DNA of 56,099 bases from an uncultured Piscirickettsiaceae bacterium. GTDB taxonomy: Bacteria; Pseudomonadota; Gammaproteobacteria; GCF-002020875. The first letter of the stretch is position 1. Every line of letters begins with the position of its first letter. The notes below the pieces were generated by a model. The model was not told the DNA's origin, ran no database searches, and saw only the letters and a program-made list of their open reading frames with translations. Below, one piece after another: positions 1 to 56,099 of the stretch. The stretch spans positions 4,397-60,495 of the forward strand of contig CAYQBY010000006.1 in NCBI GenBank assembly GCA_964415865.1, written 5' to 3'. The position numbers were made by a program, and so were the translations under genes.

Positions 1-1
1 T

Positions 2-1969
2 TTATACCCTGGATAGCAGCAACACCCCAGACACATCTACCTCACATCGCCACCCTGTAGCAATTAGTGATGTTGATACCTTTTCGGTGATCAGTGCAGG
101 CCCCTCTATTACCTTGCCAGCCATCAACAAATTTCTCTGAAAAACTGGAACCTCACCAACTCCAGGCAGTACGGTTTTTTGTGGCTCAGAATGCAGCATG
201 TCCTTCGACCGCTCCTGTCCACTATTGTGCAGTGAAAACTGTGGTGCACTCCTCTCTCTGATCTTTACCCTTATATTGACCAGCTCAACAGGGAAATTAA
301 AGTTATGACCATAACGCTCGAAATGCGCCTGGTGAAACATGCTCTCCAGAAGAGAGTGGCCACGCCACTCTATGTTCAGGGTAAACGACTGTCCTAGGTA
401 ACGTAGATCCAAACTACGTATTAGGTCAATATTTTCCTCTGCAACACCCTCTGCAGATAGTGCCTGTCGCCCCCTCTCCTCCAGTTGCCCAAAGCTCTGC
501 TCAATAGATACCTCATCAAGATCTGCTACCAGCATAATCATTGATTTCGACAATACCCGTCCACGAGGAGCAACCAACATCCCCAAAGCGGATAGAACCC
601 CTCCATGAAGAGGGATCACCGCACGGCTCATCCCCAGTGAATCTGCCAGCGCACAGACATGAAGACCGCCCGCCCCGCCAAAAGAGGCCAGGGTAAACTC
701 TCTGGGGTCAACACCACGCTGTACAGATATAACACGCAGCGCATGAGACATGTGTTCATTGGCTATCCTGACTATCCCCTCTGCAGCCTCCTCAGGAGAG
801 CATCCCAATGATGCTGCAATCTTGCCAAGCGCCCTCTCTGCCGCCTCTATATCCAGCGACATCCCGCCCCCCAGAAAAGCATCCGGCAGCAATCTTCCAA
901 GCAAAAGATTGGCATCGGTAACTGTGGCATCTACTCCACCATTGCCGTAACAGGCCGGGCCCGGTGATGCCCCTGCAGACTCCGGCCCAACCTGTAACAT
1001 ACCCCCATCATCAACCCTGGCAATTGAGCCTCCACCAGCACCAATCGTATGCATATCCACCATTGGCACAGCTACTGGATAACGGCCTATTTTCCCCTCG
1101 GAGGTCAGACGGATATCACCATCGATCAATGCAACATCAGTTGAGGTGCCCCCCATGTCAAAGGTAAGTAGTTGCGGCTTCTCTATCTGCCTGCCAATAT
1201 AATGTGCTGCAGCAAGGCCACCAGCAGGGCCTGACAGCAACATATGTACAGCCTCTGCCCCAGCACTGTTGGCAGATATTGTATTACCCGAGGACTGCAT
1301 CACAGAAACATGAGCACCTTCAATCCCATCCTCAAGGCGGCCCAGATAACCATCTACCAGCGGCCCAACATAACTATTGAGCCAGGTGGCAACTCCTCTC
1401 TCGTACTCCCTGTACTCAGGCAACAGAGATGATGAACGTGATACAAAAACATCTTCAGGAATAATTGTCTCAATCTGTATTTCCGAATCTGGATTCAGAA
1501 ATGAGAAGAGAAGGTTTATTGCCACAGAGTCAGGATTGCGTTTCTCTATCTCATCTCGTAGCCTGGAGAGATCTGCCTCAGTTAACCCATCCAATATCTC
1601 CCCAGATGCATCAACCCTGCCACCTGTTTCCAGGCAGTCTTCGTGCGGCACTGGTGGAGTAATTTGTTGTGGCTGAAGATTGTAGAGCTCCTCACGGGCC
1701 TGCCGACCAATGGTCAACATATCGGCAAATCCTCTGTTGGTTATAAACAGAGTACGAGCCCCCTTACCCTCCAGTACCGCATTGGTTGCTACGGTAGAGC
1801 CGTGAATAATGGTCAATCCATGAACATCAACACCCATCTCCTCTATGCCATGAAAAATAGCCTGTTCTGGGGATGATGGGGTCGACAATACCTTGTGGAT
1901 ACGGAGCTCTTCCCCGTCCCACAGGACAAAATCGGTAAAAGTGCCCCCAGTATCTACTCCCAAAAACAT
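2..1969 (-). CDS. Hydantoinase/5-oxoprolinase family protein, A subunit
   Basis: N-terminal GVDTGGTFTD, HGSTVATN, DMGGTSTD, IGAGGGSIA, GPESAGA and FGGAGGLH motifs of the hydantoinase A family; B subunit not in window. Confidence 0.9.
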   Translation of the reverse strand: MFLGVDTGGTFTDFVLWDGEELRIHKVLSTPSSPEQAIFHGIEEMGVDVHGLTIIHGSTVATNAVLEGKGARTLFITNRGFADMLTIGRQAREELYNLQPQQITPPVPHEDCLETGGRVDASGEILDGLTEADLSRLRDEIEKRNPDSVAINLLFSFLNPDSEIQIETIIPEDVFVSRSSSLLPEYREYERGVATWLNSYVGPLVDGYLGRLEDGIEGAHVSVMQSSGNTISANSAGAEAVHMLLSGPAGGLAAAHYIGRQIEKPQLLTFDMGGTSTDVALIDGDIRLTSEGKIGRYPVAVPMVDMHTIGAGGGSIARVDDGGMLQVGPESAGASPGPACYGNGGVDATVTDANLLLGRLLPDAFLGGGMSLDIEAAERALGKIAASLGCSPEEAAEGIVRIANEHMSHALRVISVQRGVDPREFTLASFGGAGGLHVCALADSLGMSRAVIPLHGGVLSALGMLVAPRGRVLSKSMIMLVADLDEVSIEQSFGQLEERGRQALSAEGVAEENIDLIRSLDLRYLGQSFTLNIEWRGHSLLESMFHQAHFERYGHNFNFPVELVNIRVKIRERSAPQFSLHNSGQERSKDMLHSEPQKTVLPGVGEVPVFQRNLLMAGKVIEGPALITEKVSTSLIATGWRCEVDVSGVLLLSRV

Positions 1970-1992
1970 TGGAGCATTATATACTTATACCC
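1970..1992. promoter_or_regulatory. Bidirectional promoter with overlapping -10 hexamers; both transcripts probably leaderless
   Basis: TATAAT on minus strand (1976-1981) 6 nt before ATG 1969; TATACT on plus strand (1980-1985) 7 nt before ATG 1993; no room for leaders. Confidence 0.7.
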
Positions 1993-2841
1993 ATGCCAGA
2001 ACTTCCTGAAGTCGAAACTACCCGCAGGGGAATTGAGCCCGCCTGCCTAGGACAAACCATTACGAAAGTAGTCATTAGACAACGGTCACTACGTTGGCCC
2101 GTACCAAAAGGGGTTGAGCAAAAACTTAAGGGGGCCATTTTTCAGAAGGTCGGCCGCCGCGCAAAATATCTACTGCTTGATATCAAACGCAATACCTTGC
2201 GCAACAGCCAAGCCACTCTCATTGTTCATCTGGGAATGACCGGCACATTCAGGGTTCTGGAACAGGATACCCCTGCAGAAAAGCATGACCATATTGATAT
2301 TCTGCTCGACAACAACACTCTGCTACGTTTTCGTGATCCACGCCGTTTTGGTGCCTTTATTCTGACCACAGAACCATCTCAGCAACATCCATTATTGAAA
2401 AACTTGGGGATTGAGCCTGTCCTTTTTGGCCATACTGCAGAAGATGTTGCGGAGCACCTCTACACACAATCAAGAAAACGCAAAACCTCCATCAAGGCAT
2501 TCCTGATGGACCAGAAAATCATTACCGGTGTTGGCAATATCTATGCATGTGAGTCACTCTTTCTTAGTGGCATCCATCCCAAAAGGGCATGCAACAAAAT
2601 ATCAAAACAACGCTATCTAAGTCTTGCCAAAGCCATAATCTCAACCCTTACAACATCAATAAAACAGGGTGGAACAACACTTCAGGATTTTCGTAATAGT
2701 GAAGGCAAACCAGGCTACTTCCAACAACAGCTTCTTGTATATGGCAGAGAGAACAAACCATGCACAGAGTGCGGAACCAGCATCAAGAAGATAATCCAAA
2801 ATCAGCGCTCTACCTGGTACTGCCCACACTGCCAACACTGA
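1993..2841 (+). CDS. mutM: Formamidopyrimidine-DNA glycosylase (Fpg)
   Basis: MPELPEVET N-terminus fixes the start at 1993; HLGMTG, DPRRFG, GVGNIYACE, C-terminal CxxC..CPHCQ zinc finger. Confidence 0.97.
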   Translation: MPELPEVETTRRGIEPACLGQTITKVVIRQRSLRWPVPKGVEQKLKGAIFQKVGRRAKYLLLDIKRNTLRNSQATLIVHLGMTGTFRVLEQDTPAEKHDHIDILLDNNTLLRFRDPRRFGAFILTTEPSQQHPLLKNLGIEPVLFGHTAEDVAEHLYTQSRKRKTSIKAFLMDQKIITGVGNIYACESLFLSGIHPKRACNKISKQRYLSLAKAIISTLTTSIKQGGTTLQDFRNSEGKPGYFQQQLLVYGRENKPCTECGTSIKKIIQNQRSTWYCPHCQH

Positions 2842-2858
2842 TTTGGTAAAATCACCCG

Positions 2859-3236
2859 ATGGATATACACAACCCAACAGCGTGTGAAGAGAAAGAGCCT
2901 TTTGCCCTTCAGGTGATTGGTGAAAGCATGGCACCAGAGTTCAATGATGGTGCTGTTATCATAATTGACCCAGGTTGCCCTGTAGTAAACGGTGCATATG
3001 TTTTGGCTGCCTACAAGGATGAATACCACTTCCGTCAACTGGTCCGTCGCAATGAAACCACCTACCTGGTTCCACTAAACGGACAGTTCCACTCACTTGA
3101 GCTTACCGGCCCTTTTGAGGTTCGTGGCGTCATAACCCAGCAAAACCACAAACGTACTATTGTTCACTACGAGTATCCGGAGGATGGGGTAATTAATCGT
3201 AGAGAGAACAGTCGTCGAAAGAAGAACAGGAATTAA
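2859..3236 (+). CDS. Stand-alone peptidase S24/LexA-like domain protein without HTH
   Basis: FALQVIGESMAPEFNDGAVIIIDP typical of the S24 fold; extended -10 TGGTAAAAT 6 nt upstream. Confidence 0.8.
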   Translation: MDIHNPTACEEKEPFALQVIGESMAPEFNDGAVIIIDPGCPVVNGAYVLAAYKDEYHFRQLVRRNETTYLVPLNGQFHSLELTGPFEVRGVITQQNHKRTIVHYEYPEDGVINRRENSRRKKNRN

Positions 3237-3286
3237 AAAAGGCTCCACTCAGGAACCTTCATTACAACTAGAGAGAACACAGAATA

Positions 3287-3535
<249 letters not shown>

Positions 3536-3575
3536 TCATCCTTACCATTTTTGCGTGAATTCTTGAATGCTTTTA

Positions 3576-4058
3576 TTATACACCGCCACCTAATTTCTGT
3601 TCCAGCGCCAGTTGCACATTTTTACCAACAAATGGAGCTACATCCCCGCCCAAAGAGGCGATCTCACGCACCAGGCTAGAGGAAATATAGGAGAACTGCT
3701 CAGCAGGAGTCAGAAACATGGTTTCGATATCAGAGGCAAGATGACGATTCATCCCAGCTAACTGGAACTCATACTCAAAATCGGAGACTGCACGCAGTCC
3801 ACGCAGGATGACACCAGCACCTATGGAACGGGCAAACTCAACCAGCAGACCATCAAAAGAGACTACCTCAACTCCATCCAGCCCATTCAGTGCATCGCTT
3901 GCCATGGTAATGCGCTCCTCAACAGAGAAGAGTGGCTGCTTGGAGCCATCCGTTACCACCGCAACAACAACATGGTCAAAAATTCTGGTTGCACGCTCAA
4001 CCAGATCAATATGGCCTTTGGTGATTGGGTCAAATGTTCCGGGGTAAACTGCCTTCAT
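3576..4058 (-). CDS. coaD: Phosphopantetheine adenylyltransferase
   Basis: [34 protein letters not shown]. Confidence 0.97.
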
Positions 4059-4645
4059 GGTTCTTCTCTACCTTTAACCTCAAGAAGCATATATCGTACC
4101 TGACCGGCATCGCCCTTGCGAGCCACACCCCAGCCAGATGGTATTTGTAGTTCATCTGCCCCCTGCTCCACCTCAATATATAGTCGAAGTTTTGGAGATA
4201 GCACTGACCTATCCAGCAACAAAAATACCTTCTCCAACATATCCTTGTTAAATGGTGGATCCAGGAATATGAGATTGTATGGAGAGAGATCCCTCTTCTC
4301 CAAAAACAGAAAGGCATCCTCTCTAAACACCTCTCCCCTATCACTTTTCAACAACTCTAGATGCTCACCAATTGCCCTTGCACTCTTCTGCTCCCGCTCC
4401 ACAAAATCTACATGTGATGCACCTCTTGAAAGAGCCTCCAGACCAAGTGCACCACTACCTGCAAAAAGGTCCAGACAATATGCCCCTGCAATAGTTGGCT
4501 GTAGCCAGTTGAATAGGGTCTCTCGTACCCTGTCCGGAGTGGGGCGAATCCCGGGGTTATCAGGGAAGGTTAAAATGCGCCCTCGCCACTCTCCGGCAAT
4601 GATCCTGAGGCGTCTACCGCCTCCCGATTTCCCCTTTTTTGCCAT
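4055..4645 (-). CDS. rsmD: 16S rRNA m2G966 methyltransferase
   Basis: [40 protein letters not shown]. Confidence 0.95.
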
Positions 4646-4667
4646 ACCGAGTTGTTTTTGTTACGAC

Positions 4668-5972
4668 CTAATCAATCTTTCCGCCCACAATAACCGTTAC
4701 CATCTCTGATGGGTGCAGTCGATGCTTGAATGCATTCTTGATGCTCTCGCCAGTTACCGTCTCAACCTTCTGGTTAAAGGTATCAAGGTAGTCATCAGGC
4801 AGACCATAGAAACCCATCATCCCCAGATAATCGATAATCTTCTTGTTGCTATCAATCCGTAGAGGAAAGCCACCGGTAATATTCTTTTTAGACCGTATCA
4901 GCTCCTCAATGCCTGGTCCCTGCTCAATAAAATCTACTATGGTTTTACGCAGCACCTCCAGCGCCTCATCCCTGCTCTCATTCTTGGTCTGCAGACCGGC
5001 CTTGAATGGTCCTTCTCCAGCCATTGGTGAAAAATAGCTATAGGCACTATAGGCTAGCCCGCGCTCCTCTCGCACCTCTTCGGATATTTTTGAGACCAGG
5101 CCACTTCCACCCAATATATGGTTACCAACGTAAAGGTTGAAATAGTCGGGATCACCTCGACGCAACGATGGATGCCCCATCAACAGATGACTCTGTACCG
5201 ATGGATAATCAATCCTGATCGTTTCACCAGGCTTTGCAGTCACTGCATCTGGTAATTTTGGTGCCTTATCCCCCATTGGTATGCTGCCCACGACTCTCTC
5301 TGCAATCTTCTTGGCTTGATCTCTACCAACATCCCCAACAATTGCAATAACTGCATTTCTTCCAACATAGTACTGCGCGTGGAATCTGCGTAGATCACTG
5401 CGCCTCAGTGCCTTGACACTCTTTTCTGTTCCACTTGATGGCTCTGCATAGGGGTGGGACCCATACATTGCCCTGAAGAGTGCCTTTTCTGCAATGGTTC
5501 CGGGTGACTGTTTCTGGGCCTGAATCCCAACCAATTGGCGACTACGCTCCCGTTCAAAGGCATTTTTTGGGAAAGATGGATGGTGAATAACATCGGCCAT
5601 TACCTCAAGCGCAGGATCCAGTAGATGGTCATCACTCAGACTACGCAGTGACACCACCGCCATATCACGCAGGGAGTCAAAACCAAGGTTAGCCCCTAGT
5701 CTGTCCATGGTCTCTGCGATTGCCTCCTCCCCCCGTATTCCTGTGCCAGTAGAGAGTAGACCATTAGTCATTGCTGCTATCCCTCCCTTTTTGCCATCTC
5801 GTGCACTTCCTGCGTCAAAGATCACCCTGATATCGACCATTGGAATCTCAGGTGTATGTACATAGAGAACCTGGGCTCCACTAGCTGTACTCCAGCGCTC
5901 AATCTGTGGTGTTGCCGATGCGACCAGAGAGAATAGCAGACTGATTATCAAAACAGATGCTCTGCTAGTCAT
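4668..5972 (-). CDS. M16 family peptidase, non-catalytic (beta-like) subunit, secreted
   Basis: M16 fold without HxxEH, REERGLAY motif, signal peptide; ATG 5972 overlaps the upstream gene's stop. Confidence 0.88.
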   Translation of the reverse strand: MTSRASVLIISLLFSLVASATPQIERWSTASGAQVLYVHTPEIPMVDIRVIFDAGSARDGKKGGIAAMTNGLLSTGTGIRGEEAIAETMDRLGANLGFDSLRDMAVVSLRSLSDDHLLDPALEVMADVIHHPSFPKNAFERERSRQLVGIQAQKQSPGTIAEKALFRAMYGSHPYAEPSSGTEKSVKALRRSDLRRFHAQYYVGRNAVIAIVGDVGRDQAKKIAERVVGSIPMGDKAPKLPDAVTAKPGETIRIDYPSVQSHLLMGHPSLRRGDPDYFNLYVGNHILGGSGLVSKISEEVREERGLAYSAYSYFSPMAGEGPFKAGLQTKNESRDEALEVLRKTIVDFIEQGPGIEELIRSKKNITGGFPLRIDSNKKIIDYLGMMGFYGLPDDYLDTFNQKVETVTGESIKNAFKHRLHPSEMVTVIVGGKID

Positions 5973-7347
5973 GATGTTTCTCCTTGTTGGTCTCTCCATC
6001 TATCGGAAGAGGATCCAGAACTGCTGTCGTTATCTGATCAAAATCGAGATATTTGTCTGCCACAGCCATCACCTGTTCTGCTGTTACCTTGCGAATATTC
6101 TCTGCATAGCGATCTGCCTCCTGCCAATCAAGACCAATAGTCTCCAGGGTGCCAATCTGCATCGCCTGATAAAACACTGAATCACGCTCAAAAACCTTGG
6201 CCGCCACTACCTGCGCCTTTACTGTGTCAAGCTCAGTTTTTGTAACTGGGTCTCTTTTAATATCATTTAACTCTGTCAGTAGAGCTTGTTTTACCTCTGC
6301 AACTGTATATCCTTTTCCAGGAACACCCTCCACAATGAAGAGTGTCTGTAGTCGATCATAGGGGTCATACCCAACCCCGGCACTGGTCGCAATCTCTGTT
6401 CCACGAACCAGTCTTTTATTAAAACGTGCGCTATCTCCTCCATCCAACACATACGCCATCACCTCCAGGGCATATGGCTCCCATGGTTGCTCAGCCGTAA
6501 CCACGGTTGGAACCGGAAACCCCATGATCAGATACGGGATCTCGGCAGGAACCCTGACCGTCACCTCTCGCGCTCCCAACTGCCTGGTCTCCATTCGAGG
6601 TTTTGGTGGATTTAGTACTGATGGCTCAAGAGGGCCGTAATACTTATTGGCCATCTTGATCACCTCATCTGCGTCAACATCACCTGCAACTACCAGGGTG
6701 GCATTGTTAGGGGCATACCACATCGCATACCACTTTCGCAGATCCTCAATATCGTAGTTTTCAATATCATTCATCCATCCTATTACCGGGTGGTGGTAGG
6801 GGCTGGTCTGAAATGCAGTTGCCATAAACTGCTCGTAGGTGAGCGATGTAGGCTTGTCATCGGTACGCATCCTGCGCTCCTCCTTAACCACCTCGCGTTC
6901 CTTGAGAAACTCCTCCTCTGGCAGGGTCAGATTACGCATGCGGTCTGACTCCAGCTCCATGCTGATGGGAAGACGGCTCTTTTCCAGACGTTGGAAGTAG
7001 GCGGTATAGTCACGGCCGGTAAAAGCATTCTCACGTCCACCATTCTCCGAGATGATCTTTGAAAATTCATTGGGTCCGTGCTTCTCTGTCCCCTTGAACA
7101 TCATATGCTCCAATATATGGGAGATACCGGTAATGCCATCAGTTTCATAGCTGGAACCAACCTTATACCAGACCTGTGAAACCACAACTGGTGCCCGATG
7201 ATCCTCCTTGACTATAACCTTCATCCCATTGTCCAGCATAGCCTCTGTAACATTGGCTGCAGTTCCCATCGAGGGAACTACCAATATGGTAAGCATAGTA
7301 AACAGTGCCTTACCAGAATCCATTTTTCTCAGGCAATTCAGATTCAT
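5965..7347 (-). CDS. M16 family zinc peptidase, catalytic subunit
   Basis: HILEHMMFKGT (HxxEH), NAFT, EERRMR. Confidence 0.93.
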   Translation of the reverse strand: MNLNCLRKMDSGKALFTMLTILVVPSMGTAANVTEAMLDNGMKVIVKEDHRAPVVVSQVWYKVGSSYETDGITGISHILEHMMFKGTEKHGPNEFSKIISENGGRENAFTGRDYTAYFQRLEKSRLPISMELESDRMRNLTLPEEEFLKEREVVKEERRMRTDDKPTSLTYEQFMATAFQTSPYHHPVIGWMNDIENYDIEDLRKWYAMWYAPNNATLVVAGDVDADEVIKMANKYYGPLEPSVLNPPKPRMETRQLGAREVTVRVPAEIPYLIMGFPVPTVVTAEQPWEPYALEVMAYVLDGGDSARFNKRLVRGTEIATSAGVGYDPYDRLQTLFIVEGVPGKGYTVAEVKQALLTELNDIKRDPVTKTELDTVKAQVVAAKVFERDSVFYQAMQIGTLETIGLDWQEADRYAENIRKVTAEQVMAVADKYLDFDQITTAVLDPLPIDGETNKEKHHD

Positions 7348-7615
7348 TTAACTTATTCCTTGTAACATCAATGACGCAGAGATTGTACCCGAGAAGACAT
7401 CGCATAGAGAGAGAAGTTCAACAACAGCAGGCAGGATAACGCCTCAACTATCTTATTGATTAATAGTGATATTGTTGTAAACCCTATATTTCTATATAGT
7501 TGTAGCCAAGGCTATAATTGGTTAAGTCTTCGTTAATCGTCGATGGAGGAGAGAGACGATCGCTCGAGCTCCATCATAATAAAATATAAATCCCGTACGG
7601 GAGGAGTGATTGGCC

Positions 7616-10048
7616 ATGAAACTAAGTCGTTCAGCTACGCTGGCGGGTAGCGTTCTGGTTTTTGCTATTGCAGCCGGTTGTGGTGCACAACAACAAACAG
7701 TATACAAGCCCATCAAAGAGCGCGCTTACGGGGCTGATGCAGCGGCTGCTGTGGCAGATCCAATCAAACCCAAGAATGAGTACAATATCAGCCTGAACTA
7801 TGAGCTCGGCATGCATTGTACTGGCTTTGATTTCACCTACTGCTGTGTACTTCCACCTTATAATTCTGTCCAGGCGCAAGTCATCAAGACTGCGGTAGGC
7901 GCCAAGAAGTGGCCTGAGGTGCTGGAGTCTGACGAGGAGGAACATGACATCCTCGTTGATGGCAAGAAACGGATGAAAATCAAGTTTGGCCATACTGACA
8001 ACACCTACTCAGAGGGTGACAAGCTCGCCTACTGGGACATCAAATATGATGTTAATGGTGACGGCAAATACACTGAGAACGAGAATGTTGCCAACGCCTA
8101 CTTCACTCATCTCTATGTTTACAAGGATCTAAAGGCATCGAATCCCGACGGAACTAGCGCAGATAGCAAAAAATCCAGGGTGGGAATCGAGATTCCCATT
8201 CCTAAGGATAACGGACCTGCTGGTGCCGCAGTCCCAAGCCCAATGAGTGGCGGACATCTACACTACTCTGGCGTGAAGGGCACTACTGTATTTACCAAGT
8301 CACCTGTACTGGACAATGTACCAATCGTACTGACCAACCCTGGCATTTGGGATGCTCTAGGTCTGGCACTCACCCCATGGCAGGACAGCATCATGAAACG
8401 TGATCCACTGAACATGCTGGAGAGCGAGATTCGCCCGTTCCAGGAGTCCTGGGCTGCGCTGGTTGATGCCGAGTCTGGTGAGGCCATCATCGATGGCGTC
8501 AACGGTAAGCCTGTTCACTTTATTGGAACAAGCCCTATTGATGTACCTAACTGTGCAAACTGTCACTCCAACAAGAATGCCAATGGGGACAAATACAATC
8601 TCTGGAAAGGTGAGAAAGCATTCTGGAAAGCATTGGGTGCAAGTGAGTGGATTGCAAATCTGAAGGGAACATCGCTCTCTATTCTTGAGATGCATGACGA
8701 CAAGCATGGAACGGACTTCCTCAAGAACTACGATCCAGGCTCACGCTCCAAGGACAATCGTCTGGGTGGGGATCCTATTCTCTGTCAAAAGTGTCATGCA
8801 GATAACGTAATTGGCGTACTTCAATCCAAGAAAGTTAGTGACGTGATTCCTGGTGGTGAGGATAGAGTAATCATGCCTCTGACAGAGGCCATTCATCTGG
8901 TTCATCAGGAGAAGCGCCCTCAACCAGATAGCCAGGGCCGCACTGGTGGCTGTCAGGGCTGCCACCCATCACACCGTCAAGACGGCAATATGGATCGCTA
9001 TCCAATGACTGCGGATGGTGAAAACTTTTTTGCCAATGCGGATAACCGTGATGGCGAAGGCTGTTTCGCTGGCCGCGATGTCCACTCCAACCCTTACAAG
9101 GATAAGGATGGAGCAGGCACGCCAGAGCACCTGAATGCGATTGGTAGCTGGATTCAGGCCAATGTCTCCAACATCGGTAACGGTGAGGGTGGCAAGGGTC
9201 TCTGGTGCACCAACTGTCATTCACCTCTGGCCAAAGCCCTCTACCAAAAAGATAACCTTACACATGCATTCCGTCAGGAAGGCACTACCCTGCGTGACAA
9301 GTCTCTGGAAGAGATTGCAGCCGGCATCGGTGTTGATATGGCAACCTTGGAGTCAATGATGGATCCCAAGGTGGTACTCGATGCCGATGGCAACGACACC
9401 CCAGGAAAATCTCAGATCCTTGCGCTATGGGATCCAGAGGTTTCCCATCCAGATATTGCGGTCATTGCTATCAAGGATGGCGGACCCATGGGCTCCAAGG
9501 ATGAGGATGGTGACTTTAGTGTTATTCCGCTCTCTGCCAACCCTGCTGTAGATGTTGCATCTCTGGCCCTGCCTGAGGGTGCTGATGGTGCAATGGCAGT
9601 ACCCTACAATGCTGCAACGCATGGCAAGTCCTACTGGCTATCTGCGGGTGAACCACACTGTGCAGATTGTCACGCTGCCCCCTATGTTGAGGGTCAGGGT
9701 GGTGTTGCATTCCCAATCAACCAACCAGGCAAATACAGTTTGATGCGTTATACCAAGGGACATGCTGGTCTGGCCTGTCAGGTATGTCATGAGTCAATTC
9801 ATGGCCTTTACCCTGTAACGGCTGACGTGGATAGCACTACCTACAAGCAGGCAGCACAGTTCAATCCTGATGGTTCTCACGGACCCATGGTCTGTGCAGC
9901 TTGTCACTATACCAATGAAACCGGTGTGCCTCTGATTGCAAATAAAGAGGAGTGGGAAGGCAAATCCATAATGGATGACTTCGATGCCGCGGTATCCTGG
10001 ATGCATGCAAGCGCACCAGACCTCGGTGGAGCAATCCCGGACGAATGA
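7616..10048 (+). CDS. Large multiheme c-type cytochrome, probable lipoprotein (7 CxxCH)
   Basis: CANCH, CQKCH, CQGCH, CTNCH, CADCH, CQVCH, CAACH; lipobox-like AAGC; SD GGAGGAG at 7600-7606 (TTG 7610 is an alternative start). Confidence 0.88.
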   Translation: MKLSRSATLAGSVLVFAIAAGCGAQQQTVYKPIKERAYGADAAAAVADPIKPKNEYNISLNYELGMHCTGFDFTYCCVLPPYNSVQAQVIKTAVGAKKWPEVLESDEEEHDILVDGKKRMKIKFGHTDNTYSEGDKLAYWDIKYDVNGDGKYTENENVANAYFTHLYVYKDLKASNPDGTSADSKKSRVGIEIPIPKDNGPAGAAVPSPMSGGHLHYSGVKGTTVFTKSPVLDNVPIVLTNPGIWDALGLALTPWQDSIMKRDPLNMLESEIRPFQESWAALVDAESGEAIIDGVNGKPVHFIGTSPIDVPNCANCHSNKNANGDKYNLWKGEKAFWKALGASEWIANLKGTSLSILEMHDDKHGTDFLKNYDPGSRSKDNRLGGDPILCQKCHADNVIGVLQSKKVSDVIPGGEDRVIMPLTEAIHLVHQEKRPQPDSQGRTGGCQGCHPSHRQDGNMDRYPMTADGENFFANADNRDGEGCFAGRDVHSNPYKDKDGAGTPEHLNAIGSWIQANVSNIGNGEGGKGLWCTNCHSPLAKALYQKDNLTHAFRQEGTTLRDKSLEEIAAGIGVDMATLESMMDPKVVLDADGNDTPGKSQILALWDPEVSHPDIAVIAIKDGGPMGSKDEDGDFSVIPLSANPAVDVASLALPEGADGAMAVPYNAATHGKSYWLSAGEPHCADCHAAPYVEGQGGVAFPINQPGKYSLMRYTKGHAGLACQVCHESIHGLYPVTADVDSTTYKQAAQFNPDGSHGPMVCAACHYTNETGVPLIANKEEWEGKSIMDDFDAAVSWMHASAPDLGGAIPDE

Positions 10049-10079
10049 TAAATTCCCTGCATTGATATTTCAAAGGCGA

Positions 10080-11369
10080 ATGAAAATAATAACAAAATGG
10101 GTTCAATGGCTGCTGGTTGCCAGCATCTCTCTGACTGGATACAACACTGCTTACTCCGCAGAACAGGCTACACCCCTGGTCACTGTTGGGGATTACACCA
10201 TTACAGATTATGATATCGAGCGTGTCATTGTGAGCTCTCCATTGGCAGATCAATATCCAACACTTAATGAGAAGGATCAAGCCGCAATGCGGGGCGCCAT
10301 TCTTATGCGACTGGTAAACTTGCAGCTGCTCTACCTTGAGGCCCTTGATCGGGGAATGGAGCAGGATCCCACATTCATTGCCGACCGTGAGGACTTCATA
10401 AAAGGAATCACCTATAAGCTCTATATGGACAGGCTGAGAGCATCCATCAAAATTCCAGATACAGTGATGAGCGAACTGCTATCTCGGCTAAAAGGGAATT
10501 CCGGCGCTCTGGATGCATCTATCGCACAGTACAAGGCACAACAGTACAAGTTGGTCCGCTCCCTGGCCCTTAAAAAGATTCGTGATCAGGTACATCTTGC
10601 TGTTCATGAAGACCGTATAACCCCGGCAATTACCCCTAAAACAATTCTGGCAGAGGCTGACAACTACATAGTCAGCTTTTCTGATCTTGGGATTAAATTT
10701 GAAGACAAGGATGACTTCCATGCAGCAACTATTGAGGAACGCCTTTATCAAAGGCTGGAGGTTGATCTGGTCAACATGGTCTCCAAAGAGATATCTAACG
10801 GGCTAAAAAATAGGATTGAGTCATTCTCCAGAGAGCGCCTGCCGGCCATGCTGCTCATGCAAAAGGAGAATGAGTGGGCGCCAGATCGCGCCGCAGCACG
10901 TGCCTACTTTGAACAGCACCGTGAGCTTGGATTTATCCCGGAACAGCGAATGATTTCGCAGATTGTGCTTGATAGCAGAGAAAAGGCAGAGGCAATAAAA
11001 AAACGTATTCTCGCAGGGGAGAGCTTCTTCCGTATGGCAAAACTACACAGTATTGACCCCTATGGACGCAAAAATGCCGGCCAGATGGGATGGCTTACAA
11101 AAGGGAAAGCCATGCCTGCAATCGAACAGGTGCTGGAGAACATGCAGGAAGAGGATATTAGTGAGATTGCAGAGACCGGAAAAGGGTTCCATCTAATCCT
11201 GTTACAAGGCATAAAGCCATCCATTCAGCATGAATATGAGGAGGTTTATGACCGTGTTCGTCAGGCGATCACCGATGAATATCTCCCTCCATTTGTACGC
11301 TCACTGCAACATAAATACAAGATCGAGTTTGCAGACCCTGTTGCCGAAATTCCACTAGAGAATCCCTGA
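10080..11369 (+). CDS. PpiC/parvulin-type peptidyl-prolyl isomerase (PrsA/SurA-like foldase), secreted
   Basis: Signal peptide from ATG 10080; C-terminal rotamase motifs FFRMAKLHSIDP..GQMGW and ETGKGFHLI. Confidence 0.85.
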   Translation: MKIITKWVQWLLVASISLTGYNTAYSAEQATPLVTVGDYTITDYDIERVIVSSPLADQYPTLNEKDQAAMRGAILMRLVNLQLLYLEALDRGMEQDPTFIADREDFIKGITYKLYMDRLRASIKIPDTVMSELLSRLKGNSGALDASIAQYKAQQYKLVRSLALKKIRDQVHLAVHEDRITPAITPKTILAEADNYIVSFSDLGIKFEDKDDFHAATIEERLYQRLEVDLVNMVSKEISNGLKNRIESFSRERLPAMLLMQKENEWAPDRAAARAYFEQHRELGFIPEQRMISQIVLDSREKAEAIKKRILAGESFFRMAKLHSIDPYGRKNAGQMGWLTKGKAMPAIEQVLENMQEEDISEIAETGKGFHLILLQGIKPSIQHEYEEVYDRVRQAITDEYLPPFVRSLQHKYKIEFADPVAEIPLENP

Positions 11370-11423
11370 TTCTCAGGCTTGTGATGTTATCCTTTCACAA
11401 ATATCATCACGGAACTGGATACA

Positions 11424-12377
11424 ATGTTTGGATTTGGAAAAACCCCGGGACAAGAGAAGAAGCCGGGGGTCATCAAAAGCCTGAAAGAGAGATTATCTCG
11501 CACCCGCTCAAACCTGAGTGATGGCTTGGGCACCCTGTTGCTCGGCAGGAAAACTATAGATGATGATCTACTGGAAGAGCTGGAGAACCGTCTGCTAACA
11601 GCAGATATAGGCATAGAGGCTACTCAGGAAATTCTCACACAGACCACAGAGAGACTAGCCAGAAAAGAGGGGAACGACCCGGAGGCAATGCTTGATGCAC
11701 TGAAAACCAGCATGCTGGAACTGCTCTCGCCCCATGAGTCCCCTCTTCAACCAGAAACAGCCTCCCCCTACGTCATTCTGATGGTAGGAATCAATGGTGC
11801 TGGTAAAACAACTACTATTGGGAAACTAGCCAAACAGCTTCAGAATAGCGGGAAGTCTGTAATGCTGGCTGCCGGAGATACTTTTCGTGCCGCTGCGGTG
11901 GAACAGCTCCAGAGCTGGGGTGAGCGCAATGATATTCCTGTCATCGCGCAGCATACTGGGGCGGACAGTGCCTCTGTGCTCTACGATGCGGTTGAATCGG
12001 CACGTGCCAAAGGGGTTGATGTGCTTATTGCAGATACAGCTGGTCGCCTCCATACCCAGTCTAATCTGATGGAGGAGCTAAAAAAAGTTAAGCGGGTGAT
12101 GCAAAAGCTGGATGACTCAATTCCTCACGAAATAATGTTGATCCTTGATGCTGGTACCGGACAGAATGGGGTGCATCAGGCAGAGCAATTTCATGAGGCC
12201 GTGGGGATTACCGGTATATCCCTCACCAAAATGGATGGAACGGCCAAAGGGGGGGTTATCTTCGCCATTGCAAAACAGCTCGCCATTCCAATCAGATTTA
12301 TCGGTGTCGGGGAGGGAATTGATGACCTCAGACCCTTCAATGCAACCGAGTTTATAGACGCCATACTCTCAGAATAA
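11424..12377 (+). CDS. ftsY: SRP receptor FtsY (NG domains only)
   Basis: GINGAGKTTT, DTFRAAA, DTAGR, TKMDGTAKGG. Confidence 0.97.
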   Translation: MFGFGKTPGQEKKPGVIKSLKERLSRTRSNLSDGLGTLLLGRKTIDDDLLEELENRLLTADIGIEATQEILTQTTERLARKEGNDPEAMLDALKTSMLELLSPHESPLQPETASPYVILMVGINGAGKTTTIGKLAKQLQNSGKSVMLAAGDTFRAAAVEQLQSWGERNDIPVIAQHTGADSASVLYDAVESARAKGVDVLIADTAGRLHTQSNLMEELKKVKRVMQKLDDSIPHEIMLILDAGTGQNGVHQAEQFHEAVGITGISLTKMDGTAKGGVIFAIAKQLAIPIRFIGVGEGIDDLRPFNATEFIDAILSE

Positions 12378-12447
12378 TCTATATATCTTATTGTTTTATA
12401 TCATGTTTTCTGCACATATCACAGAAAAAACTGTCCTCTTGCAGAGG

Positions 12448-12474
12448 GAACTATAACAGCAGTTAGCACTCTAA
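12448..12474 (+). promoter_or_regulatory. SigmaE (RpoE)-type promoter of rpoH
   Basis: GAACTA-N16-TCTAA versus consensus GAACTT-N16-TCTRA. Confidence 0.7.
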
Positions 12475-12489
12475 TCTTGCGAGTGCTAA
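12463..12489. promoter_or_regulatory. CIRCE element (HrcA operator)
   Basis: Perfect TTAGCACTC-N9(taatcttgc)-GAGTGCTAA upstream of rpoH. Confidence 0.95.
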
Positions 12490-12505
12490 TTTTAGCTATT
12501 ATAAT
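12477..12505 (+). promoter_or_regulatory. Sigma70-type promoter of rpoH
   Basis: TTGCGA-17 nt-TATAAT; -35 lies inside the CIRCE. Confidence 0.7.
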
Positions 12506-12535
12506 CGTAGATATAGAAAACAGAGAGATAAATTA

Positions 12536-13399
12536 ATGAGTTACGCCCTTCAGCCAATCAATGTCCAATTTCCTGCCGCAACAGTCGACAGTGTTGACGC
12601 CTATCTTCAGAGCCTGAGAAAATTTCCTATTCTCAGCCAGGAAGAGGAACAGGAGTTAGCCATTCGCTTTCACGAGCAGGGTGATCTGGAGGCAGCACGC
12701 CAACTGGTTATCTCAAACCTGCGCTTTGTGGCCCATATTGCCAGAGGATATCTTGGATATGGTCTACCACTGGCTGACCTGATTCAGGAGGGAAATCTTG
12801 GACTGATGAAGGCAGTGCGTCGTTTTGATCCAGAGCGAAAGGTTAGACTGGTCTCATTTGCTGTCCACTGGATCCGCTCGGAAATTCATGAATACGTTCT
12901 CCGTAACTGGAGCATCGTAAAGGTTGCTACAACCAAGGCTCAACGCAAACTGTTCTTCAATCTGCGCAGCTCCAAAAAACGTCTGGGATGGTTCTCTCGT
13001 GAAGAGGTGGAGACCGTTGCCAAGGACCTCAATGTCAAACCGGAAACCGTGCTGGAGATGGAGCACCGTCTAAGTCACCACGATGCATCATTTGACCTCC
13101 CGATGGGGTGTGATGACGAGGATGATCACTTCTCTCCGTCCGCTTTTCTCAAGGCACCAGAATCAACACCTGAACAAGAGCTGGAAGAGAGTGACTGGAG
13201 AGAACAGTCAATCAACATGATGAGATCAGCTCTAACCACTCTGGATGAGCGCAGCAGAAATATCATTGTCCAGCGCTGGCTCGATGAGGAGAAGAGTACT
13301 CTTCAGGATTTAGCTGATGAATATGGAGTCTCTGCTGAACGTATTCGTCAACTGGAACAGAATGCCCTCAAAAAACTGCGAGGGTGCATTACGCTCTAA
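12536..13399 (+). CDS. rpoH: RNA polymerase heat-shock sigma factor sigma32
   Basis: RpoH box [33 protein letters not shown]. Confidence 0.97.
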
Positions 13400-13441
13400 G
13401 CTCCTTCAAGAGCTCTATTAAAAACGGGTATACTTTACTCT

Positions 13442-14401
13442 ATGAAAAAAGAGCGAATCTGTATCCTTGGTGGCACCGGTTTTGTTGGTGGCCACCTCAT
13501 TCACCGCCTATCCAAATCTGATGCCTCACTTACGGTAGTTACACGTCACCGTGAGCGTCACCGCAACCTCCTGATCTATCCTGATATCTCGTTGGTTGAG
13601 GCTGACATCCATGATGAAGAGGTTCTGCAAGGGCTGTTCAATAACTGTGACATAGTCATCAATCTGGTTGGCATCCTCAATCAAATGGGGGGCAAGGTAA
13701 GTTTCCAGCGAGTACATGTTGAGCTTGCCCAGAAGATCGTAACTGCCTGCAACCGTACGGGGGTCAAGCGCCTTCTACATATGTCTGCGCTCCAGGCTGG
13801 ATCTGCCAATGCCATCAGTCACTATTTGCGCTCCAAGGGAGAGGGAGAAAACCATGCTCATCTACAGGCAGGCAACAGTTTGAATGTAACCAGTTTCAGG
13901 CCATCTGTTATCTTCGGCGAGGGAGATCACCTATTCAACCGCTTTGCCTCCATGCTGCGTCTACCACTTTTAACTGTTCCACTAGCCTGCCCAGAAGCGC
14001 GCTTTGCACCAATATATGCCCAGGATGTTGCCGAAATATTTATCCAGACAATCCATAATCAGGGAACCTACGGCAAACGCTATGACCTCTGTGGGCCAAG
14101 AGAATACTCTCTGATGGAGCTAATGGAATTTACCGAACGCTGTATCGGGGTTCGTCGCCTAATTGTCGGGCTGAGTAATTCACTGTCCAGACTGCAAGCC
14201 AAGATACTTGGTAAGCTGCCAGGAAAACTCCTGACTCTTGATAACTACCGCTCAATGCGCTCTGCCAGCACCTGTGATAAACCTCTGGATGATATCTTCG
14301 ATATCAGCCTCACCCCTATGGAGAGCATTGTCCCCGGTTATCTAGGCAGAAAAAACCAGCAGGTCAACTACATGAACTACCGCAAGCTTGCAAAACGGTA
14401 G
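13442..14401 (+). CDS. NAD-dependent epimerase/dehydratase, complex I NDUFA9-like family
   Basis: GGTGFVG, INLVGIL, YLRSKGEGE, RPSVIFG; TATACT 7 nt upstream of ATG. Confidence 0.88.
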   Translation: MKKERICILGGTGFVGGHLIHRLSKSDASLTVVTRHRERHRNLLIYPDISLVEADIHDEEVLQGLFNNCDIVINLVGILNQMGGKVSFQRVHVELAQKIVTACNRTGVKRLLHMSALQAGSANAISHYLRSKGEGENHAHLQAGNSLNVTSFRPSVIFGEGDHLFNRFASMLRLPLLTVPLACPEARFAPIYAQDVAEIFIQTIHNQGTYGKRYDLCGPREYSLMELMEFTERCIGVRRLIVGLSNSLSRLQAKILGKLPGKLLTLDNYRSMRSASTCDKPLDDIFDISLTPMESIVPGYLGRKNQQVNYMNYRKLAKR

Positions 14402-14446
14402 TGATGACAGACAACATAACTTGGTAACAACAAAACAGTATCAATC

Positions 14447-14728
14447 ATGGAACCAACAACTTTAAGCAAAGAGCAGCGCATACTTAGAATGGTTCGCAGG
14501 ACTCTTGGAGCCATTGCCCGTGAGACTGCACCACAAGAGGGAAAAGAGCACCCACTGACCAAACAGACGTTTGACGACATGCGTGACTGTTTTGCCCTGG
14601 TTGCTCAACGTGAAAAAGAGCTATTGGAAGAATCTGGGGTAAAAAGCAGTATGCGTCCAACCTTCAATGATGAGCCAAATAGTACAAAAGTGGTCTCTAT
14701 TGACTCCCTCTCTGATAGAAAAAAGTAG
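14447..14728 (+). CDS. Small hypothetical protein
   Basis: 93-aa ORF filling the gap between co-oriented genes; helical, plausible composition. Confidence 0.75.
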   Translation: MEPTTLSKEQRILRMVRRTLGAIARETAPQEGKEHPLTKQTFDDMRDCFALVAQREKELLEESGVKSSMRPTFNDEPNSTKVVSIDSLSDRKK

Positions 14729-15953
14729 ATATCTGGTTGGCGGTGCAGTCCGTGACCAGTTGCTGGGAATCAGCCCCAAAGAGCGAGACTGGGTAGTTGT
14801 TGGAAGATCTGAAGATGAGATGTTATCTGCCGGCTTTCAGCAGGTGGGCAAAGATTTTCCTGTCTTTCTGCATCCAGATACACATGAGGAACATGCTCTA
14901 GCACGCACTGAGCGAAAGACCGCTCCTGGCTATCGTGGCTTTACTGTTCATGCTGATCCATCTGTAACCCTAGAAGAGGATCTGCTGCGACGAGACCTTA
15001 CCATCAATGCAATAGCGCAGGCTGCTGATGGCTCACTAATAGATCCATTCGGTGGAAAAAATGACCTGCAACAGGGAATCCTGCGCCATGTCTCTGATGC
15101 TTTTGTGGAGGATCCAGTGCGTATCCTCCGCATCGCCCGCTTTGCTGCCAATTTTGGCAAATGGGATTTCCATGTTGCCCATAAAACCCACTCCCTGATG
15201 AAGCAGATGGTTAAGGATGGCGAGGTTGACTCACTGGTTTCCGAACGAGTATGGCAAGAGACACTCAAGGCCCTGCAGACAGAGCATCCTGAACGCTATT
15301 TTGAGGTGCTCAGAAACTGTGGAGCATTAAGACAAATATTTCCCGAGCTTGAACAACTGTTTGGGGTTCCTCAACCATCGCACCACCACCCTGAGATAGA
15401 CAGTGGAGTCCATACGCTGATGGTTCTGCAACAGACCGTCCGTCTCAGTAACAAACCAACCATCCGCTTTGCTGCACTGATGCATGATCTTGGCAAGGGA
15501 ACCACGCCAAAGAGTGAGTGGCCAAAGCACCATGGGCATGAACAGAGGGGAGAAAAGCTTGTTCACAAACTTTGCAAACGACTAAAGGTGCCAAATGAAT
15601 TTAGAGAGCTGGCACTGGCTGTCACCAAGTATCATGGCCACTACCACCGTGCCGAAGAGATGCGCGCTGACACCATGGTCAGGATGCTCGAAGGAATTGA
15701 TGCATTCCGCCGTCCAGAGCAATTCGAAGACTTTCTTGTCACATGCGAGGCAGATCAGCGCGGCAGAACCGGCTTTGAGAATGACGTATTCACCCAGGGT
15801 GACACCCTAAGAACTGCCCTCAAAGCTGCTCAGTCAGTAGGAACCGACGGGATCATTGCTGACGGTTTTACCGGAAAAGAGATTAGGGATGAACTACGAA
15901 CAAGACGCACTCAAGAGGTAAAAAGCGCTCTCTCTAATCTTGCCAGCAGCTGA
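14667..15953 (+). CDS. cca: Multifunctional CCA tRNA nucleotidyltransferase with HD domain
   Basis: YLVGGAVRD, DFPVFLHP, RRDLTINA, HHPEID, HDLGKG; start uncertain (ATG 14667/14670 or TTG 14700). Confidence 0.95.
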   Translation: MMSQIVQKWSLLTPSLIEKSRYLVGGAVRDQLLGISPKERDWVVVGRSEDEMLSAGFQQVGKDFPVFLHPDTHEEHALARTERKTAPGYRGFTVHADPSVTLEEDLLRRDLTINAIAQAADGSLIDPFGGKNDLQQGILRHVSDAFVEDPVRILRIARFAANFGKWDFHVAHKTHSLMKQMVKDGEVDSLVSERVWQETLKALQTEHPERYFEVLRNCGALRQIFPELEQLFGVPQPSHHHPEIDSGVHTLMVLQQTVRLSNKPTIRFAALMHDLGKGTTPKSEWPKHHGHEQRGEKLVHKLCKRLKVPNEFRELALAVTKYHGHYHRAEEMRADTMVRMLEGIDAFRRPEQFEDFLVTCEADQRGRTGFENDVFTQGDTLRTALKAAQSVGTDGIIADGFTGKEIRDELRTRRTQEVKSALSNLASS

Positions 15954-16294
15954 TCAAATCCACTAATTCCAACCAGATACGCCAGCACCACGCCTCCTCC
16001 ATTAGCTACCATATCCAATACCTCCAACATTCTATAAGAGGTTAGGCCCTGCAAGAGCTCAAGGACAATTCCCAACACAACAAAACCAATACCATAATAG
16101 ACCCTTGTTACACCACCATATAACTGCACAAACCAACCCATAATAGAAAAATAGGCTACCAGATGAAGAAGTTTATCGCTGGGAAGATCAATACCAACAT
16201 CTGGGACTGGATAGAGTGAAAGTACTATTATTCCGAACACCATGCTCCAGCCCACCAGAACCCAAAATTGATATAGTTTCAATGAACTATACAT
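15911..16294 (-). CDS. VanZ family membrane protein
   Basis: DKLLHLVAY, ELLQ..R....DMVAN. Confidence 0.85.
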   Translation of the reverse strand: MYSSLKLYQFWVLVGWSMVFGIIVLSLYPVPDVGIDLPSDKLLHLVAYFSIMGWFVQLYGGVTRVYYGIGFVVLGIVLELLQGLTSYRMLEVLDMVANGGGVVLAYLVGISGFDQLLARLERALFTS

Positions 16295-17084
16295 AAATAG
16301 AGATCAACAAGACCCCAAGCAAGAGGCGATAGACCACAAACGGCACCATTCCAAGCCGATCAAGCAGCTTCAGAAAGTAGTGTATACAGAGGTATGCACT
16401 TATTGCAGAGAGCAGTGTTCCCAATAGTAGTGTGGCCCAATCAACACCCTCCCCTTGTTGAAACAACTCCACCACCTCCAATCCACCAGCCAACAGAATC
16501 ACGGGAATGGAGAGCAGAAATGAGAATCTGGCTGCCCCCTGTCTTGTCATCCCCATAGCTAGTGCAGCTGTCATGGTGACACCAGACCTAGAGGTCCCTG
16601 GGATCAGCGCAAACACCTGGGATAGTGCAACCACTAAAACTGTCTGCCATCCCATTTGATACTCATCACTCTGCCGCTTTCCTCTGTAATCGGCCCACCA
16701 GAGCAGCAAGCCAAAGATTATGGTTGTGGTGGCAATAACCAGTGGAGAGCGCAGGTAGAGCTCTATCTGATCCTTGAAGACAAGTCCTGCCAACCCAACC
16801 GGAATTGTTCCCAGACCAACCGCCCAGGCTAGTTTTGCATCAGCAGTCATCCCTCGGCCAACCAGGGAGCCGCTCCACTCTGCAAGCATCGTTATTAGTT
16901 CAGATCGAAAGTACCCAACCACTGCCAGCAGAGTCCCGATGTGGACAGCCACATCAAAGGCTAGCCCTTGATCCTGCCATCCGGTCAGAACTGGAACAAG
17001 AATAAGATGTGCTGAACTGGAGATAGGCAGAAATTCCGTCAATCCCTGAACTAGCGATAAAAGAACAATCTGAATAAGATCCAT
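16287..17084 (-). CDS. uppP: Undecaprenyl-diphosphate phosphatase
   Basis: QGLTEFLPISSSAH, PGTSRSG, FSFLLSIP. Confidence 0.97.
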   Translation of the reverse strand: MDLIQIVLLSLVQGLTEFLPISSSAHLILVPVLTGWQDQGLAFDVAVHIGTLLAVVGYFRSELITMLAEWSGSLVGRGMTADAKLAWAVGLGTIPVGLAGLVFKDQIELYLRSPLVIATTTIIFGLLLWWADYRGKRQSDEYQMGWQTVLVVALSQVFALIPGTSRSGVTMTAALAMGMTRQGAARFSFLLSIPVILLAGGLEVVELFQQGEGVDWATLLLGTLLSAISAYLCIHYFLKLLDRLGMVPFVVYRLLLGVLLISIYV

Positions 17085-17097
17085 AGCCCCTACTCTA

Positions 17098-18258
17098 CTA
17101 CAGCGTGTGAAGCTGATCGTGGATGGTAAATGTTTCTGGCAACTCTATATCTCTGGTCAATGCCATTACCTTAACTACATCACCCATCTGTGCCGGCATG
17201 GTCAGCTGCTGAATTGCCTTCGATGTCTCAATACGTGTCTGTGTATCATCCAGATTTTCACCTTCTGCCATCTCTGCAATCCCTCCAGCCAGCAGAAAAT
17301 ATGCCTGTGTTGTATAACCGGCAACACTCAGTCCTGACTCATCTGCCGCCTCGGCTACAGTAGTAAAATCAACGTGTGCCGTTATATCCTGGAGCCCCGG
17401 TAGTGCCAAGGCATCCTCATGTTTATGGTGTCTGTAGAAGCAGCTCAAAGTACCGCTGCTGCGCTCGGGACGATAGTATTCTGCACGAGAGTATCCGTAA
17501 TCAATCAGTAACACCATCCCCTGCTGCAGAAAATCCGAGATTGAGCTAATCCATGGTGCCAGTCCCGGTCTAAGCTCTGAGCTATAACCTTCTTCCAGGG
17601 CAGCAATATCAATCCCAGACGGAAGGTTGATAGCTGTCTCTGCAGGCTGTTCACCCATGGCAAACTCACCGTTCTCATCCACAACGACTCCAAGCCCAAC
17701 AGCTTTATCGTCTCGCACCACAAAGCGCTCACATGGTATTGCGTCCATCACCTCATTTGCGATTACTACTCCCTGTAGAGCTATTTGTGGCAGCTCCTCC
17801 AACCAGTTGACCCTCTGCAACAGATGAGGGGCGCGCTGCGCAATAGTCTCCTGCTGCCTTGCCCGCAGAGTACCGCTTAACTCCAGAATGCTGTAACTCT
17901 CTGGAAGCTGTTGCTGACTCTCAAGCTCCAGCAAAATATCTGCCGCCATTACCCCAGAGCCCGCACCAAACTCCAATATTGAGGGTGACTTCATGCCCAC
18001 CAAAACAGGGGCGATCTGTCGTGCAACCACTCTGGAAAAAAGTGGTGAGATTTCCGGTGCAGTAACAAAATCCCCCTCTTCACCAAGACCATGAAGGCCG
18101 CTGTAGTATCCCAGCCCCGGTGTATATAGTGCCTGAGCCATCCATTGATCAAACGGGATCCATCCGCCAGCCTGCTTGATTGAGTCAACTATCCTGGCCT
18201 GTAGCTGCCATGATGCATCTCTCATCTCTACTGTCGGTTCAAGGAGCCCTCTATTCAT
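17098..18258 (-). CDS. SAM-dependent methyltransferase, MidA/NDUFAF7 family
   Basis: ALYTPGLGYY, GDFVTAPEIS, EFGAGSG, DYG, QDITAHVDF. Confidence 0.9.
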   Translation of the reverse strand: MNRGLLEPTVEMRDASWQLQARIVDSIKQAGGWIPFDQWMAQALYTPGLGYYSGLHGLGEEGDFVTAPEISPLFSRVVARQIAPVLVGMKSPSILEFGAGSGVMAADILLELESQQQLPESYSILELSGTLRARQQETIAQRAPHLLQRVNWLEELPQIALQGVVIANEVMDAIPCERFVVRDDKAVGLGVVVDENGEFAMGEQPAETAINLPSGIDIAALEEGYSSELRPGLAPWISSISDFLQQGMVLLIDYGYSRAEYYRPERSSGTLSCFYRHHKHEDALALPGLQDITAHVDFTTVAEAADESGLSVAGYTTQAYFLLAGGIAEMAEGENLDDTQTRIETSKAIQQLTMPAQMGDVVKVMALTRDIELPETFTIHDQLHTL

Positions 18259-18296
18259 CTGTTACACTTTGACCTTTATTTTGTGGAGTTAAATTC

Positions 18297-19052
18297 GTGG
18301 ACAATGATACCAACAGTTGTCATAACAAGGTGGTGCTGATTACGGGTGCCGCCCACCGAATTGGTGCGGCCACAGCTCGCCTGCTTCATAACGCAGGGAT
18401 GAATATTGTGCTGCACTATAGAAGCTCTGATGCAGCAGCTACAGCACTGCAAAGTGAACTTCAACATAATCGCCCAGATTCGGTGGGGCTGATCCAGGCT
18501 GATCTGCACCAGATTGCCGGGTTTGATTCACTGATCCAGCAAGCTGTCAGTTATTGGGGCAAGCTGGATGTTCTGATCAATAATGCATCAACATTCTATC
18601 CAACCCCTGTTGGCTCAATGAGCGAAGAGCATTGGGATGATCTGGTCGGGGCAAATCTCAAGGCCCCTCTATTTCTCTCTCAGGCTGCAGCTTCCGCAAT
18701 AAGAGAGCAATCTGGAAATATTATAAATATCGTTGATATCCATGCAGACCGTCCCCTAAAGAACCACACTATTTACAGTGTTGCGAAAGCTGGTTTAGCC
18801 ATGCTGACAAAATCCATGGCGCGTGAGCTGGGGCCTGAAATCAGGGTAAATGGTGTTGCCCCTGGTGCGATTCTCTGGCCTGAAACTGGCATGAGCGAGC
18901 ATGCGCAGTCAGAAATTGTATCCGGAACAGCGCTGAAACGCTCCGGTGAGCCTGATGATATTGCCCAGACCGTTCTCTTTCTAATCCAGAATGCCAACTA
19001 TATGACAGGGCAGATTATCAATGTAGATGGTGGTCGAACACTCAGCAATTAA
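18297..19052 (+). CDS. Pteridine reductase (FolM/PTR1-like SDR)
   Basis: TGAAHRIG, NNAS, YSVAK, NGVAPGAILWP; adjacent to folK/folB. Confidence 0.88.
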   Translation: MDNDTNSCHNKVVLITGAAHRIGAATARLLHNAGMNIVLHYRSSDAAATALQSELQHNRPDSVGLIQADLHQIAGFDSLIQQAVSYWGKLDVLINNASTFYPTPVGSMSEEHWDDLVGANLKAPLFLSQAAASAIREQSGNIINIVDIHADRPLKNHTIYSVAKAGLAMLTKSMARELGPEIRVNGVAPGAILWPETGMSEHAQSEIVSGTALKRSGEPDDIAQTVLFLIQNANYMTGQIINVDGGRTLSN

Positions 19053-19537
19053 AACTGTAGCGGTGCTGGCCAGAGCGGCTGAATAGAGCGATCAAACTTA
19101 TTCCATATGACACCGTACTCCTCGCCAGTTTGTGGATGACACTCTCCGCTCGCAATCTCGGCCAACGGTTTTAGTACAAAAGCATACTCAAATATCTCTG
19201 CACGTGGAATATCCACCCCCTGATCCTGCAGATCCAGATCTCCATATAGAAGCAGGTCCAGATCAAGGGTACGAGGATTGAATTTCTCTGCACCGCGCTC
19301 TCTTCCGTTGTTGGTCTCGATAGTGCGCAACTGTTGCTGAATATCGTTCAGACCTGACTCTGAATCAAACCCAACCACCAGATTGTAGAAAGCGTCGCCA
19401 TCAAAACCAACCGCTTCACTCTCATAAACTGTCGATATGGTTAGCTCACCAAAGATCTTCCTTAACTGCTCAACAGCTAGTTTTACGCTACGCTCACGAT
19501 CAATATTGCTACCAATACTGAGATAGATACGTGGCAT
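19049..19537 (-). CDS. folK: 2-amino-4-hydroxy-6-hydroxymethyldihydropteridine diphosphokinase
   Basis: YLSIGSN, PRTLDLDLL, FVLKPL. Confidence 0.93.
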   Translation of the reverse strand: MPRIYLSIGSNIDRERSVKLAVEQLRKIFGELTISTVYESEAVGFDGDAFYNLVVGFDSESGLNDIQQQLRTIETNNGRERGAEKFNPRTLDLDLLLYGDLDLQDQGVDIPRAEIFEYAFVLKPLAEIASGECHPQTGEEYGVIWNKFDRSIQPLWPAPLQF

Positions 19538-19893
19538 TAAAGCTGCTCACCACGCTCTATTATTACCCCAACATCCCTGGATCCGGTAACAGCACCAGGT
19601 TTGCTTACCCGAAGCCTGACTCCCGGCACATTAAACTCTGAGCGTACAATATCCGCTATTCTCTCAGCCATAGTCTCCACCAACTGAAAGCTGCTCTCCT
19701 CGACAAAGCTTATAATCCTTTTGGATACTGCTTTGTAGTCCAGCGTATGATCTATGGCATCACTCTCCGCAGCCCTGCGAATATCAGTACCCATCTCCAG
19801 ATCAATACTGACAGTCTGCTTTATCTCACGTTCCCAGTCATAGATTCCAATAACTGTTTTAATCTGTAGATCCTTGATATAGACGATATCCAT
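19537..19893 (-). CDS. folB: Dihydroneopterin aldolase
   Basis: IGIYDWER, LDY, LVETMAE, KPGAV..VGVIIER. Confidence 0.95.
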   Translation of the reverse strand: MDIVYIKDLQIKTVIGIYDWEREIKQTVSIDLEMGTDIRRAAESDAIDHTLDYKAVSKRIISFVEESSFQLVETMAERIADIVRSEFNVPGVRLRVSKPGAVTGSRDVGVIIERGEQL

Positions 19894-19959
19894 TACCCTG
19901 ATTTCTCTCCCTCTACGATGTTTGTAACCCTGTCCGGATTATCCCATAATTCCCCCATT

Positions 19960-20574
19960 ATGAATGAATTGACTGATATAGCACTTGTTGCGGCCTCATA
20001 CCTGATTGGCTCACTCTCTGCCGCAATCCTGATCTGTCGTCTGCTTGGGCTACCGGACCCAAGATCAGAAGGCTCTAAAAATCCAGGGGCAACCAATGTC
20101 CTCCGTCTTGGTGGAAAAAAAGCGGCAATTCTTACGTTGTTTGGTGACATGCTAAAGGGGCTTATTCCAGTAGCTGTTGCTGTCCAGCTTGGAGTAAATG
20201 AGGTCACACTATCTCTCACTCTACTGGCCGTATTTCTTGGTCATCTATATCCCATCTTCTTTGGATTCAAAGGGGGCAAAGGGGTAGCCACCGCACTTGG
20301 AGCCCTGATTGGTCTGCATTGGAGCATTGGGCTGGCCACTATCACTACATGGATGCTGATGGCCGCAATCTTCCGCTACTCATCACTATCAGCACTAACT
20401 GCCATACTGCTGGCCCCTGCATATGTCTGGTATCTGTTTCCAGAGCCCAATAGTGCAACCCTAACTGCCACCATGGCTGCCGTTACTGCTCTCCTCTACT
20501 GGCGACACCGTAGCAACATCCAAAACCTAATCTCCGGCAAAGAGGACAAGATTGGGTCAAAAAAATCTAACTGA
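19960..20574 (+). CDS. plsY: Glycerol-3-phosphate acyltransferase
   Basis: [33 protein letters not shown]; divergent from folB. Confidence 0.95.
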
Positions 20575-21583
20575 CTGCGATTAATTCCGACAGAGGCCAA
20601 CGTGCCCTGGTCTCAATAGCAAGCGAGCTATGCTCTCCAGCCTGCAGACGCAACGCCCCAGCAAACGCAATCATCGCGCCATTATCGGTGCAGAAATCCA
20701 AGCGTGGAAAGAATGCGTTACCCCCCTCTTTCTGCGCAATTTCTGACAGGCGAAGACGGATGCTTCGGTTTGCGCTGACTCCTCCAGCAACCACCAACCT
20801 ATTCAGGCTACTCTCTCTTAGTGCACGCCTGCACTTGATTGCCAATGTGTCAGCAACCGCATCCTCAAATGCGCGTGCTACATCAGCACCAATTGCTGGA
20901 TCCTCCAGATTAGTCTGTAATGTGTTGCGGGCAAAAGTCTTGAGCCCGCTAAAACTGAAATCCAGCCCAGGACGATCAACCATGGGTCGAGGAAAATTAA
21001 AGCGCTCAGGATTGCCCTGCTCTGCCAATTTTGAGAGAGCTGGCCCTCCCGGATAACCGAGCCCCAACAGTTTGGCTGTCTTGTCAAAGGCCTCTCCAGC
21101 CGCATCATCAATTGACTCCCCCAACAGCTGGTATTGGCCCACTCCATCTACCCGAATCAACTGGGTGTGCCCACCAGAGACCAGAAGCGCAATAAATGGA
21201 AAGTCCGGTCTGTTATCTTCCAGTAGCGGGGCCAACAGGTGCCCCTCCATATGGTGCACCTCAACCGCAGGAACTCCCCAAGAGTATGCAAGGCTTCTCC
21301 CTACGCATGCTCCAACCATCAATGCGCCCATTAACCCAGGGCCCGCAGTATAAGCAACACCGCCTATCTGCTCTGACGTGATTCCAGTCTCATTGAGCAA
21401 CTGGTCAATTAATGGAATTACCCGTTGAATATGGTCACGTGAGGCAAGCTCTGGAACCACCCCTCCATACTGTGCATGCATCTCGGCTTGACTGTAGAGA
21501 ATATCTCCACGCAGCCCAACATCAGTTTCATAGAGAGCTATCCCGGTCTCATCACAGGAGCTTTCGATTCCCAGAATTATCAT
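20567..21583 (-). CDS. tsaD: tRNA N6-threonylcarbamoyladenosine synthesis protein TsaD
   Basis: [49 protein letters not shown]. Confidence 0.97.
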
Positions 21584-21631
21584 AGATATATATCAAATAG
21601 AGTTTGAATCAACTATTTAGTGCTACAAACC

Positions 21632-23173
21632 CTAGTCAGCCAGATATTGCCTATTAAGCTGATTGTCTCCCTTCAGGGCTGCCATGGCCTGCTCTCGCTC
21701 CTCCCCATAGAGCCTTCCCAGCAGGTGTTCTGCCTCTTTGGTATTTATGGTGCCATCAAGCATTCCATGATCGGCTATCAATACTATTAGAGCTTTTCTA
21801 TTAGCTGAGCGCTCAAACAGCGACACCATTGATGGTACACCCATTGGCATCCCCAGATAATTTCTTGTCTGCCCGTTCTCTCCCATAAGCGCCCTGAGTG
21901 TGCTGTAACGATCCATACCAACCATATCTCCCAACAAGGCTGTTGCAGCCTCAACTCCCAATCTGTTTTCAATAAGGCCGCGATCAACCATAAATCCAAT
22001 CAGCTCATTCCTGTAAGCCGCCTTATTCATCAATTGCACTGCTCCTTGGGCAGTAACTGGAGATGTGATGTAACTTTTCCCCAGCTCGTTATTTCCCAAC
22101 AGGGAGATAACGGCATCGTGTCTATCTGCGCGGGTGGTTCCCTCCAGCAGAGTAATAGCATCAGCTACAGAGATACCATCAATAATGACCCCTTGGTCCG
22201 CCATCAATCCAATCATCTCATCACGGTATGCTATCTCACCAAGAAGCGCGTAAATCTCGTTTACATCGAGAGGCGCTTGCAGATACTCTCTCTGCTGTTG
22301 ATTGAATCCCAGTAGTGATTTCAGGGTCTCGAAACGGTCTGTATGCTCAACTCCCTCCAGCATCTTTGTTGTCTCAACAGCTGTTAATTTGTTGGCAAAA
22401 ACCCCTCTATCTGAGAAATAGTTAATCAGTTCAGACCTCAGTGCCACACTCTCAAGCAGACGCTCTACCTCGGCAAAGCCAAGAGGAAGATTCAGATAAT
22501 CCCGCTTCTGCTGATTGGAGCCCAACAGCGCCTTGACAGAATCATGACGATCCATGCCGCTCTGGACCCGCATCATCTTCTCTGCACCATCGACAGAAAA
22601 ATCTCCCACAAGAATTGCTCTATCTGCCATATAGCGAATCATGCCTGCACGATTTGCACTTCTGGAGAGTAATACATCTACCTGATCAACTCCCAGGGTG
22701 GATGCTGCATAGCTTTTTTCCCCCCGATTGGAACCCAGAAGCGCCTTTAGAGAACGATCATAATCATCTGCACCCATCTCACCAATCAGTGACTGCATCT
22801 CTGCCACACTGAAGTTTCCTGCAGGAATCTCAGAATCAGCCATATGGGCAAGCAGATCACTACGCTGTTCGCCAACATTCTCCAGAATCGCACTGATCTG
22901 CTGTACATTCAGGAAACCAGGGAACATGCTTCTTTTATAGCGGTTGGCTCCCAACAGTGATTTTGCGGCATAGTATCTATCAGTCCCTGTTAGCCCCTGT
23001 AATAGCTCAATACCTTTTTTAGCAGAAAACTGTCGCCCCTCCCAGCCAGTGTCCGCCATCTTGGTAATAGCTACTCTTTTGTCATAGCCACTCTTCCCCT
23101 GCAGTTCGGTTGCAGAATCTGCAACTGCAACAACTGAAAAAGCCAACAATGTTAACGAGATAATTTTAATCAC
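21632..23173 (-). CDS. Secreted hypothetical protein made of ~71-aa tandem repeats
   Basis: GTG start with SD AAGGGAG, signal peptide, recurring MAD..DR..LLGxN..Y pattern. Confidence 0.85.
   Translation of the reverse strand: MIKIISLTLLAFSVVAVADSATELQGKSGYDKRVAITKMADTGWEGRQFSAKKGIELLQGLTGTDRYYAAKSLLGANRYKRSMFPGFLNVQQISAILENVGEQRSDLLAHMADSEIPAGNFSVAEMQSLIGEMGADDYDRSLKALLGSNRGEKSYAASTLGVDQVDVLLSRSANRAGMIRYMADRAILVGDFSVDGAEKMMRVQSGMDRHDSVKALLGSNQQKRDYLNLPLGFAEVERLLESVALRSELINYFSDRGVFANKLTAVETTKMLEGVEHTDRFETLKSLLGFNQQQREYLQAPLDVNEIYALLGEIAYRDEMIGLMADQGVIIDGISVADAITLLEGTTRADRHDAVISLLGNNELGKSYITSPVTAQGAVQLMNKAAYRNELIGFMVDRGLIENRLGVEAATALLGDMVGMDRYSTLRALMGENGQTRNYLGMPMGVPSMVSLFERSANRKALIVLIADHGMLDGTINTKEAEHLLGRLYGEEREQAMAALKGDNQLNRQYLAD
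21635..23059 (-). repeat. Protein-level tandem repeat: 72+71x5+48 aa (about 213-bp period, diverged at DNA level)
   Basis: Units start MADTG, MADSE, MADRA, FSDRG, MADQG, MVDRG, IADHG; each has DR/ER-like..(L/M)GxN..Y. Confidence 0.9.
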
Positions 23174-23314
23174 AGGAAACTCCCTTGTTTCTTTGAGTTA
23201 TCTTTTTGGTTTGTCATGTATCCAATAGTCTAGTCCAAGACCCCGTGGAGCACCAGACCATCACACAGTTCCGATATCATAACCCCAATGTAGACACACC
23301 TAAACACACAATGG

Positions 23315-23333
23315 AATTAAGTTTTACTTAATT
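23315..23333. promoter_or_regulatory. Palindromic operator candidate between divergent repeat-protein and XRE genes
   Basis: AATTAAGT-TTT-ACTTAATT perfect inverted repeat. Confidence 0.55.
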
Positions 23334-23401
23334 GTTTTTACTTGTCATTACACATAAAGTGCCTACATCCTACATATACGGGGAAAGGGGACCTTGCAGT
23401 A

Positions 23402-23737
23402 ATGGATGACCAGAAGATAGTGTTCGGCGATCGTCTTAAACAGGCCAGACAGCAGTTAAGGCTCTCCCAGAAACAGTTGGGGCTGGAGATTGGCATTGAC
23501 CCGGCAACCGCCAGCCCGCGTATCAACCAATACGAAAACAACCGTCATCGCCCTAGCGACCAGACAATTGCAAAGCTATCTGCGGTTCTCAAGGTACCCG
23601 TTGCTTTCTTCTATGCGGAGGATAACGATCTTGCCCAGCTTATTCTTCTCTGTGTACAGCTCGACAAGAAGCAGCAAAAGGTGCTTGCTCGTTATATTGA
23701 AGAGAAATACAACATCAAGTGCTGCATAACGGTTTGA
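23402..23737 (+). CDS. XRE-family HTH transcriptional regulator
   Basis: RLKQARQQLRLSQKQLG..ASPRINQYENNRHRP..LKVPVAFFY; ATG 23402 preferred over TTG 23342. Confidence 0.9.
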   Translation: MDDQKIVFGDRLKQARQQLRLSQKQLGLEIGIDPATASPRINQYENNRHRPSDQTIAKLSAVLKVPVAFFYAEDNDLAQLILLCVQLDKKQQKVLARYIEEKYNIKCCITV

Positions 23738-23763
23738 TGACAGGCCATAGTATTGCGCACAGT

Positions 23764-23787
23764 CCAGTAATTCGATATAGTTACTGG
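23764..23787. promoter_or_regulatory. Inverted repeat upstream of the ArsR gene (operator candidate)
   Basis: CCAGTAA-N10-TTACTGG. Confidence 0.4.
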
Positions 23788-23812
23788 TGATTTCATTATG
23801 GAGGAGGAACTA

Positions 23813-24157
23813 ATGGAAAAGGAATTTGAGTTACCACATGATCAGGGTGAGATCCGGCAGATCTCATCTGCGCTGCAGGCAATAAGCCACCCCACACGAC
23901 TAAAAATTCTCTGTTTTCTTGGGGATCAGGAGAAGATCGTCAATGAGATCCTGGAACATGCCGGCAGCACCCAGAGCAACATATCTCAGCATCTGGATGT
24001 GTTGCGGAAAGCAGGAGTCATTCAATCAAGACGCGTCCACAACAAAGTCTACTGCTCAGTCCAAACCGAGGATATGCAGCCGTTGATTGTTAAGATCAAG
24101 GAGCTGTTCTGTTCGCATAACACGGCTGAACAGAATGTCTTTAACCTGATTCAGTAA
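23813..24157 (+). CDS. ArsR/SmtB family regulator, BigR/SqrR/YgaV-like
   Basis: HPTRLKILC, SQHLDVLR, C-terminal LFC; SD GGAGGAGG before ATG 23813. Confidence 0.88.
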   Translation: MEKEFELPHDQGEIRQISSALQAISHPTRLKILCFLGDQEKIVNEILEHAGSTQSNISQHLDVLRKAGVIQSRRVHNKVYCSVQTEDMQPLIVKIKELFCSHNTAEQNVFNLIQ

Positions 24158-24202
24158 AAACTATAATGTATGACAGTTACTGGATAACTTACCCGTAGCC
24201 CT

Positions 24203-24808
24203 CTAGCGTTTCTGCCACTCCCCGAGGAAAAAATTCCTTAACCATACACCCAGCTCTCCAAGTAGCCCTGATGTGGGGGTGACAGCTGGCTGCTGCTCAA
24301 ACTGGGGCTGTTCGGCCCTCTGCTGACGATAGGCCCTCCAACCCTGATCAGCCACCTCGGTAACTGGAACCGCCTCCTCCACCGATTCCTCATCACCTGC
24401 CCAAGGCGTTTCCTGGGGCTGCGGCGCTACTGGTCTGTTCTGTGGTTGTGTAGAGCCCTGCACGGTCTGATACTCCAATAGACGCAATAGTCTACGATTA
24501 TCCTCCCGTATATCATCAAGCTCAGATTTCAGATCATGGATCATCCCCCTAAGATCGGTCAGCTCTCTAGCGGTAACATAGGGGTCGCCTCCTGATGATG
24601 GGCTTGAGGGAATATCCTCTGGCTCAGCAAGAGTTGGAGAGTCGCTGAAGTTTATATCGTCAAATACACGCAGGAGTTCGGAGGTCTCTACTCGCCGTTT
24701 CCCATCCTTTCCCACTATGTAGGCCAGATCACCTCGGCTAAACATGCGGTAGATGCTGGAGCGACTTTTACCAGTTAACTCGCAAACTTCCTTAATATTA
24801 TGAAGCAT
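24203..24808 (-). CDS. HTH DNA-binding protein (excisionase/AlpA-like N-terminus) with coiled coil and disordered tail
   Basis: IKEVCELTGKSRSSIYR..G.L....DGKRRVETSELLRVF, then heptad-rich segment; SD AGGA before ATG 24808. Confidence 0.75.
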   Translation of the reverse strand: MLHNIKEVCELTGKSRSSIYRMFSRGDLAYIVGKDGKRRVETSELLRVFDDINFSDSPTLAEPEDIPSSPSSGGDPYVTARELTDLRGMIHDLKSELDDIREDNRRLLRLLEYQTVQGSTQPQNRPVAPQPQETPWAGDEESVEEAVPVTEVADQGWRAYRQQRAEQPQFEQQPAVTPTSGLLGELGVWLRNFFLGEWQKR

Positions 24809-24834
24809 CCTGTATTCCTGCCTGCTCAATAAGA

Positions 24835-24860
24835 TGAGTCACATGATACACTCTGAGACA
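24835..24860. repeat. Three near-phased heptamer direct repeats upstream of the HTH gene
   Basis: TGAGTCA (24835), TGATACA (24844), TGAGACA (24854). Confidence 0.55.
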
Positions 24861-24891
24861 ATTATTGTCCTCTCCATATCACTATTTATTC

Positions 24892-25461
24892 TCAGGCACG
24901 AATTACTGCGTCAGAATATAAGTCACGAATCTCACTCGGCATTGAAACGCCTCCTGTGTCGCCAGTAATCACCGTATCTAATTGATTTCCAAAAGCCTGT
25001 CTCACTGAGACGCTATTTCGACACACTGGGTGTCCGCTATAGTTTGCGCTGGTAGAGACTAGTGCAGAGTTGACACTGTTACATAGTTGCACCACTGGAT
25101 CGAAGTCTGTAATTCTCACCGCCACACCCCGATGGTCTCCTCTTATCCACCATGGTGTCTCCTCTGACACAGGAACAATCCAGGTAATCGGCCTCTTCCC
25201 TGATGACCTAAGTTTTTTCCAATCCGACTCTTTTCTTAATGAGACAAATGGAGTCAGCTGGTCTCTGCATGATGCTATGAGGATCAATCCCTTTGATGGA
25301 TTGCGCTGCTTTATCGTTAACAGATCAGATACAGCATCCAGGTTCCATGGATCACACCCCAGTCCGTAGACTGACTCGGTTGGATAGGCGAACACTCCTC
25401 CCGCATAAAACAGATGTGAGAACTGTCGTAATTTCCATGGAGAGTAGTGGAGGCCAGACAT
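24892..25461 (-). CDS. tsaC: L-threonylcarbamoyladenylate synthase (YrdC/Sua5)
   Basis: AYPTESVYGLGCDP, KQR..KGLIL, AVRIT, STSAN. Confidence 0.93.
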   Translation of the reverse strand: MSGLHYSPWKLRQFSHLFYAGGVFAYPTESVYGLGCDPWNLDAVSDLLTIKQRNPSKGLILIASCRDQLTPFVSLRKESDWKKLRSSGKRPITWIVPVSEETPWWIRGDHRGVAVRITDFDPVVQLCNSVNSALVSTSANYSGHPVCRNSVSVRQAFGNQLDTVITGDTGGVSMPSEIRDLYSDAVIRA

Positions 25462-25527
25462 AACAGCACTACACGATAACATCCACCGTTAACCCAATCC
25501 ATTCCAATCGCATATACTCTTCTTTCT

Positions 25528-27063
25528 ATGTCAGTTATATTTTTTTCACTATTCAGATCAGAGTATCGAAACATTGCCGGAAGAGGAGCATTCATGCTTC
25601 TCTTCATTATGTTATCCAGCACCTGCGTAGTAGCTGAATCAGGCAGTGTAACCCTCCAGCAGATACTACTTACTGATCCGTCCACTATTGAGAAAAGTGC
25701 CGAAACACCAAACAGGGATCATGTTGCTACCATACTGTTCCGATTTAATCAGGTTGCCCCACCTCCACGAATCTTCTCGGCTCACAACCCCGAGCTACTG
25801 GTGATCGATTTCCCTGGTATTCGCTCTGAGGTTGGTTCTCTGCCAGAGGCACTGCCACAACCTCTACAAAAAATTCAGTTGGCCACCAACAGTGAAAAAA
25901 CCAGGGTCGTGCTACCTACACCAACCCCTCTCTTCTACAGTATGCAGTATGAGGCTCATACGCTACGGCTCTCGCTGTATAAACAGAAGAGCTCCACTAC
26001 CACACCAAAACCAGACAAAAATAAGAGTGCCGCCCCAGTTATCAGTAAACCCAAGCCCCCACGTAAACCACCAGCTGCAAGGTTGAAAACCGAGATTATC
26101 CATCTGCACTACTCACGAGCAGCTGATCTGAAAAAAACCCTGGAGAGCGGACAACAAAATCCTCTACTCTCCAAGGATGGTGTGCTTGGCGTTGATGAGC
26201 GGACAAACTCACTGCTAATTAGGGACAATAGTGAAAATCTGAGACAAATTCGTAAACTTATCAAAAAGCTCGACACCCCATCCAAACAGGTATTGATTGA
26301 GTCACGAATTGTCATTGCTGCTAATGATTTCAGCCACGAACTGGGGGCACGTCTGGGACTGACTCATCTTGAGTCTGCCCAAAATCAATGGGGATTTTCA
26401 TTATCAGGCAGTAGCGCGGCTGCCGACAGTGCTCTCTCAGGCACAACCCCTGGCGTAACAGGGGACACCAGTCGACTTGCTGTTAATCTACCTGCAACCA
26501 ACCCAACCGGTCGGATTGGCCTGACCCTGGCAAAACTGGCAACAGGTAGCCTGATTGATCTGGAGCTCTCTGCCGCACAGATAGAGGGGAAAACAGAGAT
26601 TATCGCCAGCCCACGTATCATAACCTCTGACGGATATGAGGCCACCATCCAGCAAGGCGTACAGATTCCATACCGTTCAGATACCCTGAGTGGAGGCACC
26701 GATATCAGCTTCAAGGATGCGGTCATGGAGCTGCGGGTTACCCCGCAAATCACTCCAGACCACCGAATTATCCTTACGCTATTGGTTAAAAAAGATGCAG
26801 TTGGTGCTATCCTCTGCAGCGGATGTGAGCCCAGTGTCGATACCCGAGAGGTCAGAACACGGGTAATGATGGAGAATGGTGAGACCCTGGTTATTGGTGG
26901 CATCTATGAAGAGAGGCAGTCCCGTACTGAAAATCGGGTCCCTTTTCTTGCTGATATCCCAATACTCGGCCCCCTATTTCAGAGCAAAAGTAAAACTGAT
27001 GGTAAAGATGAGCTCCTGATTTTTATCACCCCTTCCATACTTCCTGATCAAAACAGTGATTAA
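25528..27063 (+). CDS. pilQ: Type IV pilus / competence secretin PilQ
   Basis: DERTNSLLIRD, QVLIESRIV, IIASPRI, GETLVIGGIYE, VPFLADIPILGPLF, ELLIFITP; upstream of aroK; start uncertain (25528, 25594 or 25609). Confidence 0.88.
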   Translation: MSVIFFSLFRSEYRNIAGRGAFMLLFIMLSSTCVVAESGSVTLQQILLTDPSTIEKSAETPNRDHVATILFRFNQVAPPPRIFSAHNPELLVIDFPGIRSEVGSLPEALPQPLQKIQLATNSEKTRVVLPTPTPLFYSMQYEAHTLRLSLYKQKSSTTTPKPDKNKSAAPVISKPKPPRKPPAARLKTEIIHLHYSRAADLKKTLESGQQNPLLSKDGVLGVDERTNSLLIRDNSENLRQIRKLIKKLDTPSKQVLIESRIVIAANDFSHELGARLGLTHLESAQNQWGFSLSGSSAAADSALSGTTPGVTGDTSRLAVNLPATNPTGRIGLTLAKLATGSLIDLELSAAQIEGKTEIIASPRIITSDGYEATIQQGVQIPYRSDTLSGGTDISFKDAVMELRVTPQITPDHRIILTLLVKKDAVGAILCSGCEPSVDTREVRTRVMMENGETLVIGGIYEERQSRTENRVPFLADIPILGPLFQSKSKTDGKDELLIFITPSILPDQNSD

Positions 27064-27086
27064 CAGAACAATATAGAGCCAAAATT

Positions 27087-27608
27087 TTGAGTCGAACAAC
27101 AAAAAATATCTTTCTGGTCGGGTTGATGGGGGCTGGCAAAACCACCATTGGTAAACGTCTGGCTGAATCCATGGGCAAACAGTTTATCGATAGTGATCAT
27201 GAGATAGAGAAACGTACCGGTGTCAATATCCCAACAATCTTTGACATAGAGGGAGAAGAGGGATTTCGTAATCGTGAAAGTACTATTCTCGATGAGTTGA
27301 CCCAGAAAAAAGGGGTTATTCTGGCAACGGGTGGTGGAGCTGTTTTGCGCCCTGAAAATCGCAAATATCTGGCTGCTCGTGGCATGGTGATATATCTGAG
27401 TGCTTCTGTGGAACAACTTTATAAACGAACCCGAATGGATCGTAACCGACCACTCTTGCAAACCGGCAATCCAAAAAAGAAGTTGCAGTCTCTATTTGAG
27501 GAGCGTGATCCACTCTACCGTGAGATTGCGGACCTCGTTGCAGAGACCGATGATCGCTCCATACAGCAGGCCCTGCCTGCACTAATTGAGAAAATCGAAA
27601 ATTTATGA
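27087..27608 (+). CDS. aroK: Shikimate kinase
   Basis: [25 protein letters not shown]; TTG start. Confidence 0.96.
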
Positions 27609-28690
27609 GCATGCTTGAAGTTGAATTAGGGGCAAGAAGCTACCCCATACATATTGGTCCTGATCTGCTTGGAGACCCGCAACTGGTTGCACCATATATA
27701 ACCGGAACCCAGGTGATGATTGTCACCAATGAGACCGTTGCCCCTCTCTATCTGCAGAAAACCAGTGAGGCCTTCTCAGCTTTTCAGGTTGAAAATGTCA
27801 TTCTTCCCGATGGGGAACAATATAAAAATCTGGAGGTATGGAATACCATTTTTGATGCGTTGCTTGGCGCACACTTTGACCGTAAGTGCACTCTGGTTGC
27901 ACTTGGAGGCGGAGTTGTAGGAGACATCACCGGCTATGCTGCTGCCAGCTATCAACGTGGCGTCAACTTCATTCAGATACCCACCACACTGCTGGCACAA
28001 GTAGATTCATCGGTAGGGGGAAAGACCGGGGTTAACCATCCTATGGGGAAAAATATGGTCGGAGCATTCCACCAGCCTCAGTGTGTGATTGCCGATACTA
28101 ACACTCTAAACACTCTGGATGACCGCCAACTCAGTGCAGGCATCGCTGAAATCATCAAGTATGGGCTGATCCGTGATCTGGAGTTCTTTCAGTGGCTGGA
28201 ACAGAATATGGGAAAACTGCTCAACAGAAACCCTGAAGCTCTGGGATATGCAATTCAACGCTCTTGCGAAAACAAGGCTGAGATCGTTGCTGCCGATGAG
28301 CTAGAGTCCGGACAACGTGCCCTGTTAAATTCCGGACACACTTTTGGTCACGCCATTGAGGCCGGCATGGGGTACGGAGCATGGCTGCACGGCGAGGCTA
28401 TTGCAGCCGGCATGGTAATGGCCGCAGATCTATCGGTGCGCATGGGATGGCTGGATGAAGAGGATCTTGCACGCCTGCGTAAACTCATCCATCAGGCCAA
28501 ACTGCCAGACCAGGGCCCTGCAGAGCTAACCACTGCACGCTACCTCGAATTGATGGCTGTAGATAAAAAGGCAGAGGCTGGAAAAATTCGCCTGGTTCTG
28601 CAGAAAAGTATTGGTCAGGCAGTCATTACTGAGCAGTTTTCGCAAGAAGATCTACTTGCAACCCTCGAGCAGTGTAGCTCCACTCACTAG
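27605..28690 (+). CDS. aroB: 3-dehydroquinate synthase
   Basis: [36 protein letters not shown]. Confidence 0.97.
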
Positions 28691-28701
28691 CATTTCAGTA
28701 C

Positions 28702-29865
28702 ATGGCTGACCCCTGTAATCTTGCTTCCTATGCTGCTCATGACAGCTCCACCAAGGGTAGGGCACACACTGAAGAGGGGCCGGAATACAGAAGCGCATTC
28801 CAACGAGATCGTGATCGTATTGTTCACTCCACCGCCTTTCGCCGGCTAGAGTACAAAACCCAGGTATTTGTTAATCATGAGGGAGACCTATACAGAACTC
28901 GGCTAACTCACAGTATTGAAGTGGCACAAATTAGCCGCTCTATTGCAAGAACACTACGCCTAAACGAAGATCTGACTGAAGCTATCGCACTGGCGCATGA
29001 TCTTGGCCACACCCCTTTTGGTCATGCCGGACAGGATGTGCTCAATAGCTGTATGTCTCCATACGGAGGATTCGAACATAATTTTCAGTCTCTTCGTGTA
29101 GTAGACCACCTGGAGGAAAAATATGCCCAATTCTCCGGTCTTAACCTCACCTTCGAGTCACGTGAGGGCATACTAAAACACTGCAGCCTCCCCAATGCAG
29201 AGAAGATTGGTGATGTTGGTGAACGTTTTCTAAACCATACACAGCCGAGCCTGGAGGCTCAGCTAGTCAACCTGGCTGATCAGATCGCCTATAATAATCA
29301 TGATGTTGATGATGGTCTCCGTGCCGGTCTTTTAACTATTGATCAGTTAAAAGAGGTGGAACTGTTTCGGGAGCAGTATGAGTCCGTTATTCAGCAATAC
29401 CCCGCACTCAACCAGAGGCGAACAATTCACGAGGTGGTACGCCGCATGATTAACAGACTGGTAATTGACCTGATCGAAACCAGCCAAAACAATATATCCA
29501 GAGCAGCCCCCAATAATATTGAGGATGTTCGTCATCAGCCGTCACCACTAATTCAATTTAGTACGCCACAGACCAGTCTCAACCATGAACTGAAACAGTT
29601 TCTTCGGGAAAATCTCTATCGCCATTATCGGGTAATGCGCATGAGCGCAAAAGCAGAAAGAATTCTGACAGAACTGTTTCAGGCATTTATGGAAGAGCCA
29701 CGTCTGCTTCCTGATGAGCCCTATAGGCTAATTGATGGAGACACCCCAGAGGCACGCAAACAGAACAGCGGACGTGTCGTAGCTGATTATATTGCAGGAA
29801 TGACAGACCGTTACGCACTATCCGAGCACCAACGACTATTCAGCCCCCCAACTCCAACTGTCTGA
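28702..29865 (+). CDS. dgt: Deoxyguanosinetriphosphate triphosphohydrolase
   Basis: [42 protein letters not shown]. Confidence 0.93.
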
Positions 29866-29872
29866 CCACACA

Positions 29873-30142
29873 ATGCGTATCTATATGCAGACCCCACCTC
29901 TTGATGGAGCACCTCTCCGCTTCTATCAGATCCAGATTCAGGAAGACCTTATTGATGGCTGGACCCTGATCCGTGAATCAGGAGCACAGGGTGGGCGTAG
30001 CAACTATAGAGAGGTCCACTATGAGTGTCGTGAGGATGCGGAATATGCGCTTCTCTCTCTGAGAGATCAACAACTCCAAAAAGGCTTCCAGATCACCTTT
30101 ACAACAGGAGCTCCAAATAGCTCCTCAGTTACTGATTTATAA
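29873..30142 (+). CDS. Stand-alone WGR-domain-like protein
   Basis: RFY.I....DL..GW.L.RE.G..G..A......Q..KGF pattern. Confidence 0.75.
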   Translation: MRIYMQTPPLDGAPLRFYQIQIQEDLIDGWTLIRESGAQGGRSNYREVHYECREDAEYALLSLRDQQLQKGFQITFTTGAPNSSSVTDL

Positions 30143-30245
30143 TAGTTATCGGTTACTACGCTCACCTTATATTAGTTGACACTCAAGTATTCTCTGGAAT
30201 ACAATCTGGCTTATTTTTCGTCTGATAAAAATCGGGACCAGACCC

Positions 30246-31361
30246 ATGAAACAACCTTGTATGAAACGCGTTATCACATCCATCATTCTACTCTCTGCCT
30301 CAACGGTTGCATTTGCCGGTGAGTTTGTTGCTGCCAAGAGCAGTCGGGTGGGAGCCATGATCTCTCTTGGAGGAACTGTTATCCCTCATCTCGAGGTAAA
30401 TCTTGTGGCAAAAATGCCTGGGGATGTCCTCTTTATTGCGGGCGAGGAGGGTGACTCATTCAAAAAGGGTGATCGACTCGCCAGCCAGGATATCGATGCA
30501 ATGATGGCAAAACGTGCCCAAGCCGAGGCTCAGCTGGCCAGTGCAGATGCTGGTATCAGAAATGCACAGATGCAGCTGCGTAATGAGATCGAAAACCCAA
30601 ATTCACAACCCAACGCCATGATGGGTGGTCTTCCCAGCATGATGACCATGTTCTCCAATCCGATGCGCAACATGAGTGGTCGTGGTGACTCTGGTATTCA
30701 GCGCGAGACCAATGTATATGGCATGAATGTACAGGTGGAAACTGCTGAAAATGCCTACAATCAGGCGCTGGCAGCAATTCGTGAGCTAGATGAAAATATA
30801 GAACAGGCCACCATCAACGCCCCATTTGATGGCGTAATTCTGAGAAAAATGGTTGAGGTAGGGCAACCTGCACAACCTGGCGTCCCTCTCTTCCTGTTTG
30901 GTGACACCAGTCAGCTACAGATTCGTGCCGAGGTTCCAGCCCGTCTGGTTCGCGGTCTACACAAAGGTATGATGCTCAGTGCGCGTCTGGACCAGAGCGA
31001 TACCATCATCCCAATTACTGTTGCCAGAATTTTTCCAATGGCAGACATGATGGGGCATACCGTAACCGTCAAATTCAATATTCCACAAACTGCTGATGCA
31101 GCCCCCGGTATGTATACCGAGGTTATGATTCCTGATCCATCAGCAGACGCGACTGATCTGGTCACAGTGCCTCACTCTGCCATCGAGTGGAGAGGCAGCC
31201 TCCCGGCTATCTTTGTGCAAAAAGATAACGGCAACCTGGAGATGCGTCTTGTCCGTGTTGGAGACCGCGCAGATAACGGCTGGCAGAGCGTGCTCTCTGG
31301 GGTTAAGGCGGGAGAGCTTGTGCTGGTAAACCCATCATCTACAACAACCTCTACAAAATAA
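30246..31361 (+). CDS. RND efflux periplasmic adaptor (MFP)
   Basis: Signal peptide, lipoyl halves (GDV..EGDSFKKGD; INAPFDGVI..GQP.QPG.PL), PGMY, SGVKAGE. Confidence 0.92.
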   Translation: MKQPCMKRVITSIILLSASTVAFAGEFVAAKSSRVGAMISLGGTVIPHLEVNLVAKMPGDVLFIAGEEGDSFKKGDRLASQDIDAMMAKRAQAEAQLASADAGIRNAQMQLRNEIENPNSQPNAMMGGLPSMMTMFSNPMRNMSGRGDSGIQRETNVYGMNVQVETAENAYNQALAAIRELDENIEQATINAPFDGVILRKMVEVGQPAQPGVPLFLFGDTSQLQIRAEVPARLVRGLHKGMMLSARLDQSDTIIPITVARIFPMADMMGHTVTVKFNIPQTADAAPGMYTEVMIPDPSADATDLVTVPHSAIEWRGSLPAIFVQKDNGNLEMRLVRVGDRADNGWQSVLSGVKAGELVLVNPSSTTTSTK

Positions 31362-31370
31362 GAATAGACC

Positions 31371-34300
31371 ATGAGTGATCACAAAGAACCAACCGAGGGA
31401 GAGGAACTCTCTCATGAGACAGGTGATACAAAATCACATGATTTTACAGGCGACAAGGCTGTCGATTTTGAGGAGGTAACAAAAGAACTTGGTTTTGCTG
31501 GTGGTCTGGCAGAGTCATTTATCCACTCTCCTCTCTCTCCCCTGTTCTTTATTGCCATGATGGTGGTAGGGATCTGGGGGCTGATTGCCACTCCTAGACA
31601 GGAGGATCCACAGATCTCGGTACCGATGATCGATATCTTTTTCCCTGCACCAGGTCTCTCATCTGGTGAGGTTGCCAACCAGATCATAGATCCATTTGAG
31701 CGTGTACTGAGTGAGATCCCTAAAATCAAACATGTCTACTCTGCAAGTGATCGCGAGTATGGCGTTATAACCATCCAGTTCAAGGTTGGTGAGCCCATGG
31801 GGCCATCCATTGTGCAGGTGCACAGCAAAATCCACTCCAATCTGGATTTGCTTCCTCAGGGGATAAAACCGCCCATGGTCAAACCCAAGGAGGTGGATGA
31901 TGTCCCCTCCGTCACCCTTACCCTCTGGTCCGAGGAGGTGGATGACGAGACCCTGAGAACACTGGGTGTTAGTGTTCTTCAGCACCTCAAACAGATACCA
32001 CAAACCGGCGTCGGATTTGTTACCGGCGGACGCTCACGACAGGTACGAATCGAGATTCTGCCTGAACGTCTGGCTGGTTTTGGGGTGAGTCCCGGACAGA
32101 TTGTCCATGCCGTTCAGACTGCCAATACCGGCCATACCGTTGGCTCAGTGGAGATGAGTGACCGCTTCTTCTTTGTTGAATCAGGCGGTTTCCTCTCGAA
32201 AGTTGATGAGGTCAAGCAGCTTGTAGTTGGGCAGCACCGAGGAACCCCAGTCTTCCTGAGAGATGTTGCCCATGTGTCAGAGGGGCCACAGGAGACCAAG
32301 GAGATAGTTACCTTCTCAACCGGTCTGGCCAGCACTCATGAAAATCCTGTCAAGGATGCTGCAGCCGTAACTATCGCTCTGGCGAAGCAGCGTGGCTCCA
32401 ATGGGGTTAGCGTTGTTAACAGTATTCTGGATGAGGTTAACAACAACCTGAAAGGATATCTGATTCCAGACAATGTTCATGTTGAGGTGACCCGCAACTA
32501 TGGTGAGAGTGCCAATACAAAAGTGAACGACCTGCTGTTTAAACTCTTTGTGGCTACTGGAGCAGTAACCTTCCTGGTATGGCTTAGCCTAGGTATCAAG
32601 CCCTCAATTGTTGTTCTATTGACCATTCCAGTGGTGTTGGTAGGCACCGTCTTTGTGGCGATGCTTATGGGTTATACCATTGACCGGGTAAGCCTGTTTG
32701 CCCTGATCTTTTCCATCGGCTTTTTGGTGGATAATGCCATTGTTATCGTTGAAAACATCTACCGTCGCTGGTTGATGGCTGGAACCATGGATACAAAAAC
32801 AGCTGTGGATGCAGTACGTGAGGTAGGTAATCCAACTGTACTGGCTACCTACACAGTAGTTGCGGCACTAATCCCCATGGGTTTTGTCTCTGGAATGATG
32901 GGACCATACATGGAACCAATTCCTGCTCTGGGCTCTGTTGCCATGGTGCTCTCCCTGTTTGCTGCTCTGGTCTTTGCTCCCTGGCTAGCAATGCGTATTG
33001 CCCCAAGCATGGAGAAGCTGCGCAAGATGGAGGAGCGTGATGAAAAGATCGACGACAAGATGGACGTCTTCTTCCGCAAAGCGATCCTTTCACTGTCCAA
33101 CAATAAGACTCTTGGCTGGGGATTTTTGCTGGGACTGATTCTCAGCTTCTTTGCCGCCATGTACATGTTCTACAACACCTCTGTTCCGGTAAAAATGTTG
33201 CCGTTTGATAATAAATCAAGCTTCAGTGTTGTTATTGATATGCCTGACGGCACAGCACTACCGACAACCGCCAACTTTACTCGACAGGTTGCCGCCGAGC
33301 TAAGTGATATTGAGGAAATTATTGCCACCCAGAACTATATTGGTACTGCTCAGCCATTTGATTTTAATGGCCTGGTACGCCACTACTATCTGCGGCAATT
33401 CCCCTGGCAGTCAGAGGTTGCCGTTCAGCTGACCGACAAGACCATGCGAGACCGAACAAGTCATGAGATTGCCAGCGCCGTTCGTGAACAGCTACAACCG
33501 ATTGCAGAGGCAGCAGGTGTTGCCATTACAGTGGTAGAGATGCCACCTGGTCCTCCGGTCCTGCAGACAGTAGTTGCCGAGATTCACGGTCCAGATGCTG
33601 CGACTCGCCGCCAGGTTGCAGATGATATCACTCAGATCTTCCGTGAATCAGAGCGTATCTCTGATGTTGATAACCTGATGCGTAGCTCCATGGAGACCTG
33701 GCGCTTCGAGATTGACCGGGAAAAGGCATCACGACAGGGAATCTCTGTCGAGACCATCAACCAACATCTGGCAATGGTTATGGGCGAGTTCAAGGCTGCG
33801 ACTATTTTCCAGTCACTGATTCTGGAGCCAACCTACATTGTTATGACAATCCCCATTGAGAAGAGATCACATCTCCATCGCCTTGGTGATCTGCCGATAA
33901 TGACCATGGACCAAAGAACCATTCCTCTCTCCGAGCTTGGAAAGTTTGTGAAGGTTCAGCGTGATCCAATCATCTTCCACAAGGACCTGAGAAAGGTTGA
34001 GTTCGTAGTTGGTGACGCTGTGGGGCGTCTGGGTGCACCAATCTATGCCATGCTCGATGTGGAGAGAATCCTCGAAGAGAAGGGCTATGTAACCCCAGAC
34101 GGTGTCTCTCTCCGTAGTGGTGAGTACACCGGTGCACCTGCCAACGACAAGCAGACAGGGTTTGAGTGGGGCGGTGAATGGACTGTAACTTACGAGACCT
34201 TCCGCGATATGGGAATTGCCTTTGGTGTTGCCCTGGTCGCCATCTACATGCTGGTGGTATGGGCCTTTGGCAACTTCCTGATCCCTGCCATTATCATGTC

Positions 34301-34712
34301 ACCAATCCCACTTACCCTGCTTGGAATTGTCCCTGGCCACTGGATTATGAATGCTGAATTCACTGCAACCTCAATGATCGGCTGGATCGCATTGGCCGGT
34401 ATTATTGTAAGAAATTCCATCCTGATGGTGGACTTCACCATGCACTCCTTCCGCGGGGGAATACCATTGGTTGATTCAGTGATTCTTGCAGCAAAATCAA
34501 GAACACGGCCAATCCTGATTACGGCACTGGCCCTGGTTCTGGGCTCTGCGGTAATTCTGACTGACCCAATCTTCCAGGGAATGGCGGTATCCCTGCTCTT
34601 TGGGGTTTTCGTCTCAACCCTACTGACTCTGTTGGTGATCCCTCTGGGCTGCATCAGTGCTGGAGAAAAAGTCTTTATGGAGGCTGAGGATATGAGCGCA
34701 AAAGAGAGTTAA
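31371..34712 (+). CDS. RND transporter permease, AcrB/AcrD/AcrF family
   Basis: EDPQI, GFLVDNAIVIVEN, R.RPILIT, multiple TM segments. Confidence 0.93.
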   Translation: MSDHKEPTEGEELSHETGDTKSHDFTGDKAVDFEEVTKELGFAGGLAESFIHSPLSPLFFIAMMVVGIWGLIATPRQEDPQISVPMIDIFFPAPGLSSGEVANQIIDPFERVLSEIPKIKHVYSASDREYGVITIQFKVGEPMGPSIVQVHSKIHSNLDLLPQGIKPPMVKPKEVDDVPSVTLTLWSEEVDDETLRTLGVSVLQHLKQIPQTGVGFVTGGRSRQVRIEILPERLAGFGVSPGQIVHAVQTANTGHTVGSVEMSDRFFFVESGGFLSKVDEVKQLVVGQHRGTPVFLRDVAHVSEGPQETKEIVTFSTGLASTHENPVKDAAAVTIALAKQRGSNGVSVVNSILDEVNNNLKGYLIPDNVHVEVTRNYGESANTKVNDLLFKLFVATGAVTFLVWLSLGIKPSIVVLLTIPVVLVGTVFVAMLMGYTIDRVSLFALIFSIGFLVDNAIVIVENIYRRWLMAGTMDTKTAVDAVREVGNPTVLATYTVVAALIPMGFVSGMMGPYMEPIPALGSVAMVLSLFAALVFAPWLAMRIAPSMEKLRKMEERDEKIDDKMDVFFRKAILSLSNNKTLGWGFLLGLILSFFAAMYMFYNTSVPVKMLPFDNKSSFSVVIDMPDGTALPTTANFTRQVAAELSDIEEIIATQNYIGTAQPFDFNGLVRHYYLRQFPWQSEVAVQLTDKTMRDRTSHEIASAVREQLQPIAEAAGVAITVVEMPPGPPVLQTVVAEIHGPDAATRRQVADDITQIFRESERISDVDNLMRSSMETWRFEIDREKASRQGISVETINQHLAMVMGEFKAATIFQSLILEPTYIVMTIPIEKRSHLHRLGDLPIMTMDQRTIPLSELGKFVKVQRDPIIFHKDLRKVEFVVGDAVGRLGAPIYAMLDVERILEEKGYVTPDGVSLRSGEYTGAPANDKQTGFEWGGEWTVTYETFRDMGIAFGVALVAIYMLVVWAFGNFLIPAIIMSPIPLTLLGIVPGHWIMNAEFTATSMIGWIALAGIIVRNSILMVDFTMHSFRGGIPLVDSVILAAKSRTRPILITALALVLGSAVILTDPIFQGMAVSLLFGVFVSTLLTLLVIPLGCISAGEKVFMEAEDMSAKES

Positions 34713-34736
34713 CCGTCACAACTCCATCTTCTCCAG

Positions 34737-34778
34737 AAATGGCATTGAGGTAGCAACCCCTCAATGCCATTTTTCTTT
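34737..34778 (+). terminator. Rho-independent terminator after the RND operon
   Basis: AAATGGCATTGAGG-N8-CCTCAATGCCATTT followed by T-rich tract. Confidence 0.85.
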
Positions 34779-34920
34779 GTATTTACAAGGGATATATGCC
34801 AACTCAACAGAGCAAATATCCGGCCAGAAAATTGAATAAAACGGCCTGCTGTTCTATACTTGCCGGCCGATTTTTGGAGTGGGAAAGTGCATCCACTCAT
34901 CTGAAACATTCGAATTAATC

Positions 34921-40826
<5,906 letters not shown>

Positions 40827-40893
40827 TTATTGGTAGACAGATGACTGGTTACAGGCTACCTTCTATCTATTGAATCGATAGAGGAGGCAGCCT

Positions 40894-42150
40894 GTGACGG
40901 ATGACCCGCTACACCCCGAAGACCAGCCCCTACTGCAAGAGGCACTCAACTACCATGCGGCAAAACCGTATGGAAAGATTGCGACCCTCCCTACCAAACC
41001 GTTTGCAACACAACATGATCTGAGCCTCGCCTACAGTCCTGGGGTTGCTGCACCGGTACGTGAAATCACAAACAATCCAAAAGAGGTTAACCGCTACACC
41101 GGCAAGGGAAATCTTATTGCCGTTGTAACCGATGGAAGTGCTGTCCTCGGCCTGGGGAATGTAGGGCCACTGGCTGCAAAGCCTGTAATGGAAGGCAAAG
41201 CCGTCCTCTTCAAGAAGTTTGCTGATATCGATGTCTTTGATATAGAAATTGACGCCTCCTCCAACCAGGCATTCATAGAAACTGTAGCGCGGATCTCCCC
41301 TACCTTTGGCGGTATCAACCTGGAGGATATATCTGCCCCCCACTGCTTCGAGATTGAGCGCGCACTAATTGATCGTCTCAATATTCCAGTCTTTCATGAT
41401 GACCAGCACGGGACCGCCATCATTATTGCCGCGGGGCTACTAAATGCACTCAAGTTACAGAACAAATCATTGGAGTCTGCCAATATTGTCTGTCTTGGTG
41501 CAGGCGCTGCTGCCATTGCATCCATGCAGCTGTTGCTCACTCTGGGAGCCTGCAAGGAACATATCACCCTGGTTGATCGCAATGGTGTAGTGCATGGGGG
41601 AAGAACTGATATCAATATTTACAAACAGCTCTTTGCCAGAACTACAGAGCGGCGAACTCTCGCTGAAGCTATGGAGGGGGCAGATATCTTGATCGGCCTC
41701 TCCGGCCCCAATCTGGTTACCTCTGTAATGGTCAAAAGCATGGCTGAGCGTCCCATCATCTTTGCGCTATCCAATCCTGACCCAGAGATTCATCCACAAC
41801 AGGCGCAAGAGGCACGGTCTGATCTAATCATGGCTACTGGACGCAGCGACTTCCCAAACCAGGTTAACAATGTACTATGCTTTCCATATATCTTCCGTGG
41901 AGCTCTGGATGCCAAGGCCACAACCATCAACACCGAGATGAAAATTGCTGCCGTCAAGGCACTGCAGCATCTAACCTGTGAACCAATCCTGGATGAGGTG
42001 CGTGAGGCATATCCTGATGAGGTGCTGGAATATGGACCCAACTACATAATCCCAAAGCCACTTGATCCAAGACTACGTGGATATGTCTCAACTGCGGTAC
42101 GACGTGCTGCTATTGAAAGCGGTGTAGCTGGTCAGGCAGAAAACTTGTAG
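40894..42150 (+). CDS. NAD(P)-dependent malic enzyme, short form without PTA domain
   Basis: [58 protein letters not shown]. Confidence 0.93.
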
Positions 42151-42160
42151 GCTTGGGTAT

Positions 42161-42802
42161 ATGGTCAACACTGCCACATTTAATACTAGTGCGCAGCAAT
42201 ATGACCAGTGGTTTGAAAATCATCCAGACCTCTACCAGCTTGAACTGGAAACCGTTAAATCCCTATTGCCCTCAAATGGTGTCGGGGTTGAGATAGGGGC
42301 TGGTACAGGACGTTTTATGGGGCCTCTTGAGGTATCCATAGGAATTGAGCCCGCACATGGCATGCGCGCCCTTGCTGCAAAACATGGGATTACCCTGCAG
42401 GATGGTGTAGCTGAAAATCTCCCTCTGCAAGATAGCAGCTACGATTACATACTTTTTATTACCACACTATGTTTTGTTGATTCAGTCCAACAAGCACTAC
42501 AGGAGGCACATAGAGTTCTGCAACAAGATGGTGCCCTGATCATAGGCATGATTGATCGTGCCAGTAGCATGGGAAAAGAGTATGAGGACAACAAAAACCG
42601 TAGCTCCTTCTATCAACAAGCCACTTTCTACACTATAGATGAGATGGTGGAGATGTTACACAACGCCGGATTTAGCAACTTCCAGTTCAAACAGACACTG
42701 CTTCCAGAGAGATTCTCCAATTCTCCTCCCATAATAGACGGTTACGGCAAGGGATCCTTTGTTGTTATTCAGGCCCGCAAAAGCGACTCTGGACTGTCAT
42801 AG
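42161..42802 (+). CDS. Class I SAM-dependent methyltransferase
   Basis: EIGAGTGRF, AENLP, TLCFV, EAHRVL. Confidence 0.88.
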   Translation: MVNTATFNTSAQQYDQWFENHPDLYQLELETVKSLLPSNGVGVEIGAGTGRFMGPLEVSIGIEPAHGMRALAAKHGITLQDGVAENLPLQDSSYDYILFITTLCFVDSVQQALQEAHRVLQQDGALIIGMIDRASSMGKEYEDNKNRSSFYQQATFYTIDEMVEMLHNAGFSNFQFKQTLLPERFSNSPPIIDGYGKGSFVVIQARKSDSGLS

Positions 42803-42864
42803 ATACTTATACTTCTGATTTCGACCCAAAACAGCTGTTCAGCCATCAATAAAAAGCGCCAGAC

Positions 42865-42893
42865 TGTTGGTGACATATGATATGTCACTAACA
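42865..42893. promoter_or_regulatory. Inverted repeat (hairpin or operator) between methyltransferase and TA genes
   Basis: TGTTGGTGACATA-TGA-TATGTCACTAACA with 1 mismatch; extra half-site GGTGACAT at 42908. Confidence 0.55.
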
Positions 42894-42917
42894 AGAGAAA
42901 AATAATAGGTGACATTA

Positions 42918-42935
42918 TGTATCCATTCGGATACA
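42918..42935. promoter_or_regulatory. Probable TA autoregulatory operator
   Basis: TGTATCC-ATTC-GGATACA palindrome overlapping a TACAAT -10. Confidence 0.65.
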
Positions 42936-42969
42936 ATACAGCTAGCTTCCTCATAGAGATATAAGTACC

Positions 42970-43275
42970 TTGTTTTTGATTGAACAGACAGAGCGATTTA
43001 AGAAATGGCTACAGAAACTGAAAGACCCAATTGGTAAGGCAGCCCTCATCCGCAGGTTGAATCGTCTTAAACAGGGGCATGCTGGAGATAGTAAACCTAT
43101 TGGGGATGCGATATATGAATTAAGAGTACATGCTGGCCCCGGTTATCGTGTCTACTACCTGCACGAAGATGAGCAGATCATTCTGCTGCTATGCGGAGGA
43201 GACAAAGGATCGCAGCAACGTGATATAGAACAGGCAAAAAAACTTGCCCAGGAGAAGAGAGATGAAAACCACTGA
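42970..43275 (+). CDS. Type II TA toxin, RelE/ParE superfamily (HI1419-like)
   Basis: F.KWL.KLKD, G..GD.K.IG..I.ELR.H.GPGYRVY, LLCGGDK.SQ.RDI. Confidence 0.92.
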   Translation: MFLIEQTERFKKWLQKLKDPIGKAALIRRLNRLKQGHAGDSKPIGDAIYELRVHAGPGYRVYYLHEDEQIILLLCGGDKGSQQRDIEQAKKLAQEKRDENH

Positions 43276-43573
43276 ATTTGATCCAGCACTATACCTTGAT
43301 AGTGAAGAGGTGATTGCGGAGTACCTGTCACAGATTATTGAAGAGGGTGATACAGAGGAGGTATTGGAAGCAATTGGTCATATCGCCAAGGCCCGGGGTA
43401 TGACACAGATAGCCAAAGATAGCGGACTTGGTCGGGAATCTCTATATAAAGCATTTGCCCCTGGCGCTAAACCCCGTTTTGAGACTGTAATGCGGGTTAT
43501 CCGGACTCTCGGAGTCCAATTGCATGCAGTTCCACAACAGAGCGAACATGGCACAGTAGCCCATTCTCACTAG
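43262..43573 (+). CDS. Type II TA antitoxin (HI1420-like HTH)
   Basis: FDPA.YLDSEE.I.EYL, IAKARGMTQIAK.SGL.RESLYKA, PRFET. Confidence 0.92.
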   Translation: MKTTEFDPALYLDSEEVIAEYLSQIIEEGDTEEVLEAIGHIAKARGMTQIAKDSGLGRESLYKAFAPGAKPRFETVMRVIRTLGVQLHAVPQQSEHGTVAHSH

Positions 43574-43664
43574 ATATCGTTAGTGTAGTAGCTGGTTATA
43601 CACCAACACCTAATCTAAAAACAAAGGTCTATTACTAGCTGGTCTCGGAAGTCATCTCTCTTCT

Positions 43665-46436
43665 CTACAGCAAACGTTTCCAAATGTTTGTAACCTGCTT
43701 ACGCTCTACAACAAACTCTTTTTCAGAGACAACTGCTTTTTGGTTTTGTAGTGATAGGTGGTAGGCGCGTCTTCGATAGACGCGATAATTTTCCTCAAGT
43801 ATTTTTGCCTCATCTTCCGTAATCAAGCTATCTTCGGCCAACTGCTCCAGCAGACGAATATTATCTGTCCACTGCATTAATGACGGGTATTGTGATGCCC
43901 AGCGTAACACCATGTACTGAACGATAAACTCGATATCCACCATTCCGCCCTTCATCTGTTTAAGATTAATCTCTCCCTTGTCACACCGCCCTAGCGAATC
44001 ACGCATTTTCTCTCGCATATCCTTAACCTCTGCCTGTAACTCACTCTCCTCTCTCTGTTTGCTCAGGATGGTACTTCTGATTGCGTCAAATTCTTCCCTT
44101 GCCTTTGTGCCGCCAAAAATTACCCGGGCACGCACCAGTGCCTGATGTTCCCAGGTCCATGCATCTTCTTGTTGATAGTTGAGGAAGCCATCAGCATCCA
44201 AAACCAGCAGGCCTGATGCACCATTAGGTCGCAGCCTGGAATCAATCTCATAGAGGCGACCACTCATAGTACGAGTACTGATTAAATGAATCATTCTCTG
44301 AGCTAGTCTGATATAAAATTCACGACGTGTTACAGGTTGCTGTTTACGGCTAAATGGATCTTCTGGCTGGCCTGTATGGAGAAATACCAGATCAAGGTCT
44401 GAACCATAACCAAGCTCAATTCCTCCCATCTTGCCATATCCAATCACCAAAAAACCTGGATCTGTAATGCTCTCTTTACGTATGCGTGGTTTGCCCCAGC
44501 GCCTGGTCATCTCTTCCCAAGACAACTGAAAACAGTATTCCACCACGCTCTCTGCTATCCAGGTCAAGGCATCGCTTACCTCCATGATAGGTAGCTTGTC
44601 CAGAACATCAACCGCAGCCACCTTGACCATATGTCTGCGCTGGAAATGGCGTAATAGCTCCATCTGTTGCTCTAGATCCTGGCGGTCTACCCTATCCCCT
44701 AACAGCGCAAGCTCGTCTCTCAATGACTGCAGGTCATCAGGCAGGAATAGATTGCGGGAATCCATTAACTCATCCAACAACATGGGAGTTTTCGATAGCT
44801 GTTCTGCAATCCATTCGCTCTTTTGTAGCAGGAGGAGCAGGTGCTCTAAAGAGTTTTGGTTCTCTGACAGCAGTGTAAAGTAGACAGAGCGTCGCCCTAT
44901 CGATTCCACCAGATGAATAGCTCTCTTCAGACTATGATCTGGGTCATCCTGCCTAGCTGCCGCATCAATCAATAGTGGCATCAGCCGATCCAGGCGCTCT
45001 GTGCCCTCCCTGCTCATGGATTGTATGGTCGTAGAGTTACGAAGTTGTTGCAGGGAGTCGATTATCTGCTCTGGCTCACCAAAGTATTTTGAGAGCTGTT
45101 CAATCAGCAGTTGTGATACGGTGCCATCCTCAAGTGCTGCCCAGGCAGACTGCATGGAGTTCTGTTCTGCTTGAGAGCTATCCTCATCCGGTGCTGCAAA
45201 CAACTTCTCAAACTGCTGTTGAACCTGGTTGCGATGCTCGTCAAGATGAACCAAGAACTCCTCCCAACCAGCAAACCCCATAGCCTCAGCTAGCAGTGCA
45301 CGCTGCTCCCCACTGGAAGGGAGTCGCTGGGTCTGTCGATCCTCATACTCTTGTAATCGATGCTCTGCATTACGCAGAAATATGTAGGCGGCCGTCAGAC
45401 TCTGCTCTTCCTCAGTAGTGATCTCTCCTCGCCTTGATAGTAGCGGCAATACTTTGAGAATCGGACGCACCTGCAGCTCTGGCTCTCTGCCTCCATGCAC
45501 CAACTGAAAAGCCTGCCCAATAAACTCTATTTCACGAATACCACCTGGGCCCAGCTTAATATCGTCCTCCATCCCTTTTTTACGAACCTGCTGTGCAATC
45601 ATCTGCTTCATCTCACGCAGTGATTCAAAAGCACTGTAGTCGATATAACGACGATAGATAAATGGGCGCAACAGATTTAACAGCTGCTCACCTGCAGTGC
45701 TATCTCCGGCTATTGTTCGGCCCTTAATCCATGCGTAACGCTCCCAGCTTCTACCATGCAGCTGGTAATAATCCTCCATTGCATCAAATGATGAGACCAA
45801 AGATCCGCTTTCACCGAATGGGCGCAGACGCATATCAACACGGAACACAAATCCATCCGCTGTTTTATTGTTAATGGCGCGAATCAAGCGCTGTGCCAGA
45901 TGGTTGAAGAACTCCTGGTTGCTGATCCATGGGCGTCTGCCTCTGGTCTCACCATCTTCTGGGTAGGCAAATATAAGATCTATATCGGAAGAGAAGTTAA
46001 GTTCCCTAGCCCCAAGCTTACCCATTGCCACCACAACCATCTGCTGCTGTCGGCCGCTCTGTTCTCCTTTTGGGGTTCCCTCCTCATCACGCTGCCATCG
46101 ATAGAGCAGGCTCAGGGTCTCGGAGACAACCGTGTCTGCCAGTGCCGAGAGTTCTCTGACAGTTGCATGGTAGTCTGACCAGCCAGCAAGATCTCGTATT
46201 GCTATACGCACCATTTCGTCACGCCTGAATAGGCGCAGTGCTTTTGAGAGCTGCTGATCATTATTGACCATAGCTAACCGTTTCTGCAGTTGTTGCTCGT
46301 AATACTTTACGCCAACCCCTGAGGAGACTGTTTTTGATTGAGTAAGACGCTGCAACAGGGTTGGATCCTGTCGACAACTATTCTCGATAAACGGGCTGTA
46401 TTTAAAAAGGTTGTTAATGGTAGAGAGAGAACTCAC
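43665..46436 (-). CDS. glnE: Bifunctional glutamine synthetase adenylyltransferase/adenylyl-removing enzyme
   Basis: MGKLGARELNFSSDIDL and YGKMGGIELGYGSDLDL nucleotidyltransferase domains, WEHQAL. Confidence 0.96.
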   Translation of the reverse strand: MSSLSTINNLFKYSPFIENSCRQDPTLLQRLTQSKTVSSGVGVKYYEQQLQKRLAMVNNDQQLSKALRLFRRDEMVRIAIRDLAGWSDYHATVRELSALADTVVSETLSLLYRWQRDEEGTPKGEQSGRQQQMVVVAMGKLGARELNFSSDIDLIFAYPEDGETRGRRPWISNQEFFNHLAQRLIRAINNKTADGFVFRVDMRLRPFGESGSLVSSFDAMEDYYQLHGRSWERYAWIKGRTIAGDSTAGEQLLNLLRPFIYRRYIDYSAFESLREMKQMIAQQVRKKGMEDDIKLGPGGIREIEFIGQAFQLVHGGREPELQVRPILKVLPLLSRRGEITTEEEQSLTAAYIFLRNAEHRLQEYEDRQTQRLPSSGEQRALLAEAMGFAGWEEFLVHLDEHRNQVQQQFEKLFAAPDEDSSQAEQNSMQSAWAALEDGTVSQLLIEQLSKYFGEPEQIIDSLQQLRNSTTIQSMSREGTERLDRLMPLLIDAAARQDDPDHSLKRAIHLVESIGRRSVYFTLLSENQNSLEHLLLLLQKSEWIAEQLSKTPMLLDELMDSRNLFLPDDLQSLRDELALLGDRVDRQDLEQQMELLRHFQRRHMVKVAAVDVLDKLPIMEVSDALTWIAESVVEYCFQLSWEEMTRRWGKPRIRKESITDPGFLVIGYGKMGGIELGYGSDLDLVFLHTGQPEDPFSRKQQPVTRREFYIRLAQRMIHLISTRTMSGRLYEIDSRLRPNGASGLLVLDADGFLNYQQEDAWTWEHQALVRARVIFGGTKAREEFDAIRSTILSKQREESELQAEVKDMREKMRDSLGRCDKGEINLKQMKGGMVDIEFIVQYMVLRWASQYPSLMQWTDNIRLLEQLAEDSLITEDEAKILEENYRVYRRRAYHLSLQNQKAVVSEKEFVVERKQVTNIWKRLL

Positions 46437-47431
46437 TGTGCCATTGCAAGTTGTCTGCTCTTGTGACGGTTCAGCAATACCTTACGTAGCTTTGCTGTTG
46501 CCTGATAAAAATATTTACGCTCCGCCGTAGATAGCTTCTGGGTACGTGGGAGTGCAACTTTCATTGCATCCTTATACTCCCCATCTTGTCTGAATTCGTA
46601 GTGGAGATGAGGCCCGGTCGCCAGCCCCGTACTGCCGCTGTAACCGATTATATCGCCCTGTTTTATCTGTTTACCAACCTTCAGCTTTTTTGCGAAACGT
46701 GACAGATGAGCGTAAACAGTAGTGTATTTACCCCCGCTATGCTTCAGAAATATGACGTTCCCATATCCTCTCTGTCGCTCACGCTTTTCTACAACACCAT
46801 CGGCTGTCGCCATTACCGGTGTTCCTGTTTTGGCAATAAAATCTGTGCCTCTGTGCGGGCGATACTTCTTGAGTACTGGATGATAGCGACGCAGGGTAAA
46901 GTGTGAGCTTATCTTGGTATTTTTTAGTGGACTACGAAGAAAGTCTGCCTCTAACGGAACGCCATCTCCACTATAGAACCGTGACACTCCTCGCCGGTTG
47001 GTATGGTTAATTAGACGTATGGGTTTGCCGTTATTATTAAGCTCTGCCGCAAGAATCTTGCCGCTCTGTAGTGTGCCATCTGTGCCAGGCTGAAGTACCA
47101 CTGTAAAGTGGTCCCCTTTCTTAATATCCTTACGAAAGTTGATCTGCTCAGAAAACAGCTCCTCCAGCTTGCGTATGTGCACACCAGGGATACCTGTCTT
47201 TCTGGTTGCGCCTGAAAATGTCTTGGTAATACGGCCTCGATAAACCTCCCAGCGACTATCTGAAATAGTACCTTTATCAACTTTCTGCCCTGTCTGTTTG
47301 CTGGACATGGATTGCGGTGTAACCAATCTCTTTTCTATCTTGGTTGTTTTTATCTGAGCTCCACCCTGCTCTGCACAACCCGACAACAGGAATAGCATTG
47401 AGATCAATATGATAGAAAATAACCGGTTCAT
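46433..47431 (-). CDS. M23 family peptidoglycan endopeptidase, probable lipoprotein
   Basis: HRGTD (HxxxD), YAHL, GPHLHYE (HxH); lipobox LSGC; TATAAT 6 nt before ATG 47431. Confidence 0.9.
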   Translation of the reverse strand: MNRLFSIILISMLFLLSGCAEQGGAQIKTTKIEKRLVTPQSMSSKQTGQKVDKGTISDSRWEVYRGRITKTFSGATRKTGIPGVHIRKLEELFSEQINFRKDIKKGDHFTVVLQPGTDGTLQSGKILAAELNNNGKPIRLINHTNRRGVSRFYSGDGVPLEADFLRSPLKNTKISSHFTLRRYHPVLKKYRPHRGTDFIAKTGTPVMATADGVVEKRERQRGYGNVIFLKHSGGKYTTVYAHLSRFAKKLKVGKQIKQGDIIGYSGSTGLATGPHLHYEFRQDGEYKDAMKVALPRTQKLSTAERKYFYQATAKLRKVLLNRHKSRQLAMAQ

Positions 47432-47455
47432 CCGTCCATTATACAATGAAATGAT

Positions 47456-48868
47456 TTATATGGAGAGTTCCTTAATTTTACGGGTTAATGTATTTCTCCC
47501 CCACCCCAGTAGACGTGCAGCCTCCTGCTTCTTTCCTGCCGTATGCTCCAGGGCTGTCTCAATCAGGATCTTCTCCATGGTTGGTACCACCTGATCCAGC
47601 AACCCCTCTTCATTCTGGCTGAGATGCTGCCTGATCCACTGCTCCAGCGCCCTCTCCCATCCGTCACCCACTGTTTGTCCTGCCGCATGTAACTCTGTTG
47701 GAAGATCATCTATACACACCTGTCTGGTTGGAGCCATTACTGTAATCCAACGACAGGTATTCTCCAGCTGACGCACATTACCCTGCCACTCCAGACCACT
47801 CAAATATCTCATTGTTTCGGGAAGCAACTCTTTCTCTTCTACCTCGAGCTCCTCTGCCGCCAACCCTAAAAAGTGGTTTGCCAATAGCGGAATATCCTCC
47901 CTGCGCTCGGAGAGCTCGGGAACATGGATACGGATAACATTGAGTCGATGGTAGAGATCTTCACGAAAATCTCCTGCCTGAACCGCCTCCTCCAGATCCT
48001 GATGGGTGGCTGCAATGATTCTTACATCCACCTTGGTTGGAGAGTGTCCTCCCACCTGATAAAACTCACCTTCAGACAGCACCCGTAGTAAACGGGTCTG
48101 CGTCTCTAGTGGCATATCACCGATCTCATCCAGAAACAGTGTCCCTCCATCAGCCTGCTGGAAACGCCCCTTGCGAACACCTGTGGCGCCTGTAAATGCA
48201 CCTTTCTCATGACCAAACAGCTCTGAATCCATCAGGTCCTTGGGGATTGCTGCCATGTTTAGCGCAATAAACGGGGCATCTGCGCGCGGGCTGTGACGAT
48301 GCAGTGCCTGGGCTACGCGCTCCTTGCCTGTCCCCGACTCACCGTTAATCAGTACCGTCATATTAGAGTGAGCCAGGCGTCCAATTGCACGAAACACCTC
48401 TTGCATGGCAGGAGATTCTCCAATGATGTCCGTGACAGTCTCCGGCTTCTCTCTCTGTTTGATACGTTTGCTCTGCACCTGCTCAACAGCTCGACGCACC
48501 AACCCAATAGCCTCCTCAATATCAAAAGGCTTGGGCAGGTATTCAAAAGCACCTCCCTCGTAAGCCGCAACCGCGCTATCCATATCCGAGTGAGCAGTCA
48601 TGATAATAACCGGCAAGTCTGGTTGTCTTATCCCTATCTCTTTCAGCAGGGCAAGGCCATCAATACCTGGCATTCTGATATCACTTACCACAACATCCGG
48701 GCTCTCATGCTCCAGTCTGCCCAACACCTCATTACCGTCACTAAATGCCTCAACCTCCATGCCCGCTTTCTGTAGTGCACGTTCCAATACCCAACGAATG
48801 GAGCGGTCGTCATCAATAACCCAGACGGTGCCACTGTTATGTTGATTATCGTTTTGAGTTTGGGTCAT
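47456..48868 (-). CDS. ntrC: Nitrogen regulation protein NR(I)
   Basis: Receiver domain, [15 protein letters not shown]-terminal [10 protein letters not shown]. Confidence 0.96.
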
Positions 48869-48872
48869 CGTT

Positions 48873-49949
48873 CTATTCCTCCAGCGGAATCAGTAAGGTG
48901 AATATGGTTTTGCCGGGCCTGGATTGACACTCAATTACGCCCCCCTGGCGATGGATAATAGACTGCGCAATAGAGAGCCCAAGCCCAGTCCCTTCGGCAC
49001 GCCCTGTTACCATGGGTAGAAAAATGGTTTTTTGTAGCTCTTCCGAAATACCCGGTCCGTTATCCTGAACCTCCAGACTGCAAACCAGGCGGTGATGCTT
49101 ATGCCCAATAGTCACCTGGCGCAATATTCGTGTTCTGAGCTGAATCTCACCGCTATTGTTCAGATGCTGTGCTGCATTTCTGACAATATTCAATAGCGCC
49201 TGAATCAACAGATCTGCATCTGCCATAAGGGTTGGAATACTTGGATCATAGTCCCGTGTTATATGCAGAGATGAGCCTCCTGACTCAGCACTAACTAGTG
49301 TTCGCACCCGTTCCAGAACCTCATGAATATTTGTCTCCTCCAGTCGTGGAGGGCGGTTGGGGCCCAACATTCTATCCAGCAGAGTCTGTAGACGATCAGC
49401 CTCTCCGATAATTACCTCTGTATACTCTCTAAGAGATTCATTTTTCAGCTCACCCTCCAGCAGTTGTGCTGCACCTCTTAAGCCACCCAACGGGTTCTTG
49501 ATCTCATGTGCCAGGCCTCGCAACAAATCAGCAGAGGCTCGTGTCTGATTTATTAATCGCTCTTCGTTCAGCAAACGCAACTGCTCATCCACCCTCTGCA
49601 GCTCTATCAGTACATGATTACTTTCTTCGTCTTCAGACAATGGAATCAGTGAACAGTCCACCACTGAACTCTCCCCACTCAGCAGCCTAAGCTCTACCTC
49701 TCTCTCAGTGTATGGGTAATTTGTCTCTGAGATACGCTCTATTCCCTCCGCCAGATCACAGTGAATATCCACTATGTCCGATATCCTCATCCCAACCGCC
49801 TTATTTGCACTGGTTCCCAGAAGAACCTCAGCGGCTGGATTGAGAAAATGGAGACGCTGGTTCTCATCAACCACCAATAATGAGATGGTTGTATGCTCTG
49901 CAACCAGATCGGTGTAGTCAGAAACACTATTTTGAAAAGAGAGGTTCAT
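48873..49949 (-). CDS. ntrB: Nitrogen regulation sensor kinase NR(II)
   Basis: PAS domain, LAHEIKNPLGGLRGAAQLL, DYDPSIP, GTGLGL. Confidence 0.96.
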   Translation of the reverse strand: MNLSFQNSVSDYTDLVAEHTTISLLVVDENQRLHFLNPAAEVLLGTSANKAVGMRISDIVDIHCDLAEGIERISETNYPYTEREVELRLLSGESSVVDCSLIPLSEDEESNHVLIELQRVDEQLRLLNEERLINQTRASADLLRGLAHEIKNPLGGLRGAAQLLEGELKNESLREYTEVIIGEADRLQTLLDRMLGPNRPPRLEETNIHEVLERVRTLVSAESGGSSLHITRDYDPSIPTLMADADLLIQALLNIVRNAAQHLNNSGEIQLRTRILRQVTIGHKHHRLVCSLEVQDNGPGISEELQKTIFLPMVTGRAEGTGLGLSIAQSIIHRQGGVIECQSRPGKTIFTLLIPLEE

Positions 49950-49963
49950 GGTTCTTGAATCAA

Positions 49964-49979
49964 TGCAAAGGCTATACCA
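49964..49979 (-). promoter_or_regulatory. Sigma54 promoter of ntrB
   Basis: TGGTATAGCCTTTGCA (GG-N10-GC) on the minus strand. Confidence 0.7.
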
Positions 49980-50087
49980 GCATGATATCTACTCCATACA
50001 AAACAAAAAATAGTGCTGTAAAACAGACTGTTACTCAACAATTATTAATATCATCGTTGTCTGGATAAAAGGCTGGCGGAACTATAA

Positions 50088-50104
50088 CGCACCATTATGG
50101 TGCA
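50088..50104. promoter_or_regulatory. NtrC binding site
   Basis: CGCACCATTATGGTGCA versus consensus TGCACCA-N3-TGGTGCA. Confidence 0.88.
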
Positions 50105-50133
50105 TAAACTACAAAACCACAAACAGCCAAAAC

Positions 50134-50169
50134 AAAAAAAGCCCCTTCTGCGCACAGAAGGGGCTTTTT
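50134..50169 (-). terminator. Rho-independent (bidirectional-type) terminator after glnA
   Basis: A7-GCCCCTTCTG-CGCA-CAGAAGGGGC-T5. Confidence 0.92.
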
Positions 50170-50187
50170 ACGAGCTTAATTTACAGA

Positions 50188-51594
50188 TTAAACGCTGTAA
50201 TACATATCAAACTCAACCGGATGGGTGGTCATACGCATACGAGTCACCTCTTCCATCTTCAGGTCAATGTAGCTATCAATAAAGTCAGCTGTAAATACAT
50301 CACCCTGTGTCAGGTAGTCATTATCATTAGCTAGTGCCTCAAGCGCCTGCTCAAATGAGTGACATACAGTTGGGATCTCTGCTGCCTCTTCTGCTGGCAG
50401 GTCATACAGATCCTTGTCCATCGCCTCACCTGGATCAATCTTATTCTTGATTCCATCAAGGCCTGCCATCAACATGGCAGAGAATGCCAGGTATGGGTTG
50501 GCTGTTGGATCTGGGAAACGAACCTCGATACGAGTAGCCTTAGGTACTGGTACAAAAGGAATACGAATAGAGGCAGAACGGTTACGGGCAGAGTAGGCCA
50601 GCATTACTGGTGCCTCGAACCCTGGAACCAAGCGCTTGTAAGAGTTGGTTGAAGCATTGGTAAATGCATTCAATGAACGAGCGTGTTTGATGATTCCACC
50701 AATGTAGTAAAGAGCATCCTGAGAGAGGCCACCATACTTGTTACCCGAGAAGATGTTCTTTCCCTTCTTGGCGATAGACTGGTGAACATGCATACCTGTG
50801 CCATTATCACCAACAATTGGCTTCGGCATAAAGGTTGCTGTCTTACCATAGGCGTGTGCAACATTGTGGGTTACATACTTGAGGATCTGCACCTCATCCG
50901 CCTTCTTAACGAGAGAGTTGAATGCTGTTGCGATCTCATTCTGGTTAGCTGTAGCCACCTCATGGTGATGTGCCTCAATAACAAGGCCCATATCCTCCAT
51001 CACCAGAGACATTGCAGTACGGATATCCTGCGTGGAATCAACTGGAGGTACTGGGAAGTAACCACCCTTAACGCTAGGGCGGTGTCCCATATTTCCGCCT
51101 TCGTATACTTTCTCTGTATTCCAGGATGCCTCTTCAGAATCAACCTTACAGAAAGAGCCACTCATGTCTGAGCCCCAACGGACATCATCAAACAGGAAGA
51201 ACTCTGGCTCAGGTCCAAAGTATGCTGTATCACCAACGCCTGTAGACTTGAGGTACTCCTCTGCACGATAAGCCACGGAACGTGGATCACGCTCGTAGCC
51301 CTCCATTGTCGCTGGCTCAACAATATTACAGCGAATAATGACTGTTGGCTCCTCATAGAATGGATCCAATAGTGCAGTATTGGCATCAGGCATCAGAATC
51401 ATGTCTGATTCATTGATCCCCTTCCAACCCTCAATGGACGAACCATCGAACATCTTGCCGGTCTTGAAGAATGCTGTGTTGACCTCTGCTGAAGGAATCG
51501 TTACATGCTGTTCCTTACCTTTGGTATCTGTAAAACGTAGATCAACGAACTTGGCGTTGTTCTCTTTAATAAGTTTGAGTACTTTCTGAGACAT
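50188..51594 (-). CDS. glnA: Glutamine synthetase type I
   Basis: [32 protein letters not shown], adenylylation site DLYDLP. Confidence 0.98.
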
Positions 51595-51724
51595 TAATGA
51601 CTCCCCTGATTCAATATAAACATTAGATAAAGGGTAGTCACTACCCTGTGACCAACCCCTGTAAAAAAATTAATCCTTCGAAAGCAGATGGGCATATGAA
51701 TCCGAAGGGAACGCCGAATTATAT

Positions 51725-51740
51725 AGCATAAATCGTGCCG
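51725..51740 (-). promoter_or_regulatory. Sigma54 promoter of glnA
   Basis: CGGCACGATTTATGCT (GG-N10-GC) on the minus strand. Confidence 0.85.
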
Positions 51741-51803
51741 ATCGTATAACTGACTGATACTGCTTAAGACTTTTTCTTAGTTTTTCATAAAAATAAAATT
51801 ATT

Positions 51804-51851
51804 TGCACCAATCTAGTGCATAATATTTGGTGTGTGCCCCGCATTGGGGCA
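51804..51851. promoter_or_regulatory. Tandem NtrC enhancer sites for glnA
   Basis: TGCACCAATCTAGTGCA (51804-51820) and TGCCCCGCATTGGGGCA (51835-51851), 31 bp apart. Confidence 0.85.
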
Positions 51852-51875
51852 CTAATACGCTCTTTTACATATCAC

Positions 51876-53747
51876 CTAATAAATGTACTGAAGACTTTTC
51901 ATAGTGTTTTTGAGCCCTCTTATAGAGTCTGCAATCTCATTTTTCATGTCCGTTTCTTTCTGCACGCTCTTTGCCTGACCCCCCTCCAGCTCACTCTTTG
52001 AGAGCATTGATTTTCCGAATGCACTCTTTCCACAGGATAAACACACTACATCTGTCTGAGCCCCCAAATACTTGATAAAAGGTAGAGAGGCAAATGTATT
52101 CCCGTTCAAATCAAAGTGATCGCCATTACTAACTTCGACGGGCTCCAACCAGAACCCTTCTATGAATTTATTATTGTATTCAGAAAATAGCAGATATTTT
52201 CCATCATCTACATCATCAAATGAGTATGAGCCATCTATAGATACCATATCTCTTTTCGTATCATTTGAACCTATCTCAATCAAGACATTCTTTACAAACT
52301 CACTTTTAAGCCCTTCACGCAGGCCTGGTATCTTGAATTCCTGAGAAAATTTTTCTTCCAATACAGCTAACCCATCATATATTTCTACACTAACATTATC
52401 TGCTAAGCAGGAAAGCAGGGCTTCAGAGACACGATTTAGATCAGCAACTGCGTTGCTGACATCTAATTTTATCTGCGAGTCACTTTCACACAACTCAACC
52501 TGATCAAACCAGGAGGTTAGTTCATCCAGATTAGCCGAAGCCTTATAGTCAGCGACAAGTCGCTCATGACTGTTTGACAGTTTATTGATAGCACGATCCT
52601 CCTCTATGCTAACCTTTGCGTTTAAAGCCTCATAATCAGATGCTAGCTCCACTAATGCTTTTTCAAAATTTACAATTTTAAAATCTTCAGAAAATTCATT
52701 GTTTGATAAAACAATCTTGGCCGTATCAATAACATCATTTATATAAGAAATTTTGCCATCGGTTTCATTCCTAACAGGTGTACTACTTACAGTAAAATTT
52801 GTTACCACGATTTGATCCGGCCAAATCCTTTTACTGTAGCTACTTCCATAAGTAGACATACTATGTCTCTCAACCATCAACTTAGTTGTTGCATCATACA
52901 CGCTTGGGCCATTCCAATAGGAATACATACTAACGGACGATGAAGGAGAAACTGGACAGTTCTTCTTGAACCCATACTTATCCTCACTATCCTCAATATT
53001 GATGCTTATTTGCTCACCAATTTTTACTCCTTTGGCATATGCATCAACCTCAAGACTGTGGATACAATATTGAGTTTTGTTATTAAGATGCCAATTTTCT
53101 ATAATGCCATTCTCCTCGGGCACAAACGCAACTTTTATACTGTTACTAATGTCATCTTGTAATTTGCTTGAAAGTTGCTGTACTTTTATTTCTTTTTGCT
53201 CTTGAAGCTCTGTTATCTTCTTTAAGATTTCTGTTTTTTCAGACAAATACTCCTTGTTAACATCGCTTATTTTTTCCTCTTTCTTGGTAGATAATTCTGC
53301 TATTTTCTTCAGAATTTCTGTCTCTTTTTTTTGAAACTTCTTATAAGAAGTTTCACTGCTAGAAACCATGCTACTGATCTTTGCTTTCAATAATCCACAT
53401 CCTCCCTCTGGCACTGATTTCCTACTTACTAATTTAGATAACTGAGATTGCAGATTACTCTTCTCAGCACCAATAAATTTAGAGGCTTCGCTACATACTA
53501 CCTTCATCTCATTAATGTTTTGTGCTGAAATAGTGTTATATGCAGACTTAAATGCTGGATAAAAAAGATCCACATCTGTTTCAACAGGAATAAGATATAC
53601 AAATCTTCCAGCAGCAGGTATAACAGCCCCATCATTTCTAACCAGAAAAATATCACCGCTAATTTTTCCACTATCAAAATATGCTGATGCAAGAGGTGAT
53701 ATGGCCATTGCTACTAAGCAATATTTAGCTAATATTGTTCTTCCCAT
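51876..53747 (-). CDS. Secreted hypothetical protein with coiled coils and a split beta-sandwich-like domain
   Basis: SD AGGTGAG and signal peptide from ATG 53747; long AT-rich ORF. Confidence 0.8.
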   Translation of the reverse strand: MGRTILAKYCLVAMAISPLASAYFDSGKISGDIFLVRNDGAVIPAAGRFVYLIPVETDVDLFYPAFKSAYNTISAQNINEMKVVCSEASKFIGAEKSNLQSQLSKLVSRKSVPEGGCGLLKAKISSMVSSSETSYKKFQKKETEILKKIAELSTKKEEKISDVNKEYLSEKTEILKKITELQEQKEIKVQQLSSKLQDDISNSIKVAFVPEENGIIENWHLNNKTQYCIHSLEVDAYAKGVKIGEQISINIEDSEDKYGFKKNCPVSPSSSVSMYSYWNGPSVYDATTKLMVERHSMSTYGSSYSKRIWPDQIVVTNFTVSSTPVRNETDGKISYINDVIDTAKIVLSNNEFSEDFKIVNFEKALVELASDYEALNAKVSIEEDRAINKLSNSHERLVADYKASANLDELTSWFDQVELCESDSQIKLDVSNAVADLNRVSEALLSCLADNVSVEIYDGLAVLEEKFSQEFKIPGLREGLKSEFVKNVLIEIGSNDTKRDMVSIDGSYSFDDVDDGKYLLFSEYNNKFIEGFWLEPVEVSNGDHFDLNGNTFASLPFIKYLGAQTDVVCLSCGKSAFGKSMLSKSELEGGQAKSVQKETDMKNEIADSIRGLKNTMKSLQYIY

Positions 53748-53808
53748 GCTGCTCTCACCTACGAATAATTGCTGTTTAATTAAAATCAAGAAAATAGATA
53801 ATGTCGAT

Positions 53809-54375
53809 CTATTGCTGCTCTACCTTTTCACATTTTTTGTAGGATGCCCAAACAAGCTGGTGTGTATCCTTGTTTATCTGCAACTCACTTAAGACGCCAT
53901 TATTATCCGTCCATCCCATATAGACTTGATCGCTTTTGCTTGTTGATGCTCCAGCACCCCAAAGTGTAAAGTTACTTTTACTGGCAAAATCTACAAGCTC
54001 ACGTATATCCTCTGCCATTCCTGCAGCATCCTCATGTTTTTTCTTCACACGAACCTGTGAAACTGCACCCTCAAAAACTTTGTCTTTTAGAGCTGGGGCA
54101 CATGAATCAAACCTGATTACAAGATCATAATTATTTTCTACGGACCCAACAGCCTCTCTCTCATTATCATCAAGCTTGACCGCATAATTTCCATATGCGG
54201 CATAATTTGAATCCACATCCAATAACACAAGACCATCGCTACGGTAAAGAGATAGCGTGGATATTAGCGGAGCATCAATCTCTCCATACATCCATTCAGC
54301 CCATGAAGCCATATTTCCAGCATGTGCATGTAATGAAAAAAATAAGGTGGCGACAGTAATGATTACTCTATTCAT
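53809..54375 (-). CDS. Secreted hypothetical protein
   Basis: Signal peptide ending AHA; SD AAGGA; two Cys. Confidence 0.75.
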   Translation of the reverse strand: MNRVIITVATLFFSLHAHAGNMASWAEWMYGEIDAPLISTLSLYRSDGLVLLDVDSNYAAYGNYAVKLDDNEREAVGSVENNYDLVIRFDSCAPALKDKVFEGAVSQVRVKKKHEDAAGMAEDIRELVDFASKSNFTLWGAGASTSKSDQVYMGWTDNNGVLSELQINKDTHQLVWASYKKCEKVEQQ

Positions 54376-54410
54376 AACGTTAATCCTTGTGATGCTTGAA
54401 CAGTATCTTA

Positions 54411-56090
54411 TTAATTTTCCGATGATAACTCTTTATATATGGCAGAAAGATTTTTTTCAGCAGCTGGATAACCAAGCCTAGCAGACATCTTGAGCATTTT
54501 AATGGCCTCCTCAACAGCCCCCTTCTCTTGTATCAGGGTCATGCCTTGCTGCATCATAGATACTGCCTCATCAGGATAATGTTTATCTTCCCACAACGCA
54601 TGAATGTGCATTGAGACTGCGATCTTTTCTCCCTCCTCAATCAAGCCATTTATATGGTTTAGCAATTCGTTGTTTGATATATCACTATGCCGCATTCCTG
54701 ATCTAATTGGCTGATACTCAAACACCTCACTTGCTCCGCTTCCAACCAAGCTTATCCCCTTGCCATCCACACCATGCCCTTTTGCTCCATGGCATTGTGA
54801 ACAATATATTGAATACAGCTCTTCGCCACGCCTCTTGGCTTTTGTTTTCAGATCATAAGGAACTGTTGTGTAAAAATCTCTCCAGTTCTTAAGTTCTCTT
54901 CTGGTAACTACATTGCTTAAATCACCTAATGGTGAACTACTGCTCATATGCTTTGGCAGCCCAATAAATTCTATATTAATCCATTTATCTATAGTGGCTC
55001 CTTCTTCAGCCATAACCTGTAACCCCATGGCCAATATAGACATAGGTTCCTCAGGTATTACTGAAATAGAGATTTGATCTGGCTTACCAAACAACCAGGA
55101 AATAGCATCTCTGGCTATATAAATATTTTTCAGTAAAACCTGTTCAATCTCATCTTTCTTGTCACCATTAATTCCCGGGATATCTTTTGCACTTTCAATC
55201 TCTGACAGCTTATACAAAATCACTCTTGCACGATCCTGTAACATCTCATGAGTGAGCATTTGCTTTTTTTCCAACAACTGAAACACAAGATCAATAACAC
55301 CCTGATCCTTAAAGACATAATTAATATTATGAAGATTCAAGCTCACCATTACCGCCGCCAGTGCCGCATCATCTTGTGCATATTCTGGGTTATTCAACAT
55401 TGCCCGTAAAACCCTTTCCCCGCCTACTTTTGATGAACCTTTAATAGCAAACAACTCTGGGAAATCCACTAACACTGTTGAAGAGCATATATTATTTGCA
55501 CACTGGCTTTGGATGGAAAGATTCGCATAAATTTTTTCTATTGAAACTCCTGTCTCTTCTTTAAGTTCAGCAGCCATAAGTGGATTTAAATGAAGCTTGA
55601 TATTCTTAAATTCGATATCCTGTTCAATCACTTCAAATTTTTTGATAACTATCTCATCTATCTCTACCCAAGCCTTACCAAGCTTTCCAGCCACAACATC
55701 ACGTATTATGGGAATTCCATTTTTCTCATCAGCAACATAACTGATCATTGAGCGAATTTCACGTCGCTCTTTTGCACTTAAGTCTGCATATTTAAATGCG
55801 TCAGCAAACCATTTCTCAACTATTTCTTCTGCACGACTTGAAGAGTTTTGGTAATTTGACGATGAGCCATCAATAAATGAGAGGATTTCACGCTTGATCT
55901 TTTCATATTCTTGATCTGTTAAAGCTCCGTTGTCATGTAGTTGCTGCAATAAATTTAGATCGCCAAGTGCAGTATGTATATTTTGTTGTGCAACTACTTG
56001 GCCTGATAAACCCACTGCCAACAATATAGTCAGCAATAGCTTTAACGTATATATTTTTATATAACCAATTGATTTAATTGCTGCAAACAT
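54411..56090 (-). CDS. Secreted hypothetical protein with SHOCT-like, monoheme cytochrome c and Sel1-like motifs
   Basis: LQQLHDNGALTDQEYEKIKREIL; RGEELY..YCSQCHG; AIKMLKMSARLGYPAAEKNL. Confidence 0.78.
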   Translation of the reverse strand: MFAAIKSIGYIKIYTLKLLLTILLAVGLSGQVVAQQNIHTALGDLNLLQQLHDNGALTDQEYEKIKREILSFIDGSSSNYQNSSSRAEEIVEKWFADAFKYADLSAKERREIRSMISYVADEKNGIPIIRDVVAGKLGKAWVEIDEIVIKKFEVIEQDIEFKNIKLHLNPLMAAELKEETGVSIEKIYANLSIQSQCANNICSSTVLVDFPELFAIKGSSKVGGERVLRAMLNNPEYAQDDAALAAVMVSLNLHNINYVFKDQGVIDLVFQLLEKKQMLTHEMLQDRARVILYKLSEIESAKDIPGINGDKKDEIEQVLLKNIYIARDAISWLFGKPDQISISVIPEEPMSILAMGLQVMAEEGATIDKWINIEFIGLPKHMSSSSPLGDLSNVVTRRELKNWRDFYTTVPYDLKTKAKRRGEELYSIYCSQCHGAKGHGVDGKGISLVGSGASEVFEYQPIRSGMRHSDISNNELLNHINGLIEEGEKIAVSMHIHALWEDKHYPDEAVSMMQQGMTLIQEKGAVEEAIKMLKMSARLGYPAAEKNLSAIYKELSSEN

Positions 56091-56099
56091 ACATTCTCC

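Follow-up and report, generated by a model that had tools for sequence, protein, structure and literature searches.

A conserved seven-haem cytochrome and its neighbouring PpiC-type isomerase in a Piscirickettsiaceae bacterium: a candidate periplasmic oxidoreductase

Introduction

What does a large multihaem cytochrome do that belongs to no named enzyme family and whose gene is followed closely by that of a secreted foldase? This question is raised by a locus of an uncultured Piscirickettsiaceae bacterium (contig CAYQBY010000006.1), which lies in a 56,099-nucleotide stretch of DNA referred to here as the window. An initial annotation of this stretch proposed a lipoprotein cytochrome that would act as a catalytic enzyme, possibly in sulfur or nitrogen redox chemistry, with a possible atypical eighth haem or thiol/metal site. 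Here, we describe the cytochrome, its family and its genomic context, and discuss whether it is likely to be an enzyme, an electron carrier or a surface protein.

The cytochrome gene and its product

The cytochrome gene (P0001, 810 aa; 7616..10048, forward strand) is defined by the list of open reading frames, its translation and its seven CxxCH motifs. It extends from an ATG at 7616 to a stop codon at 10046-10048, and a TTG at 7610, upstream of this ATG, is a possible alternative start. A GGAGGA ribosome-binding site is located about 10 nt 5' of the ATG, at about 7601-7606. Together with the start of an RNA contig, it marks a 5' leader that is likely to be the promoter-proximal region of the gene (7508..7615, forward strand), where a scan for the sigma-70 consensus gave a site count no higher than that of shuffled sequence. 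A signal peptide with a lipobox (…FAIAAG-C22) is read from the sequence at 7616..7681 of the same strand.

P0001 contains exactly seven CxxCH motifs, at C313, C390, C446, C531, C682, C721 and C760, so that both the size and the motif number given in the annotation are correct. Because the first haem motif appears only at residue 313, the N-terminal region of about 300 residues is free of haem, again as annotated. The total of 19 cysteines comprises 14 in haem motifs, C22 of the lipobox (AAGC), and C68, C76, C77 and C483. The two strings that had been quoted for extra cysteines, GMHCTGFDFTYCCVLPPYN and GCFAGRDVH, are residues 65-83 and 482-490 of P0001, respectively. Each of the seven motifs is kept in at least 99% of relatives (150-232 aligned), indicating that the motif set is not due to chance. 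Ten histidines outside the motifs are also at least 99% conserved among the aligned relatives, which is enough to give each of the seven haems a bis-His ligand pair. By its CxxCH motifs, its signal peptide and these conserved putative axial ligands, the predicted product is a c-type cytochrome. The designation as a lipoprotein applies to P0001 itself but not to the family as a whole; according to rule-based calls, the lipobox is present in 44 of the 75 complete homologues and absent from the other 31, with a few ambiguous cases among these.

A large, previously unnamed cytochrome family

Judged by sequence similarity, P0001 is a member of a large, previously unnamed cytochrome family. Among 8000 candidates scored, 947 are related to P0001 at E ≤ 1e-3, 419 matches are found among 50%-identity representatives, and a relative is encoded on at least 550 genomic stretches. 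The 120 relatives listed are 66-95% identical to P0001, and their source names, where given, are 'hypothetical' or 'cytochrome c3 family'. Outside the genus, identity to P0001 is 64-72% across Alpha-, Beta- and Gammaproteobacteria, whereas the neighbouring isomerase is just 29-42% identical in the same loci. This shows a strong constraint along the full length of the cytochrome, haem-free parts included.

The annotation did not recognise the protein as MccA, HAO, NrfA or OTR, and searches with HMMs and solved-structure sequences agree. Pfam and NCBIfam searches at E ≤ 1 detected no family of the MccA, HAO, NrfA or OTR type, and no entry of the curated HMM libraries, solved-structure sequences or, with haem-less models, solved folds matched the P0001 family. 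Searches of all Protein Data Bank chain sequences with phmmer and with a 72-sequence family profile yielded only chance-level matches at E ≤ 10, none of them a cytochrome. Foldseek and VIA-align found no cytochrome match for the model of the whole protein or of residues 300-810, although a common core could go unnoticed in such models, which lack haems. The HAO/OTR/ONR octahaem family was rejected by its model PF13447, which does not match P0001 at E ≤ 1 but readily recognises two octahaem proteins of the HAO family encoded in this genome, with scores of 87 and 140 bits. The pentahaem nitrite reductase NrfA was also rejected, P0001 having neither CXXCK nor a match to an NrfA family in Pfam or NCBIfam.

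Domain organization and a candidate site

An AlphaFold2 model of P0001 (pLDDT 83.8, pTM 0.86), together with alignment A1 of relatives, outlines the domain organization, with all features on the forward strand. A haem-free, beta-rich N-terminal domain of about 260 aa (residues ~45-305; 7748..8530) is followed by a first haem region with four CxxCH motifs (residues 306-545; 8531..9250, from A1), by a haem-free alpha/beta insert seen in the secondary structure of the whole-protein and partial models (residues 546-663; 9251..9604), and by a second haem region with three motifs including CHxSxHGLxPV (residues 664-810; 9605..10045, from A1 and PF14522). Residues 56-307 of the model are mostly strands by DSSP. 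The Pfam search gave no match in the N-terminal domain, whose top structural match reaches a Z score of only 3.1, to Ig/p53/velvet-like sandwiches. In distant relatives, the insert varies or has been lost (A1).

Conservation among relatives highlights two short segments. The H67-C68-x7-C76-C77 motif belongs to the N-terminal domain (7814-7846), and C483-H490 (9062-9085) is part of a loop in the first haem region, in which A1 shows no variation at D476, R478, G482, C483, R487, D488 and H490. H67 is kept in 154/154 relatives. C68, C76, C77 and C483 are all kept in 131 of the 134 relatives that span both regions, and two distant relatives lack all four at once; C483 is retained in 131/134 full-length and 49/50 partial relatives. 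Because the extra cysteines form a conserved set, the annotated idea of a thiol or metal site remains a plausible one. The atypical eighth haem fares differently. A pattern search of P0001 revealed no C-x(5-20)-CH and no CXXCK, and clustering of neighbouring genes in 80 loci revealed no dedicated lyase of the CcmF/NrfE type travelling with the cytochrome. Because both the atypical motif and the lyase are missing, an eighth covalent haem is unsupported.

The foldase and the conserved neighbourhood

The gene for a secreted SurA-N/PpiC (parvulin) peptidyl-prolyl isomerase-chaperone, assigned by Pfam (P0002, 429 aa; 10080..11369, forward strand), starts with an ATG at 10080, 31 nt past the cytochrome stop, just as annotated. 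P0002 consists of a signal peptide, a SurA_N_3-like region (24 bits, under the cut-off of 27.2) and a PpiC rotamase domain, for which PF00639 scores 56 bits (cut-off 21.7); PF13616 (51.8 bits) and PF13145 are also above their cut-offs. Because an NCBIfam search found no equivalog at or above cut-off, P0002 is not SurA, PpiD, PrsA or NifM proper.

The isomerase accompanies the cytochrome in 78 of the 80 genomic loci, directly downstream in 74 and upstream on the same strand in 4, and one of the two loci without it stops 226 nt beyond the cytochrome gene. The annotation had named in advance a lack of co-conservation as a reason to abandon its proposal; the two genes are co-conserved. A gene for a TlpA/DsbE-like thioredoxin (WxxWCxPC) is present in 64/80 loci and directly 3' of the isomerase gene in 54. 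A c4-like dihaem cytochrome gene is found in 34, an ankyrin-repeat gene in 13, and a NapC/NirT gene adjoins the cytochrome in 24 of these 80 loci; NapC/NirT genes are encoded somewhere in the genome in 39 of 43 carriers. CcmF occurs in merely 7/80 loci, each time within a whole ccm operon. The same clustering detected no FeS/NrfD cluster and no conserved porin or decahaem gene. In the window, the thioredoxin, NapC and c4 genes are absent beside the cytochrome-foldase pair, and within its own genus neither a NapC-like nor a TlpA-like gene co-varies with the cytochrome.

Genomic insertion, RNA libraries and carrier genomes

The pair is flanked by two M16 peptidase genes (4668-7347, reverse strand) and ftsY (11424-12377), in agreement with the annotation. 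The annotation held these flanking genes to be directly divergent in related gammaproteobacteria such as Pseudomonas. Within the organism's own genus, M16a and ftsY lie side by side and divergently oriented in four of the five cytochrome-negative congeners examined; in the fifth, ftsY was not found within the 1.5 kb inspected. The cytochrome is carried by 5 of the 14 other species of the genus. The cytochrome-foldase pair is thus accessory in this genus, inserted between ftsY and the genes for the M16 peptidases.

Seawater metatranscriptome contigs from two RNA-seq libraries of one study contain the pair (7508-12378 and 7654-11253). In run X5, contigs start at 7508 and extend to 12378, with none on 7294-7507, and run X6 has no contigs on 7311-7653; DNA run X1 is continuous over the intergenic stretch where both show gaps. 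The RNA-library contigs span the junction of the cytochrome and foldase genes, but such contigs may include DNA, and their depth cannot rank expression.

Most carriers are sulfur oxidisers. SoxB is above cut-off in 31/42 and DsrB in 34/43 carrier genomes, and one or both are found in 36/42, or in 37/42 when a dsrB split over two frames is counted. Four of the five carriers (among 42) without SoxB and DsrB are MAGs labelled as methanotrophs. NirS is also frequent (29/43), and DsrB is present in all 17 genomes of the organism's own family, whether or not they have the cytochrome. Because most carriers fall in sulfur-oxidising clades, the association is confounded by phylogeny; it fits the annotated suggestion of possible sulfur redox chemistry.

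Comparison with known systems

PpiC-type isomerase genes also adjoin genes of other secreted redox proteins. UetB of the Uet cluster (PMC10734462) and MofB of mofABC (PMC5566968) are assumed to be folding factors of their partners. These partners, an undecahaem/NHL set and a multicopper oxidase, respectively, are unrelated to P0001. The presence of a NapC/NirT gene beside the cytochrome in 24/80 loci recalls the NapC/NirT-linked enzymes NrfHA and HAO-c554-cM552. Conserved cysteines near haem motifs are a hallmark of sulfur-transforming cytochromes such as TsdA, SoxAX and DsrJ. However, P0001 has no HMM match to NrfHA, HAO, TsdA, SoxAX or DsrJ.

The likeness to MccA/SirA is broader. Both are large periplasmic multihaem c proteins with seven CxxCH motifs and extra cysteines, which are functionally important in MccA/SirA; both have thioredoxin and PPIase maturation genes alongside (MccB is the PPIase of MccA/SirA systems), and the hosts metabolise sulfur. 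The motif number, the cysteines and the similar accessory genes would thus fit a divergent octahaem sulfite reductase whose eighth haem has escaped recognition. However, membership in MccA/SirA is highly improbable, since P0001 has no CX12-15CH-type motif, MccA chains of the Protein Data Bank are unmatched at E ≤ 10 by sequence or profile, and no similarity in sequence or, with haem-less models, in fold is detectable. P0001 also has the additional N-terminal beta domain of about 260 aa. Furthermore, no dedicated lyase gene stands beside the cytochrome gene, whereas SirEFG is essential for SirA (PMC6976685), and the 80 loci contain no conserved partner genes of the FeS/NrfD type represented by MccC/MccD, which MccACD uses (PMC8076601); where a membrane link of the P0001 family is encoded nearby, it is NapC/NirT or c4 instead. 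[quoted passage not shown]

Electron carrier, surface cytochrome or enzyme

P0001 shares several features with MtrC, OmcA, MtrF and UndA, raising the possibility of an outer-surface lipoprotein that exchanges electrons with minerals, electrodes or partner cells. It has a lipobox, and beta-rich alternate with haem-rich regions, the order beta, haem, mixed, haem in the model resembling the I-IV layout of MtrC. The C68-x8-C77 spacing equals that of the CX8C disulfide motif of MtrC domain III, PF22113, the model for the pentahaem domains II/IV of these cytochromes, scores 29.6 bits, just under its cut-off of 30, and Big_9, cadherin-like, PKD or He_PIG domains, Ig-type domains typical of surface proteins, occur in 16 of the 22 scanned relatives that are distant or match only in part. 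However, PF22113 is non-specific: it also matches control genomes such as E. coli, and in a six-frame search of the organism's own genome it gives 34.7 bits for NapC, 32.5 for an HAO-like octahaem protein and 21.8 for the cytochrome. No MtrC, OmcA, UndA or MtrF chain emerged from sequence and profile searches of solved structures; for the haem-less model, MtrC (6qyc_A) is at Foldseek rank 21 with an E of 1.3 and is not in the VIA-align list. In the genome, which is 99.6% complete, the sole secretin scores 184 bits against a GspD cut-off of 351 and a search for MtrB/PioB gave no match, while no porin or decahaem neighbour is conserved in the 80 loci. Moreover, P0001 has 7 haem motifs compared with 10-11 haems in the known lipoproteins, and conservation is far higher in its family. 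A surface role is therefore improbable. The absence of the lipobox from 31/75 homologues, the lack of conduit genes and the periplasm-facing nature of the partners encoded nearby point to a periplasmic location.

A periplasmic protein could act solely as a wire, hub or capacitor that links NapC/NirT or c4 to other redox enzymes without a catalytic site. The PPIase and the thioredoxin would then merely aid the folding of a large multihaem protein, whose extra cysteines would form structural disulfides. The ten conserved histidines would suffice for seven bis-His haems with no open site, no atypical haem motif is present, and the Pfam likenesses are to electron-transfer types only, Cytochrome_C7 (PF14522; 29.1 bits on residues 717-768) and c3-type cytochromes (19.9 bits). 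PPIase genes also stand beside non-enzymatic multihaem clusters, as with UetB in the Uet cluster (PMC10734462). However, identity of 64-72% over 800 aa is maintained across three proteobacterial classes, with about 380 haem-free residues included, and the four cysteines are kept together or lost together. A wire needs neither a large conserved haem-free domain nor an invariant Asp/Arg/His/Cys loop, and the sequences of MtrC/OmcA and other carrier cytochromes change far more rapidly than this. A pure electron-transfer role thus seems rather unlikely, though it is to be taken seriously. We favour, at about even confidence, a new family of periplasmic multihaem oxidoreductases that, like MccA/SirA, have maturation proteins of their own.

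Proposed function and implications

Together, the genes for the cytochrome and the foldase are the core of a module that is conserved and horizontally mobile. The cytochrome is probably exported unfolded via Sec and may receive its seven haems from the general Ccm system, with the SurA-N/PpiC protein as its putative dedicated foldase or holdase; it would be tethered by a lipid at its N-terminus in this organism and soluble in many others. In most genomes, the adjacent TlpA/DsbE-type thioredoxin may hold the cysteines reduced during maturation, a role that would fall to an unlinked copy in the present genome. The mature protein would act as a redox catalyst and not simply as a wire. Its reaction centre may form at the contact between the beta domain at the N-terminus (H67, C68, C76, C77) and the loop with C483, R487, D488 and H490, as a thiol-based or metal-thiolate site beside a haem. 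The haem chain would carry electrons between this centre and the respiratory chain, with c4-type dihaem cytochromes and/or a NapC/NirT-type quinol dehydrogenase as likely partners. The leading guess for the substrate is an inorganic sulfur compound (sulfite, thiosulfate/tetrathionate or polysulfide), and the enzyme would then be an accessory one, outside the Sox and reverse-Dsr cores.

A bolder and only tentative possibility, on the unlikely side, is that these proteins represent a novel type of multihaem enzyme in the periplasm, in which haem and a four-Cys/His centre contributed by a novel beta domain catalyse a sulfur redox step. If so, the centre would be a metal-thiolate site, such as one with Cu, or a persulfide-forming site, and the step would lie beyond the current Sox/Dsr/Fcc/Sqr schemes. 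The step might be periplasmic turnover of sulfite, thiosulfate/tetrathionate or polysulfide, linked to the pool of quinone or of cytochrome c. Such a trait would be accessory and spread horizontally among sulfur oxidisers of marine and freshwater habitats, animal symbionts among them.

Gene pair and its surroundings

The cytochrome gene runs on the plus strand from an ATG at 7616 to a stop codon at 10046–10048 and encodes 810 residues, with a GGAGGA sequence readable about 10 nt 5' of the start. The signal peptide ends in a lipobox (…FAIAAG-C22), and the protein contains seven CxxCH motifs (C313, C390, C446, C531, C682, C721 and C760) together with four cysteines outside these motifs (C68, C76, C77 and C483). 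The ATG of the foldase gene lies 31 nt after the cytochrome stop on the same strand, and its product is a secreted protein of 429 residues with a PpiC rotamase domain (PF00639, 56 bits), preceded by a SurA-N-like region whose Pfam score of 24 bits is below the cut-off. The two genes occupy 7616–11369, and the remainder of the window is housekeeping: rsmD, coaD and a pair of M16 peptidase genes lie upstream, all on the minus strand, and downstream come ftsY and rpoH. The initial annotation had described this pair from the sequence, and each detail of it that could be checked was right.

Several other features of the window are recorded here in their own right. The rpoH gene directly follows ftsY at 11424–13399 on the plus strand, with neither ftsE nor ftsX between them, in contrast to the ftsYEX order of E. 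coli and Pseudomonas. A stretch on the minus strand at 51879–56090 has a low GC content (0.37–0.39, compared with about 0.49 elsewhere) and holds ORFs of 637, 188 and 559 aa that match no Pfam family except for a SHOCT motif in the last one; it is possibly an acquired island. A small gene pair at 42970–43570 on the plus strand encodes a Gp49/HigB-like domain (PF05973) and an HI1420-type antidote domain (PF21716) and is likely to be a toxin-antitoxin module. A 513-aa ORF at 21635–23173 on the minus strand has no Pfam family at E ≤ 1e-5.

Of the words sampled from 7400–11400, two seawater RNA-seq libraries from one study contain 94% and 86%, respectively. Contigs from these libraries span 7508–12378 (run X5) and 7654–11253 (run X6), thereby bridging both genes; 7294–7507 and 12379–12534 are uncovered in X5 and 7311–7653 in X6, and all of these stretches are spanned without a break in a DNA run. 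This hints that transcription starts near 7508 and that the pair is co-transcribed, but because the contigs show neither strand nor level, it is a hint and not a proof of expression, and neither uncovered parts of the window nor contig depths were taken as evidence of expression level. A promoter and terminator consensus scan gave no more sites than shuffled sequence.

Search for known relatives

In Pfam the cytochrome gave generic multihaem signals only, namely PF14522 (cytochrome c7, 29.1 bits) and PF22113 (MtrC/MtrF domain II/IV, 29.6 bits; cut-off 30), and in NCBIfam it had no match below an E-value of 0.3. The PF22113 signal is non-specific: when the model was run over the whole genome of the organism, it gave the cytochrome 21.8 bits and scored other proteins higher, among them NapC at 34.7 bits and an HAO-like octahaem protein at 32.5 bits, and it also has matches in E. 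coli. As a positive control, PF13447 easily detected two octahaem proteins of the HAO family that this genome encodes (87 and 140 bits) and did not detect the cytochrome. Neither the single sequence nor a 72-sequence family profile matched any chain sequence of a solved structure.

The AlphaFold2 model of the cytochrome is confident (pLDDT 83.8, pTM 0.86) and predicts a beta-rich domain at residues ~50–310, a haem region with four motifs at residues 310–545, an alpha/beta insert at residues 546–663 and a second haem region with three motifs at residues 664–810. Foldseek found nothing in the PDB at E ≤ 1e-3 with either the haem-less whole model or a separate haem-less model of residues 300–810. 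In the wide VIA-align search, the best match of the whole model was a velvet domain (Z 3.1, 4.7 Å, 140 aligned residues), matches of the N-terminal domain were Ig/p53/velvet-like sandwiches with Z 3.1 at best, and the best match of the C-terminal model (residues 300–810) was a helical hairpin (Z 4.4, 2.5 Å, 47 aligned residues); no cytochrome was among the matches listed for either haem-less model. Because the models carry no haems, the fold searches mean that no known relative is detectable and do not prove a new fold. In the ESM Atlas the whole protein hit unnamed clusters only, and the N-terminal domain gave no usable match. A search for shorter relatives returned 271 matches at E ≤ 1e-5, and the 120 listed were mostly fragments and bore no informative names.

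Distribution and conservation of the family

Relatives are numerous. A search of a 90%-clustered protein collection gave 947 matches among the 8000 candidates scored, and the 120 listed are 66–95% identical and, where named, are called 'hypothetical' or 'cytochrome c3 family'. An exhaustive search of 50%-identity representatives gave 419 matches, 80 of them below 1e-30, and at least 550 genomic stretches in a species-level genome collection encode a relative. Among the carriers are symbionts of lucinid clams and tubeworms, purple sulfur bacteria, sulfur-capable Gallionellaceae, a magnetotactic alphaproteobacterium and some methanotroph MAGs. Candidates for cultivable carriers are Sedimenticola thiotaurini, Endothiovibrio diazotrophicus, Magnetovibrio blakemorei MV-1 and Ferrigenium. 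The names in the records include Sedimenticola and Sedimenticolaceae, Candidatus Thiodiazotropha, tubeworm endosymbionts, Chromatiaceae, Thiolapillus, Thiotrichaceae, Sideroxydans/Gallionellaceae/Ferrigenium, Methylococcaceae/Methylomonas, Hyphomicrobiaceae and Magnetovibrio blakemorei. In all of these named carriers the cytochrome is 64–72% identical to the window protein irrespective of class, whereas the neighbouring PPIase in the same loci is only 29–42% identical.

At least 99% of the aligned relatives retain each of the seven haem motifs and each of ten histidines outside the motifs (H67, H360, H427, H430, H453, H490, H681, H716, H729 and H797). Around C483, residues D476, R478, R487 and D488 are invariant in the family alignment. 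The quartet of C68, C76, C77 and C483 is complete in 131 of the 134 relatives that span both regions; one exception lacks C77 only, and two distant relatives lack all four. The quartet behaves as a single functional unit.

Within the genus, the cytochrome occurs in 5 of 14 other species, and several complete genomes are without it; the organism's own genome (1.54 Mb) is 99.6% complete. In four of the five cytochrome-negative congeners examined, M16a and ftsY lie immediately next to each other in divergent orientation, and among the 80 best loci the M16/ftsY flanks are common only to the two nearest relatives. The flank comparison and the patchy distribution thus identify the pair as an insertion that moves horizontally, and the flat identity across classes fits such movement.

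Conserved neighbours of the cytochrome

The neighbourhoods of the 80 best genomic loci, out of at least 550, were compared by tblastn and all-against-all ORF clustering. A PPIase homologue is present in 78 of them, directly downstream in 74 and upstream on the same strand in 4, and one of the two loci without it ends 226 nt after the cytochrome gene; the proposal that the foldase is co-conserved with the cytochrome therefore holds in these loci. A TlpA/DsbE-like thioredoxin with a WxxWCxPC motif and Redoxin/AhpC-TSA Pfam matches is encoded in 64 loci, in 54 of them directly after the PPIase. Other recurrent neighbours are a c4-like dihaem cytochrome (34 loci), a NapC/NirT tetrahaem protein (24) and an ankyrin-repeat protein (13). 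The ccm genes (CcmA in 10 loci, CcmC in 9, CcmB in 8, CcmE and CcmF in 7 each) always occur as whole operons, and in the 80 loci the cytochrome is not accompanied by a dedicated lyase of the CcmF/NrfE type. The motifs CX5-20CH and CXXCK are also absent from the cytochrome. With neither an atypical motif nor a dedicated lyase, the possible eighth haem of the initial annotation is not supported as a covalent one.

The gene order is typically c4-NapC-cytochrome-PPIase-thioredoxin in Gallionellaceae-type loci and NapC-ankyrin-(c4)-cytochrome-PPIase-thioredoxin in Sedimenticola-type loci, and the window locus consists of cytochrome and PPIase only. The best TlpA-like counterpart in the organism's own genome is unlinked (contig C23) and is the top match for 49 of 54 module thioredoxins. 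On contig C37, positions 8259–12807 encode a dihaem cytochrome c, a NapC/NirT-like protein with an acidic insert and tail, an ankyrin-repeat protein, a c4-like dihaem cytochrome and, adjoining this set, FccB, the flavoprotein of flavocytochrome c sulfide dehydrogenase. Sedimenticola-type loci have the same NapC-ankyrin-c4 trio next to the heptahaem gene. All 15 genus genomes searched contain the NapC-like gene, and neither it nor the TlpA-like gene co-varies with the cytochrome within the genus, both being found in congeners with or without it.

In one Sideroxydans MAG, ORFs at 4177–5960 of the locus (L023) were read by eye as aprB and sat, the genes for the adenylylsulfate reductase beta subunit and sulfate adenylyltransferase; just downstream of them lies the row c4-NapC-cytochrome-PPIase-thioredoxin. 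In the protein P0336, from a metagenome contig of 2648 nt, residues ~460–615 of a homologue of the heptahaem protein run straight into a TlpA-like thioredoxin domain, so that the final three haems and the PPIase are missing. Either a deletion or chimeric assembly may account for this ORF.

Cell location

By our own rule, 44 of 75 complete homologues have a lipobox and 31 lack one, a few of these being ambiguous. Homologues without it come mainly from Gallionellaceae-type, methanotroph-labelled, alphaproteobacterial and Thiotrichaceae loci and have ordinary AxA-type cleavage sites. In the organism's own genome no secretin scores as high as the GspD cut-off, and nothing matches MtrB/PioB. The conserved neighbours, namely membrane-anchored NapC, soluble c4 cytochromes, the SurA-like foldase and the TlpA-like thioredoxin, all face the periplasm. 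Because the signal type varies, no surface export route was found and the partners face the periplasm, the cytochrome is placed in this compartment, where it is predicted to be lipid-tethered in its own organism and soluble elsewhere.

Distant relatives of 1000–1900 aa (P0124, P0126, P0127, P0132–P0134 and others) combine the conserved core with extra domains, which are Big_9, cadherin-like, PKD or CarboxypepD_reg domains or class-I cytochrome c. This suggests that other lineages hold surface-exposed or fused-partner versions of the core. In a scan of 22 relatives that are distant or match only in part, 16 proved to have Ig-type domains (Big_9, cadherin-like, PKD or He_PIG) and three to have class-I cytochrome c domains, so that parts of the wider superfamily may be surface-exposed.

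Likely function and substrate

The PPIase and the thioredoxin would act as dedicated maturation factors for the cytochrome. The nearest functional analogy for the module is the MccA/SirA system with its accessory maturation genes; the mcc cluster, too, holds a PPIase gene (MccB). SirH of the Shewanella sir cluster is a TlpA/DsbE/ResA-family thioredoxin that is important but not essential for SirA maturation, and deletion of sirH causes a 48-h lag and lower SirA levels (PMC6976685). PPIase genes are found in the Uet (PMC10734462) and mof (PMC5566968) clusters as well.

We favour the reading that the cytochrome is an enzyme in which a haem adjoins a candidate centre of thiol or metal-thiolate type, because full-length conservation is very high, a large haem-free domain is conserved, and an invariant Asp/Arg/His/Cys loop coexists with an all-or-none cysteine quartet. 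Against this, all seven haems could be bis-His-ligated, leaving no open site, and the ten conserved non-motif histidines suffice for such ligation. Because the cytochrome is so conserved and has its own folding and thiol-redox helpers, it is likely to do specific chemistry.

As to the substrate of the putative enzyme, SoxB scores over the cut-off in 31 of 42 carrier genomes and DsrB in 34 of 43, and 36 of 42 have one or both (37 with a split dsrB); NirS is present in 29 of 43 and NapC/NirT in 39 of 43. Five carriers have neither SoxB nor DsrB, four of them labelled methanotroph MAGs, and three of these four also lack NapC/NirT and have a c4-like gene immediately upstream of the cytochrome. The sulfur association of the carriers is confounded by phylogeny, and every member of the organism's own family has DsrB, with or without the cytochrome. 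A sulfur compound is the leading guess for the substrate, and the role would be accessory rather than part of core Sox or Dsr.

For its size of 1.54 Mb, the organism's genome encodes unusually many c-type cytochromes (contig C33, 3622–5043, minus strand; contig C11, 26332–28170; contig C4, 8032–10026). Outside the window it encodes the two HAO-family octahaem proteins, with NapG/NapH-like ferredoxin genes read beside one of them, and a protein with nine haems and a membrane segment at its C-terminus. It also has four matches to PF02239 (cd1/NirS-type) and, on contig C3, NapC/NapB-like genes.

Novelty and significance

No description of the family was found among the papers listed in the literature searched (heptaheme proteins, also in connection with Sedimenticola; multiheme proteins in connection with symbiont genera, or with Gallionellaceae and peptidyl-prolyl isomerases), and no source record gives it a functional name. 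Table 1 of a Gallionellaceae pangenome cytochrome inventory has no seven-haem cluster, and its supplements may hold one; the relevant passages of two Sideroxydans expression papers do not mention the family. Periplasmic multihaem redox proteins that come with dedicated maturation genes are a kind of system already known. The family itself is not, and neither are the N-terminal domain and the candidate cysteine centre of its members. If the cytochrome is indeed an enzyme, the novelty could exceed that of a new family within a known kind of system.

There are signs that the cytochrome is used: it has been kept in a streamlined marine genome of 1.5 Mb, and contigs from seawater RNA libraries contain it. 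Because the module is compact, with two or three genes, it is directly testable by expression and knockout. Identification of the substrate would define a new multihaem fold family. It would also give models of how sulfur or nitrogen is cycled, both where oxic and anoxic zones meet and within chemosynthetic symbioses, a further reaction or, failing that, a further route for electrons.
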